Source of the DNA: an uncultured Candidatus Saccharibacteria bacterium
Lineage (GTDB): Bacteria; Patescibacteriota; Minisyncoccia; Phycocordibacterales; CSBR16-119
NCBI GenBank assembly: GCA_964426385.1
Contig: CAYRQF010000004.1
Coordinates: forward strand, 12,573 to 76,572
Direction: 5' to 3'
DNA: 64,000 nt
Shown here: piece by piece, positions 1 through 64,000 of the stretch
Layout: the number at the start of each line of letters is the position of its first letter
Position numbering within the stretch: position 1 is the first letter of the stretch
Translations under genes and position numbers: made by a program
Notes under the pieces: generated by a model
Told to the model about the DNA's origin: nothing
Databases searched by the model: none
The model's input: the letters and a program-made list of their open reading frames with translations, nothing else

Positions 1-154
1 CTCGACTATGTGTCGAGAGAGACGAAGCTGGAGCTGAAGAGGGGGAACGTACTAGTGAATCTCTCTCTCAGTGCAGATAAAGTTCCGATTCTCCCGCGAG
101 ATGACTCGTACAAATACGCCGTGGCGATAGGTCTCGCACTTGGCTAAATTATTG

Positions 155-226
155 TCCTCCCGGCAGGAATCGAACCTACATCAAGACCTTAGAAGAGTCC
201 TGTTCTATCCATTGAACTACGGGAGG
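155..226 (-). tRNA. tRNA-Arg (anticodon TCT)
   Basis: The reverse complement folds as a 72-nt cloverleaf. Acceptor CCTCCCG/CGGGAGG; D-stem GTTC/GAAC; anticodon stem GGACT/GGTCT with two G-U pairs; loop CTTCTAA (U33, anticodon UCU, A37); T-arm GTAGG-TTCGATT-CCTGC; discriminator A. CCA is not encoded. Confidence 0.8.
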
Positions 227-315
227 CTTGCGTGAAATGCATAATATCACAAATTTAATGGTGTTTCTACCGCTTTGCTTTTGAGTTGGTTAAGTGGTAA
301 ATTAGCAATGCTTAT

Positions 316-388
316 GCGCTCTTAGCTCAGTTGGTAGAGCAGTCCGTTTACACCGGAAAGGTCGGGGGTTCAAGTCCCTCAGGGCGCA
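316..388 (+). tRNA. tRNA-Val (anticodon TAC)
   Basis: 73-nt cloverleaf. Acceptor GCGCTCT/AGGGCGC; D-arm GCTC-AGTTGGTA-GAGC; anticodon stem GTCCG/CGGAA; loop TTTACAC (anticodon UAC); T-arm GGGGG-TTCAAGT-CCCTC; discriminator A. It is divergent from tRNA-Arg. Confidence 0.85.
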
Positions 389-431
389 CAAAATGTTTAA
401 TTTTACAGGGTTACCAAAAGGCGGGTCTTCT

Positions 432-1364
432 ATGGAGAGAAGTCCAAAGCAACTCTCCGAAGCAGTATTGTCGAATCTGGAACGAGTCGTATCAGAAGAG
501 ATGGAGCCTATAGATCCTGAGGACGTTGCTGAATCACTTGGAATTTCTTCTGAGGAGGTTGAATTAGATAAAAAATATGTTGAGGAAACAAAGGCCGGCA
601 TAGAGCACGGCAACGATTTGAATAAAGGAATCAAGGCTCTCAAGCTCGAATTGGATGGCATAGAGAGTAAGAGGATACTCGACTACAAAGAACGGCTAGG
701 TGAAGTGTTCGAGGGGTTTCTGTACAAGCACATTGGTGAAAGTCGAATATTTAAGAATGTCATTCTCCACAAAACTGCTGAGTATGACGACCTCCGAAAC
801 GGCGTTGATTTCGTAGCGGAATATGAAAATCCAAATAAGCCTAGTTCTTACATCGGACTTGCCATGGATGCATCTTTTTCGAGCTTTGAGCCGATTGTCG
901 CAAAAAAGATACAACGAAGTTTGGGAGATATCCAGAACAATACTCTCTCTGAAGTAAAGTATTTTCAATTCGATGCAGATTCAGAAGAGGGTAACCTCGG
1001 TATCCCGAGAGTTATCGTCGGCACAGATGAAAAACATGTAAAAGCCTTACTAGAAAAGTGGGACCTCAACGAAAAGGCAGAAGAAAAAGTTGTAAGTTTC
1101 GAGGAAAATCCCGTTTGGACTATTATGGCGCTACAGATAGTCGATCAACTAAAGATGTTTATTGGGGAGTCTGAGGCTCACGGACAAGAGAAGATCTCAA
1201 ATATATGCAGGATCTATTTGGCAGGATTGGAAAAATCCCTTAGAGACAACAAAGATCTTGTTAGTAATCATGAGTGGTTAGCAGATCAGGATAAGACACA
1301 TGTTTTGATAAAGAAGTTTTGCGATGACAGAATAAAAGAATTAGAAATGGAAAAGGCTGCTTAA
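432..1364 (+). CDS. hypothetical acidic protein
   Basis: Long ORF in frame with 393..1364. Start moved to the internal ATG at 432 because the first ATG lies only 5 nt after the tRNA-Val 3' end. I recognise no conserved motifs. Confidence 0.55.
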   Translation: MERSPKQLSEAVLSNLERVVSEEMEPIDPEDVAESLGISSEEVELDKKYVEETKAGIEHGNDLNKGIKALKLELDGIESKRILDYKERLGEVFEGFLYKHIGESRIFKNVILHKTAEYDDLRNGVDFVAEYENPNKPSSYIGLAMDASFSSFEPIVAKKIQRSLGDIQNNTLSEVKYFQFDADSEEGNLGIPRVIVGTDEKHVKALLEKWDLNEKAEEKVVSFEENPVWTIMALQIVDQLKMFIGESEAHGQEKISNICRIYLAGLEKSLRDNKDLVSNHEWLADQDKTHVLIKKFCDDRIKELEMEKAA

Positions 1365-1365
1365 G

Positions 1366-2100
1366 ATGAATCCAGAAATAATATTTGAAAATGACGCCTA
1401 TTTAGTAATAAACAAACCTCCCGGCTTGGTTGTTCATAGCGATGGTAAGACCGTCGAGAGAACGCTCGTTGATTGGGTGATCGAAAACTATCCCGAGATA
1501 GAAAACGTCGGTGAGCCGTTAATCATCCGTGGCAAAGACGAGGAAGAAACTATTATCAAACGTCCCGGTATCGTCCACCGCCTCGACCGCGAGACTTCTG
1601 GCGTGATGATTATCGTCAAAACTGACGAAGCCTTTCAGTTCTTCAAGAGCGCCTTCAAAGACCGAGATATATCGAAAACCTACAACGCTATCGTCTGGGG
1701 TCATGTGAAAGAAGATGATGGCATAATAGATGCGCCGATCGCTCGGTCCAAGAGCGACTTCCGCAAATGGTCAGCTCAGCGTGGAGCTAGGGGTCAGAAG
1801 AGAAATGCTGTGACCGAATATAAAGTCTTGTCTAGATTCATCGACGACGGTCAGAAATTCACATTGCTCGAGCTCAAACCTCAGACCGGCCGAACTCATC
1901 AGATTCGCGTCCATATGAAATACTTCAATCACCCGATAATATGTGACTCTCTGTATGGGGAAGGCAAGCCCAAGGTGCTCGGATTCACTCGGACAGCACT
2001 ACATTCTAGGAAGATAGAATTTGCTGACGTGGAGGGGGAGAATCAGGCCTTTGAGGCCCCATATCCTGACGACTTTCTGGAAACTATTGCGAAACTCTAG
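1366..2100 (+). CDS. RluA-family 23S rRNA pseudouridine synthase (RluD-like)
   Basis: Catalytic motif HRLDRETSGVMII and the C-terminal TGRTHQIRVH motif typical of the RluA family. Tightly packed after the upstream gene. Confidence 0.85.
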   Translation: MNPEIIFENDAYLVINKPPGLVVHSDGKTVERTLVDWVIENYPEIENVGEPLIIRGKDEEETIIKRPGIVHRLDRETSGVMIIVKTDEAFQFFKSAFKDRDISKTYNAIVWGHVKEDDGIIDAPIARSKSDFRKWSAQRGARGQKRNAVTEYKVLSRFIDDGQKFTLLELKPQTGRTHQIRVHMKYFNHPIICDSLYGEGKPKVLGFTRTALHSRKIEFADVEGENQAFEAPYPDDFLETIAKL

Positions 2101-2129
2101 CGCTTGTGTTAAAGTTCCCCGTATCTAAT

Positions 2130-2576
2130 ATGACAAAGACAACCATAAAACTATCGCCTGTAACCCACGAATCGGTCAAGAAGCTCGACGTTAAGTCTGG
2201 CGATACTGTTCGCGTTTGGTCTAAAATCCAGGAAAAGGGCAAAACTCGTCTTCAGGCTTTCGAAGGTCTCGTTCTAGCTCGTAAGCACGGCTCAGAAACA
2301 GGTGCCACTATCACTGTCCGCAAGGTCTCTAACGGCATCGGCGTAGAGCGAATCTTCCCGCTACACTCACCATCTATCGACCGTATCGAACTCGTGAAGA
2401 GGTCCAAGACCAAGCGTTCAAAACTCTACTTCCTCAAAGACAAGACAAACAAAGAAATCAGAAAGAAACTCAAAGCATTCGGCGTCGTAGTCTCTGACAA
2501 AGAAGAGGTTAAAGCTGAAGAGATGATGGACGAAGTAGTAGAGGCTCCAAAAGAAGAAACTCCTAAAGCTGAATAA
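2130..2576 (+). CDS. rplS: 50S ribosomal protein L19 (bL19) with Lys/Glu-rich C-terminal extension
   Basis: DVKSGDTVRV...RLQAFEGLVLARK...TITVRKVSNGIGVERIFPLHSP...LYFLK matches the bL19 consensus. Start chosen at the internal Met (MTKTT). Confidence 0.85.
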   Translation: MTKTTIKLSPVTHESVKKLDVKSGDTVRVWSKIQEKGKTRLQAFEGLVLARKHGSETGATITVRKVSNGIGVERIFPLHSPSIDRIELVKRSKTKRSKLYFLKDKTNKEIRKKLKAFGVVVSDKEEVKAEEMMDEVVEAPKEETPKAE

Positions 2577-2582
2577 AAGCCA

Positions 2583-2903
2583 CTCCGCAAAACATAAATT
2601 TTCTCACCCTGTGGATCGCAAGCGCACTCACGAAAAAACCGCCTGTAGGCGGATTTTTTCTGCGTGTTCGGGTCCTCGGGTTCTAAAATTTATGTTTTGC
2701 TCCGCTATGAGGTTACCGTCTCGACCCTTGGAAAAACACCGTTAAAAAACCAAAGTGGTTTGCTTTAGAAAACAGTTCTGTTCGAAGAAAGGCCTAAGCC
2801 TTTCTAGTTAACGGTTTTCTTGGCCAAAACCGCTTTGGTTTTAGGTGCTTTTACACTGGGTCTAGATTTTTTGTTACTTTTGCATCATGGCAAAAGTAAG
2901 GAG
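2583..2903. repeat. Copy 1 of a ~320-bp structured intergenic repeat family (palindromic A-module 2583-2712 plus multi-hairpin B-module)
   Basis: The outer stem gcaaaacataaatttt...aaaatttatgttttgc encloses CGCAAGCGC and an inner terminator-like hairpin. The B-module carries the hairpins gaaaggc-ctaa-gcctttc and acttttgc-atcatg-gcaaaagt. It shares order and about 75% identity with 11734-12047. Confidence 0.7.
2633..2662 (+). terminator. Rho-independent terminator after rplS (inside repeat copy 1)
   Basis: aaaaaaccgcctgtaggcggattttttctgcg: a GC stem followed by a T6 run. It is nearly identical to the terminator module after pnp at 8264. Confidence 0.7.
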
Positions 2904-2910
2904 AAGTCTT

Positions 2911-3831
2911 TTATTTCTTCCTCTTCGAGTGAAAATTCTTGTGCACTTGTCGAAGTTGAGTGTCGGTAACGTGGGTATAGATCTGAGTTGTGGCGATGTT
3001 GGCATGGCCGAGCATCATCTGGACTGAGCGGATATCAGCGCCGTTTCGGAGTAGGTCGGTCGCGTAGCTGTGGCGGAGTGTGTGTGGTGTAACTTTTTTG
3101 GATATGCCAGCAATAATGGCGTATTTTTTTACCAGTCTCTCTATCGAGCGAGGAGTGAGGCGCATCTCGCCCTTGGCATTTTTATTCTTGCCGAACTGGA
3201 TGAACATGGCGTCATCCATGTCTTTGCGGAGTTTCAAGTATGCCTTGATCGCACTTTTGGCTTCGTCGGACAGGAATACTACTCGGACTTTCTCGCCCTT
3301 GCCTCGGATAGAGAATTCGTCTTTGGTGAGATCTAGGTCGCGGTTGAGGCTAGCGAGCTCGGCGAGACGAAGTCCTGTGGAGAAGAATAGTTCGAGAATC
3401 GCTTTGTCTCGGAGCGCTGAGATATCTGCGCCCTTCGGGGCAGAGAGGAGTCTCTCGAGTTCAGTGTGTGACATGAGGTCGAGGCTTCTCTGGGCAGTCT
3501 TGGCGAGTTCGATCTTGTCTGGCGACATAGTGGTGACCCCGCGCTTCATCATGTACTTGAGGAAGCTCCTGAGCGCTATGAGGTGATAGTTCTGAGTGTT
3601 CTTCTTCATGCTCGCCGCAGTCTGTCCACGAACCTTCATACCAGACTGGCGGTTCAGGAAAAGACGAAACTCGCGAAGTTTGTTCTCGTCTATGTCGGCA
3701 GCATCACCAATCTTCGCAAAATCGAAAAACTTGGTTAGGTAGTGGTCGTAATTGCGAACAGTCCGGAGGGACAGACCTTTCTCGATCTCGACGTATTCGA
3801 GGAATTGTGTTTTGGCCTCGGCAATCTTCAT
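2911..3831 (-). CDS. tyrosine site-specific recombinase, XerC/XerD family
   Basis: The C-terminal catalytic region HTLRHSYATDLLRNGADIRSVQMMLGHANIATTQIYTHV (R-H-R-Y tetrad) together with the N-terminal core-binding domain. Confidence 0.9.
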   Translation of the reverse strand: MKIAEAKTQFLEYVEIEKGLSLRTVRNYDHYLTKFFDFAKIGDAADIDENKLREFRLFLNRQSGMKVRGQTAASMKKNTQNYHLIALRSFLKYMMKRGVTTMSPDKIELAKTAQRSLDLMSHTELERLLSAPKGADISALRDKAILELFFSTGLRLAELASLNRDLDLTKDEFSIRGKGEKVRVVFLSDEAKSAIKAYLKLRKDMDDAMFIQFGKNKNAKGEMRLTPRSIERLVKKYAIIAGISKKVTPHTLRHSYATDLLRNGADIRSVQMMLGHANIATTQIYTHVTDTQLRQVHKNFHSKRKK

Positions 3832-4412
3832 GCATGTATTATACCAAGCGTCGTAAAATAATGGAGATATGCACTAAGTTAGAGATTTGATGTTTGACTA
3901 AGACTTTCAAGAATAAGATAATTAATGAACCGAGGGCTCAGGGTTGGGTATCCGCAAAAGCGGAAGCTGCTCGGCTGACGAAAGGGCTTCTAAGCGAGAA
4001 CGTGGGCGTTCCACGTTCTCGCCTGGAGGACGCTCTTCCGATCATGTTCATTACTGGAGCTCTTGCTCCACCTATATCCACCGCTCTTGTCAGGGCGGTG
4101 TGTTTTTATTTGACAACATCCGTGATCTGGCAGAGAATACAACTATCCCTTAACAGTCCGTGCGATGGAGGGCTGACGATTGTGAAGTTGGTAGGTTGAG
4201 TGAACTCTTCTGAGCGAGCGGTGCGGGCCTGGATCAGGCTTGCGGAATAGGCTTTGGTGGAAGTTCTGAACTGCTGCCCCGGGTCCGTACCCTCACTTGG
4301 AAGAGAAGTTCTTTTGTCACATGCAAATACACGTCAAACCAAACGTTCCTCGAAGAAGACTGTGCTGTTCGCCTGTGAAAGCTGCCGCCCTCGGGCGGCT
4401 TTCGCGTTATAT

Positions 4413-4440
4413 TGACTTAATTATCCAGATATGTTACTAT
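4413..4440 (+). promoter_or_regulatory. sigma70-like promoter (TTGACT-16-TACTAT)
   Basis: Near-consensus -35 and -10 hexamers about 190 nt upstream of rpsO. Confidence 0.5.
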
Positions 4441-4630
4441 CTAGGGGTTCCAAAAGCTTGCCCGGACACCTATTATTTCATCATTTTGCTTTTTCAAAAT
4501 AATCTAATCAATATTTCGGGTGCAAGTAAGAAAACAGCCTAAAAATACCAATATTCTGGCAAAATAAAAGCCATGAAATAATTGGTGTAAGGGCTTGCGG
4601 AACATTTTTATATATAGTAATATCCGACAC

Positions 4631-4897
4631 ATGTTAACGACAGCCAAAAAAGCGAAAGTCATCAAGAAGGCCCAGATCCACGATAAGGATACAGGTTCTT
4701 CTAATGCACAGATTGCTATTCTTTCAGAAAGAATCAAGGAGCTATCCGACCATTTGAAAAAGCACAAAAAGGATAACCACTCTCGCAGAGGTCTAATCAA
4801 GCTCGTCGCTAAGCGCCGAAACCACTTGAAATTCCTCGAGAGAAATGACAAGGCTGCTTTCGAGCAGATCTCAAAAGAGCTCAAGCTTGCTAGCTAA
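4631..4897 (+). CDS. rpsO: 30S ribosomal protein S15 (uS15)
   Basis: DTGSSNAQIAILSERIKELSDHLKKHKKDNHSRRGLIKLVAKRR matches the uS15 consensus. The start is the internal Met of ORF 4595..4897. Confidence 0.9.
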   Translation: MLTTAKKAKVIKKAQIHDKDTGSSNAQIAILSERIKELSDHLKKHKKDNHSRRGLIKLVAKRRNHLKFLERNDKAAFEQISKELKLAS

Positions 4898-4950
4898 GCT
4901 CCTCTCTTAGACTTTTTCGCGGTATACTTTATTTAGATTTTCTAACGGGC

Positions 4951-5052
4951 TGCAAGCCCCCACACCTATATTTTGATTGCGCCGAAGGCGCGTTTATAAA
5001 ACTATAAAAATATAGGTGTGGGGGCAAGCAAAGGAACAATTTATTTTTTTTA
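4951..5052 (+). terminator. Large hairpin with inner hairpin and T-run downstream of rpsO (terminator/attenuator)
   Basis: A 21-bp perfect stem, gcaagcccccacacctatat...atataggtgtgggggcaagc, encloses the GCGCCGAAGGCGC hairpin and is followed by ttattttttttaat. Confidence 0.65.
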
Positions 5053-5091
5053 ATATTAATTTCTACGCATTTCTTTTGCGTACTATAGACT

Positions 5092-5697
5092 ATGAGTAAA
5101 ATCATTAAACACAAGGAACAGCGAGTCGGTGTATTCATCGACGCGCAGAACCTATATCACACGGCCAAGAATCTCTTCGGCCACAAAGTCAACTTCGGCA
5201 AAATAGTCGAAGATGCAGTAGCAGGTAGAAAACTCGTTCGAGCCATTTCCTATGTCATCACATCTGAATCTGGCGAAGAACAAGGGTTCTTCGACGCACT
5301 GAACAAAGCGGGCATCGAGACGAAAGCCAAGGACCTCCAGATATTTGCCGGTGGTGCCAAGAAAGCTGACTGGGATGTCGGACTCGCCGTCGACGCTATC
5401 ACTATGGCGCCGAAACTCGACGCCGTCATTCTGCTCTCCGGAGATGGAGACTTCATCCCGATGGTCCAGTATCTCCAGATCCACTCGGGTATCCAGGTAG
5501 AAGTCGCATCATTTGGTAAATCTTCTTCGCAGAAGCTTATCGAAGAATGTGATGACTTCATGGATCTCTCTGAGAATCCAGAGAAATATCTTATCGGATT
5601 CCGTAGCCGCCGTGTCCCACGTGGGGGCCGAGGCCGACCGGGAACCGACAAGCCGGCAACGTCCAATGTGACGATAAGTCCAGCGGTACCTAAGTAG
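5092..5697 (+). CDS. NYN-domain (LabA-like, PIN-like nuclease fold) protein with RGG-rich C-terminal tail
   Basis: VGVFIDAQNLYH...DWDVGLAVDAITMAPKLDAVILLSGDGDFIPMV matches the NYN/LabA (DUF88) signature. The C-terminus is RRVPRGGRGRPG. Confidence 0.7.
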   Translation: MSKIIKHKEQRVGVFIDAQNLYHTAKNLFGHKVNFGKIVEDAVAGRKLVRAISYVITSESGEEQGFFDALNKAGIETKAKDLQIFAGGAKKADWDVGLAVDAITMAPKLDAVILLSGDGDFIPMVQYLQIHSGIQVEVASFGKSSSQKLIEECDDFMDLSENPEKYLIGFRSRRVPRGGRGRPGTDKPATSNVTISPAVPK

Positions 5698-5730
5698 GAT
5701 TTAGGATTTAAGAAGTAAGATTTAAAAGCA

Positions 5731-5758
5731 AAAAGCCCAATTCGGGCTTTTTGCTTTT
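5731..5758 (+). terminator. Rho-independent terminator
   Basis: aaaaagcccaattcgggctttttgctttt. Confidence 0.7.
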
Positions 5759-5761
5759 GGT

Positions 5762-5789
5762 TTGACAGTCACTGAAATAAATATAATAT
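5762..5789 (+). promoter_or_regulatory. sigma70-like promoter upstream of the tRNA-Gly locus
   Basis: TTGACA at 5762 and TATAAT/TAATAT at 5782-5789, with a 14-16 nt spacer, about 12 nt before the tRNA 5' end. Confidence 0.45.
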
Positions 5790-5801
5790 ATTGTTCGAAA
5801 C

Positions 5802-5953
5802 GGCCCTTTAGCTCAGCCCGGGAGGTGACTTGATAGTCAAGGATCGTTGTTTGTGTACTAGTTAAGCAAACAGCATGAATTGCCAGTATTTTCACCAGAC
5901 AGAGCGCTCGACTGCCAGTTGAGAGGTCCCTAGTTCAAATCTGGGAAGGGCTA
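5802..5953 (+). tRNA. tRNA-Gly (anticodon GCC) interrupted by a ~80-nt insertion in the D-loop (possible intron or pseudogene)
   Basis: The acceptor GGCCCTT (5802-5808) pairs with AAGGGCT (5946-5952). The D-stem halves GCTC (5811-5814) and GAGC (5902-5905) are separated by 87 nt. The anticodon arm CTCGA-CTGCCAG-TTGAG (5907-5923; U33, GCC, A37) is intact, as is the T-arm CCTAG-TTCAAAT-CTGGG. The insert is closed by ggtga/tcacc. Confidence 0.6.
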
Positions 5954-5957
5954 CAAT

Positions 5958-5992
5958 GAAGTCCGCCATGAATGTGGCGGGCTTCCTTTTTT
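5958..5992 (+). terminator. Rho-independent terminator after tRNA-Gly
   Basis: aagtccgccatgaatgtggcgggcttcctttttt. Confidence 0.7.
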
Positions 5993-6104
5993 AGGAGAAA
6001 TCTCTATACTTTAGATATTAAAAGATTAACTAGTTTGCGTTTAGGCAGGTAGGATTGAAGCCATTGGTTTCAGTACTAAAGCCTAGACGGAAACTCATAA
6101 TTAG

Positions 6105-8219
6105 ATGAAAGAAAAGAAATTTAGTTTAGAGCTTGGGGGACAGAATATTGTCGCCACTTTTTCGGATTTTGCCGATCAGTCGAACGCTGTGTTCATGTCC
6201 TGCAACGACACGATCGTTCTAGTTACAGCAGTCATGTCCAAAGAAAAGAGCGATATGCCGTACTTCAACCTCACAGTCGACTATCTCGAGAAGTTCTATG
6301 CTTCGGGCAAGATTGGCGGAGGCAGGTTCATGAAGCGTGAAGGCAAGCCGACAGACGAGGCTATACTTGCTGGGCGTGTTATCGACCGCACCATCCGTCC
6401 ACTCTTCGATCAGACTATGGAATACGGCGTTCAGATCATTGCTACAGTCCTGTCTATGGATGACTCGATTGATCCAGGCATACTCGCCGTGAATGGTGCG
6501 TCTCTCATACTCTCAGTTTCCGAGATCCCATGGGCTGGCCCTGTCGGTGCAGTTAGACTCGGAGAGTTTGAGGGTAAAGTGCTCCTGAACTCATCTCAGA
6601 AAACTCGCCAAGCTGGTTTTGATTACGACCTCATCGTCTGTGGTAAGGATGGGCGGGTGAACATGGTTGAAGCTATCGCTTACCAGATCCCCGAGGACGT
6701 CATCGCTGCCGGACTAGCCAAGGCATCGACTGAGATAACGAAGCTTGAGAACTGGCAGAAGGAGATAGGCAAAGAGCTCGGCAAGACCAAGCGTGTCATC
6801 GAGAAAGAAAATGTTTCAGCTGAAGTTCTGGCAATATTTAATGACAAGATTGCCGGAGTGCTCAAAGACTACGTTATGACCGGCACTCCAGGTAAAGAAA
6901 AGATGGAGGAGATCAAGTCTGTTTGGAAAAAAGCTCTGAAGGACGCAATGCCTGATGCCAAATCTCTGAAGAAAGAGATGGAATACTTCGAAGAAGAGAT
7001 CAACAAGATTATTCACGATGAGGCTGTGCAGAATGACAAGCGTGCGGATGGTCGCAGGATGGATGAGGTGCGAGAACTCTTCGCCAAGGCTGGTGGATTC
7101 TCGTCACGTCTCCACGGAACAGGTATTTTCTATCGCGGAGGTACACACATCCTGACAGCGCTTACGCTCGGTGGTCCAGAAGACATGCAGCTCGTTGATG
7201 GCATGGAGGTAGAAGAGGACAAGCGCTTCATGCATCACTATAACTTCCCACCGTACTCCGTCGGAGAAACTGGTCGGGCTGGATTCGTGAACCGCCGCGA
7301 GGTCGGCCACGGTGCACTCGCTGAGAAGGCTCTCGAAGTCGTGCTCCCGAACAAAGAAGATTTCCCCTATACTATCCGTCTCGTGTCAGAAGCTCTAGCC
7401 TCGAATGGTTCGACATCTCAGGCGTCCATCTGCGCCTCTACTCTCGCTCTCATGGACGGCGGTGTGCCGATCAAGGCGCCAGTCGCCGGCATCGCTATGG
7501 GACTCATGTACAAGGATGAACAGAACTACAAAGTCCTGACTGACATCCAGGGCCCTGAGGATCACCACGGTGACATGGACTTCAAGGCGGCCGGTACTGA
7601 GAAGGGTGTCACAGCCATCCAGCTCGATGTGAAGGTGGAGGGTGTCAGTCTAAAAATTCTCGGTGAAGCACTCGAGCAGTCTAAAAAGGCTCGTATGCAG
7701 ATACTCGAGGTTATCAAGGCGGCTATTCCAGAACCACGCAAAGAGATTAGTCCATTCGCACCGAAGATTGTCGTGACGAAAATCGCTCCATCAAAGATCG
7801 GCCTCGTTATCGGTGGAGGTGGCAAGACAATCAACGAGATTCGCGAGAAGACTGGTACCGAGATCACTATCGAGGACGACGGAACAGTCTACATCACCGG
7901 ACTTGCTGATGGACCAGAGCGTGCCAAGAAGATAATCGAAGACATGGTCTTCGAGTGGCCGATAGGTTCTGTTACTAGTGGGGAAGTTGTCGGTATCAAG
8001 GAATTCGGTGCGTTCGTCAAAATGATGAATGGGCAGGAAGGTATGGCACACATCTCTGAACTTGCAGACTTCCGTGTAGAGAAAGTAGAGGATTACCTCA
8101 AGCTAGGCCAGATAATCCCAGTCAAAGTTGTAAAGATAGAGAACGGCAAGATTGGGCTCTCAATCAAGCAAGCACAGAAAGACTTCCTGACAAAAAAGAG
8201 CTCCGAAAAACCTGTTTAG
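6105..8219 (+). CDS. pnp: polynucleotide phosphorylase (PNPase)
   Basis: Two RNase PH-like domains, the RLHGTGIFYRGGTHILTALTLGG motif, a KH domain (GLVIGGGGKTINEIREKTG) and an S1 domain at the C-terminus. It follows rpsO, as in the canonical operon. Confidence 0.95.
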   Translation: MKEKKFSLELGGQNIVATFSDFADQSNAVFMSCNDTIVLVTAVMSKEKSDMPYFNLTVDYLEKFYASGKIGGGRFMKREGKPTDEAILAGRVIDRTIRPLFDQTMEYGVQIIATVLSMDDSIDPGILAVNGASLILSVSEIPWAGPVGAVRLGEFEGKVLLNSSQKTRQAGFDYDLIVCGKDGRVNMVEAIAYQIPEDVIAAGLAKASTEITKLENWQKEIGKELGKTKRVIEKENVSAEVLAIFNDKIAGVLKDYVMTGTPGKEKMEEIKSVWKKALKDAMPDAKSLKKEMEYFEEEINKIIHDEAVQNDKRADGRRMDEVRELFAKAGGFSSRLHGTGIFYRGGTHILTALTLGGPEDMQLVDGMEVEEDKRFMHHYNFPPYSVGETGRAGFVNRREVGHGALAEKALEVVLPNKEDFPYTIRLVSEALASNGSTSQASICASTLALMDGGVPIKAPVAGIAMGLMYKDEQNYKVLTDIQGPEDHHGDMDFKAAGTEKGVTAIQLDVKVEGVSLKILGEALEQSKKARMQILEVIKAAIPEPRKEISPFAPKIVVTKIAPSKIGLVIGGGGKTINEIREKTGTEITIEDDGTVYITGLADGPERAKKIIEDMVFEWPIGSVTSGEVVGIKEFGAFVKMMNGQEGMAHISELADFRVEKVEDYLKLGQIIPVKVVKIENGKIGLSIKQAQKDFLTKKSSEKPV

Positions 8220-8263
8220 AAATGCGCGCGTTCTCGCTTGTAAACGGCGAGCCGCTCAGTCTA

Positions 8264-8298
8264 GAAAAAATCCGCCCTTCAAAAGGCGGATTTTTTCT
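8264..8298 (+). terminator. Rho-independent terminator after pnp
   Basis: aaaaaatccgcccttcaaaaggcggattttttctgc. Confidence 0.75.
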
Positions 8299-8397
8299 GC
8301 TAAGTCATTTCTAAACAGGTTTTTACTTCGTAGAGAGTCGCCACTTTCCCCCTAGAAGCTAGTCACTAGTCACTAGAACCCTGATATAATTATCACC

Positions 8398-9336
8398 ATG
8401 GCTGACGAACCAACTGATATAAGTAAGGCTTTGGAAAAAGCTGATGAGAGCATTACAACCAAGAATGCTTTGGCGACTAAGCACGCCAAGCAGACAGGTG
8501 AGGTTCGTACGTACGCGACCGATATCGGCGAGATGATGAAGAAGGAAAAAGGCTCCGTTATCAAGATAGCTCTGGCTGAGCAGAAACGTCGCGACGAGTA
8601 CAAGAAAAAGACTGACCCGACCGCAACTCGTAATATTGTCGTTGTTATGCTCGGATTCATCCTCATCGTCGGTGGCATAATGATATTCATTTACACTGTG
8701 ATGAATAGGGCGAGACCTGTAGAGGTGACGAGCTTCGTAACCACACTTCCAAGCTTCATATTTACCGAGAACCAGGTTCAGATCGATGTGACAGAACTCA
8801 ACCGCACAGAGCTCATCGCTGCTATCCGGGCACAGGTGAACAACACCACCCTCGGCGCCGAGACCATTAACAATTTGTTTGTTTCATATCGTGGGGTGAA
8901 CGGACAGGCTCAGATCCCATCGACCTTATTCCTACAGAAACTCGGCGTGGAGATCCCTGATACGTTGGCGCTGAATCTGTATCCAGAATTTTCCCTGGGC
9001 GTATATAGTCTGCCTAGAGGCAATGACCTGTTTATGATATTGCGGGTCAAGGATTTTAATGAGGCGTTCAGTGCAATGCGTGAATGGGAGTCATACATGC
9101 TGACAGAGATGGTCAGGCTATACAGTATCGATACGAAAGATTATGGCAAGGAGATATTTACCAAGGATTTCGAGAACGAGACTATATATAACAAGGAGGC
9201 TAGGATACTCAAGGACGAAGACGGCAAAGCCATACTTTCATACATATTCCTCGATACTCGTACCGTTATGATAACCACTCAGACTGACTCAGTGGGAGAG
9301 GTGATAAAAAGGTTGAATCTACAGACTATTAAGTAG
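8398..9336 (+). CDS. hypothetical single-pass membrane protein
   Basis: Charged N-terminus, then the TM helix IVVVMLGFILIVGGIMIFIYTVM, then an extracytoplasmic domain. TATAAT lies 11 nt upstream of the ATG. Confidence 0.6.
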   Translation: MADEPTDISKALEKADESITTKNALATKHAKQTGEVRTYATDIGEMMKKEKGSVIKIALAEQKRRDEYKKKTDPTATRNIVVVMLGFILIVGGIMIFIYTVMNRARPVEVTSFVTTLPSFIFTENQVQIDVTELNRTELIAAIRAQVNNTTLGAETINNLFVSYRGVNGQAQIPSTLFLQKLGVEIPDTLALNLYPEFSLGVYSLPRGNDLFMILRVKDFNEAFSAMREWESYMLTEMVRLYSIDTKDYGKEIFTKDFENETIYNKEARILKDEDGKAILSYIFLDTRTVMITTQTDSVGEVIKRLNLQTIK

Positions 9337-9366
9337 CTGATAGCTTTTAGCGTATAGCTTATAGAA

Positions 9367-9729
9367 ATGAACGAGACTATTAAATCTCACAAAGAATTGA
9401 TCGTTTGGTAAAAAGCCTTTGAGCTGACTAAAATGATCTATAGGTTGAGTGAGAAATTACCATCAAAGGAAAACTTTAGTCTACAGAATCAAATTAGAAG
9501 AGCTGCCGTGTCCATACCGTCAAACATTGCCGAAGGTCGAAATAGAAAAACTGCGAAGGATTTCCTGCAATTCCTTCGTTTCGCCTTTGGTTCCGTCGCT
9601 GAAGTAGACACTCAGTTGCTTCTGATGAAAGATCTGTATGGAATTAGTTCAAAAGAATGTGATGAATTACTAATAGAGGTAAGCAAGATGCTCAGGTCAA
9701 TGATCGTTAAGCTAGAAGCAAAAAGCTAG
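9367..9729 (+). pseudogene. four-helix-bundle protein (TIGR02436 / Avd-like / 23S-rRNA-IVS-protein family) interrupted by an in-frame TAA at the conserved Gln codon
   Basis: The translation MNETIKSHKELIVW*KAFELTKMIYRLSEKLP...QIRRAAVSIPSNIAEG...FLQFLRFAFGSVAEVDTQL matches the family motif LIVWQKA...RRAAVSIPSNIAEG throughout. The stop at 9419-9421 replaces CAA. The ORF-track call 9433..9729 is the remnant downstream of the stop. Confidence 0.7.
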
Positions 9730-9761
9730 ACGCTATAAGCTACTGTGTTAAAATAGTCACT

Positions 9762-10115
9762 ATGGACATACAAACATTAAGAAGCAAGCTATTAGAAGAA
9801 CGCGCTCAGCTCGAGAAAGAACTCGGCGATCTCGGTGTTCGGGATCCAGAGACGGGTGATTGGGGGGTTGTAGGTGAGCCTGACGGCGAAGAAGCTGACA
9901 AGAACGATATGGGAGACCGTGACGAAGAGTTCGCAACGAAAGCCAATACTCTCGGTCAGTTAGAGCTCCGATATAAAGACGTTAATGACGCATTGGTCAA
10001 TATCGAAAAGAATGATGGTTCATACGGCAAATGTACAATCTCTGGCGAGATGATCGAAGAAGATCGCCTGATGGCGAATCCTGCTGCCAAGACCTGTAAG
10101 GCGCACATGGATTAG
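9762..10115 (+). CDS. DksA/TraR-family-like protein (acidic coiled-coil, degenerate C-terminal zinc finger)
   Basis: The C-terminal GKCTISGEMIEEDRLMANPAAKTCKAH resembles the DksA/TraR C4 finger but has only Cys-x-Cys-x2-His remaining. The N-terminus is an acidic coiled-coil. Confidence 0.5.
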   Translation: MDIQTLRSKLLEERAQLEKELGDLGVRDPETGDWGVVGEPDGEEADKNDMGDRDEEFATKANTLGQLELRYKDVNDALVNIEKNDGSYGKCTISGEMIEEDRLMANPAAKTCKAHMD

Positions 10116-10142
10116 TGAGTCTGTAGGTAATAGTTGTAGAAA

Positions 10143-10171
10143 GAAAAATCCCGGAAGGGGCTTTTCTTTTT
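10143..10171 (+). terminator. Rho-independent terminator
   Basis: aaaaatcccggaaggggcttttctttttc. Confidence 0.7.
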
Positions 10172-10228
10172 CACAACTTTTCTTAAATCTTAATTCCTAA
10201 ATCTTAGATCTCTTGTTAAAATTTATTT

Positions 10229-11728
10229 ATGTCGTTTTCTCGTGTTTACTCGGCACAAATAAATATTTTAGATGGTCAGCTTATCACCGTCGAGACGGAT
10301 ATTTCTCGCGGACTTCATAATTTTGCCATCGTCGGACTCGCGGATAAAGCCGTGGAGGAAGCACGTGATCGTGTCGGGTCTGCAATCAAAAACTCAGGCC
10401 TGAAATCTCCGAAACAATCGAATCAGAAAATCGTCGTTTCGCTCTCACCGGCGAATGTGAAAAAAGAAGGTTCGTATTTTGATCTCGCTATCGCTCTCGG
10501 GTACATGCTCTCGAATGATGAGATCAAATTCGACCCTGAGGGTCGGATATTTCTCGGAGAGCTCGCACTAAATGGGGAACTGAAGCCGGTCAAAGGAGTG
10601 CTATCACTCGTAAAGTCCGCCAAGGCTTTAGGCTTTCGGGAAGTTTATGTCCCAACACAGAATGCCAAAGAAGCAGCGCTGATCGAGGGTATACAGATAT
10701 TTCCTGTTAAAAATCTGAAAGAGGTCGTGGAACACTTGAGTGCCGACAAGCCGTTCTGCATAGACTGTCAGCCTGTAACACCTATCGTATACGGAGAGCG
10801 CAAATTTGCTATAGATTTTGCCGACGTCCGAGGTCAGGAGCTCGCCAAGCGCGGGCTCGAGATCGCGGCAGCTGGTGGGCACAACATCGCTATGTATGGC
10901 CCGCCAGGCACAGGGAAAACTATGCTCGCTAGGGCATTCTCATCCATACTTCCCGGATTATCCAAAGAAGATATCCTAGAAGTCACTGCGATACATAGTA
11001 TCGTCGGCATACTCGAAGACTCACTAGTGACAGAGACGCCTTTTCGCTCACCGCACTCGACCAGTAGTTACGTGTCAGTTATCGGTGGCGGAACATTCCC
11101 GAAGCCTGGAGAAGTAACGCTCGCACACAAAGGCGTTTTATTTCTAGACGAATTCCCGGAGTTCGATCGTCGTGTGCTCGAGTCCCTGCGTCAGCCACTC
11201 GAGGACCGTGTAGTGAACATCGCCCGCGCTAGAGGCTCTGCTACGTATCCAACCAATTTCATCCTCATTGCCGCTATGAATCCACCACCAGCGAATGCCA
11301 GTGCTGCCGAGATCGTACGATATCGGAAAAAGATTTCAGGGCCGATTATGGACCGTATCGATATGTGGGTGAACGTCGTGAATATCGATTATGACAAGCT
11401 CGGGAGCAAAGAGCGCGAGGGTGAGCTGAGTGAAAATATTAAAAAGAGAGTGGTGACTGCTCGTGATAAACAGAAGGCGAGACTAGGGCAGTCTCGTGCA
11501 CGGACGAATGCTGAGATGGGAGTCAAAGATATCGACAAGCTCATCACGCTCGGGAAAGATGTAAAGGATATCCTGAATACCACAGCCAAGAAACTGAATC
11601 TATCAGCGAGAGCGTATCATAGAGTTATCAAGCTCGCTCGGACGATAGCGGATCTAGATGCTAAGGAGGAGATACAGATGAAGCATGTACTAGAGGCGCT
11701 TCAATACCGACCGAGAGAGATGGCGTAG
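10229..11728 (+). CDS. comM: YifB/ComM-family Mg-chelatase-like AAA+ ATPase
   Basis: N-terminal Lon-like domain, Walker A GPPGTGKT, and a C-terminal ChlI-like domain. The length and layout are typical of ComM/YifB. Confidence 0.9.
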   Translation: MSFSRVYSAQINILDGQLITVETDISRGLHNFAIVGLADKAVEEARDRVGSAIKNSGLKSPKQSNQKIVVSLSPANVKKEGSYFDLAIALGYMLSNDEIKFDPEGRIFLGELALNGELKPVKGVLSLVKSAKALGFREVYVPTQNAKEAALIEGIQIFPVKNLKEVVEHLSADKPFCIDCQPVTPIVYGERKFAIDFADVRGQELAKRGLEIAAAGGHNIAMYGPPGTGKTMLARAFSSILPGLSKEDILEVTAIHSIVGILEDSLVTETPFRSPHSTSSYVSVIGGGTFPKPGEVTLAHKGVLFLDEFPEFDRRVLESLRQPLEDRVVNIARARGSATYPTNFILIAAMNPPPANASAAEIVRYRKKISGPIMDRIDMWVNVVNIDYDKLGSKEREGELSENIKKRVVTARDKQKARLGQSRARTNAEMGVKDIDKLITLGKDVKDILNTTAKKLNLSARAYHRVIKLARTIADLDAKEEIQMKHVLEALQYRPREMA

Positions 11729-11733
11729 AAGGG

Positions 11734-12047
11734 CGCTCCGCAAAACATAAGCTTTCTCAAACCCTCGAAGACGCAAGCGCCGGCTTTTGCCTAAAACGGC
11801 AAAACCGGTTACGTTCTCGGATTTTCGAAAGCTTATATTTTGCTCCGCTACGAGGGAGACGGGATGACCCTTGTAAAAACATCGTCAAGAAACCAGGATG
11901 TTTTGCTTTAGAAGGCCGTATTGTCTGAACAAAGCCAAAGCTTTGTGAGTTTACGGCTCTTCTTAGCCAAAAACATTCTGGTTTTAGGTGTTTTTACACT
12001 GGGTCTTGGGCTTTTGTTACTTTTGCCCCAAGGCAAAAGTAAGAGAG
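11734..12047. repeat. Copy 2 of the structured intergenic repeat family (A-module 11734-11860 plus B-module)
   Basis: The A-module is about 95% identical to 50143-50260. The B-module is about 75% identical to 2713-2903, with covarying hairpins caaagc-caa-gctttg and acttttgc-cccaag-gcaaaagt. Confidence 0.7.
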
Positions 12048-12120
12048 GTGGCCATAAAATATCCAAACCTTTATATTATTTTTTGCAGATGGCTTAAACT
12101 TATACTTATGACGCTAATCA

Positions 12121-12149
12121 TAGTAAAAATCCCCGAACGGGGATTTTTA
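12121..12149 (-). terminator. Rho-independent terminator of the M23 peptidase gene
   Basis: aaaaatccccgaacggggattttt lies directly after the stop codon on the minus strand. Confidence 0.7.
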
Positions 12150-13178
12150 CTAGTACATCGCATCGGCTATAGCTCGACCGTTTATGCCAGATTTGCCTGG
12201 ACGAATCTCGAAGTGTAGATGAGGGCCTGTTGAGCGGCCGGTGTTTCCGACGGCGCCTATTACCTGACCTTTGGTGACCTTCTGTCCTTGTTTGACGTCT
12301 ATTCGTGACTGGTGAGCATACAGAGTCTGTGTACCGTTAGCGTGTCCGATGATAGTGAGATTACCGTATCCTCCGTTCCAGGCATTGCCACCTTTGACCA
12401 CCATGACGATACCGTCTGCCATGGCCTTGATCGGAGTACCAGTTTTCGCGGCGATATCTACGCCGTGGTGAGAGGCAGTGTGTTGACGGCTCTCGACGCC
12501 GACAACCGGTCTCGCATAGTAGCCTTTGCTCGAAACAGTCGTTTTAGAAGTTGTCTTCGTCGCTAATTTTACTGGCTCAGTGTCCTCTATCTCGCCTCTC
12601 GGGATGATGAGTGTGCTACCTGCCACCAACTGAGCACCTTCTTCTAGACCGTTGAATATGAGGATCTCGCCAACGTCTCCGCCGAAGTCTTTGGCAACTT
12701 TTTCTATAGTCACGCCAGGTCTGACAGTATATTTGACCCCGTTGATAGGGAGGATGATGATGGTGTCACCTTTTTTCACTGTACCTTTGAGAGGGATATT
12801 GTTTGCCCAGCGGATAGTGTTTGGGGAGATGTCGTACATCTCAGCGATAGCGGCTATCGTATCTCCATCCTTAACCGTATATACGGCGATGTCTTTTGAC
12901 GCGGACATGTTGGCGACTTCTGCCTCTGTGTCCGTGACTGGACTGAAGTTCGCTACGAGAGCAAAGTCTTCCGTCCTGATTTCGTCAGACCCACCTGTAG
13001 CACCGGTAGCGGCTGGCCGTATCCTCGAGCTTAGGAGTGTCACCGTCTGGGAGTTGTATGAGTTAGTCCGTGGTGAGTAGAGCGCTTCTTGTTCTGAAAG
13101 GGCGATGCCAGCACCGAGGAGAGGGCTCACCATGAATGTGGTCACCGCTACGACTGGACCAAAAGAAACATACGCCAA
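12150..13178 (-). CDS. M23-family metallopeptidase with two LysM domains
   Basis: LysM motifs YTVKDGDTIAAIAEMYDISPNTIRWANNI and YTVRPGVTIEKVAKDFGG. The M23 catalytic region contains HHGVDIA...GHANGTQTLYAHQS...GNTGRSTGPHLHFEIR. Confidence 0.9.
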   Translation of the reverse strand: MAYVSFGPVVAVTTFMVSPLLGAGIALSEQEALYSPRTNSYNSQTVTLLSSRIRPAATGATGGSDEIRTEDFALVANFSPVTDTEAEVANMSASKDIAVYTVKDGDTIAAIAEMYDISPNTIRWANNIPLKGTVKKGDTIIILPINGVKYTVRPGVTIEKVAKDFGGDVGEILIFNGLEEGAQLVAGSTLIIPRGEIEDTEPVKLATKTTSKTTVSSKGYYARPVVGVESRQHTASHHGVDIAAKTGTPIKAMADGIVMVVKGGNAWNGGYGNLTIIGHANGTQTLYAHQSRIDVKQGQKVTKGQVIGAVGNTGRSTGPHLHFEIRPGKSGINGRAIADAMY

Positions 13179-13517
13179 TCTTTCGAAAAGCGATGTTTTA
13201 AGGACTTTTTTAACTCCGCCCGAGGTCTGCTTAGCGGGTGTGGAGTATTGTGAGTTGTTTTTTATAAGCCTATTTTAAAATCTTTGTCCTACGTAGTATG
13301 GGCGTAACTGGAAAGTGGCCGTCGGATTATAAAACAAAAATTTGGGACTACTCTCTCCCCCTGAGAGGGAATGAGAAGTTACCCATGAAGCTATCCTATC
13401 GGATGCCCGCTCTCGCGTCAACGCAAATGTGGATAACCATAAAACCTTGACTAGCAGTAAAGATTTGTGGTCCAGTAGTGTTATATTTAAAGGCTTTAAT
13501 GATATAATTGTTGGCGT

Positions 13518-16500
13518 ATGTCGTCTCGTGAAATACCACCAAATTCGGGGCCTAACCCTAGTGAGGGTTCTTCTGACTCCCCGGAGAAAAGCGAGTCGCG
13601 CCAACGAGAAGAAAACGAAAAGGCTACAATCGAATCCATTGTGGCAAAGAAAATGTCTGGCCAACCTCTTTCTGCTTCCGAAGAAGCTCAATACGGAACA
13701 AAGGATATTGCAAAAAAGGTAGACAAAGAAATCGTCCGGTTGTCAAAAGAAGCGATAAAGAGCACTAAACCTGATTTACCACCCGGTAGACAGAGAACAG
13801 GTAAACTAAAAGCAAATGGTGGTCTGGATTCCTTGGCGGCAGTTTCTCAGCGTATGAAAGACAAGCAGGAGCTTGAAAGAATACACGCAGAAGCACCAGA
13901 AGAGATAATAGAGGCCTTGCAAGATAGAGGGCTAAGTACGACTGGTACACCCGATCAATTAATAGAGCGCCTGCTTAACGCTGGGATAGATCTTGCAGAT
14001 TCTCCAGAAGAACATAAACCAGTTACTGTTCAGGTAGAGGCAAAGAAAGCCCCTGATATCAGAGCGCTAAATGCAGAGAGAAGGAAAAAAGAGGCGGAAT
14101 TGCGAAGTATCGGGCTATCAGTTAATCCTGTGGTGTCAGCAGAAGCAGCTGTCGAAGCTTCTACTTCCAGCGAAGCTGACAAGAATGAAAAAGTTGCTGA
14201 GATTGTCGGGAGTATCAAGGCCACTTTAGAAAAAGAATCAGTTCCTACTACCGAGCGACCTTCGGAGGTAAAGAAAGATTCTAAGCAGGAAAATATTATT
14301 CCTATAGAAGACCTCGCTCGGATGGAAAAGTTTGTTTTGCGCAGGAGAGCAGGTGCACCCATCGAAGAAGACGAAGTAAGACTATTTAATAAATACGAAA
14401 AGGAGATCAATACTCTCTTGTCTAAGCCAGAAGTAAAAAAGGAAGAATCAAAGAAGTCGGAACCTGAATCAAAGCCGCTAGTTCAAGAAAAAGTTACAGA
14501 CGAGCAGATCGGCGACGTTGCTCGAGCGATAGGTGTCGCTGGTGTTAAGGTTGAAAACCTTCCTGAGAATCAGAAGAGAATATATCAGGCCTATAAGGAT
14601 CGCATCGATGCCTTGGTTGTACGCATTAGTCCTCCGGATAAGGAGGCGGTAAAGAGTCTAGGAGGTGCTCAGAAGATAAACTTTTTCCGCGAGCAGACCA
14701 AAGCCGGAATTCTCCCGAAGAACGAGGAAAATGAAGACTTCTTGTATAAAAATTTTAATGAGATAGTAAATGATGATGAGACTAAGCTTGCTTACTTTGC
14801 AGCTGACTTCGTGGAAAATGGCGACAACCCTGAGCGTACCACTGAGAATCAAGTATTTATTAACCAGAATATTGACGCAATAAACGCCAAGATAAAAGAC
14901 TTCGGCGGAACGACGTTTTTCACTAAACAAGAAGCAGCTCCAGCACCCGTTGTTGCGCCAGAAGAAGCACCGAAGCCGCAGCAGCCAGAGAAGAAGAGTG
15001 TTTCGTTGGCAGAGCAGATCAAGGATTATGTATATAGATACACACACTGGGAGGACATGTCCTCACCAGAGGATAGGCAGTTTCATGCCGATAATGGTCC
15101 GGCGATCAACGAGGCGATTGCTGTATTTGCCAAGCAGGTAGAGGACCTAGCGAAGGATATGTTCATCAACGAGATGACTGAACAGCAGTTGTCTGCTGAA
15201 AAACTTAAATTTTATAAAGAGAATGAGCAGAATGTAGACATCGCGATCAGTAGGCTTGCCAAAGGCGAGAGGAATTTCGAGAAAAATGTCGCGGAGGTGC
15301 ATGCAAATGTAGTAGAAGATAAGAAAAGAATCGCGGGACTTATCAAGGATCCAGAAGTTCAAGAATTGATCACAAAGATGAATCTCGATATGCAGTACGT
15401 TTACAGCCTGTCGCCGGAGTTTTTCGACCTAGACTCGAACAAGCAAATCTATATCCTAGACAAGATCCGCCAGAAGATAAGCCTCGACGCTACATTTGAA
15501 GCAGAAGACCGAGTCAAGAAACAGCTCGGCCGAAAAGCGAAGTCACCACTCGATTGGTTTAATAAGAGAATTGAGCTACTCACCAAAGAATTCCAAGAGA
15601 CCAAGGCTCGTAGGGAGGTTATCGACGAGGCCAAGAATAGCGGCCTAGGAGATTATGCGGGAGATATAGAAGCGATGACTAAGCATGTCGCCAAATTAGA
15701 CATGAATATCAGCTACAGCGCTGAGGGTAAGCCGATACTTGAATATGTAAATCCAAAATCTTTCGAATGGGATCCGGAGTATATAAAAAGGTTCAAAAAA
15801 AGCGAGAGCCCTGTCGAGTATGTAAATAGATTCAATGAGGCTGCGACCGCAGTTTCGGAGATGCCCCACGAATGGAGCCAGCCAAATGCGAACATCATTG
15901 ACAAGATGAAGTACAAGAAAGCTTGGGCCAAGTATGAAGTACAGCGCGACATCCTGTTTGGTGCTGTCGTCGAACAGAAGAAAAAAGAAATTCCTGACAA
16001 CGAAGAAGAGGCCTCGAAGTCTGCGATGGAATGGATGACTATGATGAATAGCAAAGTCAGGATGAATCAGCTCCTGACAGAGTATCCTGAGATCGAGCAG
16101 TTCGAGAATAAAGGCCCTTCTTTTAATCCAGAGGATCTAAACTCCAAAGAATTCCAGTGGACAGGAAAGAAAGCATTGTTTGCCGCAGGATGGTTTACCA
16201 AGGATCTGGTTCGTGATAACTGGGCAGAAGTCTCTGCGGCTATTTTTGCCGGAGGACTCGGCGGGTTACTTGGCCTGCGCAAGAAATGGGTGGAATACGA
16301 TGATGCCGAAAAGAGAAAGAGATATGGCCAAGCTGTAGGGGGTAAGAATATAGAAAAGGGTATAAAAAAGTTTATAAATGCTGGCGAGACAGCGGATAGA
16401 CTTCAGTGGTTTTTAGACAAGATCGAGTCTCCAGAGCCTGGAGAAAATATAGAAAAGTTTGCCGAGCGACTCAAGAACCACCTAGCGATAATAGACGAGC

Positions 16501-19040
16501 GAATCTCTTCCGGAAGAGTAAACTACGGCGACAAAAAAGAATCCCTCATAAATAAGATAAAGATTATCGAGAAGATGGCCGAAGCTCAGACGAAACTTTT
16601 CACTATGGGGCAGTTCAATGAGGTCGTCGAGAGCCAGAGTATGTTCAACAAGTTTAGCGTAACTATGAATAAGTGGCTTCCTGAGGCGGTAACGAACTTC
16701 TTCGATAAGCATGGTGATAATTCTAAATCAAACGACAGACTCGCCGATAGGTTCGATCGATCCCAGAAAGATAGCCAAGCCATGAAGGCAAAAGCCGCGC
16801 AGCTAACGCTCGCATTTGGCAAAGGTGCCGCGCTGGCGGCGACGGCATTCGGCGCTGGTTGGTTGGTGAGAGAGGGGTGGGACCTCATCGGTTCTGGTCC
16901 CGCTATACCAGGCAGAACAAATGATTTGATAGACGGTAGTGAGGGGGGCGGAAACGAGGTTCCTCGAACACCTACTCCTGGCGTGCCTGGTAGGCCGGCA
17001 GTTCCAGAGGGATATATTCCTGAGGCAGATAGGGAAACAGTTCCATCAGTACTCGATACAGTGCCTAAACCGCCGAGTTCGTCTGTGCTCGACAATGTAC
17101 CTAAACCACCAGAGCCTGGCGCAACTGTCGTAATAGAGGAAACTCCAGAGCCGAAAGCCCCCGAAGCAACAGACTCAACTCCAAAATCTCCGGAGACTAA
17201 GTCTCGGATGAAAGAAGTTCTCGGAACTCGAGATGACGGTCATTTGGATCTAGCGGAGATGAAGAAGAATTTCCAGATATCCAAAGACGCTTCAGGTGGG
17301 TTCGACATCGACATAAAGAACATTAACGATTTCGACAAGGTCAAAGCTTATATCAAGAATCCGATAAAGTTCGTAGATTTTTCACAGACTGACTTACCGG
17401 CAAATCTAGAGAAACCTCAGTGGGGTATCCAAGCCATGATCAGCGCCAAAGGTGAGATCAAGGAATTCTTGGCGACACAGCAGTATCTAGAAGAACTAGA
17501 GAAAGCCGATCCTAAATCTGGAGATATACCAGCACTCAAAGAGCACATGAAAGTCATGGGCGGGGAGATCAGAGCCAAGATGGCAGAATTCTACAGGAAG
17601 AATGCTGGGAAGGTTATAGAAGGAAAACTATTCAAGCCTTTCGAAGACTGGGTAGGGCCGACATCGGCTATTCCTAGCAGTATGGATGATGCGACCGCAA
17701 GTCTCGATGGTGGAGGCGGGTTCATCCCGCCAGAACCAGAGCAGGAATACACTGTCTATGATCCGAGCGAAACACCAAAGGTGCCTAGTCCTGAACCCGT
17801 CTCAACAGATACATCCGCTGGTCAAGAAGTCGTGACGTCACCACCCGCGCAGACCTATGAAGTCTGGACTCCTCCCGCGCCTGTCACAGAAGCGCCTACA
17901 CCTGTCGAAGCTCCGACTGAGTATAAAGTTTACGATTCAGGATTGGCACCTGAGTCAGTGGCGCCGACACCCGAACCTCAGCCTGAACCTGCGACAGAGT
18001 ATACGGTTTACAATCCAGGCATGGCGCCGGAAACTTCACCCGCCACTCCAACGCCAGAACCAGAACAGAAATACACCGTCTATGACCCTTCTGAAAAGAT
18101 AGCACCAGAGGTTACTAAAACAGCTAGTGGAGAGTACTCCCTCGAGAAAACTCCTACGAGTCGTGTCATAGAGGTAGACAATGAATACATGAAAGGCAAG
18201 ATAACTCTTGTTGAGGACAAGAGCGGAGTAGTAAAAGAAATATACGATGTAACTACTAAAGATCTTGATCCGGACAAATATTTCGTTGAAAATTGGAAGG
18301 ACGGCTTAACTGCAAAAGAAATCGAAGACAAAGAGATATTCTTGAGAGCGTATCTTAATAACCAAGATATGATAGTCGGCCAAGTTGTGGAGGAAGGAGA
18401 TAAGTTCTATAACGCTGTGGATGCCAGAGTCGATCTTTCGTTTGAAAAGATCAAAGACGTGCTGAAGACTGAACACATGATTGCTGAAGAGGCAGACACT
18501 CCAGAGGTTGCTTCGGGTAATGTTTCGGAGGCGACCATCTCGAAAGAGGAAATGGACGTTGCCAAAGAATCCGGCGTCGAAGTCGAAGAAGCACCTCGGC
18601 CTATCGAGAGTACTCAACATGGTGAGTTAAAAGGCGAATACGTCTCAGAACTTCAGACTTCTCCGACTGAGAGAGTTATCAGCTTTAACAATCCTGACGG
18701 TGAAGTCCGTGGACAGATTCAAATAGTGTATGACGAGAAAACTGGAGAGGTTGAGGGTGTTAAATACAGTAAAGACACGGGAAGCCTCTTCTCTGTTAGG
18801 CAGGAGGTTGTTTGGGCAGAGCATATGGAGGATAATTGGCGTAATAATCTCGGTACCAGGTCATCAATGGGGGTAGAGATCGAGGCTAAAAGATACATAA
18901 GATACAAGGGTATACTGCAGTCCTGTGGTTTCAAACCAGGTACTCCAGAGTATAAATACTTTAACGGGGAGTTAGAGGCTATCATCAAAAAGTCTGGCAA
19001 ATTCATCAAAGAAGAAACCATTTTCCCTTCAAAGGGCTAA
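13518..19040 (+). CDS. giant (1840 aa) hypothetical protein with SAP-like motif, Lys/Glu-rich coiled regions, a Gly/Ala hydrophobic segment and tandem Pro-rich 'EYTVYDP' repeats
   Basis: Uninterrupted 5.5-kb ORF. SAP-like IIEALQDRGLSTTGTPDQLIERLLNAGI near the N-terminus. Five repeats of the form (E/Q)(Y)(T/K)VYD(P/S)...PxPEP at aa ~1420-1560. No N-terminal signal peptide. Confidence 0.7.
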   Translation: MSSREIPPNSGPNPSEGSSDSPEKSESRQREENEKATIESIVAKKMSGQPLSASEEAQYGTKDIAKKVDKEIVRLSKEAIKSTKPDLPPGRQRTGKLKANGGLDSLAAVSQRMKDKQELERIHAEAPEEIIEALQDRGLSTTGTPDQLIERLLNAGIDLADSPEEHKPVTVQVEAKKAPDIRALNAERRKKEAELRSIGLSVNPVVSAEAAVEASTSSEADKNEKVAEIVGSIKATLEKESVPTTERPSEVKKDSKQENIIPIEDLARMEKFVLRRRAGAPIEEDEVRLFNKYEKEINTLLSKPEVKKEESKKSEPESKPLVQEKVTDEQIGDVARAIGVAGVKVENLPENQKRIYQAYKDRIDALVVRISPPDKEAVKSLGGAQKINFFREQTKAGILPKNEENEDFLYKNFNEIVNDDETKLAYFAADFVENGDNPERTTENQVFINQNIDAINAKIKDFGGTTFFTKQEAAPAPVVAPEEAPKPQQPEKKSVSLAEQIKDYVYRYTHWEDMSSPEDRQFHADNGPAINEAIAVFAKQVEDLAKDMFINEMTEQQLSAEKLKFYKENEQNVDIAISRLAKGERNFEKNVAEVHANVVEDKKRIAGLIKDPEVQELITKMNLDMQYVYSLSPEFFDLDSNKQIYILDKIRQKISLDATFEAEDRVKKQLGRKAKSPLDWFNKRIELLTKEFQETKARREVIDEAKNSGLGDYAGDIEAMTKHVAKLDMNISYSAEGKPILEYVNPKSFEWDPEYIKRFKKSESPVEYVNRFNEAATAVSEMPHEWSQPNANIIDKMKYKKAWAKYEVQRDILFGAVVEQKKKEIPDNEEEASKSAMEWMTMMNSKVRMNQLLTEYPEIEQFENKGPSFNPEDLNSKEFQWTGKKALFAAGWFTKDLVRDNWAEVSAAIFAGGLGGLLGLRKKWVEYDDAEKRKRYGQAVGGKNIEKGIKKFINAGETADRLQWFLDKIESPEPGENIEKFAERLKNHLAIIDERISSGRVNYGDKKESLINKIKIIEKMAEAQTKLFTMGQFNEVVESQSMFNKFSVTMNKWLPEAVTNFFDKHGDNSKSNDRLADRFDRSQKDSQAMKAKAAQLTLAFGKGAALAATAFGAGWLVREGWDLIGSGPAIPGRTNDLIDGSEGGGNEVPRTPTPGVPGRPAVPEGYIPEADRETVPSVLDTVPKPPSSSVLDNVPKPPEPGATVVIEETPEPKAPEATDSTPKSPETKSRMKEVLGTRDDGHLDLAEMKKNFQISKDASGGFDIDIKNINDFDKVKAYIKNPIKFVDFSQTDLPANLEKPQWGIQAMISAKGEIKEFLATQQYLEELEKADPKSGDIPALKEHMKVMGGEIRAKMAEFYRKNAGKVIEGKLFKPFEDWVGPTSAIPSSMDDATASLDGGGGFIPPEPEQEYTVYDPSETPKVPSPEPVSTDTSAGQEVVTSPPAQTYEVWTPPAPVTEAPTPVEAPTEYKVYDSGLAPESVAPTPEPQPEPATEYTVYNPGMAPETSPATPTPEPEQKYTVYDPSEKIAPEVTKTASGEYSLEKTPTSRVIEVDNEYMKGKITLVEDKSGVVKEIYDVTTKDLDPDKYFVENWKDGLTAKEIEDKEIFLRAYLNNQDMIVGQVVEEGDKFYNAVDARVDLSFEKIKDVLKTEHMIAEEADTPEVASGNVSEATISKEEMDVAKESGVEVEEAPRPIESTQHGELKGEYVSELQTSPTERVISFNNPDGEVRGQIQIVYDEKTGEVEGVKYSKDTGSLFSVRQEVVWAEHMEDNWRNNLGTRSSMGVEIEAKRYIRYKGILQSCGFKPGTPEYKYFNGELEAIIKKSGKFIKEETIFPSKG

Positions 19041-19066
19041 GCGCTTTTGTGTTATAGTGTCTACTT

Positions 19067-21007
19067 ATGGACTATCTGAGTGGACTAAATGAGAGGCAAA
19101 AAGAGGCGGTGCTCCACAAGGACGGCGCGCTTTTGATTGTAGCCGGAGCTGGAGCCGGCAAGACGAAAACTATCACTCATCGTATCGCTTATCTCATCGA
19201 GCAGGGGGTTGTTCCGGAGTCTATACTCGCCGTTACTTTCACCAACAAAGCTGCCAAAGAGATGCAGGAGCGGGTGCAGTCGCTCGTTGATTTCTCAGGT
19301 TATCCTGGTCGACCGGTTATCTGTACGTTTCACTCGCTCGGTGTACGGATCATCAAGGATAATGCCAAACTTCTAGGTCTCAGTCGTCATTTTGCCATCC
19401 TCGACGACTCGGATTCGATGTCCATTATCAAAGAATCCATGAAAGAGCTCGGGCTCGACACGAAGACTAGTTCTCCGCGACTCATTCGTAGCGTCATCTC
19501 AAAGAACAAGAACAATTTTGTAAGTCCAGACGAGTTCGCTCAGAATATCAAGTCTCATGTAGGGCAAATCACACTCTCAGTGTGGCGTAAGTATGAGGAG
19601 AAGAAATCAAAAGAGGGCGGTCTAGATTTTGACGATCTGTTACTCAAGACAGTGCTCATCCTCGAGAAGCACCCAGAAGTATTGGCGGGATATCAGGACA
19701 GGTTTCGCTACATCCATATCGACGAGTATCAGGATACGAACAAAGTTCAGTATATGTTGACGAAAATGCTCGCCGACAAGTATGGCAACATATGCGTCGT
19801 GGGCGACAGTGATCAAAATATCTACAGTTGGCGCGGAGCTGACATCGTTAACATCCTCAATTTCGAAGAAGACTATCCGAATGCGAAAGTTGTACTTCTC
19901 GAAGAGAATTATCGCTCGACTAAAAATATCCTCGGGGTGGCGAATGCCATCATAAAGAAGAACGTCCAGCGTAAGGAGAAGAATCTTTTTACTGAGAACA
20001 AAGAAGGGGAGCTCATATCTATATTCGAAGCATATAACGACCGACTTGAGGCTGAGTTTATAGCCGAACGCATCGTAGCTCTCGTTGACCAGGGGACGAA
20101 GTGCGAAGATATCGCGGTACTGTATCGGGCGAATTTTCAATCTCGAATACTAGAAGAACAGATGCTGCTCTACAGCGTTCCTTATCAGGTGCTCGGAGTT
20201 AAGTTTTTTGACCGCAAAGAAGTCAAAGACGTTCTGTCATACTTACGATTATCGCTTAATAGAGATTCTATTTCCGATTTGCGCCGAGCTATCGCATATC
20301 CGAAAAGGGGACTCGGTCCGACAACTCTGGCAAAAATAGTCACAGGCAAGAGTGCCGAACTACCAGCTAAGACTCTGCAGAAAGTAAACGAGTTTTATGA
20401 GTCTCTCGACAAGATTCGTGAGTACAGTGAGAGCCATCTACCATCAGAAACTATCAAATACATCATAAAAGCTTCCGGTATCGAGGCAGATCTGACGAAG
20501 AGTCGCACCGAAGAGGACCTCGAGCGTCTAGAAAACATCAAGGAAATAGTGACTTTCGCGGCAAAATACGATTCATTTCCACCACTCGAGGGTGTCGAGA
20601 AGCTCCTCGAAGAGTCTGCTCTGGTATCTGACCAAGACTCGCTCTCGGTTGAGTCAGAGGCTAGGAAGGAGAAGAACAAGCGTGGAGTGAAGCTCATGAC
20701 CGTGCATGCATCCAAAGGTCTAGAGTTCGAATATGTTTTCATTGTCGGTCTCGAGCATGAACTGTTTCCGCACGTCCGCGAGGGTGGCACTGATGCTGAT
20801 ATGGAAGAAGAGCGTCGATTGTTCTATGTCGCGGTAACTCGAGCCAAGGAGAAGCTCTTCCTTTCGTATGCGACACTCCGAATGCTGTTCGGCGAGACTA
20901 GACTTCAGGCTCCTTCGTCGTTTCTCCAGGATGTGCCGATGGATCTAGTCATCCGCGAGGAGAGGGAGTCGAGCGGGTTTGGTAATAATGTCGTGTACCT
21001 CGATTAG
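19067..21007 (+). CDS. pcrA: UvrD/PcrA-family ATP-dependent DNA helicase
   Basis: Helicase motifs Walker A AGAGAGKTKTITHRIAYL, CTFHSLG, and DEYQDTN (motif II), plus the C-terminal VTRAK. Confidence 0.9.
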   Translation: MDYLSGLNERQKEAVLHKDGALLIVAGAGAGKTKTITHRIAYLIEQGVVPESILAVTFTNKAAKEMQERVQSLVDFSGYPGRPVICTFHSLGVRIIKDNAKLLGLSRHFAILDDSDSMSIIKESMKELGLDTKTSSPRLIRSVISKNKNNFVSPDEFAQNIKSHVGQITLSVWRKYEEKKSKEGGLDFDDLLLKTVLILEKHPEVLAGYQDRFRYIHIDEYQDTNKVQYMLTKMLADKYGNICVVGDSDQNIYSWRGADIVNILNFEEDYPNAKVVLLEENYRSTKNILGVANAIIKKNVQRKEKNLFTENKEGELISIFEAYNDRLEAEFIAERIVALVDQGTKCEDIAVLYRANFQSRILEEQMLLYSVPYQVLGVKFFDRKEVKDVLSYLRLSLNRDSISDLRRAIAYPKRGLGPTTLAKIVTGKSAELPAKTLQKVNEFYESLDKIREYSESHLPSETIKYIIKASGIEADLTKSRTEEDLERLENIKEIVTFAAKYDSFPPLEGVEKLLEESALVSDQDSLSVESEARKEKNKRGVKLMTVHASKGLEFEYVFIVGLEHELFPHVREGGTDADMEEERRLFYVAVTRAKEKLFLSYATLRMLFGETRLQAPSSFLQDVPMDLVIREERESSGFGNNVVYLD

Positions 21008-21056
21008 GTACACGACGAGGTTATAGGAAATAGGTCTTAGGTTATAGAATAAACAT

Positions 21057-21866
21057 ATGAGAGCAAAGAAATCCCTCGGACAAAATTTTTTAAAATCAGC
21101 GAAAGCCCTAGGTGATATTGTGCGTGCCGGAAATGTCTCTCTAGGCGACATGGTTCTCGAAATCGGACCAGGGAAGGGGGCTCTCACCGAGAAACTCCTA
21201 GAAACAGGCGCAAAAGTTTTTGCAATTGAAAAAGATCGTGAACTGGTTCCTTTGCTTGCGGAGAAGTTCGCTACTTACATCGATTCTGGTAAACTAACTA
21301 TTGTCGAGGCAGATATTCTAGAATTCAATCCATTAGACTACAAACTACTTACTACAAACTACAAACTCATCGGCAACATTCCGTACTATATCACTGGTGC
21401 TATTATTCGGAAATTCCTGGAGTCAGATTACCAGCCGACTCTTGCGGTGTTCCTAGTCCAAAAAGAGGTTGCTGAACGGGTCATCGCCCGAGATAGCAAG
21501 GAGTCCATCCTGTCGCTGTCAGTCAAAGCCTATGGCAAGCCGAACATGATAGGTAAGGTTTCAAAGCGGTATTTTGCCCCAGAGCCGAAAGTAGACTCGG
21601 CCATCCTCCTCATAGCCGATATCAATAAAGATAATTTTAAAAACGTTAGAGAGATTGATTTTTTCAGCGTGGTAAAAACTGCCTTCGGGCAGAAAAGGAA
21701 GACTTTAGTTAAAAACCTCGAGAATCTGGGCCTAAATAAGGAAATAATCATGAAAAGCCTCACAGGTAATGGCGTCCCTGACAAAGCTAGGGCCGAAGAT
21801 CTATCTATAGAGACATTTATACAGCTGAGTAAATCCCTCTTTCCCCAAAACGGCACACGGAAATAG
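21057..21866 (+). CDS. rsmA: 16S rRNA (adenine1518/1519-N6)-dimethyltransferase
   Basis: KSLGQNFLKS...VLEIGPGKGALTEKLLE matches the KsgA/RsmA SAM-binding signature. Confidence 0.9.
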   Translation: MRAKKSLGQNFLKSAKALGDIVRAGNVSLGDMVLEIGPGKGALTEKLLETGAKVFAIEKDRELVPLLAEKFATYIDSGKLTIVEADILEFNPLDYKLLTTNYKLIGNIPYYITGAIIRKFLESDYQPTLAVFLVQKEVAERVIARDSKESILSLSVKAYGKPNMIGKVSKRYFAPEPKVDSAILLIADINKDNFKNVREIDFFSVVKTAFGQKRKTLVKNLENLGLNKEIIMKSLTGNGVPDKARAEDLSIETFIQLSKSLFPQNGTRK

Positions 21867-21889
21867 CCAGAAGGATATATAATCAAAGG

Positions 21890-22252
21890 GTGAAATATAT
21901 AAGACCAGTATTAATTATTTCTCTTGTAGTCATTCCGGCAATCACATTTGCATTTTCGCTATCACCATTGAAACCTCTGGGTGGTAAAATCATAACAGCT
22001 CCTACGCCTGGAGTTTCGTGTCCAGCCGGTAAACAACCAGGCAGTCCTTTTACTGTTGTTCCAGCAGGTAGTGGGCCATCTTGGCTTTTGGTTGGGGACT
22101 ATCATCCTATTTCAAACCACTTTATGTTAGCGCCCAACGAATGGATACTAGGGCTTTATATAGCAACTCCTTTACCGGAATGCACAACACAGTCACTACC
22201 TCCAGTACCGGTAAGTGGCTACAGAACATTCTTTAACGGAACTTCGCGTTAA
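21890..22252 (+). CDS. small secreted hypothetical protein (first gene of secretion-like cluster)
   Basis: N-terminal signal peptide MKYIRPVLIISLVVIPAITFA and a Pro/Gly-rich mature region. Confidence 0.5.
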   Translation: MKYIRPVLIISLVVIPAITFAFSLSPLKPLGGKIITAPTPGVSCPAGKQPGSPFTVVPAGSGPSWLLVGDYHPISNHFMLAPNEWILGLYIATPLPECTTQSLPPVPVSGYRTFFNGTSR

Positions 22253-22261
22253 TACTTAGCC

Positions 22262-23167
22262 ATGATTTCAAAATACCTCCCAAGTAAGAAATTCGTCAAA
22301 GTCATGGGCGTGGTAATAATTACCGGCGTCGTGATTTTGGCGGTAGCTATGCTCGTCAGTCGTCGGCAAACTTTTGAGAATAAAAACGATGAGTCTCTAT
22401 TTCTCGTTGAGGGTGCAATAGAGAATTTTTATAACACAGATACGGATAAGGACGGAGTCTATGATTGGGAAGAGGGTCTGTGGGGAACGGATCCATTCAA
22501 TAAAGACACTGACAGTGACGGGGTGACAGACGGAGAAGAGATCGGTTCTAACAAAGAAGAGATACGCGAGAAGAATAATCTCGGGGGGGAGGTCACCGCC
22601 TCTGAGGACTTGAATCAGACTGAGATATTTGCTCGGCAACTATTCTCAGCAGCATCACTTGCCGGACAGCAAGGCGGCCTTTCTCAGGAGTCTATGGAGG
22701 CGTTCTCTAAATCTTTTGGTGGTGCCATTTCCGACTCCAAGATAAAAGATCCTTTCACATTGTCTGATCTAAAGCTTACAGCCGTGAGTCCTGTCGACTA
22801 CAAGACCAGCCTCGGTGAAGCTTTTGACCCATACTTGCAAGCCGGGATTAATCCACTCAACGTTATATATAGATTCTCTAATGGCGACACTGCAGTTTCT
22901 GGAGATATAGATCAGCTTTCGGAGATTTATAACGGTATCTCGAATTCTTTGCTTGCGATTCCAACACCGCATAACGCCGCTGGCATCCAGTTGTCTTTGA
23001 TAAACACAACAGCAAAACTCTCTTTGGCATTTATAAACATGAAACACATAGAAGATGATCCGATACTCGCCGTCGTTGGTTTCTATCAGTATCAGGAATA
23101 CTCAGTAGAGCTCGAGAATACCCTCGAAAAATTGAAGAGTTATTTTAACTCAAGTGGTATAATCTAA
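22262..23167 (+). CDS. membrane-anchored hypothetical protein with Asp-rich Ca-binding-like repeats
   Basis: N-terminal TM segment. DTDKDGVYDWEE...DTDSDGVTDGEE resembles thrombospondin-type-3/dockerin-like DxDxDG motifs. Confidence 0.55.
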   Translation: MISKYLPSKKFVKVMGVVIITGVVILAVAMLVSRRQTFENKNDESLFLVEGAIENFYNTDTDKDGVYDWEEGLWGTDPFNKDTDSDGVTDGEEIGSNKEEIREKNNLGGEVTASEDLNQTEIFARQLFSAASLAGQQGGLSQESMEAFSKSFGGAISDSKIKDPFTLSDLKLTAVSPVDYKTSLGEAFDPYLQAGINPLNVIYRFSNGDTAVSGDIDQLSEIYNGISNSLLAIPTPHNAAGIQLSLINTTAKLSLAFINMKHIEDDPILAVVGFYQYQEYSVELENTLEKLKSYFNSSGII

Positions 23168-23176
23168 TCGTATTTT

Positions 23177-25465
23177 ATGAAATTCGCAATTAAGCTACTC
23201 AAGAAAACATTCTGCCTCGTCCTGATTGCATCACTGTTCAGTCAGACTGCGCTAGTTTTTTCTCCTGAGTATGTGGAGGCTCAAGGGGTGGGCGGGGGCG
23301 CCTCAGGACAGGTTAGCACAGGCTTCGGAGCCTCGGGCATAATAGGTACCGCTCTAAACTGTTCAGGTGTGATGGATAAGCTGGCCGGCGCACTCAGCGG
23401 CCTGTTCAAAGTTACTGTAAAAGAAGTGCCTGTAGGGGATAATACAAACAACACTAAAGAGGGTTGCCTTGACAGTATCGCTCACGAAATCGTCGTCCGT
23501 ATCATGGATAAGATAACTCTAGCTACTGTTGATTGGATCAATAATGGTTTCGAGGGTCAGCCACTTTTCCTAGAAGACCCTCAGAAATTCTTTGAAAACG
23601 TGGCCGCTCGCGAGATTAACTCTCTGACCGGTTGGTTTACAGCTAGCCCAGAGGGCTACCCGTTCGGGCAGATTGTTATGACAACAATACTTACGAATCT
23701 ACAATCACAGTTCTCCCAGAACGTTCAGTTCTCACTGAACGAAGTATTGGCACATGGAACATATGAAGATTTCAGATTCAATTTCAATGTCGGCGGATGG
23801 GCCGGCTATTCAGCTTTTTATAAACCAAATAACAACCCTTTTGGTAACTATTTACTTGTTAACCGAGAACTCGGTAGGAAGATCGGAGGGACGACTATTA
23901 CTGTCGGTGACAACTATAGTAAACAGATTCAGCAGTCTGGAGGATTCTTGAATCAGAGAAAGTGTGTAGTGTCAGGAACAGGTAACAACGACTATATCCC
24001 AGAAGACGATGAGTCAGGGTACCATATACCATCAGGTGGCATGCCTACGATCGCCCTCTGGGAGTTCTTGATTGGCGCCGATCAGGGTACACCGGCATTT
24101 CAGAGCGTTTACGACCAACTCCAGCCGGGATTCACTGGACCACTCACCGCACAGGCCACAGACGTTCAGGCTCAGATAGAAAACTATGAACTACGCAGTA
24201 CATGTCGCGAGTGGAAAACTATTACGCCAGGCAAGGTGGTTTCAGATCAGCTGACATCCGCACTCAACATACCTACGAATCAGTTGATACAGGCCGACGA
24301 GGTCAGTGAGAACCTCGCGCTCATTTTCGACGCGTTACTACTTCAGTTGGTAAACACAGGACTACGATCCCTCGACGGGGATGATCCTTCTACGAACGTT
24401 GCGTTGGCACAGGTCCAGGGCTTACAGCCAGGGCAGGTTTCAAACGGTCAGACCCCTCCTCCATCGGTTGATACAATAACTGGAACAGGATATTCACAAG
24501 AGCCATTAGTTCTGGTGCAACAGTCCTATATTCAGCAGGCTCAGCAAGCTATGCCAGTTCTGGATAATTTAATACGTAAGATTAAAGCTTTGGATTATTG
24601 TGTACCCGGACCGCACCCTTCTTGGGTTGATGAGGCTCAGCAAAACTTAGAGAATTCATTACTCAGTGTCGGGGCTTTTGCCTCCAGTAACCCAGACCCT
24701 CAGGACGCCGAAGATGAGAATCAAGATTACTACGCTAGCGTTATCCAGAGTCTAACCGGTATAACAATAGAACAAAGCCCGGCGATGCATAACCATACTC
24801 AGTTTATGGATTTTATGAACAACCTTTACGCAAAATATTCCGAAAAGATGCTAAATCCTAGTGACGCTGGATATAATCGATTCTTGACCCCGCCTTCTAC
24901 CAGAATATTCCTGGAAAATCTATTGAATGAGATGCAGGTTTACCAAGCCTCGTATGATGATCTAAATGAATATCTTAATAACATTACCTCATATTTACCA
25001 ACACTTATATCTATAGAGGCAACTATAAATAACATCGCACAGACTAACGGTGGAATAGTTGATCCGACCAACCCACAGGTTCAGGCGCAGATATCATTGT
25101 TTGAGAGTATCAATAGTCATTTCGCCACGGAAGCACAGCTCAGTGATTTGCAGACAAATTACGTATTGTTCCAGAACAGGGAGACCACAGTAAACAGTCA
25201 TTTGGATAGCTGTATAACCGAAACGGTGGTTGGGCCATACAATAATCCGAATAATAGGGTGGCTTATCCAGCTGCGATATTCCCATATGTACACAGTGTC
25301 TCATTGGTACCACTTCCGGGCCCGAACGACAGCTTCTTCGATGGAATTCAATTTGCTGGCAATACAAACAACGGCAACATAGATGTTACTTTTGGTGGGG
25401 TCAATATCAATGCAGGTGCGACACTTGACACATTCGAAGACCAGGTTCTCCAGTCCATCTACTAG
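23177..25465 (+). CDS. large secreted hypothetical protein (762 aa, Gln/Asn-rich)
   Basis: Signal peptide MKFAIKLLKKTFCLVLIASLFSQTALVFSPEYVEA. No recognisable catalytic motifs. Confidence 0.6.
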   Translation: MKFAIKLLKKTFCLVLIASLFSQTALVFSPEYVEAQGVGGGASGQVSTGFGASGIIGTALNCSGVMDKLAGALSGLFKVTVKEVPVGDNTNNTKEGCLDSIAHEIVVRIMDKITLATVDWINNGFEGQPLFLEDPQKFFENVAAREINSLTGWFTASPEGYPFGQIVMTTILTNLQSQFSQNVQFSLNEVLAHGTYEDFRFNFNVGGWAGYSAFYKPNNNPFGNYLLVNRELGRKIGGTTITVGDNYSKQIQQSGGFLNQRKCVVSGTGNNDYIPEDDESGYHIPSGGMPTIALWEFLIGADQGTPAFQSVYDQLQPGFTGPLTAQATDVQAQIENYELRSTCREWKTITPGKVVSDQLTSALNIPTNQLIQADEVSENLALIFDALLLQLVNTGLRSLDGDDPSTNVALAQVQGLQPGQVSNGQTPPPSVDTITGTGYSQEPLVLVQQSYIQQAQQAMPVLDNLIRKIKALDYCVPGPHPSWVDEAQQNLENSLLSVGAFASSNPDPQDAEDENQDYYASVIQSLTGITIEQSPAMHNHTQFMDFMNNLYAKYSEKMLNPSDAGYNRFLTPPSTRIFLENLLNEMQVYQASYDDLNEYLNNITSYLPTLISIEATINNIAQTNGGIVDPTNPQVQAQISLFESINSHFATEAQLSDLQTNYVLFQNRETTVNSHLDSCITETVVGPYNNPNNRVAYPAAIFPYVHSVSLVPLPGPNDSFFDGIQFAGNTNNGNIDVTFGGVNINAGATLDTFEDQVLQSIY

Positions 25466-25543
25466 CGTGGTATTTACACACATATTTTACCTAGAACCAC
25501 TTGGCCAGGTGGTATAATCTGGTCATTGCACTAGGCAGTTTAT

Positions 25544-27709
25544 TTGCGCCTTTTTATAATGAAGAAATTTTTCCTCTCACTCATTATCGGGTTACTCATA
25601 TTTGGTCCTGTTACGGGGTCCGTGCCTTTGGCGCACGCTCAAGTGAATCCGAGCGAGAACCCTTATCAGAGTTATGAGAACGAAGTAGGTGAGTGCTGGG
25701 CACTGAACAAGGGTATCGACATAGGCATGTGTTTCGCCTGGGTTATGTACTTCTTCGCTTGGATCACCAGTAGCTTCGCCGAGCTTACTGCTATGCTCAT
25801 GGACTACTTCCTAGCGTACTCTCTCGATAGTGGGTCATATAGTGGAGCCAACAATCAGTTCGTGGAGATGGGTTGGTCTATCATCAGAGATATCGCGAAC
25901 ATTTTCTTCATATTTACACTTCTCTATATCGCCATCCGTCATATATTGCAGATGGGCGGGAGCGATACGAAAAAACTGCTCACGAGTCTCATCATCGCGG
26001 CGCTACTCATCAACTTCAGTTTGTTTTTTACCAAAGTCATCATCGACAGTAGCAACATTTTAGCCAGGGCGTTCTATAACAATATCGTGGTAGAGAATGA
26101 TGACAACCTCGACCATAAATCCATTTCTCAAGCACTCGTTTCTCAGGTGAACCCGCAGAAACTCATATCATCAGACATGTTCAAGCCGGTCCCAGCTCCA
26201 GGAAGACTTCCGACCGAGCCTGATGCCGGATGGCTCATCACAATATTTTTCCTTGCGACCATCGTGAACATCGCTATGGCTTGGATATTCCTGAGTACAT
26301 TTTTGCTATTTATAGCGCGCGTTATCGGACTCTGGTTCATGATGATATTCTCGCCGATTGCTCTCGCTTCCAGGGCTATTCCCGGAGCTGAGGGTATGCT
26401 CGGGGATTTTGGTTGGAGTGGTTGGATCAAGAGCACACTCAAACTCGCTTTCATGGCGCCGATATTCGTGTTCTTCCTTTTCCTCCTCACGATGTTTTTG
26501 AACGTTGCGCTCCAGTCAGTTACGGTAGAGGTGGACCAGAGCACGATGCAACGCATCATGTCTGTGCTCATTCCTTTCATGGCTATTATCATCATTATGA
26601 CAAAGGCCAAAGACACTGCTACTGAGATGGCCGGAACGTTCGGTCAGGCAGTATTGAGTGGTGTCGGTAAACTTGCCGGGTTCGCAGTCGGCGCTGCGGG
26701 TGTCGGTCTTGCGGGAACGGCAATGGTAGCTAGGGGAACCATCGGCCGTGCCGCCACTGCCGCCGCTGGCAGTAGGAGTTTCCAAGAAGCTGCATCAAAG
26801 AACAAATACTTTCTTGCTAAAAGTTTGTATAAGGGGGCTCAAGCCGCTTCAAAGGGAAGTATGGACGCGAGAAATAGTACTGGCTTTAGGAGAACTACAG
26901 GTTTGCTAGCCTCAGGCTTGGCAGCGGCTGGTATTGCAACCAAAGCAGACCTTGGAAAAGGTACTACAAGAGGTGGGTACTCACAGCGGTTAGAAGAATA
27001 TCAAAAGAAGAAAGAGAAATTCAAGGAAGATCTCAAGTCTTCGGATCATGATACTTTTAGTGTTACTGATCCTAGAGATCCAACCAAAACCCTTACAACA
27101 TCAGTCATTCAAGCCGAAACCGAATTTTTGAAAGCTCAGAATGAAGCAAAGAGAAAAGACGAAAATAAAAATATAAAAAGTGCTACTATCGGCAACCCAA
27201 GGGAGGATGTCGTTAAAGATTATGATGGTTGGGTAAAAGAAAAAGAAAAAGCCGAAAAAGCCCAGAAACAAGCAGAGATCGATTTTGCAAACGTTCAGAG
27301 GGACCCAGCTTCAACACTTGTGCAAAAAGATGCTGCAAGGGTAAAGAAAGACTATTTTACCGACAGGCATGCTGAAATTAGAGGTGTGGTAAAAGGAATA
27401 GAGGAAAACTGGGAAACTGAGGAGAAGATCTTCAAGGGAATCAAGAGAGAGCAGACCAAACATGACACTAAGGTGTTACAACAATACGCCGAGTCCGTTA
27501 AACCAGTCTCACTCGACACATCTTCTCTTGGCGCAGGTATAAAAACTGGCAGTATGGTTGCACTGGCGCAACTATATGGTTTGGCAAATGGATCAGAAGG
27601 CACATACGTTGCAGGAAGAAGTGCAGCTTCTGCAGAACTTGCACGTTCTGCCGAGAAGGAGGAGAAGAAAGCTCAGGCTGAGGCGAAAAAAGACGACAAG
27701 AAAACATAA
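25544..27709 (+). CDS. polytopic membrane protein, putative VirB6/TrbL-like channel component with Lys-rich cytoplasmic tail
   Basis: Signal/TM segment followed by at least six hydrophobic helices over aa 60-400, then a long hydrophilic KE-rich C-terminus. The size and topology fit TrbL/VirB6. It lies two genes upstream of the VirB4-like ATPase. Confidence 0.45.
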   Translation: MRLFIMKKFFLSLIIGLLIFGPVTGSVPLAHAQVNPSENPYQSYENEVGECWALNKGIDIGMCFAWVMYFFAWITSSFAELTAMLMDYFLAYSLDSGSYSGANNQFVEMGWSIIRDIANIFFIFTLLYIAIRHILQMGGSDTKKLLTSLIIAALLINFSLFFTKVIIDSSNILARAFYNNIVVENDDNLDHKSISQALVSQVNPQKLISSDMFKPVPAPGRLPTEPDAGWLITIFFLATIVNIAMAWIFLSTFLLFIARVIGLWFMMIFSPIALASRAIPGAEGMLGDFGWSGWIKSTLKLAFMAPIFVFFLFLLTMFLNVALQSVTVEVDQSTMQRIMSVLIPFMAIIIIMTKAKDTATEMAGTFGQAVLSGVGKLAGFAVGAAGVGLAGTAMVARGTIGRAATAAAGSRSFQEAASKNKYFLAKSLYKGAQAASKGSMDARNSTGFRRTTGLLASGLAAAGIATKADLGKGTTRGGYSQRLEEYQKKKEKFKEDLKSSDHDTFSVTDPRDPTKTLTTSVIQAETEFLKAQNEAKRKDENKNIKSATIGNPREDVVKDYDGWVKEKEKAEKAQKQAEIDFANVQRDPASTLVQKDAARVKKDYFTDRHAEIRGVVKGIEENWETEEKIFKGIKREQTKHDTKVLQQYAESVKPVSLDTSSLGAGIKTGSMVALAQLYGLANGSEGTYVAGRSAASAELARSAEKEEKKAQAEAKKDDKKT

Positions 27710-27717
27710 GTAAATCT

Positions 27718-28353
27718 ATGGATCTAGAATTCAAGAAAAAAATAGAAGAGCGCATGAAACAGCTTCCCTCTGTCCTGGCCAAGGCCATCAAGGCTTCGAA
27801 CTGGGAGAGTATCGTTTTCGATATTGGTCGCAGACACTCGCTTCATGTCGACGACATCGGCGACCTACAGAACGAACTTATCCTCGTCCTAACTGGCATC
27901 GTTCATCCTGACGAATTCCGTCATATTGTCATCAGTGAGATCGGTATCCCCGAAGACAAAGCCGACGTTATCATCGAAGAGATCAACGACCAAGTAAACG
28001 AGAAGATAAAAAACGAACTGAAGTCCATTATGGACGACGCAGACGAAGACAAAACTGTCGATACCGAGAGCGGGGAACTTGCTGGGTCTGAGAAGGAAGT
28101 CCTTAGAGATAGTGGTATCCGCCTCGGAGATGACGTCGATGAGACGGCGAATCAGCACACTCCTCCGGTAGCAGACGGTGTAGAAGCGCCGACTGTCGCA
28201 GTGCAGGCTCCGAAACCAGAACCAAAGCCTGTGAATCCAGTAACTGCGAAAATTATCGCCGAGCCTCAGGTGTTCAAGACTCGCATCTCTCCGGCAGAAG
28301 TCGGTGAGGCCGGCAGGGGATTCAGTGATCCTTACCGCGAGCCAGTAGAATAA
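27718..28353 (+). CDS. hypothetical acidic protein
   Basis: ORF in an operon-like arrangement, separated by an 8-nt gap from the VirB6-like gene. Confidence 0.5.
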   Translation: MDLEFKKKIEERMKQLPSVLAKAIKASNWESIVFDIGRRHSLHVDDIGDLQNELILVLTGIVHPDEFRHIVISEIGIPEDKADVIIEEINDQVNEKIKNELKSIMDDADEDKTVDTESGELAGSEKEVLRDSGIRLGDDVDETANQHTPPVADGVEAPTVAVQAPKPEPKPVNPVTAKIIAEPQVFKTRISPAEVGEAGRGFSDPYREPVE

Positions 28354-28447
28354 TTAGCTGATGGCTTATAGCTGTTAGCTTATAGAGAAATAATAAATTC
28401 CTAAAAGCTAAACGCTATCCGCTATAAGCTCGTGTTATAATACATTC
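28354..28447 (+). promoter_or_regulatory. Conserved promoter/operator module (copy A): GCTTATAGC palindromes followed by the extended -10 TGTTATAAT
   Basis: atggcttatagctgttagcttatagag...cctaaaagc...cgctataagctcgtgttataata is shared with 31695-31790. Related half-copies lie at 9337-9366 and 9730-9761. Confidence 0.55.
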
Positions 28448-28867
28448 ATGCGATTCCAAGTTCCGCAATTTATTGATATTGAAGACAAGATTTTTGGACC
28501 TTTTACGTTCAAGCAGTTTGTCTATCTCGCGGGAGGGGCTGGATCAGCCTATGCTATCTGGAAGCTCTTGCCGACACTTATCGCAGTTTTCCTCGTGCTC
28601 CCTATAATCGGGCTCGCTCTCGCGCTGACATTTTATAAAGTGAACGGCAAGCCATTTATCGAAGTCTTACAGGCCTATGCTTCGTATTCGACAAAGAGCA
28701 AGCTTTTTATTTGGAAACAGAGAAAGATTGAGAAAAAGAAGAAATTTGCCGAAGCTCCGAAGGAGAGTCGTCATCCGATGTCTAACATCCCTAGACTTAC
28801 CGAGAGCAGGCTGTCGGATATTTCATGGAGTTTGGATGTGCTCGATATGGAGAAGCGCGATAAATAA
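28448..28867 (+). CDS. small two-TM membrane protein (possible VirB3/TcpE-like component)
   Basis: Hydrophobic hairpin FVYLAGGAGSAYAIWKLLPTLIAVFLVLPIIGLALALTFY. A small membrane protein immediately upstream of VirB4 is typical of type IV secretion loci. Confidence 0.35.
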   Translation: MRFQVPQFIDIEDKIFGPFTFKQFVYLAGGAGSAYAIWKLLPTLIAVFLVLPIIGLALALTFYKVNGKPFIEVLQAYASYSTKSKLFIWKQRKIEKKKKFAEAPKESRHPMSNIPRLTESRLSDISWSLDVLDMEKRDK

Positions 28868-28975
28868 TCCCAAAACTGATTTTACTACCACAAAATGATA
28901 ATTTTAAATCACAACACAAAATTGGTCGGATCAGAATTTATTAGCATGATCAAAAATCAGTAACGGGACAAGTAT

Positions 28976-29626
28976 ATGGCATTAAACGCTAAAGCATCAC
29001 AAGATTTTGTTCCGATCAAAGCCATCCAAGATGGTGTGGTGGTCCTCAAGGATGGGGGACTTCGTGCCATTCTTATGGCGTCATCTGTTAACTTGTCGCT
29101 CAAGTCCGAGGATGAACAGACAGCGATCATCATGCAGTTTCAGAATTTTCTGAACACCCTCGATTTTTCACTGCAGATTTGCGTCCAGTCGAGAAAGTTT
29201 AATATTACTTCGTATGTAGGACTTCTCGAAGAGAGACTCAAGGAGCAATCCGAGCCACTTCTCAAGATTCAGACTGAGGAATATATCAAGTTCATCAAAG
29301 AATTTACCGAGTCGACGAACATCATGACGAAACACTTCTTCCTGGTCATCCCGCTCCAGCCACTCCAGTCAGTTAGTGGGTCAGCTACGGGACTCCTGGA
29401 TAAGGTTTTGCCGACTAATAAGAAAGAAAACTTGGCGGAGAAGGAGAAAGCTTTTAGTGAGGAGCGTTCCCAGCTCGAACAGAGAGTCGCCCTGACCGTT
29501 CAGGGGCTTTCGCGATTGGGTATCAGAACTGTTCAGCTCAAAACCGAAGACGAGGTCGAGCTTTTTTACCGAGTGTTCAATCCCGGAGATGCCGAGAGTG
29601 CTATCGATATAACCAAAGGACAATAA
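28976..29626 (+). CDS. hypothetical protein, translationally coupled to the VirB4-like ATPase
   Basis: Its stop TAA is separated by a single nucleotide from the next ATG (caaTAAtATG). Confidence 0.5.
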   Translation: MALNAKASQDFVPIKAIQDGVVVLKDGGLRAILMASSVNLSLKSEDEQTAIIMQFQNFLNTLDFSLQICVQSRKFNITSYVGLLEERLKEQSEPLLKIQTEEYIKFIKEFTESTNIMTKHFFLVIPLQPLQSVSGSATGLLDKVLPTNKKENLAEKEKAFSEERSQLEQRVALTVQGLSRLGIRTVQLKTEDEVELFYRVFNPGDAESAIDITKGQ

Positions 29627-29627
29627 T

Positions 29628-31694
29628 ATGGGAATATTTGATCTTATAAAAGGAACAAAGTCGTCCAAGAATCCGAAGAGGGAAATAATGCCCGTACTGC
29701 CGGAGGAGATTTATAAGGCGGCAACACTGGAGCTCCAGGATATTCTCGCGCCGTCTGCACTCAAAATCTCGCCAAAAGCTCTGAACCTCGGCGATAAAAT
29801 CGCACGTACATACTTCGTCATTTCTTATCCTAGATTTCTCTCAGATAACTGGTTCACCCCGATCATCAACCTCGATAAAATATTTGATATCGCTATCCAT
29901 ATCCATCCTCTCGATACGAACACCATACTCAGGAAATTCCAGAAGAAAGTTGCCGAAGTCCAAAGCCAGGTCAACGTTCGCGAATCCAAAGGTCTCGTCC
30001 GTGACCCTGTCCTCGATACTGCATATCAGGATCTCGAGGGGTTACGCGACAGTCTCCAGCAGGCTCAGGACAAAATGTTCGATGTCGGGCTCTATATTAC
30101 AGTCTACGCAGACTCGATGCAGGAGCTTTCGAAGATAGAGAATGAGATCAAGTCTATACTAGAGGCCAAGCTCGTGTATATCAAGCCGGCACTCTTCCAG
30201 CAGGACGTCGGGTTCGCCTCTGTCGCACCACTCGCAACGGATTTCCTCGCCGTTCATCAGAAGATGAACACAGAACCGCTATCTTCGATATTCCCATTCG
30301 TTTCTTTCGACCTGTCTTCTGACAAAGGGATTCTCTATGGTATCAACCGTCACAACTCTAGTCTTATTATTTTCGATCGCTTCTCTCTAGAGAACTATAA
30401 CTCGGTTACTTTTGCCAAGTCCGGTTCTGGTAAGTCATACTCGACCAAGCTAGAAATCCTCCGAACACTCATGTTTGACTCAGAAGTCATCGTTATCGAC
30501 CCTGAGAGAGAATACGAGTACCTATCCGAGGCCATCGGTGGACGGTATTTCAATATCTCGCTCTCATCTGAGCACCATATCAACCCTTTTGACCTACCGA
30601 TACCAACCGAAGACGAGACTCCAGAGGATGTACTCCGCGCTAACACTATCCAGCTCGTGGGAATGTTTCGTATCATGCTCGGAGGGCTAACTCCGGAGGA
30701 GGATGCGATTATCGACAAGGCAGTGACCGAGACATATGCGCTCAAAGACATTACTTCTGACTCGGATTTTGCGAATATCGAGCCACCACTGCTATCGGAC
30801 TTCGAGATGGTTCTGTCGGGTATCGATGGATCAGAGTCCATCATGACTCGTCTTACTAAGTACACAAAGGGTTCGTGGAAAAATTTCATCAACCAGCCGA
30901 CAAACGTCGACATCAACAAGCGATTTATCGTCTTCTCCGTACGAGACATGGAGGATGACCTAAAACCTGTCGCCATGTATATCGTTACGCACTTCATATG
31001 GAACGCCGTCAGGAAGAATCTGAAGAAACGTCTCCTTATCGTCGACGAGGCCTGGTGGATGATGAAGTCAGAAGATACGGCGTCTTTCCTCTACTCTATC
31101 GCCAAGCGTGGACGCAAATATTTCCTCGGACTCTCAACTATCACTCAGGACGTTAACGACTTCGTGGCGTCTCAGTATGGTATGGCTATCGTCACGAACT
31201 CATCTATGCAACTACTTCTCAAGCAGTCTACTAGTTCAGCAGATGCACTACAGAAAGTGTTCAACCTGACCGATGAAGAGAAGTATCTTTTGCTCGAGTC
31301 AGAGGTAGGAGAGGGTATATTTTTCGCTGGATTGAAACACGTAGCCATAAAAATCATTGCCTCCTATACCGAAGATCAGATCATAACCTCAGATCCATCA
31401 CAGGTGCTCGCTATAAAAAAAGCCAAAGAGGAGTTCCGTGAGGGTGAGAAGGCTTTTCAGCAAGGAGAAACCGAGAGGATTCAAGGAGCGATCGATAGCC
31501 AACCAAAAGACGAGTATATTCCGTCCCAACAGCCAGAACCTGTAAGTCTAGAAAAAGAAATAGGGGATTCGCCAGAAGTTCTGACTCCTACACCAGATAA
31601 AAAGCCAAAAAACGAATCCGACAGTCTCGAAAGCTTCAGCGATGGGTTAGACAAAGAAATCGACGATCTCGAGAAGATGTTTAAAGACTACTAA
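29628..31694 (+). CDS. VirB4/TraE/TcpF-family type IV secretion ATPase (Gram-positive type)
   Basis: N-terminal FVISYPRFLSDNWFTPIINLD motif, Walker A FAKSGSGKSYST, the ...VIVIDPEREYEYL segment, and Walker B LLIVDEAWWMM. Confidence 0.8.
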   Translation: MGIFDLIKGTKSSKNPKREIMPVLPEEIYKAATLELQDILAPSALKISPKALNLGDKIARTYFVISYPRFLSDNWFTPIINLDKIFDIAIHIHPLDTNTILRKFQKKVAEVQSQVNVRESKGLVRDPVLDTAYQDLEGLRDSLQQAQDKMFDVGLYITVYADSMQELSKIENEIKSILEAKLVYIKPALFQQDVGFASVAPLATDFLAVHQKMNTEPLSSIFPFVSFDLSSDKGILYGINRHNSSLIIFDRFSLENYNSVTFAKSGSGKSYSTKLEILRTLMFDSEVIVIDPEREYEYLSEAIGGRYFNISLSSEHHINPFDLPIPTEDETPEDVLRANTIQLVGMFRIMLGGLTPEEDAIIDKAVTETYALKDITSDSDFANIEPPLLSDFEMVLSGIDGSESIMTRLTKYTKGSWKNFINQPTNVDINKRFIVFSVRDMEDDLKPVAMYIVTHFIWNAVRKNLKKRLLIVDEAWWMMKSEDTASFLYSIAKRGRKYFLGLSTITQDVNDFVASQYGMAIVTNSSMQLLLKQSTSSADALQKVFNLTDEEKYLLLESEVGEGIFFAGLKHVAIKIIASYTEDQIITSDPSQVLAIKKAKEEFREGEKAFQQGETERIQGAIDSQPKDEYIPSQQPEPVSLEKEIGDSPEVLTPTPDKKPKNESDSLESFSDGLDKEIDDLEKMFKDY

Positions 31695-31790
31695 CAGAGC
31701 TTACAGCGTATGGCTGTTAGCTTATAGAAATTCCACAAAATACCTAAAAGCAATAAGCTATACGCTAAAAGCTCGTGTTATAATATTTCC
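31695..31790 (+). promoter_or_regulatory. Conserved promoter/operator module (copy B)
   Basis: atggctgttagcttatagaa...cctaaaagcaataagctatacgctaaaagctcgtgttataata is homologous to 28354-28447. Confidence 0.55.
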
Positions 31791-32384
31791 ATGCCAAATA
31801 CCAAAAATGATGATGGGAATTCTATAAACCAGAATGATAAGACTACGCTCCATGGAGCTGGAGTCGACCTATCCGACACACCAGTCGAACCAGAGTCAGA
31901 AGGTGAAAAGATTGTCGACATAGACGGATCGATTCCTTTGGGGAGTGACCCAGATCTAGAGAAGTCCGGAGTCAAATTTGTAGAGGCCGATGTGCCTGTA
32001 ACAGACCTATCAGCGTTAGCCGAGAAAAAGGCCAAGACCGTAAGCTCAGCCGCCAAAGACCTCGAAGCAGAATTCCGGTCTGAGCTTGCTGATTTTAAGG
32101 GACCACTCAAGCCTGATGGTGAGAAAGCCGTTATGGAAAAAAGCGGAACACTGCGATCGATGCTTACTTTGGTCCGGGAGAAGCTCGGTCTGAAGAAGAA
32201 GACAGTAAAGTCAGAACTCGAGAGTCTAAAAAAGATGAAAGATGCTATCACCAAAGACATCACAACGATAAAAGAGCTCGAAGAGTCCGAAAACAAGATC
32301 AATACAGAGCTTGGTAAAATCGATGAGATAAAGAAAGAAGTAGAGGAGATAGAGAAGGACTTGGCGGATGATCTAAATAAATAA
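31791..32384 (+). CDS. hypothetical acidic coiled-coil protein
   Basis: K/E-rich heptad-like C-terminal half. Confidence 0.5.
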   Translation: MPNTKNDDGNSINQNDKTTLHGAGVDLSDTPVEPESEGEKIVDIDGSIPLGSDPDLEKSGVKFVEADVPVTDLSALAEKKAKTVSSAAKDLEAEFRSELADFKGPLKPDGEKAVMEKSGTLRSMLTLVREKLGLKKKTVKSELESLKKMKDAITKDITTIKELEESENKINTELGKIDEIKKEVEEIEKDLADDLNK

Positions 32385-32388
32385 AATC

Positions 32389-33375
32389 ATGAAGGCTTTG
32401 CAAATTATAAAATTGAGTGTAGTCGGATATATTTTTCTTGCACCTCTTTTTATATTTGCTCAAATGCCAGGTATAGAACAATCTTTTAGTTTGTCTTTTT
32501 CTCCACAGAACCCTAGCCCTGGAGAGTTGGTAACATTTGGGGTTTCCGCATATGAGTTCAATATAGATTTAGCAAACATCGTTTGGAGTGTCGATGGCAA
32601 ATCCGTTAAATCAGGTAAGGGGGTCAAAGGATTCACGTTTGAAGCCCCTGCCAATGGTAAATCTAGCACCATCTCTGTTGTGGTGTCGCCAGCCACTGGG
32701 ACCCCTATAGAGAAAAGCATAACCATTTCTCCTGCAGACATCGATCTCATATATGAGGTAATGGATGGTTACGTCCCGCCTTTCTACCGAGGAAAGATAC
32801 TGCCGATAAAACAGAGTCAGATCAAGGTGGTGGCTCTCCCGAACGTGAAGACGATGACAGGTGGGACAGCTAAAGCAAAAGATTTCGTATATACATGGCG
32901 CAAGGATAGTGAGAACCTCCCAGGACAGTCAGGGTTTGGACGCAGTAGTGTTACTTTTGTAAATGAGATACTCGACCGTGGAAATACTCTCGAGGTCTCA
33001 GCGACAAACGGTCTCAAGAAAGTTGACGGGGCGATAGTTATTAATTATCTCGAGCCGGAAATACTTTTTTATGAATATGACATATTGACCGGAGTTAAAT
33101 ACCAGCGAGCATTTAGGTCAGGAGAGAATATTAAGCAGCCAAAACTTAGCATCATTGCAGAGCCGTACTTTCTGTCACGGGACTTTATGCCGAACAAGGA
33201 TATCGCGGGCACTTGGATGCTAAATGGTCAGAAGGCTACTCCTGTCGCCAAGAACAATCTTATTATCAATACCAGCGCAACGTCTGGCAAAGTCGATATA
33301 AGTTTCGAGTATAACGAGGCGAAACGACTGTTTCGTAGTTTTAAGAAATCACTGAGTCTTAACTTGGTCAACTAG
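32389..33375 (+). CDS. secreted hypothetical protein
   Basis: Signal peptide/TM IIKLSVVGYIFLAPLFIFAQ. The composition is beta-rich. Confidence 0.55.
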   Translation: MKALQIIKLSVVGYIFLAPLFIFAQMPGIEQSFSLSFSPQNPSPGELVTFGVSAYEFNIDLANIVWSVDGKSVKSGKGVKGFTFEAPANGKSSTISVVVSPATGTPIEKSITISPADIDLIYEVMDGYVPPFYRGKILPIKQSQIKVVALPNVKTMTGGTAKAKDFVYTWRKDSENLPGQSGFGRSSVTFVNEILDRGNTLEVSATNGLKKVDGAIVINYLEPEILFYEYDILTGVKYQRAFRSGENIKQPKLSIIAEPYFLSRDFMPNKDIAGTWMLNGQKATPVAKNNLIINTSATSGKVDISFEYNEAKRLFRSFKKSLSLNLVN

Positions 33376-33377
33376 CA

Positions 33378-34958
33378 ATGCAGAGCTCACTAAAGAAAAT
33401 TTTTATACTTTCCACTATACTCCTCATCGCAGGATTCATTTTCTCTAGGCCGGTATCTGCTCAGAACGCGAACTGCAACGTCATCGATGCGGACATACGA
33501 CATAACATTACGAATGTTTTAGATCCATCGGGGGACGAAGACGGAGATGGCGAAACTAACTTCCAGGAGGAATTCTTTGTCGACGGTAATCCGCCCCTCG
33601 TATATCTCGATATAAAAACCCTCGGTTGTATAGACACTGACGATGTCTACGATATGCAGCTTTCTCTGACAGAGACAGATATACCACCAGTTATAGATCC
33701 TAACGATAACGTCGACGATATCATTGAACTGGACGATTGGGAAATAAACGTCGAAGACAATAATGACTTTACTGTAGTTTATCTCGCGGGGGAAGATGAG
33801 TGCGGAGGAGGTGGAGAGCCAGATTGTCAGTACCATATCGAGACAGACGATGGAAATTCTTCTAATGATCCTTGGAGCGGTCTTTGGTACAGTTGCGATG
33901 TTACCTGCGAAGAAGATTGGGCATACATAGGTATGATTCCTTACGGTCAGAACCACCCTCAGGATACAGCAGGGAATAATACTAATACGAATACTAGCCT
34001 AGGTACCTTGGCGTCAGATGCATACCTCGCACCTCTCCCAGGACTTGAGGGGCAACCCGGAACACTGAACGGTTTCCTCGAGGGACTATTCCAGGTGCTC
34101 ATAGTCGTGGCCGGACTTCTCGCCATGATTATGCTCGTAGTTGGAGCCATAACATATCTATCGAGTGATGCGTTTAGTGGCAAGACTGAGGGCAAAGACA
34201 TGATGTTGTCTGCGGTATTCGGCCTCATTCTCGCACTTGGCGCCTGGGTTATCATAAACGCCATCAATCCGAACCTCGCATCAAATCTCGGTATCACTAT
34301 CCCAGTCGCAAGACTGTCTATGCTTGAAGGAGATTCAGCCGTTTACTCTCCCGGGGCGACAAGCTCAGAAGGTGGAACAATTACAGGGTTCAGTTTGCCC
34401 ACAGATATCGGGCTCTATTGCCCGCTTTCGGGTGGATCAGGGCAAGTGCCGGCTATTATCGACAGCTTCGTCGGTAAGGTGGCATATCGATGGGGAGGTA
34501 AGGGCGGCCCTTTGCCAGCTGGACAGAATTACCCACTCAGTCCTTTTGAGACAGAGAACCCCTTTAAGTGTACAGATGATACGGGTGCGCAGGTTCCATG
34601 TAATACGTTCTGTCCGTCAGGAAATGCTTGTTTAGATTGCTCAGGATTTACGAACCATGTTAGGAAATGTGCTGGACTTCCATACTTTGCAACGGGGACA
34701 TACGGCATGACCCAGGAAGCCTCAGCCGAAACAGTTGAGATGAATACGCTTAACGCTACTGGTACACAGATAGGGAGCTATGTTTTGGTCCCGGGCGATA
34801 TACTTGTTTGGAATGGTCACGTCGTCATCTATTATGGTAATGGCAAGATAGCAGAATCTTCTGGAGGTACTCAGGGTCGCGCCAAGAACGGTAACGTGAA
34901 CCTGTCTAGTATCAAGAAATACAAGAACAAGATAACGCATATAATAAAAGTCCAATAA
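33378..34958 (+). CDS. secreted protein with pilin-like double-TM hairpin and C-terminal NlpC/P60 (C40) cell-wall hydrolase domain
   Basis: Signal peptide. Mid-protein hydrophobic hairpin LFQVLIVVAGLLAMIMLVVGAITYL...MMLSAVFGLILALGAWVIINAI resembling VirB2/TrbC pilins. C-terminal YRWGGKG...LDCSGFTNHV...GDILVWNGHVVIY carries the NlpC/P60 Cys-His signature. Confidence 0.6.
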   Translation: MQSSLKKIFILSTILLIAGFIFSRPVSAQNANCNVIDADIRHNITNVLDPSGDEDGDGETNFQEEFFVDGNPPLVYLDIKTLGCIDTDDVYDMQLSLTETDIPPVIDPNDNVDDIIELDDWEINVEDNNDFTVVYLAGEDECGGGGEPDCQYHIETDDGNSSNDPWSGLWYSCDVTCEEDWAYIGMIPYGQNHPQDTAGNNTNTNTSLGTLASDAYLAPLPGLEGQPGTLNGFLEGLFQVLIVVAGLLAMIMLVVGAITYLSSDAFSGKTEGKDMMLSAVFGLILALGAWVIINAINPNLASNLGITIPVARLSMLEGDSAVYSPGATSSEGGTITGFSLPTDIGLYCPLSGGSGQVPAIIDSFVGKVAYRWGGKGGPLPAGQNYPLSPFETENPFKCTDDTGAQVPCNTFCPSGNACLDCSGFTNHVRKCAGLPYFATGTYGMTQEASAETVEMNTLNATGTQIGSYVLVPGDILVWNGHVVIYYGNGKIAESSGGTQGRAKNGNVNLSSIKKYKNKITHIIKVQ

Positions 34959-34962
34959 TCTC

Positions 34963-36588
34963 ATGCAAAACAAAAAACTTTTCAAAATTCTAGGACTCAT
35001 CGCACTTTTTCTCCTCATTATTTTCTCATGGGTGGTTATACGCGATGCCCAAAGGAAAAAGATTCTTAACACTCCGACACCGACAGGACTCGAGAATCCT
35101 TTTGGTGTGAGTCCTGACGGAGAAGGGTTTCCTCGAAGCGGGGAGGACGATGTCGACATCGGTACTCCCGATGAGACACCAGTAACAGGGGGGACTACAG
35201 GGACTAGCGTCATAGTTGTCGAGGATAATCCGGCCCTCAAACAACTATATACGAAACCCGTCGCGGGATTCACTTTCTGGAACGAAGAGCGAGAGCTACC
35301 AGAGGAACTCTCGACGACACCATCCGCATCGGTTGTCGAGGTTTATGATTTCTCAGGCTACAAAACAGTACGATTCGGCGACAAAGCTGACGAGATAGTG
35401 ACTATCAAGACTGTATTAAATAGGCAGACTCCAAGCCCGGGTCTCATCATCGACAGCAATTACGACACAGACATGAAGAACGCCGTCGTAGATTTCCAGA
35501 ACAGAAATGGTCTCGGAGGAGATGGTGTAATTGGGCCAAAGACTTATGCCAAATTCAATAGTTTTCAGGGTATCACCACGTTCTCTTCTGTAAAGAAGCC
35601 GATAAACACAGAGACGGTACCGATGGTTCGCTTCGTTGATGCCGGATCGGGCATCATGTCTGATCAAGCAATTCGAAAAGCAGAAGAGGTGCGCAAGATT
35701 ACTACGGTGTCGGTTCCCAGGGTAGCTGAAGCATTCTTTGATAATACAAAAAATAACGTTGTGATGAGATATGTCAAAGATAATGTCATCCAGACTTATG
35801 TAGCCAAACTTACTTTTGCCAAGATTGACCCCAACCTCACCTGGGCTGAGAAGGAGGCCATAACCAAGATTGCCGAGGTTACGGGCGAGTTTCTACCAGA
35901 GAACATCGACACTGTCGCGATGTCTCGCGACAAAAAGAGTTTGTTTTACATGACGCGAGTCGGTAGTGGTTCAGCCGGGCTCGTATATAACTTTTCGAGT
36001 AAGACCAAGAAGCAGGTATTCGACTCACCACTTCGAGAGTGGCTCATCGACTGGGGTAATGATATAAAAGTAAATCTCACAACAAAGGCTTCAGGTCAGG
36101 CTCTCGGGTATTCGTTTGTTCTCGACACGAAGACGGGTTCTTTCTCTAAGACTCTCGGAGGGGCAAACGGGCTCACGACTCTAATGAGTCCAGATGGTAA
36201 GAAGGTTCTGTACGCTGAAGCAACTGGAGGAAGCCTTTCTACATATGTCACCGAGCTCAGTACTGGCAAGAAAACTTCCATATCTCCATCTGCCATGCCA
36301 GAGAAGTGTGTTTGGACACGAGACTCAAAAGCCATATACTGTGCCGCCCCGATCAAGAGCGTATCGTTTGCCTATCCCGACGATTGGTATAAGGGAAAGG
36401 TAAGCTTCAGTGATGCACTGTGGATGATCGACGCTACAGACTATGTCGGTAACATAGAGTATGATTTCAAATCAAAAAACGGCGTTGATGTGGACGCCAT
36501 GAATCTCCAGCTCCGGGATGAGGAGGACTACATAGGCTTCATCAACAAGAAAGATGGAAGTCTCTGGGGACTAGATTTATCGAGATAG
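34963..36588 (+). CDS. exported protein with peptidoglycan-binding (PG_binding_1-like) motif and TolB-like beta-propeller region
   Basis: N-terminal TM. NYDTDMKNAVVDFQNRNGLGGDGVIGPKTYAKF matches the PG-binding helical-bundle motif. C-terminal repeats such as SPDGKKVLYAEATGGSLSTYV resemble TolB/WD40-like blades. Confidence 0.5.
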   Translation: MQNKKLFKILGLIALFLLIIFSWVVIRDAQRKKILNTPTPTGLENPFGVSPDGEGFPRSGEDDVDIGTPDETPVTGGTTGTSVIVVEDNPALKQLYTKPVAGFTFWNEERELPEELSTTPSASVVEVYDFSGYKTVRFGDKADEIVTIKTVLNRQTPSPGLIIDSNYDTDMKNAVVDFQNRNGLGGDGVIGPKTYAKFNSFQGITTFSSVKKPINTETVPMVRFVDAGSGIMSDQAIRKAEEVRKITTVSVPRVAEAFFDNTKNNVVMRYVKDNVIQTYVAKLTFAKIDPNLTWAEKEAITKIAEVTGEFLPENIDTVAMSRDKKSLFYMTRVGSGSAGLVYNFSSKTKKQVFDSPLREWLIDWGNDIKVNLTTKASGQALGYSFVLDTKTGSFSKTLGGANGLTTLMSPDGKKVLYAEATGGSLSTYVTELSTGKKTSISPSAMPEKCVWTRDSKAIYCAAPIKSVSFAYPDDWYKGKVSFSDALWMIDATDYVGNIEYDFKSKNGVDVDAMNLQLRDEEDYIGFINKKDGSLWGLDLSR

Positions 36589-36613
36589 ATTTAAGATTTA
36601 GGAAGTAGGATTT

Positions 36614-36648
36614 AAGAAGAAACCCGCCATTGGCGGGTTTCTTCTTCT
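36614..36648. terminator. bidirectional Rho-independent terminator between convergent genes
   Basis: gaaacccgccattggcgggtttcttcttc, flanked by gatttaag/cttaaatc repeat arms. Confidence 0.7.
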
Positions 36649-36670
36649 CTTAAATCTTAAATCCTAATTC

Positions 36671-37261
36671 TTACTTCTTAGTTACAGGCTTGATCATTAT
36701 CTTGTCTACGATTCCGTATTTCTTGGATTCTTCGGCATCCATCCAGAAGTCACGGTCTACGTCTTTGGCCACCTTCTCTTCTTTTTGGCCAGTTGCTACT
36801 GAGAGCATCTTTATCATCTTGTTCTTAATCTTGATGATATTCTCTGCTGTGATGAGGATATCTGACGCTTGACCTGATACTCCACCGAGAGGTTGATGGA
36901 TTAACACTTCGGCATTCGGGAGGATGAACCTTTTGCCCTTCTGACCCTGGGAAAGTATCCAGGCTCCCATCGAGGCGGCGACACCGACACAGATGGTGCT
37001 GACCTCAGGTTTGATGTGGTTCATCGTGTCTACGATAGCCATACCTGCGGAAACAGATCCACCGGGGGAGTTGATGTATAGGCTTATTTCTTTCTTCGGG
37101 TCCTCTGACTCGAGGAATAGCATCTGGGCGACAATCGTATTCGCCATCTGATCATTCACCTCGCCAGTCAGGAATATGATGCGCTCGCGTAGGAGTCTCG
37201 AGTAGATGTCGTATGCCCGTTCTCCGAAAGGGGACTTCTCGATCACTGTTGGGATTAGCAT
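36671..37261 (-). CDS. clpP: ATP-dependent Clp protease proteolytic subunit
   Basis: Catalytic-triad context [14 protein letters not shown]...AASMGAWIL...HQPLGG, and the classic position downstream of tig. Confidence 0.95.
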
Positions 37262-37298
37262 ATTGTTCTATGTTAGCTTGTAATAAGATGATTTTACA

Positions 37299-38318
37299 CT
37301 ATTTCAGCGCTTCTAGGAATTTGAAGACCTCTTCGTTCTGTAGCACTGATTCGATATACATACGAGCATTCATCGGGTCCGCATCGGGGTATGTTTCAAC
37401 TACTTTCTTCACCTCAGCGTCGACAATAGATTTGTCAGCATGTATATTCTCAGCTTTGGCGATTTCTCCAACGACGAGTTGGAGTTTGGCGCGCTTCTCG
37501 GCATCTTTCTGCCATTCCTTTTGTAGCTCCTCCTCAGTCTTGTTTAGGTTTTTGAGGTAGTCGTCGTATTTCAGCCCCATACCTTCGATATCAGACTTCA
37601 TCTTGTGGGTCATCTTATGGAGTTCAGTGTCAATGAGAACTTCAGGAACATCGATGTCAGTCTTCTCGATGATTCCCTCGATAATCTGGAGACGTCGCTT
37701 GTCCTTTTCCTTCGCCTCTTTCTCATCCTGCATGTTGTTACGAATCTTTTTCTTGAAGTCTTCTAGGTTGTCGAAGCCGCCGAGGGATTTTACATACTCG
37801 TCATCAAGGTCGAGTAGGGCAGTATCAGGTGTGATCTCGACACCTTTCTGTTCAGACTTTGTGCGCATGATTCTGGCCTGCTTCATGACTGCTTCAAATT
37901 CGGCGTCTGTAACCTCCGTTGAGAAATCTTTCTTGTTAACTTCCTTGGTGATGCTCTTGTAGTCAGGGAGCTTCATCTCTGGCAATGTCGCAACGATTAT
38001 CGTATAACCGAGCGGGTTACCTGGGGCAAGTTTTGTGATACTTATCTTTGGGTAACCGATAGCATCGATATTGTTATCAGATAGAATTTTTGGGAAATGT
38101 TTCGCTAGGGCGAGTTGCGCCATCTCTTCGAGGATTACGATATCGCCGAGTTTCTGGATGAGCATCGCCTCTGGGGCATGACCCTTGCGGAAACCGTCAA
38201 TGTCGATATTCTCACCGAGCTTTTTTATCGCTCGCGGACGGAACTTTTCGAATTCCGCAGTTTCTATTTCTCCCTTTATTTCAACAAGGGATTTTGGCAG
38301 TTTATTTATTTCTGGCAT
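37299..38318 (-). CDS. tig: trigger factor (reduced form, apparently lacking the central PPIase domain)
   Basis: N-terminal ribosome-binding signature GFRKGHAPE. The tig-clpP synteny is canonical. It is 339 aa against the ~430 aa typical of bacteria. Confidence 0.75.
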   Translation of the reverse strand: MPEINKLPKSLVEIKGEIETAEFEKFRPRAIKKLGENIDIDGFRKGHAPEAMLIQKLGDIVILEEMAQLALAKHFPKILSDNNIDAIGYPKISITKLAPGNPLGYTIIVATLPEMKLPDYKSITKEVNKKDFSTEVTDAEFEAVMKQARIMRTKSEQKGVEITPDTALLDLDDEYVKSLGGFDNLEDFKKKIRNNMQDEKEAKEKDKRRLQIIEGIIEKTDIDVPEVLIDTELHKMTHKMKSDIEGMGLKYDDYLKNLNKTEEELQKEWQKDAEKRAKLQLVVGEIAKAENIHADKSIVDAEVKKVVETYPDADPMNARMYIESVLQNEEVFKFLEALK

Positions 38319-38323
38319 GTTAA

Positions 38324-38908
38324 TTAAGAGAGTTTCGGCGCGTAATCTTTTTGGTAACGCTCAGCACACTCCTTTATTACTTTAATAGCTTCTTCCGGAC
38401 CGTGAAATGTCTCCACAACTCCAGTACCTGGCTTCTTCATTGCCTTGTAATTTTCCCAATAATATTTTGTTTCTTTCTCCCAGTATTCTCCTAGGTCTTT
38501 ATAGCTTTGAATGTGGTCAGAACGTTTGTCGTCGTTTAAAACTGCGATAATTTTGTCATCAACCTCGCCACCATCGATGAACTTCATCACTCCGATTACT
38601 CGTATCTCAACCAATGATCCAGGAACAAGAGGCTCGGTAATGTTTACAATCTCAACGTCTAGCGGGTCGCCGTCAAAATCCCACGTTGCTGGAATCGCAC
38701 CATACGTGAAAGGGTAGGCGAGAGAAGAGTATCCGACACGATCAAGTTTAAGCTGACCGCTTTCTGTGATAATTTCATATTTGTTGATGCTTCCAGCAGA
38801 AACTTCAACAATCGTATTTGCAATTCCTTTTGCCTCGTCTGCAAATGGTGGTAGAACATGAAGAAGGTTAAGCATGTATTTAGATGGTTTGTGGTCTATG
38901 TTTGCCAT
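38324..38908 (-). CDS. ppa: inorganic pyrophosphatase (family I)
   Basis: DGDPLDV motif and the surrounding conserved Asp/Glu/Lys residues typical of family I PPases. Confidence 0.9.
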   Translation of the reverse strand: MANIDHKPSKYMLNLLHVLPPFADEAKGIANTIVEVSAGSINKYEIITESGQLKLDRVGYSSLAYPFTYGAIPATWDFDGDPLDVEIVNITEPLVPGSLVEIRVIGVMKFIDGGEVDDKIIAVLNDDKRSDHIQSYKDLGEYWEKETKYYWENYKAMKKPGTGVVETFHGPEEAIKVIKECAERYQKDYAPKLS

Positions 38909-38930
38909 ATTTATATAATTAAATTAATAA

Positions 38931-40187
38931 TTATGCTTCTTTGTTTTCTTCAGGAGTGTCGGATTCTGGAGTGGCTGTAACTTCTTCAGCTACCTCCTCA
39001 GTCTTTTCTTCAACCACTGGTGCTGGCTTCTCAGTACCTTTGATATCGATGCGATATCCAGTGAGCTTGGCTGCGAGACGCACGTTCTGTCCGCCCTTGC
39101 CGATGGCGAGTGATAACTGGTCATCTGCGACTTCGATCGAGGCGATTTTCTCTTCTTCTTTGAGTTCGATACCAGTGATTTTCGCCGGAGATAGGGAAGA
39201 TGCGACAAATTCCTGAGGATTCTCGCTCCATTCTATGATGTCTATTTTCTCTCCGCCGAGCTCGTTCATAACTGTGGTGACACGCACACCCTTCTGTCCT
39301 ACACATGCTCCAATAGGGTCGATATTGTTGTCGTTTGAGAATACGGCAATCTTTGATCGGCTACCAGCTTCGCGGGCGATAGACTTGATCTCGACGACAC
39401 CGTTCGCTATTTCAGGTGATTCGATGGCAAATAGAGCTTCTAGGAATCGTGGGTGTGATCTCGATAGTTCTAGATTTACACCACGGTTCGTGTCTTCGAC
39501 AGCGACAAGGTATGCTCGGATACGCTGACCCTGCATGAATCTCTCGCCAAATATCTGTTCATCTCGTCCGAGAACGCCAGTCGCTCGATTGAAGTCGACG
39601 TAGACTACTCCGCGTTCGATTTTCGATACCATACCTGAAACTATTTCACCTTCTTTGTCTCCATACTCCTCCATAACAGCACCTCGTTCTGCTTCTCGGA
39701 TGCGCTGGATGATGACCTGCTTGGCAGTTTGGGCAGCGATGCGACCGAAATCCTCCTTCATATCGAGAGGGAAGACGATCTCTTCGCCGAGGGCTGCATC
39801 TTTCTTGATTTTCTTCGCATCTTCTATGAGCATGTGCTTCTCAGGGTTAAAAACTGCTCGTTCGTCTTCGCCCGGCGCGCTCTCAGTTTCTATGGGACCC
39901 TTGTTTCTAGAATCTCGGCGATCATCAGGGTCGACAAAGTCATGTTCCTCGCCTTCTGCGAGGAAACGTACAGTAGATTCGTCAACTACTATCTTTACCT
40001 GGTAGAAATCCATACTTCCGGTGTCTAGGTCTAGGTTTACGCGGATGATTTGGCCTTTCTTGCCGTAGTCTTTCTTATAAGCGGCAGCCAAAGATTGCTC
40101 GATAGCATCGATTATCTTGTCTCGAGGAATCTTGCGTTCTTCTTCGAGCTGTAGGAGGGCGGATTTTAATGTCTTTAGATCTAACAT
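38931..40187 (-). CDS. nusA: transcription termination/antitermination factor NusA
   Basis: N-terminal domain, S1 domain and two KH domains ([48 protein letters not shown]), with an acidic C-terminus. Confidence 0.9.
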
Positions 40188-40473
40188 ATTTAATTTTCTT
40201 ATATTTTTCCTCGCACGACGTCGAGGGTTTTTAACAAAAAAGTCCGGGGGAATCCCAGGACAATCACAAACATATATTAGTATTTCCGGCTCATTTTGTC
40301 AAAGTGTACACCTAGGCCTCCGTTTAGATGGGTAAGTATCGGCAACACATTTTTAAAACAGTGGAAAGTTTGTTGTGCCGGTTTATCCACAACAACGTGA
40401 GCATCTAGACGTAATGTCTAGAGCGAGGTGTTATTATGTTGGTATAAATTAAAAGTAAATTTCTTCTTATATT

Positions 40474-40767
40474 ATGAATCCTCAAAATGCGCAAAAGGTT
40501 AATTGGTGGTTCTACATCATCTTGTTCGTCATTGTCGCCATAGTTATCGTTCTCATCGTAGACAAGCGTCGCCAGACCACTAGCGGTATTCCTCAGTCAA
40601 AATATGACAAAGTCATAGCAGAGTTGCGCAAGCAGTCCGGTGACAGCACTGTAGTATCTCCAGAAGAGCAAGCCAGAGTCATGGCAGAGCTTCGCTCTGA
40701 CTCACAAGCAAAATCAGTATCGGCAGAAGACCAGGCTAAAGTATTAAATGAATTAAGGGCTAATTAG
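40474..40767 (+). CDS. small single-pass membrane protein
   Basis: TM WWFYIILFVIVAIVIVLIV, then repeated AELR(K/S) motifs. Confidence 0.5.
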   Translation: MNPQNAQKVNWWFYIILFVIVAIVIVLIVDKRRQTTSGIPQSKYDKVIAELRKQSGDSTVVSPEEQARVMAELRSDSQAKSVSAEDQAKVLNELRAN

Positions 40768-40783
40768 TTAGAAACCGTAGACC

Positions 40784-43138
40784 ATGACTTTATTGAAAAC
40801 AAAAGCAAAAATTTTAGTATTAATTTCGCTCGTTTTCATATCTGTTTTTACCATAATCCGTTCTACCGGCACCGCAGAGGCGCAAAATGTTGCCCTAGAA
40901 CCTGGAGACGTTAGCGGTTTCGCCTGGATGGGTCAGAATATAGTAGATGGCGTCGCGACTCCTCAGGGGGGCGGAGGCTGGCTGGCACTCAATTGTAAGC
41001 CGACCGACTGTGACAGTGGTGCATGGGGTGTCAAAATGAATCTTGAGGAAGGTCCAAACAAGGGTAAGTTCACCGGCCAAGCTTGGAGTTCAAATTACGG
41101 TTGGTTGTCGTTTGATGAGAGTGATGTAGCGTCGTGTATCGGCCATACGCCTGGGGTTAGTCCAAATTCAGTAAAGGCGGATATCATCAGTGGGGTAGAT
41201 GAGGCTCCGATGAGAGGCTGGGCCAAGTTCGTTGCCGGTGATGCGCAGACTGACGGATGGGATGGCTGTGTCGCATTTGATGGGTCTCCATTTATAAGGA
41301 CATTTGTAGACATGAACAACGGCTTTATCCACGGCTGGGCTTGGGGTGGTAGTGTTGTTGGATGGATAAGCTTTAATAATCCTGAGTGTCAGTATTGCAA
41401 TACAGCCGTTGTTCTATCAGCTGCCCCCCAAATAACTTTCTGGGCAACCCCGGCCTCTATAAATACCGGCGGAAGTTCTACATTAAATTGGACGAGTACA
41501 GTAATTAGCGGAAACTATGTTGCATCATGCGAAGAGTATGGTAATACAAGCAACTACAGCCATTGGACAAGCACGGGAATGCCGACCGCTGCCAACGTGG
41601 GAGATATCAGTGTAGCTGACGGCAATCTACCCGCAGGATCACATCCGATAAACAATATTAGTGCCACGACTACATATAGTATCAAGTGTAAAGATAAATA
41701 CGGCGCTATTTTACCAGAGAGGTTTGCAACAGTTACTGTAAATCCTTCGGCAACAACTCTAGATCTTACTGTTTCGAGCCCTACCCTTCAGATCGGTAGT
41801 GGAAACTATGATGAAATACTGAAGTGGACATCCAATAATCCGACTGCATTACATTCTTGTGTAGGTCAGTTCTACAGAGCTTCGAACTTTACCCCAGCAA
41901 TGTCACAGAACCTAACTGGATGGACAGGAATCGCTCTTCCTTCACCAGTTCAAAATAATTACACCGCCGTTAGAGACGCCGCCGTTGGGCCGAACCAGTT
42001 CGCCACAAAAGCCGCAGGAGTATTCAGCGCTGCACCCAACATCAGGTTCATATTCAGTATTAGTTGCCAAGATTCTTCTAATGGAGATGCTTTAGTTTAT
42101 GATTCTGCTCAGGTTCAAATGATCGGTGGTACAACGTGTACTGATCCGGCTGCTGCAAATAATGGTGGACCACTCCCATGTATGTATCGAGCGTGTACTG
42201 ACCCTCTGGCAAACAATGACGTCGCTCCCGGACCTACGATTATCTCGGACAATACACTGTGTACGTATGATAGCAATCCTGGTTCTCCGAGAATATCCCT
42301 TAGTGTCGATCCTCAAATCTTCTATACTAACGCCACAGACTTCGATGTGAACCTCTCGTGGACAGCGACAGCTCCTGTAAACAACTGTGTCGGATCGTTC
42401 ACTATTGAAGACGGCAGTCCTGCCTGGGATAGTCTGCCGGGTTGGACATCTGGAATTACTGGCGGTAACGGCACGCTCCCTGAGCCTAACCTGACAGTTG
42501 CTAGCTGGACTCAGCAGAATGTCGCCTTCAACAACCTTTTGTCTAATGAAGCTGACATTCCGATGACCTACACGTTCCGTCTAGAGTGTGAAGATCCTGG
42601 AGGAGGTCCTGACCCTGCCGATACGGCATCTGTGACACTATTGCCTTGGACACCTATATATGAGCCACCACAAGTCAATCTCTTCATCCAGTCGCCAAAT
42701 GTTGATCCAGTGCCAAGTATTCAAGATACACAGGATCCTCAAGGGTTCAAGAAAGAGATAATCTCAAGTACGGTTGGATACCCTGCGGTGGTACTTAGAT
42801 GGCAAGATTTGAACACTAGCGTCTGTTCTGCATCCTCCGCAATGTATGATGATGCGACGGGTACGAATATAATAGGCTCAAATGCTGACTGGAACGGACA
42901 AATTGCACAAGACTTTGATCCAACCAATAACACAGCCACTCTCGATATCACTGCTCCGGCAGTCTTGCATCCGACTAAGTTCATCATTACCTGTATTCCT
43001 GATGATCCAGCATATCAACCGCCTAACGTTCCATCGCTTCCTACGGCTTGGGTTTGTGTAGGACTCTCTGGTAAGCCATTCCCCGCATGTTCTGTTACGG
43101 GTAGTGGAGGAGGAACTCCGACATACATCGAGATTTAG
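40784..43138 (+). CDS. large secreted Cys/Trp/Gly-rich hypothetical protein (784 aa)
   Basis: Signal peptide. Repeated motifs of the form G(F/Y)AW...GW(L/I)SF (GFAWMGQNIVDG, AWSSNYGWLSFD, GWAWGGSVVGWISFN). Many Cys residues. Confidence 0.6.
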   Translation: MTLLKTKAKILVLISLVFISVFTIIRSTGTAEAQNVALEPGDVSGFAWMGQNIVDGVATPQGGGGWLALNCKPTDCDSGAWGVKMNLEEGPNKGKFTGQAWSSNYGWLSFDESDVASCIGHTPGVSPNSVKADIISGVDEAPMRGWAKFVAGDAQTDGWDGCVAFDGSPFIRTFVDMNNGFIHGWAWGGSVVGWISFNNPECQYCNTAVVLSAAPQITFWATPASINTGGSSTLNWTSTVISGNYVASCEEYGNTSNYSHWTSTGMPTAANVGDISVADGNLPAGSHPINNISATTTYSIKCKDKYGAILPERFATVTVNPSATTLDLTVSSPTLQIGSGNYDEILKWTSNNPTALHSCVGQFYRASNFTPAMSQNLTGWTGIALPSPVQNNYTAVRDAAVGPNQFATKAAGVFSAAPNIRFIFSISCQDSSNGDALVYDSAQVQMIGGTTCTDPAAANNGGPLPCMYRACTDPLANNDVAPGPTIISDNTLCTYDSNPGSPRISLSVDPQIFYTNATDFDVNLSWTATAPVNNCVGSFTIEDGSPAWDSLPGWTSGITGGNGTLPEPNLTVASWTQQNVAFNNLLSNEADIPMTYTFRLECEDPGGGPDPADTASVTLLPWTPIYEPPQVNLFIQSPNVDPVPSIQDTQDPQGFKKEIISSTVGYPAVVLRWQDLNTSVCSASSAMYDDATGTNIIGSNADWNGQIAQDFDPTNNTATLDITAPAVLHPTKFIITCIPDDPAYQPPNVPSLPTAWVCVGLSGKPFPACSVTGSGGGTPTYIEI

Positions 43139-43147
43139 TGAAAAAAT

Positions 43148-43184
43148 AAACAAAACGCTCGGAATCATCCGAGTGTTTTGTTTT
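43148..43184 (+). terminator. Rho-independent terminator
   Basis: aaacaaaacgctcggaatcatccgagtgttttgtttt. Confidence 0.6.
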
Positions 43185-43307
43185 GACCAGAGGGTTTTCC
43201 ACATTGAGAATAGTAACTGTCAATTTATCCGTAAGGTAGGTGGTATCATATAAGGAGCAACAAATTATATTTTTATTATTTTATTAATTGTTTTTATTTT
43301 ATAAATT

Positions 43308-46300
43308 ATGTCATTTCTAAGAAGTAAGATTTTCGTAGCAATATTCTCGATGCTCGCCATGGTGATCCAGCCATATGCAGTTTTTGCCCAAGACTTCAGC
43401 TGGACTGAGCCATCTGGTCCACCTCTAGACAACAACGTCGCTCCGCCAGTAAACGTCGGACCTGTTGGTCAGACAAAGGATGGCGAGTTCTTCATAATGA
43501 AACAGGGAGGTAACGGTTTTGCCGTGCCTTTCTCTAGTGCATCTTTCGGAACGTATCTGCCTGGTATATTTGGTGGTCCTGCTATCGACTACCCGTCGAC
43601 AGTAAATATTTACGGCAATCTCCTTTACCGTCCAGATGGTACAGCCGGCGCTACTCCACCGGCGGGGCAAGTCCTCAGTACAGGTGTTAACGGCTATGCG
43701 AAATGGGTAGACCCTGCGACTCTCGTCGGTTCTGGATCAACGCTACCGACATGTACTGCTAATCAGGTTCTACAAGTAAACCAGACTGGAACATGGAGCT
43801 GTGGTACGGGTGCTACTAGCGCTACTTTACCAGTCGGAACAAATGGTCAGACACTTCGATATAATTCTACGATGGCACAATGGGAGCCAACCAGTGTTGT
43901 AACCGTAACGGGAACTGGTCCAGCCGTTGTCGGTGTCGGTAGTGGCGCAGGCAATAGTACTGGTGTGATCAACATCATGACCAGCTCGACCGTACCAAAT
44001 GCTCACATTGAGGTGGCGAGTCCAAGTATTATGCTCCGACCAGGGAGTTCTCCTATTCAGGCTGGACAGGTCCTCACTTCTACTACGACTCAGGGTCACA
44101 TCGGCTGGGTAGACCCGATCACTCTCCTCGGATCGCTACTACCTAACGGTACATCAGGACAAACTTTTGTTCACAATGGCACTAACTGGACCGCGACAGA
44201 TAAGCTTACGCATTCTCAGGCATCAGTAGCTATTCCAGCTCCATATGAAGGAGACTTCAATCCAGACGGATTCATGAGTAAGATTACAAACGATGTGTTT
44301 ATGCTAGACACCGCGAAGGCTAGCTTGGGAAGAGCGGGGCAAGGGTATGTCAATATATATGGACAGAATGCTGGCGCTCTCTCGAACAATTTTACGTTCA
44401 CACCGATGGTTGGTCAGACTCAAAATGTAAACTTTTTTAGTGATAATGTTAAATTTGCCGGACCATTTCAGAATAATCAGTGGGATAGCAAGTTAGGCAG
44501 ACTATTGTTTTCCAAGGATGACGAGGGTTCAATCAAATGGTCACGAGGACTTGAATATCAAGAGGATTTCGAAGGCATGTACAACATTTTCGGGGTAGTG
44601 GATGACGCAGACGATGCTGACGATATTCCACTTCTTTGGAGTGAGGGCCTTACATTCCTTCAGGGAGATACGACTATCGACGGACTAACAACTATCAATA
44701 ATGATTTGGTGGTTTCTACAGAAGGGGATTTGTTCCTTGAGGGTGTTAATTATCCTTCTGCTAGTGACAATGTAAAACATCTCTGTTTACGTATGAGTGA
44801 CAAGCAGGTCGTTCGTTGCGAACCACAGAATGTGATTGGAGAGGTCCCGCAAACTGAGACAAGAACAGGAATATTTACAGAAACTTTCGGTCCAGGTTCT
44901 GGTCCTGGGGTGTCCTTCCCTAGACCTAACCAGGCCCCTGGTGATGTGACAGTCAAGATCTGTGGTGCAGGAGGTGGAGGTGGAGGTGGAGGAAGAGGTT
45001 GGGAAGATGGTAGTGAGAACGGCCACGGTGGAGGTGGAGGTGGAGGTGGAGGAAAAGGTGACTGTATAACAACAGATATTACCGGACTTTCTGGAACTGA
45101 ACTAACATGGAATATCGGAAGTGGTGGAACTGGAGGTAGTCCTGGCAATATTGATGTTGTTTATCAGCCACAACCATCACAGACGAATGCTGATACTTCT
45201 GCCTCGAGTGGTCAGCCTGGTGCGGGAACACAAGTCTCTTATGAAGGAAATCAGATAGGTAGTGTTTTGGGTGGTGCCGGGGGTTATGCTGGTGCTAATG
45301 CATCCGGATCTGGTCCAGGTGTCGGTGGAAGTGGTGGATCAAGTAATATAAATATAGCTACAGCTGGGTGGCATAAAGGTTCTAATGGACAGATTAGTAC
45401 AGATAACGCTACAGAAATGGGTCAGGGTGGTGTCGGTGGAAAAGGAGAGAATAATGTCACTGGCCAAGGAGGTAACGGTGGATCAGGCGGACAACCTTTT
45501 AGCGGTTCTCAGTTCGGTAATGCTGGTCAACAGGGTGCTTCTGGTTATGGTGGTGGAGGCGGTGGTGGAGGCTCAGGTAAATGGTATGACTATCTATATA
45601 GTTTAAGTAACCAACAGAACCAGGATAACGCAATACGAAACCACGGCGGTTGGGGTGGTAACGGTGGAAGTGGATATGTTCAGCTTACATACTATGTTTA
45701 CATCGAGGAGCCAGCGGCACCTACAAGTGAAGAATTCTTGGCTAGCGGTTCATTTGATCTATCACAGATACCAACCGACGATCCTAACCTAGATGTTACA
45801 TTTGAAGTTTGGGGTGCGGGCGGAGGTGGCGGAGGTGCAGGTACAGCAACCCCTCCAAGTGGTAGTTATGTAAGACGTGGGGGTGGCGGAGGCGCTGGCG
45901 GATACGGAACTATAACTGTAGACAGATCAGCACTTCCGAACACAGGCACCCTCGCTATTACAGTCGGAAATGGTGGAACAGCGGGTACAATCACAACTTC
46001 TGGAGGTAATGGCGGACAGACTGTGGTAGCAGGAGCAATGTCTATAACTGTTGAAGGAGGAGAAGGTGGAAGTAAGAAAGTTTATGGTCAAACATGTGCT
46101 CCAGTTATTGCACAGGGTGGTGACACTATCTCTGGTGCGGCGTTGACCGCCGGTGGTGACGGTGGTTCATGCGGAGAACCTGCCGTGAATCCACCACCAA
46201 CTGGTTATGGAGGTGGAGGAGTACAGAGTGTTGGCGGATACGGTGGCGGAGGTGTTGGAGCATCAGTTAATTACTTGGGTGCACAGACCGTGGCCCCACA

Positions 46301-46337
46301 GCCTGGCCAGGGAGGACGAGTCTACATCTCCTGGTAA
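43308..46337 (+). CDS. large secreted glycine-rich hypothetical protein (1009 aa) with poly-Gly tracts
   Basis: Signal peptide MSFLRSKIFVAIFSMLAMVIQPYAVFA. Runs of 8-10 consecutive Gly and G-G-x-G repeats, with Thr/Ser/Asn-rich spacers. Ends ...GGRVYISW. Confidence 0.65.
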   Translation: MSFLRSKIFVAIFSMLAMVIQPYAVFAQDFSWTEPSGPPLDNNVAPPVNVGPVGQTKDGEFFIMKQGGNGFAVPFSSASFGTYLPGIFGGPAIDYPSTVNIYGNLLYRPDGTAGATPPAGQVLSTGVNGYAKWVDPATLVGSGSTLPTCTANQVLQVNQTGTWSCGTGATSATLPVGTNGQTLRYNSTMAQWEPTSVVTVTGTGPAVVGVGSGAGNSTGVINIMTSSTVPNAHIEVASPSIMLRPGSSPIQAGQVLTSTTTQGHIGWVDPITLLGSLLPNGTSGQTFVHNGTNWTATDKLTHSQASVAIPAPYEGDFNPDGFMSKITNDVFMLDTAKASLGRAGQGYVNIYGQNAGALSNNFTFTPMVGQTQNVNFFSDNVKFAGPFQNNQWDSKLGRLLFSKDDEGSIKWSRGLEYQEDFEGMYNIFGVVDDADDADDIPLLWSEGLTFLQGDTTIDGLTTINNDLVVSTEGDLFLEGVNYPSASDNVKHLCLRMSDKQVVRCEPQNVIGEVPQTETRTGIFTETFGPGSGPGVSFPRPNQAPGDVTVKICGAGGGGGGGGRGWEDGSENGHGGGGGGGGGKGDCITTDITGLSGTELTWNIGSGGTGGSPGNIDVVYQPQPSQTNADTSASSGQPGAGTQVSYEGNQIGSVLGGAGGYAGANASGSGPGVGGSGGSSNINIATAGWHKGSNGQISTDNATEMGQGGVGGKGENNVTGQGGNGGSGGQPFSGSQFGNAGQQGASGYGGGGGGGGSGKWYDYLYSLSNQQNQDNAIRNHGGWGGNGGSGYVQLTYYVYIEEPAAPTSEEFLASGSFDLSQIPTDDPNLDVTFEVWGAGGGGGGAGTATPPSGSYVRRGGGGGAGGYGTITVDRSALPNTGTLAITVGNGGTAGTITTSGGNGGQTVVAGAMSITVEGGEGGSKKVYGQTCAPVIAQGGDTISGAALTAGGDGGSCGEPAVNPPPTGYGGGGVQSVGGYGGGGVGASVNYLGAQTVAPQPGQGGRVYISW

Positions 46338-46363
46338 TTAAAGAAAAACATTATTAATAACAG

Positions 46364-46392
46364 CAAAAAACCCGGACAGCCGGGTTTTTTGC
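46364..46392 (+). terminator. Rho-independent terminator
   Basis: aaaaaacccggacagccgggttttttgc. Confidence 0.75.
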
Positions 46393-46404
46393 TACAATAT
46401 TGGA

Positions 46405-47172
46405 ATGATAAAAAAGCAAAAAGTTCTCGTCGTAGGAAACTGGAAAGCCAATCCTGACACTCTGAAGCTTGCTAAAGATAACCTGACAGCGGTCAAGAAG
46501 ATTAGCGCTAGAAACAAGAACGTTGATATCGTCATATGTCCTCCTGTTATATTTCTCGAAAGTCTAAAGAGTAACTCTCGGCCTATCACGCTAGGCGCGC
46601 AGGATATCTTTACCGAACCAAGCGGGCCGTTTACCGGATACATCGGCTACGAGGCTCTCCGTGACACCAAAGTTAAGTACGCTATCATCGGCCATTCTGA
46701 GCGCCGTGAATCTGGTGAGAGTGATGGAGATATAAACAGGAAGATCAAAACGGCTTTGTCTATCGGTATCACACCGATAGTCTGCGTCGGCGAGAAACAC
46801 CGTGACGCCAACCTCGAGTATTTGAGTTATCTGAAAACACAGCTTCACTCAGCCTTCAAAGAAGTCGCGAAATCATCTGTTCAGAAAATAGTTATTGCCT
46901 ACGAGCCTATATGGGCGATAGGGAAACATGCCAAGCGAGATGCTAAGCCGTCCGAAATTGAAGAGATGGTGATATTCATAAGGAGGGTTATAGGAGATAT
47001 TTATCATACTAAAAGCGTTCCACCAATACGTATCATTTACGGAGGCTCAGTCAGTCCAAATAACGTAGCTGACATATATATAAGTTCTCATGTTGATGGA
47101 TTCTTGGTTGGTCGTGCAAGCCTCACCCCAAAAATATTTGGTGAGATTATCGATAAAGTAAGCAAACTATAA
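46405..47172 (+). CDS. tpiA: triosephosphate isomerase
   Basis: VVGNWKAN, AIIGHSERR, and IAYEPIWAIG with the catalytic Glu. Confidence 0.9.
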   Translation: MIKKQKVLVVGNWKANPDTLKLAKDNLTAVKKISARNKNVDIVICPPVIFLESLKSNSRPITLGAQDIFTEPSGPFTGYIGYEALRDTKVKYAIIGHSERRESGESDGDINRKIKTALSIGITPIVCVGEKHRDANLEYLSYLKTQLHSAFKEVAKSSVQKIVIAYEPIWAIGKHAKRDAKPSEIEEMVIFIRRVIGDIYHTKSVPPIRIIYGGSVSPNNVADIYISSHVDGFLVGRASLTPKIFGEIIDKVSKL

Positions 47173-48173
47173 TGAAAAGCATCAGAGAAGTCACAGACTT
47201 AACAGAAAAAATCGTGCTTCTGCGCGTCGACTTCAACGTGCCAGTAGGGGACGATGGTGTTGTCGATGAGAGTGAGGACTTTCGTATCCGAAGGACTCTC
47301 GGAACTATCGAATATCTTGAGAATATAGGTGCGCGCATAATAATCATTAGCCATATTGATGAGGAGAGTGGGAGCACCACATTGCTTCCCGTCTATAACT
47401 ATCTGATGGGTCACTTTAAATTAGCATTCGCTCGAAACATAGCTGATGCCAAGACTTTTATCGGGAGTGTACAGATAGTACTCCTAGAAAATATTCGACA
47501 GTATGAGGGCGAGAAGATAAACGATCCGGAATTCGCCGCCGAGCTCGCAGGATTAGGGCATATATATGTGAATGAGGCTTTCTCGGTCTCTCATCGGGAG
47601 CACGCATCTATAGTCGGGTTGCCAAAACTGATGCCAAGTTATGCCGGACTTAACATGATAGAGGAAGTGAAAAATCTTTCATATGTATTAGGAAAGCCGG
47701 AACAGCCCTACATCGCTCTCGTTGGTGGAGCGAAACTTGAGAGTAAACGTCCTGTGATAGATAAACTCATGAGTGTGGCCGATGAAGTTCTAGTGGGCGG
47801 TAGGATAGGGCTCGATTGGTCCGAGGAGTTGCCGGACAACGTCTGTCTACCAAAGGATTACACGGAAGATGAGCTAGATATCGGACCTCAGACAATCGAA
47901 AGCTACAAGGAGTTGATAAAACTTTCAAAGACAGTGCTCTGGGCGGGGCCGATGGGTCAGTTCGAGCAGGAAGGGAACGAAAAGGGTACTAGAGCTGTAG
48001 CCGAAGCTATAATTTCCTCTGGAGCATACTCAGTAGTTGGTGGCGGTGATACTGCCAAGGCTCTAGCCAAGTTCGGACTTCTCGAAAAATTTACCTTTGT
48101 TTCTACTGGCGGTGGGGCAGTGCTTGAGTATATTGCTAACGGCACGCTTCCAGGTATAGAGGCCCTCGGATAG
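47172..48173 (+). CDS. pgk: phosphoglycerate kinase (short form)
   Basis: N-terminal LRVDFNVP, a SHI(D) region, and C-terminal STGGGAVLEYIANGTLPGIEAL. Its start overlaps the tpiA stop (TAATG). Confidence 0.8.
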   Translation: MKSIREVTDLTEKIVLLRVDFNVPVGDDGVVDESEDFRIRRTLGTIEYLENIGARIIIISHIDEESGSTTLLPVYNYLMGHFKLAFARNIADAKTFIGSVQIVLLENIRQYEGEKINDPEFAAELAGLGHIYVNEAFSVSHREHASIVGLPKLMPSYAGLNMIEEVKNLSYVLGKPEQPYIALVGGAKLESKRPVIDKLMSVADEVLVGGRIGLDWSEELPDNVCLPKDYTEDELDIGPQTIESYKELIKLSKTVLWAGPMGQFEQEGNEKGTRAVAEAIISSGAYSVVGGGDTAKALAKFGLLEKFTFVSTGGGAVLEYIANGTLPGIEALG

Positions 48174-48254
48174 ATTTCCACAGTGGATTACTAGAAATAG
48201 GTCTATAATTACTGGGTCTAAGTTTTATAACTAATTATTATTTGGTTTTGAAAA

Positions 48255-48983
48255 ATGAAAAAATCTAAACTCACAGAAAAAAGGATGCTGATAGGCCTAA
48301 TAGCCCTTCTCTTTGTTGTAACATTCGTACACACCATAGGGATATTGAATATCTCTGAAGAGGTATCTAATGTACCAGCTGATTCTCAAAAAGCTCAGGT
48401 CGCAACGCTCTCAATTTGTCTTCAGGTGACACCACTATATAACATAGTGGAACCAGGAGAATATGTTACAGAGGGTCTGTATCCTGCGGTTACAACCTAT
48501 ATGTACTTCAATATTAAAAATCTTTGTACTGCTACTATAAATATCTTCAATCCTGGAGTGGGGTACACTACTCCTACTTTACAGAACCTTCAAACCAGGC
48601 AAGCAAACGGAAACCCGATGAATATATTAAGTCCCCAGCACCCCAACTATAATATTAACTACTACGCTGAGTTCGTAGAGTGCTTTAATTGTAGTAACGG
48701 AACTTTGACATACCCTTCTACTGCCGTGGGTACGCCTCCGACCGTGTATGTCCATCCTATTGCCCCTCAACAGACACGTACTATCATATTTACTAATGTT
48801 ACAGGGATGACGGACGTATCTGAGTGGCCTATCAGAGTTGCACCGAAAGCTATAAAGTGGATAGCTCAGAGTGCTCTTACAAACGGACAGGTTCAGCAGG
48901 GTGAAATTATTACAACTCCGATTCCTGCGACAAATGCAGCTACTTGGGCGAGTGATTTCATCGAGCCAGCTTACGAGCAGTAA
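48255..48983 (+). CDS. secreted/membrane-anchored hypothetical protein
   Basis: N-terminal TM KRMLIGLIALLFVVTFVHTIGIL. Thr/Asn-rich. Confidence 0.5.
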   Translation: MKKSKLTEKRMLIGLIALLFVVTFVHTIGILNISEEVSNVPADSQKAQVATLSICLQVTPLYNIVEPGEYVTEGLYPAVTTYMYFNIKNLCTATINIFNPGVGYTTPTLQNLQTRQANGNPMNILSPQHPNYNINYYAEFVECFNCSNGTLTYPSTAVGTPPTVYVHPIAPQQTRTIIFTNVTGMTDVSEWPIRVAPKAIKWIAQSALTNGQVQQGEIITTPIPATNAATWASDFIEPAYEQ

Positions 48984-49001
48984 AATATAGGATAAACGAA
49001 C

Positions 49002-49033
49002 AAGGACCCCTCCATCGGAGGGGTCCTTTCGTT
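49002..49033. terminator. bidirectional terminator between convergent genes
   Basis: caaggacccctccatcggaggggtcctttcgtt. Confidence 0.7.
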
Positions 49034-49054
49034 GCGAGGCGTGCAACTAACGTG

Positions 49055-50071
49055 CTAGTGCTTCACTATGCGTTGAGGTGTCTCATTCCCAACCCTGCAT
49101 AGGTACATCCCCACTGGGAGATCTCGGAGAGACACGACTCCGTTTGAGGGTGTTACTCCGAGCCAAACGGTCTTGCCACTCATGTCTGAGATAACTAGAT
49201 GCTCGGGACGGCCTGAGTTACTGACGGTAATAACATCATCGAATGGGTTTGGAAACACCACTGTCTGATGTATTGCTTGATCAGCAATCTCGGTGCTGAT
49301 GTCTCCAGCGGTGAAGCAAGGAGATTGATCGGTTGCAACCACTCCGGACATGCTTGGTCCGAATTCTCCAGCGATGCTATCCTCGGTGTGTATCAAGCTG
49401 GCTTCAGCTCGAAGCTCTACGAGGGATCCACTGTAGTCAAAAACGAAAGTGTGGTGATCGGACAGATCGCTCGACTGAGGCTGACGCTCAGATGCGATGA
49501 CGGAATCGTCGGAGCATCTTACCAGTCGAACCTCTACTTCGGACTTCTTGTATCCGCAGTCGTAGAACATATTGGGGGCGAGGTTCCAGTCTTCGGCGTG
49601 TACATCAACAGTGATCTGGTCGCCTGAGATGACTGGCGACTGCTCAATGTTGAAGTATGACGGCGGACTGTATACTCGTCCACCCATGGGGTCGTAGCTA
49701 CTTTCATAGTAAGCCGTATTTTCGCCGGGGTTAAAGATGGCGAAAGCAACGTTTACGTTGTAGTGTGTGCCCCAAGGAAAAATGGGGAAGTACTCCAGTG
49801 TGATCGAGTCAACACCCGGTTCGTAGATCGTTCGAATGACTGAATGCAGGGTTTGGCCGTTCAGTGTGGCGGAAATGGTCTTGGGTCCGGCATCAGTCCA
49901 GCACGTCTCGAAAACGAACCACACTTTGTAGGGCTCAAGACTGAGACCTCCGATGGGATTCTCAGTCGAGGCGCACGGCGAGTAGAGGGGGCGGACTGGT
50001 GCGATGCACTGTCCGAAACTGGTGGGAATGAGGGCGCAAAGAAGCGCTAGGGTGACAAAGAGCTTTTTCAT
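49055..50071 (-). CDS. secreted protein with C-terminal T9SS-type sorting domain (Por_Secre_tail-like)
   Basis: Signal peptide MKKLFVTLALLCALIPTSFGQ. The C-terminal ~70 aa, VVFPNPFDDVITVSNSGRPEHLVISDMSGKTVWLGV...LPVGMYLCRVGNETPQRIVKH, match the Bacteroidota T9SS C-terminal-domain consensus. Confidence 0.65.
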   Translation of the reverse strand: MKKLFVTLALLCALIPTSFGQCIAPVRPLYSPCASTENPIGGLSLEPYKVWFVFETCWTDAGPKTISATLNGQTLHSVIRTIYEPGVDSITLEYFPIFPWGTHYNVNVAFAIFNPGENTAYYESSYDPMGGRVYSPPSYFNIEQSPVISGDQITVDVHAEDWNLAPNMFYDCGYKKSEVEVRLVRCSDDSVIASERQPQSSDLSDHHTFVFDYSGSLVELRAEASLIHTEDSIAGEFGPSMSGVVATDQSPCFTAGDISTEIADQAIHQTVVFPNPFDDVITVSNSGRPEHLVISDMSGKTVWLGVTPSNGVVSLRDLPVGMYLCRVGNETPQRIVKH

Positions 50072-50142
50072 GGGTCAGGAGTTTTGGTCTGAGGTTTCGT
50101 TCGGACTATACCACGAAAGACTATAATAGTCAAATAGGGCTA

Positions 50143-50260
50143 CGCAAAATGTAAGCTTTCTCAAATCCTCGAAGACGCAAGCGCCGGCTTTTGCCTAAAA
50201 CGGCAAAACCGGTTACGTTCTCGGATTTTCGAAAGCTTACATTTTGCTCCGCAGAGAGGG
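50143..50260. repeat. Copy 3 (A-module only) of the structured palindromic repeat family
   Basis: The outer stem gcaaaatgtaagctttc...gaaagcttacattttgc pairs perfectly and carries compensatory CA-to-TG/AT-to-CA changes relative to copy 2. The 72-nt core is identical to copy 2. Confidence 0.7.
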
Positions 50261-50268
50261 AGTTATTT

Positions 50269-50667
50269 TTAGAGATAAGCCTTTATTTTTTGGGCTATTT
50301 GCTCCTTTTCTCCCTCCTCATACTTTTTGATAGGGGATTCTGGAATAGGCTCGTCATTTGACCTGGGTATCAAGTGTATATGAAGATGATCTGGTACACC
50401 GATCCCGACTATCTCTACCTGTACATAATCACACCCAATACTTGAAATCATGGCAGTAATAATTTCTTTGGACTTTATAATCAAATACTTCAGTAAATCG
50501 TCTGGAACAAACTGAATACGGCCGACTTTTTCTTTGGGCACAAGAAGCAGATGACCCTTGGATTGTGGGCTAATATCTATAAAGGCTAGACATTTATCAT
50601 CCTCATAGACTTTGGTGGCCGGTATCTCGCCATCAATAATTTTCTCAAAAACGGTTTTCATACCCAC
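50269..50667 (-). CDS. HIT-family (histidine triad) nucleotide hydrolase
   Basis: HLHIHLIP histidine-triad motif. About 130 aa, typical of HINT proteins. Confidence 0.85.
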   Translation of the reverse strand: MGMKTVFEKIIDGEIPATKVYEDDKCLAFIDISPQSKGHLLLVPKEKVGRIQFVPDDLLKYLIIKSKEIITAMISSIGCDYVQVEIVGIGVPDHLHIHLIPRSNDEPIPESPIKKYEEGEKEQIAQKIKAYL

Positions 50668-50684
50668 AATTGTAACATGCTACA

Positions 50685-52397
50685 ATGACGTTCATGCCTT
50701 TGAAGCCTATCCCTAAAAAAGTTGAAAAAGAGCTCGAAAAATACCCACCTCTGACTCAGAGACTTCTTTTTAATCGCGGGATTGTGACGAAAGAAGAGGC
50801 TGAGACATTCATGAATCCTTCGTACGAGGACCATGTCTACGATCCGTTCCTTATGTCTCGACTCGAGGAGGCTGTGGATCGGATATACGTAGCAGTGAAG
50901 AGTGACGAAAAGATTTCCATATTTGCAGATTATGACTGCGATGGCATACCGGGAGCCGTTGTCATGAATGACTTTTTCCATCTCATAAAATATGAGAATT
51001 TTGAAATATATATTCCTGACAGACACAAAGAGGGTTATGGCTTAAACCGTATGGCACTCCAAGATATAGCTGATAGGGGAGGTAGCCTCGTTATCACAGT
51101 AGACCTCGGTATTACAGCCGTTGACGATGTTGAGTTTGCCAAGAGTCTCGGGTTGTTTGTCATCGTGACCGACCATCACCTTCCTCAGGATGTTTTGCCG
51201 GATACTCTAGTTGTGAATCCGAAACAACCAGGAGATACATATCCAGATAACATGCTCTGCGGGGCAGGGGTGGCGTTCAAAGTAGTTCAGGGATTTGTAA
51301 AAAAATACGGCGAAGAGTTCGGGGTGAAAGAAAGTGCACTCAAGTGGATGCTCGACATGGTCGGACTCGCGACACTAGCCGATATGGTACCGCTCCGCGA
51401 TGAGAATAGGGCGCTCGCATACTACGGTCTCAAGGTCCTGAGACAGACTAGACGGCCTGGACTACTCCAGTTATTACGCCGAGTAAATATTGACCCTCGA
51501 ACGCTACAAGAAGAAGACCTGACATTTTCTATATGCCCGAAACTTAACGCCGCATCTAGGATGGATACACCGATGCGAGCATTCGAACTCCTAGCGGCGA
51601 ATGATGATGGAACCGCCGGGCTCAAAGCCATGCATCTAACGAAAATGAACGATGAGCGCAAGACTCTGGTTGCAACCATGATGCGAAGCGTCAAGAAAAC
51701 GTTCGCTCATCCAGAGCGTATAGATAGGTCTGTCATAGTCATCGGGGATCCAACTTGGCGGGCGGGGGTGCTCGGACTAGTTGCGGGAAAAATTGTCGAT
51801 GAGTTCAAGAAGCCAGCGTTCGTCTGGGGTCTCGAGGGTGGGACGGTCATCAAGGGCTCGTGTCGCTCTGACGGTACAGTTAACCTTGTCGACATGATGA
51901 AGTGCCTACCTGCAAATGGGTTACTCGAGTTCGGCGGACATGCTGGCGCTGGGGGATTCTCTGTTTCTTATGAAGAGATTCATTTCCTAGAGGAGCGTCT
52001 AGTCGAGGCCTATGACAAAACAAAAATCGCGAAAGTTGATAGTGCTGAGGGGGTAGAGATTGATACAGAACTAACACTCGACGAGGTAAACGAGAGAACC
52101 TGGAACGAGATTGAGAAGCTTGCGCCGTTCGGTGCCGCGAATCCGAAACCGGTATTCCTCCTCCGCGATATCGAAGTGAGAGATATAAAAATATTCGGCA
52201 AAGCCAAGGATCACCTCGAGCTATCATTTCTTGATTCGAACGAAAGGCGAGTGAAAGCTATCAGCTTCTTCAAGTCTCCAAGTGACTACGGTGACAAGGT
52301 TAAGTTGGGGGCGAAGATTAATCTCTATGCCAATATGGAAAAATCAGTTTTTGGGTATAAGAAGGAGATAAGGCTTCGGATAATCGAAATAAAGTAA
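50685..52397 (+). CDS. recJ: single-stranded-DNA-specific exonuclease RecJ
   Basis: DHH-family motifs ADYDCDGIP, ITVDLG and VIVTDHHLP, followed by a DHHA1-like region. Confidence 0.85.
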   Translation: MTFMPLKPIPKKVEKELEKYPPLTQRLLFNRGIVTKEEAETFMNPSYEDHVYDPFLMSRLEEAVDRIYVAVKSDEKISIFADYDCDGIPGAVVMNDFFHLIKYENFEIYIPDRHKEGYGLNRMALQDIADRGGSLVITVDLGITAVDDVEFAKSLGLFVIVTDHHLPQDVLPDTLVVNPKQPGDTYPDNMLCGAGVAFKVVQGFVKKYGEEFGVKESALKWMLDMVGLATLADMVPLRDENRALAYYGLKVLRQTRRPGLLQLLRRVNIDPRTLQEEDLTFSICPKLNAASRMDTPMRAFELLAANDDGTAGLKAMHLTKMNDERKTLVATMMRSVKKTFAHPERIDRSVIVIGDPTWRAGVLGLVAGKIVDEFKKPAFVWGLEGGTVIKGSCRSDGTVNLVDMMKCLPANGLLEFGGHAGAGGFSVSYEEIHFLEERLVEAYDKTKIAKVDSAEGVEIDTELTLDEVNERTWNEIEKLAPFGAANPKPVFLLRDIEVRDIKIFGKAKDHLELSFLDSNERRVKAISFFKSPSDYGDKVKLGAKINLYANMEKSVFGYKKEIRLRIIEIK

Positions 52398-52398
52398 A

Positions 52399-52430
52399 AG
52401 AAAACCCCTCAACTGAGGGGTTTTCTTTTG
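52399..52430. terminator. bidirectional terminator between recJ and rplT
   Basis: aaagaaaacccctcaactgaggggttttcttttgg. Confidence 0.75.
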
Positions 52431-52436
52431 GTTAGA

Positions 52437-52784
52437 CTACTTGTTTACTGAGTCAAATATTCTCTTGAATGCTTCTGGGTGATTCACTGCGATATCGGCT
52501 AGGACTTTGCGATCGAGGCCAACGTTGTGTTTCTTGAGGGCAGCGATGAATCGTGAGTATGTCATGCCGAGTGGTCTGACAGCAGCGTTTAGCTTGGCCT
52601 GCCAGAGAGCTCTGGCATCAGCCTTCTTGTCCTTTCTGTGGGCGAAAGCATGGTATCCAGCGTGCTTGATGGCAACCTTTGCCTCACGCTCTTTGGTTGA
52701 ACGACCGAAACGATAGCCTTTGACCTTGGCCAGGACATTCTTTCTCCTCTTTAATGAAATTGTTCCTCTTTTTACTCTTGGCAT
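52437..52784 (-). CDS. rplT: 50S ribosomal protein L20
   Basis: MPRVKRG...KRRKNVLAKVKGYRFGRS matches the bL20 N-terminus. Confidence 0.9.
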   Translation of the reverse strand: MPRVKRGTISLKRRKNVLAKVKGYRFGRSTKEREAKVAIKHAGYHAFAHRKDKKADARALWQAKLNAAVRPLGMTYSRFIAALKKHNVGLDRKVLADIAVNHPEAFKRIFDSVNK

Positions 52785-52787
52785 ATA

Positions 52788-53039
52788 TTATTTGTTATCG
52801 GCAGCAGCTCTCGCCGGTGCATCCTTGTTAACTCTCGGCTTTCGGACTTTGATGTTTAGGTGAGGGAAGTATCGTCCGCGGTCTTTGTTCGAGAGTGTGA
52901 AGTCGATGGCCGTCTTGCCCTGGAGCTGTTTTCGGCGCTTCTGTTTCGCATTGAAATGGTTAAATCCCGGCTTTCGAGCTTTAAGCTTGCCGTTCTTTGT
53001 TATTCGTATTCTTTTTGTAAGTGATTTCTTTGTTTTCAT
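52788..53039 (-). CDS. rpmI: 50S ribosomal protein L35
   Basis: MKTKKSLTKRIRITKNGKLKARKPGFNHFNAKQKRRKQL is basic and bL35-like. It sits in the canonical infC-rpmI-rplT order. Confidence 0.75.
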   Translation of the reverse strand: MKTKKSLTKRIRITKNGKLKARKPGFNHFNAKQKRRKQLQGKTAIDFTLSNKDRGRYFPHLNIKVRKPRVNKDAPARAAADNK

Positions 53040-53043
53040 AAAT

Positions 53044-53565
53044 TTAGTTCTTTTTGGTGTTGTCTCTCTCGAGAGTGACCATCATACCGCGAGGGCTCGG
53101 CTTCATCGGTTCGGCTATCTTGTAAGTTGCGGTGATGAGGTTCAGGACTCTGTCCAGACGCTCCTTCTTGAAATTCTGCTCGGTGTACTTCGAGCGTCCT
53201 ACGAGGTAGAGCTCCACTTTGACTCGATGTCCTTCTTCTAGCCATTCAGAGGCTTTTTTTGCCTTTAGCTCCAGGTCATTCTCGCCAGTTGCGATCTTGA
53301 TCTGGATGGATTTGGTCTCAGTCTTGTGGGCTTTCGACTTGGCTTCTTTCAGTTTCTTGTTTTGTTCGTACTGAAATTTACCATAATCCATTATTTTTGC
53401 AATAGGCGGGACGGCGGTCGCAGTAATCTCGATGAGATCGAGTCCACGTTCTTCGGCGAGCGCTATGGCATCTTTGGTCTTCATCACGCCGAGTTTCGCG
53501 TCCTCGTCGCCGATGAGTCTGACCTCCAGACTCCTTATTTCATTGTTTATTCGGTTTCGGATCAA
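53044..53565 (-). CDS. infC: translation initiation factor IF-3
   Basis: INNEIRSLEVRLIGDEDAKLGVM...GLDLIEITATAVPPIAKIMDYGKFQY matches IF3 N- and C-terminal domain consensus. Confidence 0.9.
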   Translation of the reverse strand: MIRNRINNEIRSLEVRLIGDEDAKLGVMKTKDAIALAEERGLDLIEITATAVPPIAKIMDYGKFQYEQNKKLKEAKSKAHKTETKSIQIKIATGENDLELKAKKASEWLEEGHRVKVELYLVGRSKYTEQNFKKERLDRVLNLITATYKIAEPMKPSPRGMMVTLERDNTKKN

Positions 53566-53690
53566 TTCTTTATTCTAGTTCTTACTTATGATTAAGTCCT
53601 CGAATTCTAGCTTATATATATAGTATCGTCAATCATTTCAGGCTTTTTTGGCCTTGTGTTAAAAAAGCATGTCTAGGCTAGGGCAAAACC

Positions 53691-53719
53691 TTGACTTCAT
53701 ATTATCTTTTATATAGTAT
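53691..53719 (+). promoter_or_regulatory. sigma70-like promoter upstream of tuf (TTGACT-17-TAGTAT)
   Basis: ttgacttcatattatcttttatatagtat, roughly 170 nt upstream of the tuf start. Confidence 0.55.
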
Positions 53720-53890
53720 GTCCTTACGCTAATTGTGTGACGAGGGTGGTTAATATCCCGCTAAACTAAGGCGGGCTAAATTTATCCGGAGTTTCACGTA
53801 TAGCCTATTATTAAAATTAGTATGTTGGTGGGTCTAATCTAAGAGCGTGTTCTCGTGTTTTAGGTTACGTTCATCAACCAATGTAATTAT

Positions 53891-55090
<1,200 letters not shown>

Positions 55091-55113
55091 CGATTCTTAA
55101 TAGTTCATTAAAT

Positions 55114-55464
55114 ATGGCGACTAAAAAAGCACAATCAAAGACTAAAAAGGCAAGCGATAAAGTAGTGCTTAGGATTCGCGTCCGGGCTTACGAGAACAAG
55201 ATTCTCGATAACTCTGTGAAGCAGATCATTGATACGGCTATGCGCCACGATGCCGGAGTATTGGGCCCAGTGCCTCTTCCGACAGAGATCAAGAAGTACA
55301 CCGTGAATAGCTCACCGTTCGTTTATAAAGATGCGCGAGAACAATTCGAGATCAGGACGCATAAACGTCTTATCGACATCTTGAACCCATCACCGAAAAC
55401 GATCGAGGCTCTCACCAACCTAAACCTTCCTTCAGGCGTCGAGATCGATGTGAAAATGGTCTAA
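55114..55464 (+). CDS. rpsJ: 30S ribosomal protein S10
   Basis: [37 protein letters not shown] matches uS10. Confidence 0.9.
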
Positions 55465-55539
55465 TTAATAGACTAATCAACCGGTTACAATGCCCACGAG
55501 CCGCGTTTGACGCGGTCCGGGGTAACTTAACTAAATATC

Positions 55540-56163
55540 ATGAAATTCATTCTTGGAAAAAAAATAAATATGACTCAGTTCTTCGATGAGGACGGCAAGG
55601 TTTTCCCTGCGACCCTTGTCGATGCTGGACCAATCAAGGTTGTCCAGAGGAAGACTGTCGAGCAGGACGGCTATGAGGCTATCCAGTTCGGCTATGGCGA
55701 AGTAAAGGAGGCGAGAGTCAACAAGGCGGCCAAAGGCCACTTCAAGGATCTCGGTAACTACAGACACCTCAAAGAGTACCGTCTCAAAGGCCCCGAGTCT
55801 TCTGACCTTAAGGTCGGAGACACTCTAGACGCTGGAGTCTTCACCGCTGGCGACACTGTCGTTGTGACAGGCGTTTCCAAGGGTAAGGGCTTCCAGGGTG
55901 TGGTCAAACGTCACGGTTTCAAAGGTGGACGACGCTCTCATGGACAGAAGCACTCTGAGCGCGAACCAGGAACTATCTCCGGAGGCGGAGGACGTGCCGG
56001 AGGTCGCGTGGCCAAAGGTCTACGCATGGGGGGACGCATGGGTGGCGATATCGTCACTGTGAAGAATCTCAAGGTACTCGCCATCGATACTGAAAACAGC
56101 AAGATTCTAGTTAAGGGAGCAATCCCTGGTCGACGTGGAACACTCGTAACCATAATAGGCTAA
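55540..56163 (+). CDS. rplC: 50S ribosomal protein L3
   Basis: uL3 consensus KTVEQDGYEAIQFGYGE...GFQGVVKRHGFKGG. Confidence 0.9.
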   Translation: MKFILGKKINMTQFFDEDGKVFPATLVDAGPIKVVQRKTVEQDGYEAIQFGYGEVKEARVNKAAKGHFKDLGNYRHLKEYRLKGPESSDLKVGDTLDAGVFTAGDTVVVTGVSKGKGFQGVVKRHGFKGGRRSHGQKHSEREPGTISGGGGRAGGRVAKGLRMGGRMGGDIVTVKNLKVLAIDTENSKILVKGAIPGRRGTLVTIIG

Positions 56164-56172
56164 TACAAATAT

Positions 56173-56838
56173 ATGGAAGCAAAAATCTACAACAAAAGCG
56201 GAAAGGAAGCGGGAACGATAGAGATCCCGGCTGAAATATTTGGCCTTACATGGAACGCCGACTTGGTTCACCAGGTCTACACGTCACAGAACTCTAATGC
56301 TCGTGCTAACACTGCGAAGACCAAGGATCGTTCCGAAGTCTCTGGTACAGGCAAGAAGCCTTGGAAGCAGAAGGGAACAGGACGTGCCCGACACGGCTCG
56401 AAGCGTTCTCCGATCTGGGTCAAAGGAGGTATCACATTCGGTCCTTCTCCTGAACGAAACTACAAGAAGAAAATCAACAAGAAGATGAACGCCAAAGCTC
56501 TCTTTACTGTGCTCTCTGAGAAGCTCCGAAACGGACAGGTTCTGTTCGTCGACAGTATCGCGCCTGGAGCGATGAAGACAAAAGAGGCATCGAAAATCAT
56601 GCAGGCTCTCGGTGATGTTACAGGATTCGAGAGGCTCAAAGGCTCAAAGAAGGTCGTTGCCCATGTCGCCATGGACAAGACTGACGAAGTAGTCACAAAG
56701 AGCTTCAACAACATCCCTAACGTTGCGATTGAAGAGATCCGAAACCTTAGCGTTACCGACCTCTTGAACCACCGATACCTATTAATAGTCAACCCAAAGG
56801 CGTCAATCGAGATCCTCGGGGCTAAATTAGCGAAATAA
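56173..56838 (+). CDS. rplD: 50S ribosomal protein L4
   Basis: uL4 motif KPWKQKGTGRARHGS. Confidence 0.9.
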   Translation: MEAKIYNKSGKEAGTIEIPAEIFGLTWNADLVHQVYTSQNSNARANTAKTKDRSEVSGTGKKPWKQKGTGRARHGSKRSPIWVKGGITFGPSPERNYKKKINKKMNAKALFTVLSEKLRNGQVLFVDSIAPGAMKTKEASKIMQALGDVTGFERLKGSKKVVAHVAMDKTDEVVTKSFNNIPNVAIEEIRNLSVTDLLNHRYLLIVNPKASIEILGAKLAK

Positions 56839-56839
56839 T

Positions 56840-57244
56840 ATGGGAATATTTTCTAAAAAAGAAGGCGATAAACCTGTAGTAAAGAAAGCTGTAACCAAGA
56901 AGCCTGCCGTAAAGGCTGAGCCGAAGGCTGTGGTCGCTAAGGCGCCGAAGGTGAGTGGCAAAGTCTCTGTCAATGCGGCGAAGATTCTAAAGAATCCTCG
57001 CATCACTGAGAAAGCTGCGCACATCTCTGATAACCGAGTGTACACATTCGACGTTTTTCCTGGAGCTTCAAAGATTGATATCGCTAAAGCCGTCGCATCC
57101 GTATATGGTGTCGTGCCAGTACGAGTGAACGTTTCAGCTATCGCCAAGAAGCAGGTCCTACGAAGAGGCAGACTAGGGGTAAAGGGCGGAGGAAGGAAGG
57201 CTTACGTATACCTCAAAAAAGGGGACAAGATAGAATTTATTTAA
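56840..57244 (+). CDS. rplW: 50S ribosomal protein L23 with Lys/Ala-rich N-terminal extension
   Basis: uL23 core ILKNPRITEKAAHISDNRVYTFDV...AKAVASVYGVVPVRVNV. Confidence 0.85.
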   Translation: MGIFSKKEGDKPVVKKAVTKKPAVKAEPKAVVAKAPKVSGKVSVNAAKILKNPRITEKAAHISDNRVYTFDVFPGASKIDIAKAVASVYGVVPVRVNVSAIAKKQVLRRGRLGVKGGGRKAYVYLKKGDKIEFI

Positions 57245-57299
57245 TTAATTTAAGCAGTCTGAGAACCACAACAGTTACTCATTATAGATTGCAGATACC

Positions 57300-58154
57300 A
57301 TGAAAAAGTATAAACCAACATCAGCAGGTAGACGAGGCATGACGGTAGTAACATACCGAGGCGTGCTTACGAAATCTGCTCGAAACAAGAAGTTGACGAC
57401 TGGAGGCAAGCGCCACGTCGGTCGCAACAATCAGGGTCGCATCACAACGCCTCACAAGGGTGGAGGACACAAGCGTGCGTATCGAGAAGTTGACTTCAAA
57501 TACAACAAGATCGATATCCCGGCTACATTTACGACTGTCGAATACGATCCGAACCGCAATGCGTTCATCTCACTCGCAGTCTACGCCGATGGTGAGAAGC
57601 GATATGTCATCTTCCCGAAGGGTGCCAAGGTTGGAGACAAGTTTGTCGTTAGTAAGTCTGCTGAGCCGAAAGTCGGCAACAGGCTTCCTCTCGTGAACAT
57701 CCCAGTCGGTACATTTATCTACAACGTTGAACTGAAAACTAACGGTGGAGCGAAACTTGGCCGAGGGGCTGGAGCATTCCTCCAGGTCGTCGCTCATGAT
57801 GAAGGCAAAACTTTCATCAAGATGCCATCGACCGAAGTCCGTAAGGTCCCATCGACATGCTGGGCATCAGTCGGTGAAGTTTCGAACTCCGAATGGAAAC
57901 TCACGAACTTCGGTAAAGCCGGACGTTCACGCTGGAAGGGAATTCGTCCGACAGTGCGTGGTTCTGCCATGAGTCCAGTGGATCACCCACACGGCGGAGG
58001 AGAGGGTCGTCAGGGAATCGGACTTCGCCGAGGACCAAAGACTCGTCACGGAAAACTCGCCTACGGTGTCAAAACACGAAAGTCCAAGAAATACTCAAAC
58101 AACTTCGTTGTTACTCGCCGAAAGACAAAGCGAAATCAACAGACAGTTATGTAA
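57300..58154 (+). CDS. rplB: 50S ribosomal protein L2
   Basis: uL2 motifs GRNNQGRITTPHKGGGHKR, ...GGAKLGRGAG..., and SPVDHPHGGGEGR. Confidence 0.95.
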   Translation: MKKYKPTSAGRRGMTVVTYRGVLTKSARNKKLTTGGKRHVGRNNQGRITTPHKGGGHKRAYREVDFKYNKIDIPATFTTVEYDPNRNAFISLAVYADGEKRYVIFPKGAKVGDKFVVSKSAEPKVGNRLPLVNIPVGTFIYNVELKTNGGAKLGRGAGAFLQVVAHDEGKTFIKMPSTEVRKVPSTCWASVGEVSNSEWKLTNFGKAGRSRWKGIRPTVRGSAMSPVDHPHGGGEGRQGIGLRRGPKTRHGKLAYGVKTRKSKKYSNNFVVTRRKTKRNQQTVM

Positions 58155-58157
58155 TAA

Positions 58158-58193
58158 AAGCAAAGCCCCGAGAAATCGGGGCTTTGCTTTTGT
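58158..58193 (+). terminator. Rho-independent terminator directly after rplB (interrupts the S10 operon)
   Basis: aaagcaaagccccgagaaatcggggctttgcttttgtg. Confidence 0.7.
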
Positions 58194-58249
58194 GTTGACA
58201 AATAAGGGTTTTTGATGTAATATCCCGCCGAACCAACATAGATAGAACC

Positions 58250-59326
58250 ATGACAAACAGCAAATGGGCCTTACGGCTTGGGAAGCTGGTCGTCATGATC
58301 ATGCTTCTCTCTAATGTCGGATTTTTCAGAGGGGTTGTGGGTTGGGTAAACAGCGACAACAATAGCCCAGCCATTGTTGCCTATGATGAGCTCCGTAAAA
58401 AGGGCGGCGTCAGGGCGACAATCGCAGCTGAGCATCTGACCAACGAATATCTGCGTAACAAGCTCGACTCGGTTGTGAGTCTGGTCCGGAATGGGCATGT
58501 CTATACCATCCGCGATTACTTCATCGACTATCGAGATGTGCAGGACTACGCCGCCCTTAATTCCCCTTGGAACAACTGCCCGCTCGGCCTCTGTGAGATA
58601 CAGAATCAGGTGAGGGTAAGTGGTAGCGAGCCAAACAGGGAGGAAGTGGATCGGGCGCGTGAGGAGATCCTCGGAATGAAGGAGCCAAAATCCACCCCGA
58701 TCAACTGGTCGCGGGTCACAGACTGGCTGCTTCGGCAGTACCTTATGGGACTTTTGCCGGCACTGCTTATGTGCCTCATTCTTGCCCGTCAGGGACGGAT
58801 CAGCTTCAGCTTCCGAAAGTCTCCGGTATCAGCGCTCGCTTATCTGGCCTTGTGGCCGATCAATCTCGGTGCGTGCATCATCGCTGCGTTCCAAGACATC
58901 GACCGTGAGGCGCGGTTGCGCACCGAGAAGGATTCGCTTTTCTCCAAGCTATCAGGTCTGGAGGAAGAATTCCTGAACGGACTGCGGGACCGCTCTGGTC
59001 GCGAAGAGTTGCTGAGCGCACGCCGTGCACATCACAGCTATATCTTCGCAATCATCGCGGTACTCGTCATGAGAGTCGTTCCAGTTGTAGCCCAGAATGT
59101 TTCGGAAACGGAACACAAGACTACGATTGAGATGGCGTATCATGACCCTCCAGATAGTTGGAGTAGCGAGGTGGGGGATTCTGAAGACCCGATGTGTATC
59201 TTTGCGTTCGAGCGTTTCATTGCTGAAGCCAAAAGGCGTTTTGTCTGGTGGCCGAGTAGTGCGTTCGATATATTGGTTGGTTTCAACAGGGACGTTCATC
59301 ACGTTCCGTTGAGTGACACAGTCTGA
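58250..59326 (+). CDS. hypothetical polytopic membrane protein (island gene)
   Basis: Several hydrophobic helices. GC appears locally higher than in the flanking ribosomal genes. Confidence 0.5.
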   Translation: MTNSKWALRLGKLVVMIMLLSNVGFFRGVVGWVNSDNNSPAIVAYDELRKKGGVRATIAAEHLTNEYLRNKLDSVVSLVRNGHVYTIRDYFIDYRDVQDYAALNSPWNNCPLGLCEIQNQVRVSGSEPNREEVDRAREEILGMKEPKSTPINWSRVTDWLLRQYLMGLLPALLMCLILARQGRISFSFRKSPVSALAYLALWPINLGACIIAAFQDIDREARLRTEKDSLFSKLSGLEEEFLNGLRDRSGREELLSARRAHHSYIFAIIAVLVMRVVPVVAQNVSETEHKTTIEMAYHDPPDSWSSEVGDSEDPMCIFAFERFIAEAKRRFVWWPSSAFDILVGFNRDVHHVPLSDTV

Positions 59327-59358
59327 TAAAGCTGTGTTCAACTCAACCAACCAAAAAC

Positions 59359-60213
59359 GTGAAGAAAAACAAAAGGAATTTCTTGGCACTCTCCGCACTT
59401 CTCGTGCTGTCAGTAGCCAAGGCCCAGATAGAGAACGTGAATCTCGGTAACGATTCGAGCTTTGTGCTCGATCGAGTGTATGCCGGAATGCTCGGAGCCA
59501 ACAACTTCTCGATCGATAGCGTTTATCGAACGGGTTTCGTCGGCTTTCGAGTTGGCGCATCTGCGAGGCTTCGTGTGTCCAAAGCAGTGTCAGTCATATC
59601 CTTCATCACCGAAGACATGACCAACGTCGGCAATAGTATCGGAGGCTCCGGCTTCCTGGTGCGAGTGCAGATGGACACGAGCTTATACATGGCCATCGGT
59701 TTCGGTCCGCAGGTAAGTACGTTCCTACAACGCCCTCATCCTGCGACTGCTGGCGGTCAGTTCGAGACGTTTACCCATCGGGCGATACCGGGACCTGGTC
59801 CTGGGATTCGCTTGGTCAAGACGATCGGCAAGACCAGTCTGCTCGGAAGCGTCGCCATGATCGACGACGATCCGGAATACCAAGTGGGTGTTCTATTCGC
59901 TGGACTGCGAGCGTCTGTTTGGCACCGAGCTGACAGTCTGTGGGGAACTGCAGTTACATACGAGCATGATCGCTTCAAGACAATCCTCGTCGTACGCGAT
60001 GATCTGCTGGCGTGCGTGACCACGGTCAATCTGCCGAACAAGTACATTGTCTACGCTGACGCCGGTATGACAACAGACCACTACACTGTTGTTCGTGCAG
60101 AGGCAGGCATACTACGAACTTTCGAAGCAAAAGCGTATATCAAGGGTCTATTCGGCCTCGGGTATGCGCATGAGCTTCGAAGCGCGCGAGGTTACATCTT
60201 CGTTACGCTATGA
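59359..60213 (+). CDS. secreted beta-rich hypothetical protein, possibly porin/OMP-like (island gene)
   Basis: Signal peptide MKKNKRNFLALSALLVLSVAKAQ. Alternating hydrophobic pattern with Gly/Tyr-rich strands. Confidence 0.45.
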   Translation: MKKNKRNFLALSALLVLSVAKAQIENVNLGNDSSFVLDRVYAGMLGANNFSIDSVYRTGFVGFRVGASARLRVSKAVSVISFITEDMTNVGNSIGGSGFLVRVQMDTSLYMAIGFGPQVSTFLQRPHPATAGGQFETFTHRAIPGPGPGIRLVKTIGKTSLLGSVAMIDDDPEYQVGVLFAGLRASVWHRADSLWGTAVTYEHDRFKTILVVRDDLLACVTTVNLPNKYIVYADAGMTTDHYTVVRAEAGILRTFEAKAYIKGLFGLGYAHELRSARGYIFVTL

Positions 60214-60305
60214 ACATTCGACGCAAGCTGCCGCCGTCCCTTTGGGATTGCGGCAGCTTTTGCATTCAGGTGGTATAATTTAGGTATTAGAAATATCATA
60301 TTTAT

Positions 60306-60809
60306 ATGAAGAATAATAATGTCGTCATAGGGCTTCTGGTTGTTGTTATTGTGATTTTGGCGCTTATCGCTTTCAAGAAACCAGCGAATGCTCCGGTTGA
60401 TACTCCGGACGAAAATACCGGTGAGACAGAACTCGATGGAACAAAGCTTTATCGAGGTGAAGGATTTTCATTCCGACATGATAAGCTCGCAAGTGTTCGA
60501 GTCGAAGGTGCAGGAACTTATGCGCCTCTATATACAATCTCTAGATCTGATGATGGAGGAGCGGCAGACCATCTCAGCTTCTTTCCAGCAGGAATGCCGA
60601 GTTTGAGTGAGTACAATCCATGCGGGGAGATGGAGGTTAAGAGTATGACTATCGGAGATAAACTATTTTCTTATTGTGACAGCAAAGCTGAACCAATGCG
60701 TACTTATATTTACAAAGATGGAGAGAAGGCCTTGATGATTAATGTAAACATGACAGGGGATAAGCCAGCTACTGGCTACATTGATCTCGCTTCGATTGAT
60801 CTGAAATAA
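60306..60809 (+). CDS. membrane-anchored hypothetical protein
   Basis: N-terminal TM VVIGLLVVVIVILALIAF. Confidence 0.5.
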   Translation: MKNNNVVIGLLVVVIVILALIAFKKPANAPVDTPDENTGETELDGTKLYRGEGFSFRHDKLASVRVEGAGTYAPLYTISRSDDGGAADHLSFFPAGMPSLSEYNPCGEMEVKSMTIGDKLFSYCDSKAEPMRTYIYKDGEKALMINVNMTGDKPATGYIDLASIDLK

Positions 60810-60818
60810 TAACTCTAG

Positions 60819-60851
60819 CAAAACCCCTCAAACGAGGGGTTTTGCTTTTTC
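60819..60851 (+). terminator. Rho-independent terminator
   Basis: aaaacccctcaaacgaggggttttgcttttt. Confidence 0.75.
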
Positions 60852-60891
60852 AGGCGGGGAAGTATAGACTCGTGACAAACACGAACAACAC

Positions 60892-61863
60892 ATGAGCACC
60901 ATCACTCTTCCAAACACACTGCTGCGTTCAGAGCTGAAACTACCGGGCGTCATAGACGTCTATCGTGGCAAAGTCCGAGACGTTTACCACCTAAAAGGCG
61001 ATATGATCGTCATGGTGGCGAGCGATCGACTGAGCGCCTTTGATGTTGTGATGCCGCGAGGTATTCCGCACAAAGGCCAGACATTGACCGAGATCAGCTG
61101 GGAAATGCTGCGGACAAGCTCGGTTCCTCAATGGGCGATGCATTCGCCTGACCCCTGTGTGATCGTTGGCGTTCGCACTACGCCGATCAAGGTTGAGATG
61201 GTCGTTCGCGACCGACTCACGGGGAGTTGGTGGCGGAAATACCAACAGGGTATACGTGAGATCGGTGGCTACAAGCTTCGAGACGGGATGAAGGAATTCG
61301 ATCGTTTCGAGGATGATGGCCCCATCATCACACCGAGCACAAAGGCCGATGAAGGGCATGATGAGGATATCAGCCCTGATGAGATCATTGCTCAAGGTTT
61401 GTGCACTGGGGATCAGTGGGACAAGATGTGTCTCTACTCCCTTGAGCTCTTCCGTGAAGGCACGCGCATTGCGCTCCAGCGCAAACTTGTCTTGGTGGAT
61501 ACCAAGTACGAGTTCGGCTTGGATCCGACTGGCAACGTGATCTTGATCGATGAGATCAATACCCCTGACAGCTCGCGATACTTCCATCACGAAGGTTTCG
61601 ACGTGGCGATCGCTGATGGCAAAACTCCCAAGCATCTTTCCAAGGAGTTCGTACGTCAGTGGCTTATCAGCCAGGGCTTCCAGGGCAAGGAGGGGCAGAA
61701 AATGCCCGAACTCACCGATGGATGGGTTATGCTTGTGAGCGAGCGATACGCCGAGCTCTTCGGCTGCATCATGGGCAAACCCTTTGAGCCTGCATCAACT
61801 GAGGATATCAATGCTCGCATCCAGAGCAACCTCAACCGGTACTTCAATTCCATGCGGGGCTAG
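60892..61863 (+). CDS. purC: phosphoribosylaminoimidazole-succinocarboxamide (SAICAR) synthase
   Basis: VYRGKVRDVY, ASDRLSAFD and LVLVDTKYEFGLDPTGNVILIDEINTPDSSRY match PurC conserved blocks. Confidence 0.8.
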   Translation: MSTITLPNTLLRSELKLPGVIDVYRGKVRDVYHLKGDMIVMVASDRLSAFDVVMPRGIPHKGQTLTEISWEMLRTSSVPQWAMHSPDPCVIVGVRTTPIKVEMVVRDRLTGSWWRKYQQGIREIGGYKLRDGMKEFDRFEDDGPIITPSTKADEGHDEDISPDEIIAQGLCTGDQWDKMCLYSLELFREGTRIALQRKLVLVDTKYEFGLDPTGNVILIDEINTPDSSRYFHHEGFDVAIADGKTPKHLSKEFVRQWLISQGFQGKEGQKMPELTDGWVMLVSERYAELFGCIMGKPFEPASTEDINARIQSNLNRYFNSMRG

Positions 61864-61889
61864 CCAAGCTCAAACAGAACATTCGTTAG

Positions 61890-61925
61890 TCGCCCCTGGC
61901 CATCCGGCCGGGGGCGCTTTCGTTT
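61890..61925 (+). terminator. Rho-independent terminator after purC
   Basis: cgcccctggccatccggccgggggcgctttcgttt. Confidence 0.55.
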
Positions 61926-61934
61926 AAGTCCCGT

Positions 61935-61963
61935 TTGACAGGGGAAACCCCATCTGCTAGTAT
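61935..61963 (+). promoter_or_regulatory. near-consensus sigma70 promoter (TTGACA-17-TAGTAT) driving rpsS-rplV-rpsC-rplP
   Basis: ttgacaggggaaaccccatctgctagtat, about 120 nt upstream of rpsS. This implies the 3' half of the S10 cluster is transcribed separately. Confidence 0.6.
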
Positions 61964-62082
61964 GAACGACATTCGCGCCTAAGGCCCGAATTTTTTGAAA
62001 ATGAAATAGCAGATGGCAGTGAAGCTCTGGACTGTTCCAGAGACGAACGACCTAGCCATGCACTAATGATTTTCGTATACAC

Positions 62083-62445
62083 ATGACAAGATCACTTAAA
62101 AAAGGTCCATATATAGACGCAAAGCTTCTCAAGAAGATTGCGGACAAAAAACCCCAAGAAACAGGGGTTATTAATACTTGGGCTAGAAGCTCTCAGATAG
62201 CACCAGAAATGATCGGCTTTTCTTTTGGCGTTCATAACGGCAAGGACCACATCAAGGTATTCGTAACAGAAGACATGGTAGGGCACCGATTGGGCGAATT
62301 CTCTCCGACCCGCAAGTTCCACCGCCACGGAGGTAAGCTCATGAAAGAGCTGGAACAGAAGAAGAAAGAGGGCGAGGTCGCTGCAGCCCAGGCTGCCAAG
62401 TCAGCAGCTGATGCCGGAGCCGCTAAAGCACCTGCTAAGAAATAA
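62083..62445 (+). CDS. rpsS: 30S ribosomal protein S19 with Ala/Lys-rich C-terminal extension
   Basis: uS19 core [16 protein letters not shown]...[24 protein letters not shown]. Confidence 0.9.
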
Positions 62446-62453
62446 AAACTGAT

Positions 62454-62918
62454 ATGAAAGCTATTCTTAAAAACTACCGCCAGTCACCACGAAAAGTTCG
62501 CCTCGTTGCGAAGGCTGTTCGTGGCAAGTCTGCGTCACAGGCTGCTATGATTCTCGACTTCATGCCGAAGCGCGCAGCTGACCCTATCAAGAAACTCATC
62601 GACTCTGCTGTCGCTAACGCTCGCGTCAATAATGGTATTGATATAGCTGACCTTGTGGTTAAAAACATCGAGATCAATCAGGGTGTCACACTCAAGCGTT
62701 ACCGCCCACGAGCTCGTGGTTCAGCGTACCGCATCAACAAGCGAACAAGCCATATCGTGGTAACCTTGGAATCAAAGGCAGGTTCAGCGGCAGGAGAGGC
62801 TGCGGCTACACCTGTAGCGAAGACTTCTACTGCGAAACCTGCCAAGGCCGTAGCGAAGAAGGCTGCAGCAAAGAAAGCCCCAGCAAAGAAGGCTGTGGTT
62901 AAGAAATCAACGAAATAA
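62454..62918 (+). CDS. rplV: 50S ribosomal protein L22 with Ala/Lys-rich C-terminal extension
   Basis: uL22 core ...SPRKVRLVAKAVRGKSASQAAMILDFMPKRAA...INQGVTLKRYRPRARGSAYRINKRTSHI. Confidence 0.9.
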   Translation: MKAILKNYRQSPRKVRLVAKAVRGKSASQAAMILDFMPKRAADPIKKLIDSAVANARVNNGIDIADLVVKNIEINQGVTLKRYRPRARGSAYRINKRTSHIVVTLESKAGSAAGEAAATPVAKTSTAKPAKAVAKKAAAKKAPAKKAVVKKSTK

Positions 62919-62919
62919 T

Positions 62920-63612
62920 ATGTCAAAGAAAGTTAACCCATATTCACATAGACTAGTAGTTCTCCGAGATTGGAAATCTCGCTGGTTTTCAACTGGCAAG
63001 AAATTCGCCGAGACTCTAAAGTCTGACATCCTCATCCGAGAATTCTTGACCAAGAAACTCCGAGCTGCATACCTATCTTGCGTCGAGATCGAACGATCTC
63101 GCAAAGCGACTCGCATCATCATCAAAACTGCTCGCCCAGGTCTCATCATCGGACGTTCCGGAGAGGGTGCCAAGAAAATCCGCGAGGATCTCGTTGCTAT
63201 GCTCAAGAAGAAGAACATCATCGTTCCTGAGGACATGAAGATAGACATCCAAGAAGTTACGAGTCCTGATGCTGATGCGCAGATCGTTGCTTACACTATT
63301 GTCGAAGGACTCGAGAAGCGTCTTCCTTTCCGTCGTGTCATCAAACAGACTCTCGAGAAAGTCATGGCCTCTAGGGAGGTCAAAGGTGCCCGTATCGTCG
63401 TCTCAGGACGACTCAACGGTGCTGACATGGCTCGCCGAGAAGAGGTCAAGCAGGGATCTATCCCACTACAGACTATCCGTGCCGATGTCGACTTTGCTCG
63501 TGAGCGCGCAGTTCTCTCATACGGAACTCTCGGTATCCGCGTTTGGATATACCGTGGCGAAGTGTTTGAGAAGGATCGATTGGCTGCTATGAATGCGAAT
63601 AATAGGAATTAA
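62920..63612 (+). CDS. rpsC: 30S ribosomal protein S3
   Basis: uS3 KH domain plus the C-terminal domain RPGLIIGRSGEGAKKIRE...GRLNGADMARRE. Confidence 0.9.
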   Translation: MSKKVNPYSHRLVVLRDWKSRWFSTGKKFAETLKSDILIREFLTKKLRAAYLSCVEIERSRKATRIIIKTARPGLIIGRSGEGAKKIREDLVAMLKKKNIIVPEDMKIDIQEVTSPDADAQIVAYTIVEGLEKRLPFRRVIKQTLEKVMASREVKGARIVVSGRLNGADMARREEVKQGSIPLQTIRADVDFARERAVLSYGTLGIRVWIYRGEVFEKDRLAAMNANNRN

Positions 63613-63622
63613 TTAGATCTAT

Positions 63623-64000
63623 ATGTTATTCCCAAAGAAAGTAAAATATAGAAAGTGGCAGACAGCCAGGAAGAACCCGATCAAGCGGGAGCGTCCTGAT
63701 ACTCGTGGAACAGAGATTAACTTCGGTTCTTATGGTCTCAAGGCCGAGAGTATGGCTCGTGTTACTTCAGCTCAGATCGAGTCAGCTCGAAAGGCTATGG
63801 TTAGACACCTGACCAAGGAAGGCAAGTCTTGGATTCGTATTTTCCCTGATCGACCAGTTACAGCTAAAGCTGCCGAAGTGGGTATGGGTAAAGGAAAAGG
63901 AGACCTTAAAGGTTACTGTTTCGAAGTTCACCCAGGACGCGTCATTTTCGAGGTGGACGGTGCGACGGTCGCTATCTGCAAGGAGGCTCTACGAAAGGCT
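63623..64000 (+). CDS. rplP: 50S ribosomal protein L16 (3' end truncated by window)
   Basis: MLFPKKVKYRKWQ...SWIRIFPDRPVTAKAAEVGMGKGKG is uL16. The ORF runs off the window edge. Confidence 0.85.
   Translation, partial: MLFPKKVKYRKWQTARKNPIKRERPDTRGTEINFGSYGLKAESMARVTSAQIESARKAMVRHLTKEGKSWIRIFPDRPVTAKAAEVGMGKGKGDLKGYCFEVHPGRVIFEVDGATVAICKEALRKA

Follow-up and report, generated by a model that had tools for sequence, protein, structure and literature searches.

Organisation of the gene and its product

A gene of a type IV secretion system (T4SS) cluster that joins a pilin-like membrane hairpin to a peptidoglycan hydrolase raises the question of whether the hairpin is a pilin or a plain anchor, and of what such a protein would do for the secretion system. 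The gene lies at 33378..34958 of the 64-kb stretch of DNA analysed here (the window), on the + strand, as do all features of the gene and of the T4SS cluster described below. According to the ORF listing it runs from ATG to stop (stop codon included) and encodes 526 aa. The NCBI collection contains an identical protein (P0001), encoded on a contig of 102,937 bp. The same architecture recurred in 87 independent homologues, which rules out an artefactual gene fusion.

The predicted order of parts is a Sec signal peptide, an acidic N-domain, a two-helix hairpin and a C-terminal NlpC/P60 domain. The open reading frame and all four peptides quoted in a preliminary description of this DNA were recovered, with LFQVLIVVAGLLAMIMLVVGAITYL at aa 237-261, MMLSAVFGLILALGAWVIINAI at aa 274-295, LDCSGF at aa 419-424 and NGHVVIY at aa 479-485. 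Hydropathy analysis located three hydrophobic stretches, aa 3-28, 229-266 and 274-301. The first agrees with the signal peptide proposed earlier, placed here at aa 1-28 (MQSSLKKIFILSTILLIAGFIFSRPVSA / QN; 33378..33461) and probably cleaved between VSA and QN. In the structure model this region forms a helix (2-21) followed by a low-confidence stretch (23-30).

The N-domain (aa 29-208, 33462..34001) is predicted to be extracytoplasmic and was delimited by its charge, its cysteines and the model, which shows beta strands across aa 34-188. With 43 acidic against 2 basic residues (net charge −41) and six cysteines at positions 33, 84, 142, 150, 173 and 177, it is as acidic and Cys-rich as had been described, and its Cys columns were invariant or almost so in the homologue alignment. 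When the AlphaFold model of the homologue P0044 was searched with Foldseek, only its homologous N-domain was matched, weakly, by carbohydrate-binding or Ig-like beta-sandwiches; its C-terminal domain was left unmatched.

The pilin module

Residues 209-312 (34002..34313) form a complete VirB2-like pilin module, delimited by a Pfam match above cut-off, the model, conservation and comparison with stand-alone pilins. The module opens with a YLAPLPG motif ahead of helix 1 (aa 230-262, 34065-34163), continues through a loop, S-D-A/FSGKTEGK, to helix 2 (aa 266-296, 34173-34265) and closes with the motif NPNLASNLGITIP (34266-34304); the first motif and the loop lie within 34002..34313. Both helices were modelled at pLDDT 82-90 and agree in number with the hydropathy profile, in line with the two closely spaced hydrophobic helices noted before.

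The Pfam family T4SS_pilin (PF18895) was matched at aa 229-296 with 27.5 bits against a cut-off of 26.6 (E=3.4e-6), over profile positions 4-71 of 71. TrbC/VirB2 (PF04956) gave 18.5 bits (E=0.0023), under its gathering threshold of 27.9. Among 213 collected relatives, T4SS_pilin was matched by 202 (82/87 homologues and 120/126 further relatives) and TrbC at E<=1e-3 by 13, and some pass TrbC/VirB2, P0074 clearing the cut-off of 27.9 with 29.2 bits. The proposed link to the TrbC/VirB2 superfamily is carried by the family and not by the fusion sequence taken singly. Searched alone, the hairpin found 10,799 representative clusters at E<=1e-3, a likeness far beyond chance.

Stand-alone pilins of 128-150 aa are homologous over the whole module (45-55% identity) and have the motifs Y.PLAPLPG, GK.EGK and NTINPNL in common with it. 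They start near Y.PLAPLPG after a signal peptide and stop a few residues past NPNL. In the homologue alignment, with its invariant columns, the module was the most conserved part of the fusion protein. These sequence comparisons support homology of the hairpin to the VirB2-like pilins of T4SS and set it apart from a generic anchor. The pilin likeness of the preliminary description is thereby upheld, and the option that would have told against it, a simple anchor unrelated to pilins, did not come out, since the full module is present. The only conjugative-pilus match of the full-length model in a Foldseek search of the PDB was the Pyrobaculum pilus 8dft (E=5.9). A helical hairpin holds little fold information and multi-domain queries perform poorly in such searches; the fold comparison of the model is best taken as neither supporting nor refuting pilin likeness.

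The NlpC/P60 domain

The rest of the protein (aa 313-526, 34314..34955) comprises a flexible linker and a putative NlpC/P60 endopeptidase domain, assigned from the model, the profile match and conservation; it is called the cassette below, as it is exchangeable. The Pfam profile NLPC_P60 (PF00877; MEROPS C40) matched the single sequence at aa 418-498 just under its cut-off (22.0 bits against 23, E=1.6e-4) and was matched at E<=1e-3 by 31 of the 87 homologues. A profile built from 39 homologues matched the solved NlpC/P60 DL-endopeptidases CwlO, MepS and RipA, CwlO best, at E-values from 3e-8 to 1e-4. With PF18895 above its threshold and this family profile on NlpC/P60 structures, the domain annotation suggested earlier as a check bears out both halves of the fusion.

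In the profile alignment DCSGF falls on the catalytic cysteine and NGHV on the catalytic histidine, the counterparts in CwlO being DCSSF and NGHVGIY. The predicted catalytic residues are Cys421 (34638-34640), His481 (34818-34820) and Glu493 (34854-34856). Cys421 and His481 were invariant in all 39 NlpC/P60 sequences, and D474 was also conserved. The third position, twelve residues after the histidine, is Glu in 31/39 and Asp in 7/39. From these alignments the triad is predicted to be Cys-His-acid, and the Cys-His-His geometry of the preliminary description needs correction. In the model, helix 421-431 begins at Cys421 and strand 481-487 at His481. The pLDDT exceeds 90 from aa 330 onward; low-confidence linkers occupy aa 200-217 and 300-315. 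The best Foldseek match of the full-length model in the PDB was weak, the Cg1735 hydrolase at E=1.5e-3, and further weak matches in PDB and BFVD were to NlpC/P60 or CHAP domains of phage baseplate or tape-measure proteins.

The T4SS gene cluster

The cluster includes a gene for a polytopic membrane protein of 721 aa (25544..27709), a VirB6-like candidate because of its position, which is that in related loci, and of a weak match to the NCBIfam Mbov_0396 ICE transmembrane protein (E=5e-4, under cut-off). A PrgI family protein (VirB3-like; 28448..28867) was recognised by Pfam PrgI with 41.1 bits against a cut-off of 27. It is followed by a TrsD/TraC-like protein (28976..29626) that resembles the N-terminal part of VirB4 and gave partial matches to NCBIfam TrsD and VirB4_plasma; its orthologue in loci L002/L003 carries the Pfam TraC-like domain. 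The VirB4-type ATPase (29628..31694) matched Pfam P-loop_TraG (92 bits), AAA_10 and DUF87, and is 79-93% identical to homologues that bear the name VirB4 or TraC in MAGs of Paceibacterota, Nomurabacteria and Patescibacteria. Going by the names of the homologues of VirB4 and of the fusion protein, the lineage is probably one of Paceibacteria-like Patescibacteria. The PrgI, TrsD, VirB4 and VirB6-like genes lie on one strand with short gaps.

virB4 ends 1.7 kb before the start of the fusion gene, and the two share one strand. Two conserved genes (31791..33375) fill the interval, encoding proteins of 197 aa and of 328 aa, the latter with an N-terminal hydrophobic signal-like stretch. They were identified by synteny, being always directly upstream of the fusion gene in the seven related loci examined (L002-L008), and a Pfam scan returned no family above threshold for either. 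The slot of the fusion gene was unchanged in all seven. Directly downstream lies a gene for a 541-aa protein with a PG_binding_1 domain (34963..36588; 35.9 bits in Pfam). No relaxase or T4CP domain was detected among the 39 larger ORFs scanned in the window. Judged by sequence, the cluster has the components by which the chromosomal, MPF-FATA-related T4SS of Patescibacteria are recognised, namely VirB4, PrgI/VirB3, TrsD, VirB6-like and VirB2-like proteins in a set that lacks a relaxase and a coupling protein (PMC12102498).

Classes and exchange of the cassette

A C-terminal domain of 140-290 aa followed the hairpin in 87/87 homologues, and these domains fell into eight sequence classes. Five classes were assigned to wall-active families by Pfam: NlpC/P60 (39), Peptidase_M15_4 (13), YkuD (2), VanY (1) and GH24 (1). 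A further class with six members is SLT-like from sub-threshold matches and motifs; SLT or SLT-like cassettes on the same pilin module were found in P0102 and class c5. Classes c2 and c4 (24/87 proteins) gave no identification in PDB sequence searches, in Pfam at E<=5, in hhalign comparisons between classes (all probabilities below 7%) or in the Foldseek search with the P0044 model described above; in our own reading their H..H..D / HxH-like motifs suggest LAS metallopeptidases. The predicted wall-enzyme identity covers six of the eight classes, with c2 and c4 outside.

Fusions of this kind are common in the phylum, not unique. The single polypeptide had been called unusual, but the combination of pilin and wall enzyme dominates among its relatives there. 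The fusion is not described in any searchable paper, and one instance stands unremarked in a published supplementary table.

Replacement of the cassette by other wall-active domains was shown at the DNA level in relatives. The DNA of L003/L004 and L005 is 99.1-99.5% identical up to codon ~304, has no similarity over the C-terminal domain, and is again 97.5-99.6% identical from the final 4 nt of the fusion gene. Between L008 and L002 the identity is 93.3% as far as codon 316 and returns, at 95.6%, with the first nucleotide past the stop codon. In two independent strain pairs with DNA 93-99% identical, exactly the C-terminal domain was replaced, the swap reaching from ~10-20 codons past the NPNLA motif through the stop codon. 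The swaps mark a scaffold favourable to recombination, composed of a conserved pilin segment, a cassette and a conserved downstream gene. Such changes of enzyme domain between near-identical strains are a concrete and testable handle on the host specificity of uncultivated epibionts, and the fusion gene has the appearance of an exchangeable device with which ultrasmall bacteria, probably dependent on a host, would breach cell walls.

Proposed role of the fusion protein

The reading that we favour, and regard as fairly probable, is that the protein is a wall-breaching component of a chromosomal Patescibacteria (Paceibacteria-like) T4SS, in which a complete VirB2-like pilin module is fused to an NlpC/P60 peptidoglycan endopeptidase. 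By analogy it would best be seen as a pilin-tethered counterpart of VirB1/PrgK with an exchangeable enzyme domain. After Sec export and cleavage of the signal peptide, the hairpin would insert in the membrane so that its short loop, which contains Lys, lies in the cytoplasm and both the acidic, disulfide-type N-domain and the enzyme face outward; this orientation would be expected of a protein with a signal peptide, two such helices and domains of this nature. The pilin module may then dock the fusion on the VirB3/VirB4/VirB6 platform, as VirB2 does elsewhere, or may join a pilus as a minor subunit. On its flexible linker of ~25 residues the enzyme would cut peptidoglycan stem peptides by Cys421-His481-Glu493, as expected from homology to DL-endopeptidases, and so open the wall for the secretion conduit, perhaps assisted by the adjacent PG_binding_1 protein. 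Cassettes would be replaced by homologous recombination between the conserved pilin-coding segment and the conserved downstream gene. That the enzyme would have to act on the cell's own wall we think certain. It is plausible that the enzyme also acts on the wall of a host bacterium, which would explain the diversity of the cassettes.

A bolder version of this idea, possible but rather doubtful at present, takes the VirB2-like pilin as a carrier of exchangeable wall-degrading 'warheads' (NlpC/P60, LAS-type metallopeptidases, YkuD, lysozyme, SLT). Together with a glycan-binding N-domain, the enzyme would be brought into or onto the T4SS filament, the epibiont would digest the host wall at the contact site, and cassette exchange by homologous recombination would match the peptidoglycan chemotype of the host and help to set the host range.

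It is unlikely that the fusion is a true, polymerising major pilin, extracted by VirB4 into a filament whose surface shows the N-domain and a hydrolase, so that the pilus digests the wall of the host bacterium with which it makes contact. Each locus, in the window and in the seven related T4SS loci, holds a single pilin module and no other VirB2-like one, and the module is complete and the best conserved part of the protein. In VirB2/TraA-type pilins both termini are on the pilus exterior, so that fused domains would point outward, and the low-confidence linkers (aa 200-217 and 300-315 of the model) would let them splay. Rapid divergence of the exported parts and cassette swaps are also expected for host-contact structures. 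On the other hand, a subunit with some 400 extra residues would be without precedent in this type of pilus and would make the filament crowded; to our knowledge no solved pilus has VirB2-like subunits that carry large domains at both termini, and no pilus of this kind is known to have been imaged. Stand-alone pilins may be encoded outside the 64-kb window, and the poly-pilin proteins of the family, with 4-11 tandem hairpins, fit poorly with simple polymerisation of subunits.

Those poly-pilins, which repeat the full module with similar linkers, are in line with a polyprotein precursor, in which YLAPLPG and NPNLA..ITIP would be processing sites and cleavage would free a small pilin, the N-domain and a secreted hydrolase. 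Both flanking motifs occur throughout the family and mark the ends of stand-alone pilins, the breakpoint of the cassette lies ~10-20 codons past the second, and the C-terminal processing of TrbC/VirB2 pilins established in the RP4 and Ti systems is a precedent. We nevertheless consider this distinctly improbable: no protease gene was identified in the T4SS cluster, and pilin packing or recombination explains the conservation of the motifs equally well.

Lower still we rate the view that the protein is a housekeeping autolysin, with a hairpin of pilin ancestry serving as mere anchor and an enzyme for growth or division of the cell's own wall that has no part in secretion. Its closest solved relatives by sequence are indeed growth autolysins of NlpC/P60 type (CwlO, LytE, MepS), and the cluster is chromosomal, with housekeeping genes on its flanks. 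The strict synteny with VirB4, PrgI and TrsD in every locus examined and a pilin module conserved beyond the needs of a plain anchor argue for the secretion role instead. A growth enzyme tuned to its task would hardly be expected to change the bond that it cuts between strains 99% identical, and a separate M23+LysM hydrolase is encoded at 12150..13178.

A polymorphic antibacterial toxin, with the conserved N-domain and pilin delivering variable C-terminal toxins against competitors, can be given very little credence: the family has, like CdiA-CT, Rhs and LXG proteins, a conserved N-terminal part with unrelated, exchangeable C-terminal domains at a fixed junction motif (one N-domain class pairing with at least five C-domain classes) and its swaps are precise, but its identified cassettes are wall-remodelling enzymes and not nucleases or pore-formers, the protein is predicted to stay membrane-tethered, no orphan cassette (nor a second pilin module or second N-domain) was found in the 64-kb window, and no immunity gene was swapped along with the cassette in the two strain pairs. 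Identity resumes at the stop codon, and the downstream PG_binding_1 gene, being 95.6-99.6% identical across the swaps, is no co-varying immunity gene; the classical toxin-immunity reading is rejected on this ground.

Comparison with other secretion systems

The wall-breaching role favoured above has counterparts in other T4SS. PrgK, TraG, TcpG and CwlT are membrane-tethered peptidoglycan hydrolases in VirB4-containing T4SS clusters of monoderms; they have a single N-terminal or lipid anchor, usually a muramidase/SLT plus a peptidase domain, and in several cases CHAP or NlpC/P60. The fusion is likewise a predicted peptidoglycan hydrolase inside a VirB4-containing cluster, but it has a single enzyme domain and, in place of one N-terminal anchor, a pilin hairpin in its middle with an additional N-domain ahead of it, and no sequence-level membership in these families was found beyond the shared NlpC/P60 superfamily. 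VirB1 of Gram-negative T4SS, an SLT (GH23) lytic transglycosylase, is presumed to have the same role, opening the sacculus locally so that the secretion machine can pass; its fold and chemistry differ, glycan strands being cleaved in place of peptide stems, and Pfam gave no SLT match in the fusion protein. Of the analogy with VirB1/PrgK drawn in the preliminary description, the part that stands is functional, with the gene inside a T4SS cluster next to PrgI/VirB3, TrsD, VirB4 and VirB6-like genes; by sequence the protein belongs to neither the VirB1 (SLT) nor the PrgK family. PrgK (pCF10), TraG (pIP501), TcpG (pCW3) and CwlT (ICEBs1) are cited as wall hydrolases of Gram-positive T4SS in PMC12102498. 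For this lineage the architecture described above points to a different solution, in which the hydrolase is itself part of the pilin-like protein.

No T4SS before that of Patescibacteria had been shown to be one without which its bearer cannot live, and it is the first monoderm one suspected to make a VirB2-type pilus (PMC10633639, PMC12857230). Epibiotic growth of Southlakia epibionticum requires its PF18895 pilins as well as two wall hydrolases encoded directly downstream of virB4, all of them products of separate genes (PMC10633639, Table S2; PMC12102498). Its pilins, such as SEML1_0014-0019 (PMC10633639; PMC12102498), have the same hairpin and the Y.PLAPLPG/GK.EGK/NPNL motifs and are likewise linked to virB4, prgI and virB6-like genes in the same phylum. 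They are stand-alone proteins of ~100-185 aa, often arrayed, whereas the fusion has a 180-aa N-domain after its signal peptide and a 214-aa enzyme part after the module; no pilin array was found in the 64-kb window around it. The hydrolases SEML1_0006/SEML1_0007 (PMC10633639, Table S2) similarly lie few genes downstream of virB4, are essential for epibiotic growth and contain similar kinds of domains (cysteine proteinase, lysozyme-like, Hedgehog/DD-peptidase), but they are much larger multi-domain proteins with no pilin domain recorded in the table, the pilins being encoded separately. Natural transformation occurs in relatives of Southlakia and Nanosynbacter.

Weak matches to Mycoplasma ICE proteins, both under curated cut-offs, were obtained for the hairpin (NCBIfam NF045849, the pilin-like Mbov_0395 family, E=3.8e-4) and, as given above, for the VirB6-like candidate (Mbov_0396, E=5e-4). 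These sequence matches suggest a common ancestry of the monoderm T4SS, with a pilin-like protein present from that stage on. Unlike the fusion, the Mycoplasma pilin-like proteins are ~80 aa long and carry no enzyme.

Architecture of the fusion protein

The open reading frame at 33378..34958 (+) was borne out, encoding 526 aa with all peptides quoted in the preliminary description at their expected positions. Hydropathy analysis agreed with that description: a hydrophobic signal-type stretch (aa 3-28, ending VSA/QN), an acidic, cysteine-rich N-domain (aa 29-208, with 43 acidic against 2 basic residues and six cysteines) and two strongly hydrophobic stretches at aa 229-266 and aa 274-301. In the AlphaFold2 model (mean pLDDT 79.9), the N-terminal signal helix leads into a beta-rich N-domain (aa 34-188). 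Disordered linkers at aa 200-217 and aa 300-315 flank two long helices (aa 230-262 and aa 266-296, pLDDT 82-90), and the C-terminal domain is modelled with very high confidence (pLDDT >90).

As a single sequence, aa 418-498 matched Pfam NLPC_P60 with 22.0 bits, one bit under the curated cut-off. A profile of 39 homologues matched solved NlpC/P60 DL-endopeptidases (CwlO, E=3e-8; also 7cfl, MepS/Spr and RipA) and aligned DCSGF with the catalytic Cys and NGHV with the catalytic His, which supports the proposed NlpC/P60 assignment. Cys421, His481 and Asp474 are invariant in 39/39 sequences. A Cys-His-His triad had been expected; Cys421 and His481 stand, but the third residue is not His but the acidic Glu493. 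Because this position, His+12, is Glu in 31/39 sequences and Asp in 7/39, the triad is probably Cys-His-acid.

The hairpin as a pilin module

With 27.5 bits, the hairpin (aa 229-296) passed the curated threshold of T4SS_pilin (PF18895), 26.6 bits; for TrbC/VirB2 it stayed below threshold (18.5 against 27.9 bits). When aa 209-322 were searched with phmmer against 1.84 billion representatives, 10,799 clusters matched at E<=1e-3, of which 1,513 reached E<=1e-10; T4SS_pilin was matched by 120 of 126 new representatives and TrbC/VirB2 by nine. Some of the matches are stand-alone proteins, 128-150 aa long and built like classical pilins: a signal peptide, the motif Y.PLAPLPG and some 15 further residues precede helix 1, which a TDA.SGK.EGK loop connects to helix 2, and NTINPNL follows before a short tail. 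The fusion protein has the same order of parts, and thus keeps the complete module, with the N-domain between signal peptide and Y.PLAPLPG and the enzyme added after the last motif. The module is also the best-conserved part of the protein, with 17 of the 23 invariant columns of a 30-sequence alignment falling in aa 234-309. No second such module was found in the 64-kb window or in seven related T4SS loci (<=20 kb each). These four results, the large family found by phmmer, the shared layout, the conservation and the sole local occurrence, argue for a real pilin module, as had been suggested, and not a mere anchor. The fold search adds nothing here, since helical hairpins resemble many structures and its sole conjugative-pilus match was 8dft (E=5.9).

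Poly-pilin relatives were also observed: P0145 (1,147 aa) and P0134 (1,382 aa) carry 11 tandem hairpin modules each, P0102 has four followed by a canonical SLT domain, and P0104 is another such entry from the search with aa 209-322. Such proteins might be cleaved by proteases or might act as covalently linked oligomers of pilin.

The type IV secretion cluster

Eleven genes follow one another on the same strand, separated by short gaps, and the fusion gene is the tenth of them. A polytopic membrane protein (25544..27709 (+)) weakly matched a VirB6-like family of mycoplasma ICEs. Domain searches identified PrgI/VirB3 (28448..28867 (+)), a TrsD/TraC-like protein (28976..29626 (+)), the VirB4 ATPase (29628..31694 (+)) and, directly downstream of the fusion gene, a PG_binding_1 protein (34963..36588 (+)); two conserved genes without assigned function (31791..33375 (+)) precede the fusion gene. 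The cluster is chromosomal: uvrD and ksgA border it at one end, clpP, tig, ppa and nusA at the other, and genes for PNPase, EF-Tu, ribosomal proteins and glycolysis are located farther away. The 39 larger window ORFs scanned showed no relaxase or coupling-protein domain. VirB4 homologues with 79-93% identity carry the labels Candidatus Paceibacterota, Nomurabacteria, Pacebacteria or Patescibacteria group, and so do those homologues of the fusion protein that have a name, which places the window in a Paceibacteria-like member of the Patescibacteria (CPR). The cluster matches the chromosomal, relaxase-less system related to MPF-FATA, with VirB2-like pilins, published for Patescibacteria (PMC12102498; PMC12857230).

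Comparison of the cluster (23177..36588) with two related loci, L002 and L003, showed a steep divergence gradient. Conservation holds for the cytoplasmic or core parts (VirB4 84%, TrsD 80-83%, PrgI 73% identity), whereas all predicted exported or membrane-embedded parts share only 33-65%, among them the 762-aa protein (34-43%), the 211-aa protein (33-43%) and the VirB6-like protein (44-52%).

Between prgI and the 211-aa gene, related clusters contain one more small gene, encoding 23S_rRNA_IVP / bAvd-like domains (L002 4766-5128; L003 4715-5068; L006 630-983), which is absent from the window cluster (interval 28353-28448). bAvd is an accessory protein of diversity-generating retroelements. The uvrD and ksgA/rsmA genes (19067..21866 (+)) immediately precede the window cluster; in Southlakia epibionticum (SEML1_0666-0668), a 'phage tail-type lysozyme' gene lies between rsmA and uvrD (PMC10633639, Table S1). 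This likeness could go back to an arrangement once common to both, or could be coincidental.

Exchange of the C-terminal domain

In 87/87 homologues from the whole-protein search, the hairpin is followed by a C-domain of 140-290 aa. Clustering gave eight unrelated classes: NlpC/P60 (39 members), Peptidase_M15_4 (13), YkuD (2), VanY (1) and GH24 lysozyme (1), all by Pfam; c2 (16) and c4 (8), without family assignment; and c5 (6), with ES...GLFQVN...AYA motifs and sub-threshold SLT_3/SLT matches. A single N-domain class (61 proteins) is paired with at least five of them. The homologues P0005 and P0024 are identical in N-domain and hairpin (100% each) and share 22% in the C-domain; for P0003 and P0018 the values are 96.8%, 100% and 18%.

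At the DNA level, the related loci L003/L004 and L005 are 99.1-99.5% identical across 2,237 bp, to codon ~304, show no similarity in the C-domain and are again 97.5-99.6% identical from the gene's last four bases. Likewise, L008 and L002 share 93.3% to codon 316 and 95.6% from the first base past the stop. These two independent pairs show recent C-domain exchange at one locus, and all cassette alleles occupy one syntenic slot of the cluster. No orphan cassettes were found within the window.

The pilin-hydrolase fusion is common in its phylum. Wall hydrolases linked to type IV secretion, Patescibacteria systems with VirB2-like pilins and both Pfam domains are already known, and database labels on relatives read 'NlpC/P60 protein' or 'pilin'. 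KKT24894.1, two genes after virB4, was called 'VirB2' by the T_virB2 profile in a CPR protein cluster annotated PF00877 (PMC12102498, Table S3); the fusion is therefore present in published data, without comment there. The same survey argues that VirB2-bearing genomes mostly have no VirB1 equivalent (PMC12102498). No description of the fusion or of cassette exchange was found in the searchable literature.

Proposed role and alternatives

With a signal peptide and two helices, the protein would have its two globular domains on the outer side of the cytoplasmic membrane and the loop with Lys on the inner side, which suits an N-domain of the disulfide type and an enzyme acting on the wall. If the module behaves as VirB2 pilins do, it would dock on the VirB3/VirB4/VirB6 platform, from which the flexibly linked enzyme would cut stem peptides locally, opening the sacculus for the conduit. 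Such a role would correspond to that of VirB1, PrgK, TraG, TcpG or CwlT, with a different anchor and no sequence-family membership; the suggested VirB1/PrgK analogy thus extends to the putative role and the secretion setting, but not to the families themselves. Epibiotic growth of the one Patescibacterium studied by genetics requires two wall hydrolases encoded directly 3' of virB4 as well as a PF18895 pilin array (PMC10633639, Table S2). There they are separate genes, whereas both functions appear in one polypeptide here. An additional attack by the enzyme on a host bacterium's wall is speculative; a host-facing role is favoured because cassettes differ among 99%-identical strains and exported parts diverge fast.

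A polymerising pilus decorated with the enzyme is possible because the fusion carries the only pilin module locally, but it is sterically without precedent. The poly-pilin proteins of the family, with 4-11 tandem modules, hint at a polyprotein processed at the two motifs flanking the hairpin. Strict synteny with the secretion genes argues against a housekeeping autolysin. A polymorphic toxin is likewise argued against, the downstream PG_binding_1 gene being unchanged across cassette swaps, so that there is no co-varying immunity gene.

Other genes in the window

A LysM and Peptidase_M23 wall hydrolase (12150..13178 (-)), outside the secretion cluster, is more likely to be a housekeeping autolysin than the fusion protein. 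A 338-aa ORF (49055..50071 (-)) matched Por_Secre_tail above cut-off (E=3e-7). This domain is a type IX secretion C-terminal sorting signal, a surprising feature for a Patescibacteria-like genome of a monoderm. Two very large ORFs have no Pfam match (13518..19040 (+), 1,840 aa; 40784..43138 (+), 784 aa), and a 1,009-aa protein (43308..46337 (+)) has a C-terminal Gly_rich_2 as its sole Pfam domain; these three are candidate surface or host-interaction proteins.

Follow-up and report, generated by a model that had tools for sequence, protein, structure and literature searches.

A palindromic repeat family at gene 3' ends in Patescibacteria, with a member abutting a HIT-family gene

The compact genomes of Patescibacteria (CPR) are small, and most descriptions of them note few repeats and little mobile DNA. 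A single REP unit of E. coli forms a short imperfect palindrome and carries a conserved tetranucleotide of the GTAG type. In Correia elements the core is conserved, the repeats measure 26 bp, a TA duplication and an IHF site are present, and the ends give rise to promoters. Integron attC sites are imperfect palindromes of 57-141 nt located directly behind an ORF, with conservation confined to their two 7-nt ends (often AAC/GTT) and a variable paired centre, whereas the dif sites of Xer recombinases measure 28-30 bp, with two 11-bp arms around a 6-8-bp centre, occur once per chromosome and often lie beside xer in single-recombinase systems. About 40% of REPs are found in tandem, 60% in convergent and 1% in divergent intergenic regions, where they act as terminators and stabilisers (bioRxiv 10.64898/2026.03.23.713779). 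REPINs combine conserved ends with a less conserved spacer and form hairpins with compensatory changes (PMC3116915), and bacterial MITEs are intergenic co-transcribed hairpins that are possible RNase III substrates and affect neighbouring genes (PMC2649163, PMC10969869, PMC3049150). The stretch of DNA analysed here (64 kb, the window) contains three copies of a palindromic repeat, and copy 3, which lies behind a HIT-family gene, belongs to a family of palindromic repeats dispersed over intergenic regions in a lineage of Patescibacteria, probably Saccharibacteria. This family resembles REP/REPIN and MITEs but departs from each in some hallmark features. Copy 3 and its neighbours comprise the following features:

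50139-50262, plus strand: whole repeated block of copy 3 (A module), consisting of 5' GCTACGC, the hairpin and 3' GCTCCGC, then AGAGAGGGAG
50144-50160, plus strand: 5' arm of the 17-bp outer stem, GCAAAATGTAAGCTTTC
50231-50247, plus strand: 3' arm of the 17-bp outer stem, GAAAGCTTACATTTTGC
50161-50230, plus strand: interior, 'type 2', with a helix 50163-50168/50223-50228 and an apical hairpin at about 50183-50213 in the predicted fold
50139-50145 and 50246-50252, plus strand: 7-nt direct repeats GCTACGC (5') and GCTCCGC (3'), the same layout being present in eight complete members
50269-50667, minus strand: HIT-family gene (PF01230, E 1.9e-18), its 3' end abutted by copy 3
49055-50071, minus strand: gene with a Por_Secre_tail domain (T9SS-type C-terminal domain; PF18962, 30.9 bits; TIGR04183, 33.4 bits), a neighbour outside the element
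50133 to 50105, minus strand: predicted sigma-70-type promoter of the T9SS-tail gene, TTGACT-17-TATAGT, 10/12 matches, with TG extension

The hairpin of copy 3 comprises 104 nt (50144-50247) at the position given by the first-pass annotation, and its outer arms are perfectly complementary, forming a stem of 17 bp without mismatch. Folding of the RNA yields -55 kcal/mol as compared to -27.8 +/- 3.2 in dinucleotide shuffles (z = -8.4), with none of 200 shuffles being as stable; z-scores of the window copies range from -5 to -8.4. The two neighbouring genes had been named correctly as HIT and T9SS-sorting-domain genes by the annotation, which had also placed the element just downstream of HIT and 70 bp upstream of gene 49055-50071. 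The distance from the hairpin end to the stop codon of HIT (50269) is 21 nt, and on the other side the hairpin start is 72 nt rather than 70 from the ATG. Copies 3 and 2 match over 124 nt (50139-50262 = 11735-11858) with eight differences, that is 94% identity, and the likeness ends there, in line with the statement that copy 3 consists of the A module alone; it is devoid of the B module of ~190 nt that is present after copies 1 and 2. The core reported as identical in both copies is identical indeed and extends over 73 nt (50167-50239 = 11763-11835) instead of 72 nt, and the window contains two occurrences of a 70-nt core pattern, for which chance predicts 0. Within the interior (50161-50230) the single difference to copy 2 is located at 50166, where a C to T change in copy 3 mends a C·A mismatch of copy 2 in the next helix inward. 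The outer stem had been described as compensated by four substitutions. Its perfect pairing holds, and the substitutions number three (CA to TG on the 5' side, one T to C on the 3' side), which from copy 2 to copy 3 make one compensatory change of A-T to G-C and turn one C·A mismatch into T-A. In a second sample of the same species (L029), the copy 3 block is identical and the gene order is as in the window.

The remaining copies and the features beside them are:

2583-2716, plus strand: copy 1, A module with 'type 1' interior (hairpin 2587-2700), 6 nt after the rplS stop
2717-2905, plus strand: B module beside copy 1, with a long hairpin (2723-2862) and a short palindrome (2866-2893)
2911-3831: Xer-like tyrosine recombinase beside copy 1 (XerC/XerD/XerA about 230-240 bits)
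11735-11858, plus strand: copy 2, A module with 'type 2' interior (hairpin 11740-11843), 6 nt after the comM stop
11859-12048, plus strand: B module adjacent to copy 2, with 79% identity to that of copy 1

Thus, all three window copies are on the plus strand. Copy 1 shares the ends alone with copies 2 and 3; its interior is unrelated yet hairpin-forming, and its apex (2639-2652) is a bidirectional terminator, predicted on both strands. The B module is composed of a 140-nt hairpin and the short palindrome GTTACTTTTGC-N6-GCAAAAGTAAG in an 11-6-11 layout, whose two occurrences are in direct orientation around essential genes. The 9 kb between copies 1 and 2 encode PNPase, S15, NYN, DksA and comM in conserved synteny, PNPase thereby being encoded in the window. 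A genomic island bounded by copies 1 and 2 was dismissed, as the recombinase is a housekeeping Xer and the 9-kb content is syntenic. Neither module qualifies as dif: the arms of the A module are about 80-110 nt apart, and the B-module palindrome (11-6-11) is present at two places and missing next to xer in L020, L021, L022, L023 and L027. A conserved small ORF in the 3' flank was rejected, since the reading frames differ between copies, and so was a DNA uptake sequence, as the end motif is confined to the three elements in the window.

Including related contigs, which hold the remainder beside the three in the window, the family counts ~14 distinct members. Their ends are constant, 5'-GCTNCGC-AAAAY ... 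RTTTT-GCTNCGC-3', that is an inverted repeat bracketed by a constant 7-nt direct repeat, and the 3' end is often followed by (TA)NGAGGGA. The outer stem measures 14-27 bp, the interior 0-100 nt and the element 32-136 nt overall. Approximately 11 nt are constant at each end, unpaired flanks included, and the interiors are replaced: they are unrelated between members, and always self-pairing with one or two inner hairpins, a part of which are bidirectional terminators of the classical type. This layout of constant 7-nt repeats, invariant short arms and freely exchanged interiors after stop codons distinguishes the family among dispersed palindromic intergenic repeats. One member, in a MAG labelled Candidatus Saccharibacteria (L007 = L009 = L011), lies between greA and lysS, after greA. 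L013 carries members at two sites (PGK/HIT and PG-binding gene/ClpP), and L022 has three: a minimal member of 32 nt follows an M23 peptidase gene, a full member follows rplS, and comM is followed by a remnant. L023 has a member after an NYN-domain gene plus a remnant after comM, L027 a member after comM, and at contig starts only the 3' ends (L017, L018) or the 5' end (L020, after comM) are seen. Scanning of genome and metagenome collections (185,579 representative genomes) with the strict end pattern, which would miss looser variants, returned one other real species (L007 = L009 = L011) and two chance matches in coding sequence (L008, L010); the window's own genome was not among the matches of the strict or relaxed DNA scans. 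The relaxed palindromic pattern gave chance matches only in viral contigs, and the element was without match in a phage collection. Rfam returned two tRNAs only for the window at gathering threshold, and nothing above 18 bits for all three copies at E<=10; tmRNA, SRP, 6S or other known RNAs were discarded, as there was no ARAGORN or Rfam match. In the literature on palindromic repeats or MITEs of Saccharibacteria and Patescibacteria, we found no description of such repeats.

To assess covariation, the first and last 16 nt of the eight complete members were joined and aligned. Standard pairs make up 97.7% of the cells of the outer stem, and 9 of the 16 pairs are changed on both sides, for which none of 500 shuffles and no slid register was comparable. 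However, covariation is no proof of RNA function in this case, because the arms of a DNA palindrome may be restored by arm-to-arm templated repair. Moreover, wobbles are balanced (2 G·T versus 2 A·C, counted arm against arm), and the minus strand, which a comparison of folding energies had seemed to favour as the acting strand, was dropped on this count. With no strand preference, selection could act on the DNA rather than on the RNA. This speaks for an alternative that we regard as unlikely, albeit not negligible, namely that the element is a selfish non-autonomous mobile DNA hairpin of the REPIN or MITE kind without RNA-level role, which would be mobilised as single- or double-stranded DNA by a transposase encoded elsewhere and would sit at gene ends because insertion is tolerated there. 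The parallel with REPINs (PMC3116915) points in the same direction, as do the conserved ends with free interior and the inverted-repeat termini flanked by the 7-nt direct repeat. However, this direct repeat is identical in sequence everywhere, unlike an ordinary target-site duplication, and the interiors often carry terminator-like hairpins.

With respect to position, all members reside at gene 3' ends, where the flanking genes are arranged in tandem or convergently; divergent gene pairs have no member between them. Among the 12 members with known flanks, 11 have their GCTNCGC-AAAAY end 2-13 nt behind the native stop codon of a gene in the same orientation, the genes concerned being rplS, comM, greA, PGK, PG-binding, M23 and NYN. 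In L013b and L018, the convergent gene has its stop codon directly at the other end of the element. As regards orientation, copy 3 stands apart: it is opposed to its upstream gene HIT, since both neighbours are encoded on the minus strand, yet it abuts the HIT stop. It keeps the orientation seen in L013, where the plus-strand gene PGK precedes the element.

The first-pass annotation had proposed that copy 3 may mark the insertion junction of a foreign gene, and had suggested comparison of the flanks with syntenic loci. Loci of relatives were retrieved via RecJ and Xer homologues, and at the HIT locus they are arranged as follows:

L013 (RecJ 76%): PGK, element, HIT, RecJ; element present with another interior and a 27-bp perfect outer stem; no T9SS-tail gene
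L015/L016 (RecJ 71%): PGK, HIT, RecJ; element absent, unrelated hairpin in place
L019 (RecJ 71%): PGK, 268-aa gene, Por_Secre_tail protein, HIT, RecJ; element absent, 72 nt from the tail-protein gene to HIT
L012 (RecJ 86%): PGK, 249-aa gene, T9SS-tail gene, RecJ; element and HIT both absent
L017 (RecJ 87%) and L018 (RecJ 78%): contig starts inside the element; 3' end only, beside the HIT stop

Thus, the gene exists in relatives that lack the element (L012, and L019, whose corresponding slot is occupied by a Por_Secre_tail protein), and the element exists in one without the gene (L013), which contradicts a junction; this is the outcome that the annotation had stated would argue against a link between the two. 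The T9SS-tail protein of the window and its syntenic counterpart in L012 share 30% identity (E 3e-28); with the L019 protein in the same slot the tail alone aligns (E 0.002), and the 242-aa partner of the window's T9SS-tail protein has a homologue in L019. Hence, the idea that copy 3 is a scar or junction from the insertion of a foreign T9SS-tail gene has hardly any probability left: element and gene are adjacent and the G+C content of the gene is slightly higher (0.53), but this value is equalled elsewhere in the window, a single copy flanks the gene, and the gene is syntenic in relatives. The T9SS-tail gene is a fast-evolving resident of a syntenic slot, and copy 3 is uninformative on the origin of this secreted-protein gene. 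In contrast, the element is found beside HIT in four relatives (L013, L017, L018, L029). Given these gene orders and the T9SS-tail gene's own promoter, copy 3 goes with HIT/PGK gene ends and is independent of the T9SS-tail gene.

The 124-nt block of copy 3 takes up the space from the HIT stop (50269) to the -35 box of this predicted promoter, which lies just outside the repeat; a similar box is present in L012 and L019. As the promoter is outside the repeat and also present in the element-free L012, the element is not its source. The annotation's suggestion of a promoter-proximal or terminator element is upheld in part, the position suiting a terminator or 3'-UTR element. It is very improbable that copy 3 is a cis-regulatory leader of the T9SS-tail gene or a stand-alone small RNA gene. 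Both would profit from the stable and conserved structure and from the nearby T9SS-tail promoter, but the element is upstream of the -35 box and thus outside the T9SS-tail transcript, the other copies follow unrelated genes (rplS, comM, greA, PGK, NYN, M23), and the interior sequence is not conserved. Furthermore, there is no promoter-like site within or directly upstream of the copies, and no Rfam match even at E<=10.

Comparison of further sites revealed filled and empty orthologous positions among relatives whose Xer proteins are 87-98% identical. In the rplS/xer spacer, the element is found in the window and in L022, and an ordinary terminator is present in L020, L021, L023 and L027. At the comM 3' end, the 5' motif is present in six of six relatives, with three different interiors or a remnant only. 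In both rplS and comM, C-terminus and stop codon are the same at filled and at empty sites. Type 1 interiors are shared by the window rplS site, the L020 comM site and the L023 NYN site, type 2 interiors by comM and HIT in the window, and type 3 interiors by HIT in L017, rplS in L022 and comM in L027, the latter with the inner hairpins in inverted order. These swaps of interiors and the 94% identity between copies 2 and 3 indicate that copying or conversion between members may have occurred, anchored on the ends. Within genomes, such copying or gene conversion would spread the family and hold its members uniform, and would account for copies 2 and 3 being nearly identical and for the stem appearing compensated. 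In addition, three short-read contigs end within the element (L017, L018 and L020), and contig breaks at such places hint at multi-copy status. Presence and absence between close relatives, near-identical copies within one genome and contigs breaking inside the element all suit a selfish hairpin as well. However, no transposase, RAYT, HUH enzyme or integron integrase was found among the proteins of the 64-kb window (Pfam, NCBIfam), and no transposase, RAYT or HUH enzyme was seen in the Pfam listings of the related loci's gene calls, which are general listings and not a dedicated search; an autonomous insertion sequence with the same termini was not found in the window or the related loci either. 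Also, the comM 5' motif in all six relatives looks like long retention and not like repeated hopping.

The fixed sites with swapping interiors, one of them inverted, raise the possibility that the element is a substrate of site-specific recombination. Here, GCTNCGC would provide crossover cores, the arms AAAAYRTAA / TTAYRTTTT would bind a tyrosine recombinase, either the Xer-like protein encoded at 2911-3831 or another, and interiors would be exchanged or inverted as cassettes, similar to attC and the folded CTX-phage site. A joined form, TTATGTTTT-GCTCCGC-AAAACATAA, would have a classical arm-core-arm layout, the Xer-like recombinase adjoins copy 1, and the B-module palindrome has the same half-site in its 11-6-11 arrangement. 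We nonetheless judge this scenario decidedly improbable. The Xer protein, which scores 132 bits against the integron integrase model (cut-off 265), is a conserved housekeeping enzyme (70-98% identical across Patescibacteria) that is adjacent to the element in the window only, and no such palindrome occurs beside xer in L020, L021, L022, L023 and L027. The YRTAA part of the arm is not conserved (L013a, L022c, L018), the outer flanks are without arm-like symmetry, and GCTNCGC is missing from empty sites. Finally, the stems are perfect and lack the unpaired spacer or extrahelical bases of attC, and the inversion can be explained by ordinary recombination between the 20-27-bp inverted arms. A broader version also appears improbable, in which Patescibacteria possess a recombination or transposition system specific for hairpins and the constant ends serve it for recognition and crossover; candidates would be a tyrosine recombinase such as the lone Xer, or a HUH enzyme that has escaped recognition and acts on single strands in folded form. 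If true, this system would insert, swap and invert terminator 'cassettes' right behind stop codons and thereby exchange gene 3' ends as cassettes, in genomes that are otherwise regarded as nearly devoid of mobile DNA.

The explanation that we favour, with moderate confidence, is that copy 3 belongs to a REP/REPIN/MITE-like palindromic repeat that acts as a 3'-end hairpin, i.e. as a terminator or insulator. This reading draws on position, structure, the replacement of ordinary terminators and the described behaviour of REPs in E. coli and of REPINs. In this reading, the element would form the 3' untranslated part of the transcript of the adjacent gene, which is HIT on the minus strand and, in the presumed ancestral arrangement, also PGK on the plus strand. 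The long hairpin may stop or attenuate read-through into the next gene and its promoter, and it may block 3'-exonucleases. In case of copy 3, it would separate HIT from the promoter of the following gene, as terminator or insulator. Terminator-like inner hairpins, comprising a GC-rich stem-loop and a T-run, are present in L022c and L027, and gene ends in the window frequently carry long hairpins (further ones at 4951-5030, 8206-8324 and 36587-36680, the last two enclosing bidirectional terminators), which supports their general use as 3'-end structures. Copy 3 itself is without a canonical GC-rich stem plus U-tract on the HIT (minus) strand and shows a weak 5-bp hairpin on the plus strand (50246-50263); a terminator scan of copy 2 returned no canonical site. 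In L019, HIT is directly followed by the promoter with no hairpin in between, so that the element is dispensable there. A purely structural role leaves the ~11-nt invariant ends, unpaired flanks included, unexplained. The orientation of copy 3 opposite to HIT and the balanced wobbles likewise count against the favoured reading.

Compared with the described systems, the family shares with REP/REPIN elements that its members are short non-coding palindromes, extragenic, located at gene 3' ends between tandem or convergent gene pairs and variable in location from strain to strain. Like REPINs, it has inverted conserved ends and a variable pairing spacer, with covariation in 9/16 pairs. However, there is no sequence similarity to REPs, the family ends measure about 11-17 nt, the end GCTNCGCAAAAYRTAA is not self-complementary, and CTAC/GTAG is found only sporadically, in the flanks. 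Its interior is far more variable, with unrelated types and 32-136 nt overall, copy number is apparently low (3 in 64 kb), no RAYT was found among the window proteins or in the related loci's listings, and the host is a reduced-genome Patescibacterium. With MITEs such as Neisseria Correia/CREE, pneumococcal RUP/BOX and ERIC, the family has in common a size of ~100-150 nt, terminal inverted repeats, a non-coding nature, multiple copies and insertion polymorphism between strains. In contrast to Correia elements, the family has no conserved core, its flanking 7-mer is constant, and the promoter next to copy 3 lies beyond the element. Unlike in MITEs, there is no site-variable target duplication, GCTNCGC being present at every filled site and missing from empty ones, and no parent insertion sequence was found in the window or related loci. 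Bidirectional intrinsic terminators have the same symmetry of A-tract, hairpin and T-tract (GCAAAAY ... RTTTTGC) and the same placement between convergent genes, but the family stems reach 40-50 bp in total with an AT-rich base, the 4-T run is itself paired, and terminators need no sequence-invariant ends or unpaired flanks. The palindrome directly after an ORF, the conserved ends and the variable paired centre are reminiscent of attC. However, GCAAAAY ... RTTTTGC matches the R''/R' consensus RYYYAAC ... GTTRRRY at <=5/7 positions, AAT/ATT replacing AAC/GTT in copy 3; the outer stems are continuous over 16-27 bp with 0-1 mismatch, without central spacer or extrahelical bases; and the elements follow scattered housekeeping genes, with no integron integrase or cassette array. 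Membership in attC was therefore rejected on account of core consensus, spacer and extrahelical bases, integrase and array.

Structured gene-end repeats that turn over between close relatives show that 3' regions in Patescibacteria are dynamic, and such repeats may tune termination and mRNA stability in these regulator-poor organisms. The combination of invariant ends, unrelated interiors and placement close to stop codons provides a handle on how such elements spread. In practical terms, the repeats could be used as strain-typing markers and are a possible cause of assembly breaks. As a minor observation, GCTNCGC bears a partial likeness to the end of tRNA-Ser in L022, which is the sole basis for considering a tRNA 3'-end origin of this motif.

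The block of ~190 nt that adjoins the A-family elements after rplS and comM (copies 1 and 2), termed the B module (2717-2905 and 11859-12048), is a second palindromic repeat family. Most of its length is taken up by a long hairpin:

2723-2862, long hairpin of the B module beside copy 1, ~140 nt
11866-12005, long hairpin of the B module beside copy 2, ~140 nt

The apex of this hairpin is compensated between the two copies (GAAAGGC..GCCTTTC versus CAAAGC..GCTTTG). The B module also contains a short 11-6-11 palindrome, GTTACTTTTGC-N6-GCAAAAGTAAG, in which the TTTTGC/GCAAAA half-site of the A-family ends recurs. No homologue was found among 15 related loci.

In relatives, the spacers between HIT and RecJ and between PGK and HIT contain further hairpins of ~100 nt, which are unrelated and have other termini (GCGGGGCCAGATTGC..., AAAAACCCTATAAG...):

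L013 9885-9990, hairpin with other termini
L015 9295-9400, hairpin with other termini

Thus, the lineage carries several families of long palindromes. As to the A-family elements of relatives, those at L027 (1468-1618, minus strand) and L022 (12655-12800, minus strand) share a common interior type, but their two inner hairpins stand in opposite order. With respect to the asymmetric ends, the interior has been flipped, an outcome to be expected if the long inverted arms recombine with each other. Three independent short-read contigs terminate within an A-family element (L017 1-60, L018 1-30 and L020 1-60), which suggests that the repeats break assemblies of the genomes concerned.

Additional long hairpins and palindromes are present at gene ends in the window. 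At the end of the PNPase gene, a 119-nt hairpin with perfect 19-nt arms (8206-8324) begins within the final codons and encloses a bidirectional terminator (8263-8298); the apex of this terminator is similar to that of copy 1. Between the PG-binding gene and ClpP, a nested palindrome of AAGATTTAGGA-like motifs surrounds a terminator (36587-36680), a spot occupied in L013 by an A-family element. The same motif is found again (5692-5720 and 10177-10211) after the NYN gene and upstream of comM; in L020, too, it precedes comM. The presumed rpsO (S15) gene is preceded by an imperfect 34-nt inverted repeat (4460-4594), a candidate that could act as its autoregulatory leader, and is directly followed by a hairpin with 27-nt arms (4951-5030); neither matched Rfam at the gathering threshold.

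The protein encoded next to copy 3 (49055-50071, minus strand) carries a Por_Secre_tail (T9SS type A sorting) domain, here in a Patescibacterium. Its sequence changes very rapidly: the identity to its syntenic counterpart is 30% in a relative with 86% identity in RecJ. A gene with GGAGGT-type tandem codon repeats (43308-46337) encodes a glycine-rich protein of 1009 aa; it lies upstream of TIM-PGK, a synteny kept in relatives, and its L012 orthologue is assigned to Gly_rich_2. A type IV secretion-like cluster (28448-34958) comprises a PrgI family gene, a VirB4/TraG-type ATPase and a fusion of a T4SS pilin with NlpC/P60. Several large ORFs around it (23177-27709, 13518-19040) had no Pfam match. 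Finally, arrays built from TAGCT/TAAGCT motifs immediately precede TGTTATAAT-type extended -10 boxes:

9335-9368, TAGCT/TAAGCT array
9706-9762, TAGCT/TAAGCT array
28356-28451, TAGCT/TAAGCT array
31698-31794, TAGCT/TAAGCT array

These arrays are located ahead of the DksA-like gene, as well as ahead of two members of the type IV secretion-like cluster, and may represent a shared regulatory or UP-like element.

Follow-up and report, generated by a model that had tools for sequence, protein, structure and literature searches.

A probable modular 'safe-harbour' islet between rplB and rpsS in a CPR bacterium

In the 64 kb stretch of DNA analysed here (the window), which comes from a bacterium of the candidate phyla radiation (CPR), rplB and rpsS are kept apart by four non-ribosomal genes: ORF1, ORF2, ORF3 and purC. 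This segment is probably a long-standing, modular 'safe-harbour' islet located at a lineage-specific operon boundary, as opposed to a recently integrated island. The order reads tuf, rpsJ, rplC, rplD, rplW, rplB, ORF1, ORF2, ORF3, purC, rpsS, rplV, rpsC, rplP (Table 1). The ORF coordinates confirm both the break in the rplB-rpsS junction and the four-gene content described in a first-pass annotation.

Table 1. Features of the rplB-rpsS region of the window; promoters and terminators are predictions from sequence.
Feature	Position	Strand	Description
tuf	53891-55090		First gene of upstream tuf-rpsJ-rplCDWB unit
rplB (L2)	57300-58154	+	ORF; closes upstream tuf-rpsJ-rplCDWB unit; left conserved flank
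Intrinsic terminator after rplB	58156-58191	+	16-bp perfect stem, then U-run; -30.9 kcal/mol, z -9.8
Promoter of ORF1-ORF2 unit	58195-58223	+	TTGACA-17-TAATAT; 10/12 positions match
ORF1	58250-59326	+	358 aa; several hydrophobic helices; putative helical membrane protein, clade-specific
ORF2	59359-60213	+	284 aa; secreted, signal peptide ...VAKA/QIEN; predicted 16-strand porin-like beta-barrel
Terminator after ORF2	60225-60259	+	-29.2 kcal/mol, z -5.0
ORF3	60306-60809	+	167 aa; N-terminal anchor; movable accessory module
Terminator after ORF3	60817-60849	+	-22.8 kcal/mol, z -6.2; repeat family D3
purC	60892-61863	+	SAICAR synthetase, PRK12607 type; putatively replaceable cassette of islet
Terminator after purC	61891-61916	+	-29.6 kcal/mol, z -5.5; kept in L091
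Promoter of rpsS-rplV-rpsC-rplP unit	61935-61963	+	TTGACA-17-TAGTAT, extended -10 TG; 10/12 positions match
Leader hairpin and U6	61971-61996	+	Attenuator-like; directly after predicted rpsS transcription start
Structured core of rpsS leader	62011-62060	+	AGAUGGCRGUGA - hairpin - ACGACCUAGCCAUG; conserved
rpsS (S19)	62083-62445	+	Opens downstream unit; right conserved flank

Results

A predicted operon boundary at rplB/rpsS

The window keeps the order of the canonical S10 operon (rpsJ-rplCDWB-rpsS-rplV-rpsC-rplP-rpmC-rpsQ in E. coli and B. subtilis) on both sides of the islet. The junction was compared between 14 CPR loci, picked by L2 similarity, and 67 non-CPR loci. In the non-CPR loci the median gap is 19 nt and the gap never exceeds 89 nt, in line with the earlier view that the segment is inserted compared with almost every other bacterium, while 10 of the 14 CPR loci display a gap of 0.5-5 kb. 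In 12 of the 14 CPR loci, rpsS is preceded by a homologous promoter (none was detectable in L062 and L011), compared to none of the 67, and a terminator follows rplB in 9/14 versus 1/67. L005 and L009 possess the rpsS promoter even though their junction is intact (54-60 nt). These comparisons indicate that the S10 cluster consists of two predicted transcription units, cut at rplB/rpsS, in a Parcubacteria/Paceibacteria-like CPR group, the second unit starting at rpsS with a sigma-70-type promoter. Unlike the canonical operon, the cluster in the window and related Parcubacteria is interrupted here by a terminator, and rpsS has an independent promoter and a leader of its own. Non-ribosomal genes fill the cut, and some relatives are also cut at rpsJ/rplC. 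The gap cargo is unrelated between lineages: L012 contains a toxin-antitoxin pair, L010 and L011 contain peptidoglycan-binding proteins, and L011 a PhoH/PIN protein in addition. We suggest the four genes sit at this position because the junction is a lineage-specific operon boundary that gathers lineage-specific genes.

The four strong terminators and two near-consensus promoters predicted in the window agree with the earlier proposal that the islet is built of separate transcription units. The strong terminator postulated after rplB was recovered as a computed hairpin, and the further terminator and near-consensus promoter postulated before rpsS were recovered too. The ORF3 terminator shares 76% sequence identity with that of rplB. 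A 146 nt block (58183-58328) that includes the ORF1 promoter is 87% identical in L091, despite a 560-aa gene inserted upstream there, and inspection by eye shows sequences resembling this promoter in L087 and L088. A weak promoter-like site (60288-60317) extends from ahead of ORF3 into it.

The rpsS unit appears to possess a structured leader. A hairpin followed by a U-run is located at the same place in L087, L088, L091 and L096, with looser versions seen by eye in L004, L006, L012 and L014. Across five distinct sequences, the strands flanking the core hairpin are invariant, and seven hairpin pairs keep pairing with changes on both sides. This pattern indicates a conserved structured leader on rpsS in the window's clade. 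It resembles ribosomal-protein leader RNAs (the L4-binding S10 leader and the Rfam r-leader families) in being a conserved, structured 5' UTR of ~120 nt directly upstream of a ribosomal-protein operon, in having base changes that compensate one another and in carrying an attenuator-like hairpin and U-run ahead of the structured core. It differs in that it precedes rpsS, a gene normally without a leader, and in that a search against Rfam gave no match, the alignment comprising five sequences only.

ORF1 and ORF2 form a resident core

At least six further distinct contigs, which come from other samples and studies, also have ORF1-ORF2 at the rplB-rpsS junction. The variants are rplB-ORF1-ORF2-rpsS (L087, and L088 with an additional 196-aa gene on the minus strand), rplB-ORF3-ORF1-ORF2-purC (L089, and L092 up to ORF1, where the contig ends), rplB-(560 aa)-ORF1-ORF2-purC-rpsS (L091), rplB-(140 aa)-purC (L084), ORF1-ORF2-purC (L085) and ORF2-rpsS (L096). 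Conservation of the arrangement in relatives, raised in the first-pass annotation, applies to the ORF1-ORF2 core at the same junction and not to the cargo around it. The accessory modules, ORF3 and purC among them, have been gained, lost and relocated. ORF3, which has no family match in Pfam or NCBIfam, has a 72-80% identical homologue in L089 and L092, positioned directly after rplB and upstream of ORF1.

Window L2 is 84-96% identical to that of clade relatives and 59-69% identical to that of Patescibacteria MAGs. Four-fold-site identity among the clade loci is 0.44-0.66 for L2, 0.43-0.66 for ORF2 and 0.38-0.65 for ORF1, compared to 0.24-0.34 for purC. As the four-fold and synonymous divergence of ORF1-ORF2 equals that of rplB, the pair appears vertically inherited within the clade. 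These data indicate that ORF1-ORF2 is the islet's resident core in the window's clade, with its own conserved predicted promoter. Its protein sequence evolves fast, as judged by dN/dS values of about 0.2-0.3 (0.22-0.29 for ORF1) versus 0.02-0.08 for the flanking genes. Between the window and L091, identity is 96% for L2, 98% for S3, 78% for ORF2, 54% for ORF1 and 47-48% for purC.

A search of 5.8 billion proteins gave just 12 homologues of ORF1, which has no match in Pfam, NCBIfam, PADLOC or PHROGs. Its conserved core (residues ~160-245) contains a D-x-EAR-x-R motif and a pair of transmembrane segments. A Foldseek search with its AlphaFold2 model, which is of poor quality (pLDDT 59), returned no match.

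purC alleles are deeply divergent

The purC product matches Pfam SAICAR_synt (E 3e-61) and NCBIfam PRK12607 (374.6 bits, cutoff 371), while the L089 allele, at 320.6 bits, falls under that cutoff. It matches PRK12607/NF009251 PurC in domain and length and in every motif that binds nucleotide or substrate; this type is best represented among Flavobacteriales, with solved relatives in yeast Ade1 (1a48) and Mycobacterium PurC (3r9r, 6yvq). The catalytic motifs, compared against 1a48, are intact in the window and in all locus alleles, and purC thus looks catalytically intact. It is atypical of PRK12607 in scoring barely over the equivalog cutoff, in standing alone in a ribosomal operon and in the hyperdivergence of its locus alleles. 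No other pur gene was found within the 64 kb window.

The locus alleles are merely 40-62% identical and saturated at four-fold sites (0.24-0.34, versus 0.53-0.56 for neighbouring genes), even where L2 is 96% identical. Compared with the L089/L092 organism, the window displays 86% identity for RecJ and 43% for purC. The allele ranking by similarity (L084 and L085, then L091, then L089) conflicts with the L2 ranking of relatives, and L087 and L088 are missing the gene. Between the window and L091 the purC coding sequence is unalignable, whereas its short edges are conserved, with 84-87% identity in the 45 nt ahead of the gene, in its terminator and in the promoter of rpsS. These comparisons indicate that the purC alleles found here split long before the organisms carrying them diverged. 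Divergent, saturated alleles point to repeated replacement at one site, and we infer that purC was swapped by recombination. This upholds the earlier suspicion that purC is of foreign origin or has been replaced.

An unlikely alternative, albeit the one that survives best, is that the whole islet is ancestral and strictly vertical, with one ancient purC evolving extremely fast in each lineage without replacement or exchange. Fast evolution is common among CPR proteins. Every allele is of the same PRK12607 type, a neighbour-joining tree places the window allele with P0001, P0002 and P0003, and the CPR alleles are all about equidistant from a set of slowly evolving Flavobacteriales sequences, the pattern expected of a star with long branches. 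However, very fast evolution of one acquired gene fits poorly with silent sites that are saturated in purC but not in its neighbours: between the window and L091, four-fold identity is 0.31 for purC and 0.56 for ORF2, and third-position identity in rpsS is 0.68. A gene-specific rise in silent rate is hard to justify, and both the conflict of rankings and the missing gene in L087 and L088 also count against it.

ORF2 is predicted to form a porin-like barrel

A profile search with ORF2 retrieved 253 cluster representatives (96 with E<=1e-30), including members in Saccharimonadales and in a UGA-recoded lineage. By this search, ORF2 is a member of an unannotated CPR-wide family, in which Pfam gives sub-threshold matches only, to outer-membrane barrel families. 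The AlphaFold2 model, of medium confidence and built on an 11-sequence alignment, contains 16 amphipathic strands (pLDDT 76, pTM 0.69). The best Foldseek match in the PDB is OmpU (6ehb, E 7e-9, TM-score 0.62), with Rhodopseudomonas blastica porin, OmpF/C and OmpM1 among the further best matches. ORF2 is hence predicted to form a 16-strand antiparallel porin-like barrel. It shares with the diderm general diffusion porins a signal peptide, ~260 mature residues and the fold (TM-score 0.56-0.62 to solved porins). It differs in a sequence identity of 10% or less, in matching no porin Pfam family above threshold and in a C-terminus (...FVTL) that does not end on an aromatic residue. Furthermore, it is encoded by CPR bacteria, which are regarded as having no outer membrane, leaving no obvious place for a porin in an organism thought single-membraned. 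The monoderm/diderm question is discussed in PMC8871954.

It is improbable that ORF1-ORF2-purC is one functional module, in which a channel, either exposed on the cell surface or delivered to the host envelope, imports purine precursors for PurC and downstream enzymes. The predicted porin fold would suit such a role, purC comes after ORF2 in four clade variants (the window included), and on a Saccharimonadales contig guaB and purA are immediately preceded by a distant member of the ORF2 family. These are just two independent associations, however; L087 and L088 carry ORF1-ORF2 without purC, L084 carries purC without ORF1-ORF2, terminators separate the genes, and other ORF2-family members (L093, L097) have unrelated neighbours.

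Composition and origin

The first two islet genes and purC had been described as GC-richer than the flanks, and modestly so they are: GC is 0.534-0.539 versus a native mean of 0.474 (sd 0.029; z about +2.1). GC3 is 0.62 for ORF1, 0.59 for ORF2 and 0.65 for purC (the highest of 59 ORFs) versus 0.50 (sd 0.064), with ORF3 low at 0.37 (z -2.0). Even in relatives whose ribosomal genes have a GC3 of 0.35-0.43, that of ORF1, ORF2 and purC stays at 0.51-0.65. Vertical inheritance with amelioration, in its simple form, leaves this persistently high GC3 unexplained. Codon usage does not set purC apart, its synonymous codons fitting native genes (z -0.69).

Recent horizontal acquisition of the four genes as an island from Bacteroidota, perhaps the host, is more improbable still and, for ORF1-3, already largely refuted. 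The named nearest relatives of purC are all Flavobacteriales or Bacteroidetes, the flanks are GC-poorer than ORF1, ORF2 and purC, and the window encodes a protein (49055-50071) whose C-terminal sorting domain is of the T9SS type. However, the Flavobacteriales relatives, at 56-60% identity to purC and about 78% among themselves, are too distant to name a donor. The ORF2 signal peptide, taken in the first-pass annotation as Bacteroidota-style, loses its value as origin evidence: of the roughly nine signal peptides predicted in the window, eight end in A/Q or G/Q, which is this genome's usual cleavage style, and the ORF2 family extends to Saccharimonadales and the UGA-recoded lineage. ORF1 and ORF2 have CPR contexts only, without named Bacteroidota homologues, and co-diverge with rplB. 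No integrase, tRNA or att-like flanking repeat was found at the segment, nor any defence or phage family match in PADLOC or PHROGs. Thus, of the acquired island first proposed, the insertion, the separate units, the GC shift and the foreign origin or replacement of purC stand, and a recent, mobile or Bacteroidota origin does not.

Misassembly, i.e. a ribosomal contig wrongly joined to a foreign fragment, can be dismissed in spite of the compositional change at the islet borders and of edge terminator hairpins that might in principle mislead assemblers, as three Logan assemblies from separate runs match the window with 100% identity across the junctions (SRR12762275 both, SRR12762274 upstream, SRR12762323 downstream), with the Pfam L2 domains present on these contigs, and as the same architecture recurs in seven or more further contigs whose samples are unrelated.

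Discussion

The reading as a long-standing safe-harbour islet likens the locus to chromosomal integration hotspots and hypervariable loci between core genes, for instance those for O-antigen or capsule, which are exchanged via conserved flanks. The islet likewise has conserved flanks, deviant composition and no dedicated mobility genes; its modular content varies from one close relative to the next, and a single position holds deeply divergent alleles. It differs in that its flanks are ribosomal-protein genes inside a normally single operon, in its small size (2-5 kb), in swapping a housekeeping-type enzyme and not a surface-polysaccharide gene set, and in that exchange is inferred from allele comparison.

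Cargo placed between a terminator and an independent promoter would do no polar damage to ribosomal-protein synthesis, and insertions may survive at rplB/rpsS for this reason. The highly conserved ribosomal flanks and short conserved purC edges would let relatives swap cassettes by homologous recombination. For the organism, ORF1-ORF2 may constitute a cell-envelope or host-interface module, and an active SAICAR synthetase from purC would supplement a partial purine pathway.

Layout of the split S10 cluster

The S10 ribosomal-protein cluster of the window is interrupted between rplB and rpsS by an islet of four genes, comprising ORF1 (a membrane protein), ORF2 (a secreted protein with a predicted porin-like barrel), ORF3 (a small N-terminally anchored protein) and purC. 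The gap of 3,928 nt holds four predicted terminators and predicted promoter sequence, and the cluster thus departs from the canonical single-unit S10 operon, in which rplB and rpsS are adjacent and co-transcribed. Set against known kinds of locus, it combines a split operon with a hypervariable islet between conserved flanks. The terminators, each a hairpin with a U-run, follow rplB, ORF2, ORF3 and purC; their folding energies of -23 to -31 kcal/mol lie 5 to 10 standard deviations under shuffled controls. ORF searches, hairpin folding and promoter matches therefore agree with the first-pass annotation, which had described four genes splitting the rplB-rpsS pair, with terminators of their own and a promoter restarting transcription. 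That annotation had also called for a check on misassembly. The window is matched at 100% identity by Logan assemblies of three separate runs (SRR12762274, SRR12762275 and SRR12762323), one of which spans both junctions, so an assembly chimera is excluded for practical purposes.

The rplB and ORF3 terminators share 76% sequence identity, and in two relatives (L089 and L092) ORF3 lies directly 3' of rplB. This suggests that ORF3 moved along with a terminator copy, or via recombination at one.

Coordinates of islet genes, predicted regulatory elements and other features (window positions unless a locus is named)
Feature	Position	Remark
tuf, rpsJ, rplC, rplD, rplW, then rplB	rplB 57300-58154	ORF and family searches
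rplB terminator	58159-58191	predicted
Promoter ahead of ORF1	58195-58223	predicted; 10/12 consensus positions
ORF1	58250-59326	ORF and family searches
ORF2	59359-60213	ORF and family searches
ORF3	60306-60809	ORF and family searches
ORF3 terminator	60817-60849	predicted
purC	60892-61863	ORF and family searches
Promoter ahead of rpsS	61935-61963	predicted; 10/12 consensus positions, extended -10
rpsS leader	61966-62082	
rpsS, then rplV, rpsC, rplP	rpsS 62083-62445	ORF and family searches
rpsS leader, relatives	L087 5698-5816; L088 6803-6921; L091 6921-7039; L096 1070-1190	
A-Q or G-Q signal peptides, ORF starts	23177, 25544, 32389, 33378, 40784, 43308, 49055(-), 59359	judged by eye
A-Q or G-Q signal peptides, relatives	L010 8287-9735; L011 8484-9446	
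tRNAs	154-389	only tRNAs of the window
Recombinase	2911-3831	only recombinase of the window
Secreted protein with Por_Secre_tail domain	49055-50071 (-)	338 aa
Type IV secretion cluster	28448-36588	
Large secreted proteins without family match	13518-19040; 23177-27709; 40784-46337	around the type IV secretion cluster
uvrA-like gene	L093 1319-4600	
ORF2-family gene, guaB, purA	L095 10001-14144	JGI 3300037810
AbrB/MazE-like and MazF/PemK-like genes	L012 10898-11493	Kaiserbacteria MFKT01000001
rpsJ-rplC gap	L010 678-4753	Nomurabacteria JACKGI010000003
Reverse transcriptase	L010 3346-4518	YVDDMLF motif
Protein ending SVRCVED	L010 1709-2515	
Near-copy of its C-terminal segment	L010 3120-3338	

A constant ORF1-ORF2 core with variable cargo

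Among 5.8 billion proteins, 12 homologues of ORF1 and 11 of ORF2 were found. Those with a readable context occupy the same junction, on contigs from other samples whose L2 (the rplB product) is 84-96% identical; these close relatives are referred to here as the clade. The arrangements within the clade establish ORF1-ORF2 as the constant core, with ORF3, purC and other genes as accessory modules that vary in presence and position. ORF1-3 have no match in Pfam, NCBIfam, PADLOC or PHROGs, and the same holds for the extra cargo genes of L084, L088 and L091.

Arrangement of the islet in loci of the clade
Locus	Gene order
L087	rplB-ORF1-ORF2-rpsS
L088	rplB-ORF1-ORF2-rpsS, with an additional 196-aa gene on the other strand
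L089	rplB-ORF3-ORF1-ORF2-purC
L092	as L089 up to ORF1, where the contig ends
L091	rplB-(560 aa)-ORF1-ORF2-purC-rpsS
L085	ORF1-ORF2-purC
L096	ORF2-rpsS
L084	rplB-(140 aa)-purC

The first-pass annotation had read the islet as an acquired, GC-rich island. Its compositional observation was borne out, as GC and GC3 of ORF1, ORF2 and purC exceed those of 40 native genes of >=150 aa (z ~+2) and in GC3 purC ranks first among the 59 window ORFs; ORF3 deviates the opposite way (z ~-2). The distinct composition of an integrative mobile island is hence present in GC and GC3. Synonymous-codon fit separates the genes, with purC close to native usage (z -0.69) and both ORF1 (-2.0) and ORF2 (-2.75) deviating. 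The islet lacks an integrase, a tRNA and att-like repeats, its flanking repeats being look-alike terminators only, and the sole recombinase and tRNAs of the window lie >54 kb away. Screening of the islet against defence (PADLOC) and phage (PHROGs) families matched neither kind. Furthermore, a mobile island should be absent from close relatives, and ORF1-ORF2 is found at the same junction in L087, L088, L089, L091, L092 and L096. A mobile island is thus not supported.

Protein identity between the window and L091 is high for the flanks (L2 96%, S3 98%, L4 94%) and lower for the islet (ORF2 78%, ORF1 54%, purC 47-48%). The organism carrying L089/L092 compares similarly, with RecJ at 86%, tuf at 95% and purC at 43%. 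Low protein identity and high GC3 had pointed to exchange of the whole cassette, which was examined through identity at four-fold sites of conserved residues. This silent-site identity is 0.44-0.66 across pairs for L2 (0.53 for window versus L091), 0.43-0.66 for ORF2 (0.56) and 0.38-0.65 for ORF1 (0.55). For purC it is 0.24-0.34 (0.31), with sites saturated in every pair. Because their four-fold identity is the same as that of L2, ORF1 and ORF2 have co-diverged with the ribosomal flanks while evolving fast as proteins (dN/dS 0.17-0.29 versus 0.02-0.08 for flanking genes). Whole-cassette exchange is therefore ruled out for ORF1 and ORF2, and on these comparisons the exchange reading would stand for purC only.

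In the window, L087, L088, L089 and L091 alike, GC3 of ORF1, ORF2 and purC stays at 0.51-0.65, and ribosomal-gene GC3 around the islet falls to 0.35-0.43 in L088 and L091. This missing amelioration of ORF1 and ORF2 is unexpected given vertical inheritance; recombination-associated GC bias or selection are possible causes.

Divergent purC alleles at a single site

The window purC product matches PF01259 (E 3.1e-61; residues 23-266 over profile positions 2-227 of 233) and passes NF009251 marginally (374.6 bits versus a cutoff of 371), with the L089 allele falling under that cutoff at 320.6 bits; every allele belongs to NCBIfam type PRK12607. The motifs GKVRD, DRxSAFD, EMVVR..TGS, TPSTKA..HDE, DTKYEFG and DE..TPDSSR are kept in an alignment with yeast Ade1 (1a48). 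These comprise the ATP-, CAIR- and aspartate-binding classes, and are present too in the L089 and L091 alleles. As all alleles retain the nucleotide- and substrate-binding motifs of yeast Ade1 and Mycobacterium PurC, purC likely encodes an active SAICAR synthetase. It is the only purine-biosynthesis gene within the 64 kb window. In groundwater members of the candidate phyla radiation (CPR), purine synthesis was reconstructable only from pooled genomes (PMC12114108); our literature search on purC in CPR found nothing relevant. An Rfam scan of positions 52000-64000 (E<=1) detected no riboswitch ahead of purC, only terminator look-alikes, and the gene weakly matches a phage auxiliary-metabolic purC family in PHROGs.

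The named close homologues of purC are all from Flavobacteriales or Bacteroidetes. They are 56-60% identical to the window purC and ~78% identical to one another, hence the similarity points to a family affinity and allows no donor to be named.

Within the clade, purC similarity to the window decreases from L084 and L085 (61%) to L091 (48%) and L089 (43%), an order contradicted by that of L2 (L091 96%, L089 93%, L084 88%). The purC alleles far predate the divergence of the organisms that carry them. The window and L091 share 84-87% identity in the 45 nt 5' of purC, in the purC terminator and in the rpsS promoter; their purC coding sequences are unalignable at nucleotide level. This fits a replacement of the coding cassette via recombination with relatives sharing the flanks.

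A porin-like protein family in the CPR

ORF2 carries an N-terminal Sec signal peptide, identified by inspection as MKKNKRNFLALSALLVLSVAKA with Q directly after the cleavage site, that is conserved across the ORF2 family. An AlphaFold2 model based on an 11-sequence alignment (pLDDT 76, pTM 0.69) contains 16 strands, with mean Kyte-Doolittle values of +1.9 for the hydrophobic and -0.4 for the polar strand faces. Foldseek matches the model to porins (OmpU, Rhodopseudomonas blastica porin, OmpF/C and OmpM1) with probability 1.00 and a TM-score of 0.56-0.62, at a sequence identity of <=10%. ORF2 is therefore predicted to fold into a closed barrel whose 16 antiparallel strands are amphipathic. The helical membrane protein ORF1 has a conserved core that spans the membrane; its own model is poor (pLDDT 59), and the Foldseek matches obtained with it carry no meaning.

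No Pfam or NCBIfam match was obtained for ORF2, and 60 family members gave sub-threshold Pfam matches only (OMP_b-brl 4, DUF2490 3, OprB 1). A profile search of 1.84 billion representatives returned 253 relatives (cluster representatives), all of about 270-300 aa, and a metagenome scan with the close ORF2 alignment found only two loci. As the names of the clusters carried no organism labels, taxonomy of the ORF2-family contigs was assigned indirectly, from a neighbouring CCA enzyme or from UGA recoding. In L095, assigned to Saccharimonadales by its CCA enzyme, a distant ORF2-family gene lies directly 5' of guaB (IMP dehydrogenase) and purA (adenylosuccinate synthetase), a second case, independent of the first, in which the family adjoins purine genes. 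In the uvrA-like gene of L093, an ORF2-family contig with a GC of 0.37, TGA is the sole in-frame stop and occurs 11 times; gene calls in L090 are fragmented. The L093 organism is thus a recoded lineage reading UGA as sense, as occurs in Gracilibacteria, Absconditabacteria or Mollicutes. A further contig has its ORF2-family gene beside groES-groEL. With members in Paceibacteria-like, Saccharimonadales-assigned and UGA-recoded lineages and in the groES-groEL contig, the ORF2 family is CPR-wide and not imported from Bacteroidota.

CPR bacteria are regarded as single-membraned and as devoid of an outer membrane and of the BAM insertion machinery, which makes a porin fold unexpected. Genes for outer-membrane or BAM machinery are absent from the window, and a literature search for porins or beta-barrels in Patescibacteria or Saccharibacteria yielded nothing of relevance.

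Signal peptides and secretion

The Q following the cleavage site is invariant in the 60 ORF2-family members. A Bacteroidota origin, considered on account of this residue (the first-pass annotation had called the ORF2 signal peptide Bacteroidota-style), was dropped, as nearly all secreted proteins of the window share this residue: by eye, 8 of ~9 predicted signal peptides end in A-Q or G-Q across the cleavage site. With secreted proteins of L010 and L011 displaying the same ending, the motif is native to the window's CPR group, in which N-terminal pyroglutamate formation may occur. Such a Q-rule-like habit is notable, since the published 'Q-rule' was presented as a Bacteroidetes-specific feature (PMC5837995).

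One of the secreted window proteins, with a signal peptide ending in SFG before the Q, has a C-terminal Por_Secre_tail domain (E 3.3e-7; 30.9 bits versus a cutoff of 27); the GC of its gene is raised (0.524) and the codon fit is poor (z -2.3). Por_Secre_tail serves type IX secretion as its sorting signal, and that system is considered typical of Bacteroidota and is unexpected in CPR. The window also contains a Gram-positive-type type IV secretion cluster, of a kind seen in CPR, with PrgI, a VirB4/TraG-like ATPase, a type IV secretion pilin-NlpC/P60 fusion and a peptidoglycan-binding protein; large secreted proteins are encoded around it.

The rplB-rpsS boundary across lineages

Adjacency of rplB and rpsS is among the most conserved in bacteria. 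The closest L2 sequences among species-representative genomes, 56-69% identical, belong to Patescibacteria MAGs with Kaiser-, Nomura-, Taylor- and Paceibacteria labels. A census of the junction drew 14 CPR and 67 non-CPR loci from the same L2 scan. Among the non-CPR loci, the median gap is 19 nt and the longest 89 nt (n=67), with a promoter-like site in 0/67 and a terminator-like site in 1/67. In the CPR set, the gap measures 0.5-5 kb in 10/14 loci, a promoter of the form TTGAC(A/T)-16/17-TA(g/c/a)tAT precedes rpsS in 12/14, and a terminator follows rplB in 9/14. Two CPR loci (L005 and L009) have an unbroken junction of 54-60 nt with the promoter nonetheless present, so the predicted independent rpsS promoter is a property of the lineage and not a by-product of the insertion in the window. 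The gap cargo is unrelated among lineages, and includes an AbrB/MazF-like pair, peptidoglycan-binding proteins, a PhoH/PIN protein and small membrane proteins. Judged by eye, the AbrB/MazE-like and MazF/PemK-like genes of L012 look like a toxin-antitoxin pair.

A second junction, rpsJ-rplC, is intact in the window (75 nt); in L005, L007, L010 and L011, unrelated genes occupying 1.1-4.1 kb lie within it. The L010 gap encodes a reverse transcriptase, together with a protein whose C-terminal segment recurs as a near-copy; the arrangement looks like a diversity-generating retroelement inside the S10 operon. No description of a split S10 operon in CPR was found in the literature searched.

Downstream of the rpsS promoter, a leader of ~120 nt is conserved in five distinct clade sequences. 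An attenuator-like hairpin and U-run lie directly after the predicted transcription start. The core that follows, AGAUGGCRGUGA-hairpin-ACGACCUAGCCAUG, has invariant flanks, and 7/17 of its pairs stay paired through two-sided changes, indicating a conserved structure supported by covariation in a small sample (n=5). No Rfam family reached its gathering score in the scan of 52000-64000 (E<=1). We consider this element a candidate autoregulatory leader for the distal half of the split operon.

Discussion

The most likely mechanism, which we regard as reasonably probable, combines three elements. Transcriptional insulation of the rplB-rpsS spacer would render insertions harmless in terms of polarity, allowing genes to accumulate. 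In the window's clade, this boundary would have long housed a fast-evolving envelope module, ORF1-ORF2, plus movable accessories, with purC as a functional metabolic cassette that was replaced repeatedly. The observation made in the first-pass annotation hence stands, and its interpretation does so only in part. A more speculative and rather unlikely extension is that CPR bacteria have an unrecognised outer permeability layer, or deliver the ORF2-family barrel into the host outer membrane as a feeding pore, with the placement of the barrel gene beside purine genes reflecting uptake of purine precursors. Were this the case, the rplB-rpsS boundary of the clade would be a recombination-driven cassette site for host-interface genes.

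The split junction alters how ribosomal-protein synteny can be used in binning, phylogenomic marker extraction and chimera checks of these genomes. ORF2 represents an uncharacterised family with a predicted porin fold where porins are unexpected, offering a handle on the CPR cell envelope or host interface. The candidate rpsS regulatory element may owe its origin to the splitting of the operon. At purC, the hyperdivergent alleles of a single site would represent an unusual, repeated replacement of a metabolic gene, with implications for how nucleotide metabolism is patched in reduced symbionts. In this CPR group as a whole, rplB-rpsS has become an operon boundary at which genes are tolerated, accumulate and are apparently exchanged.
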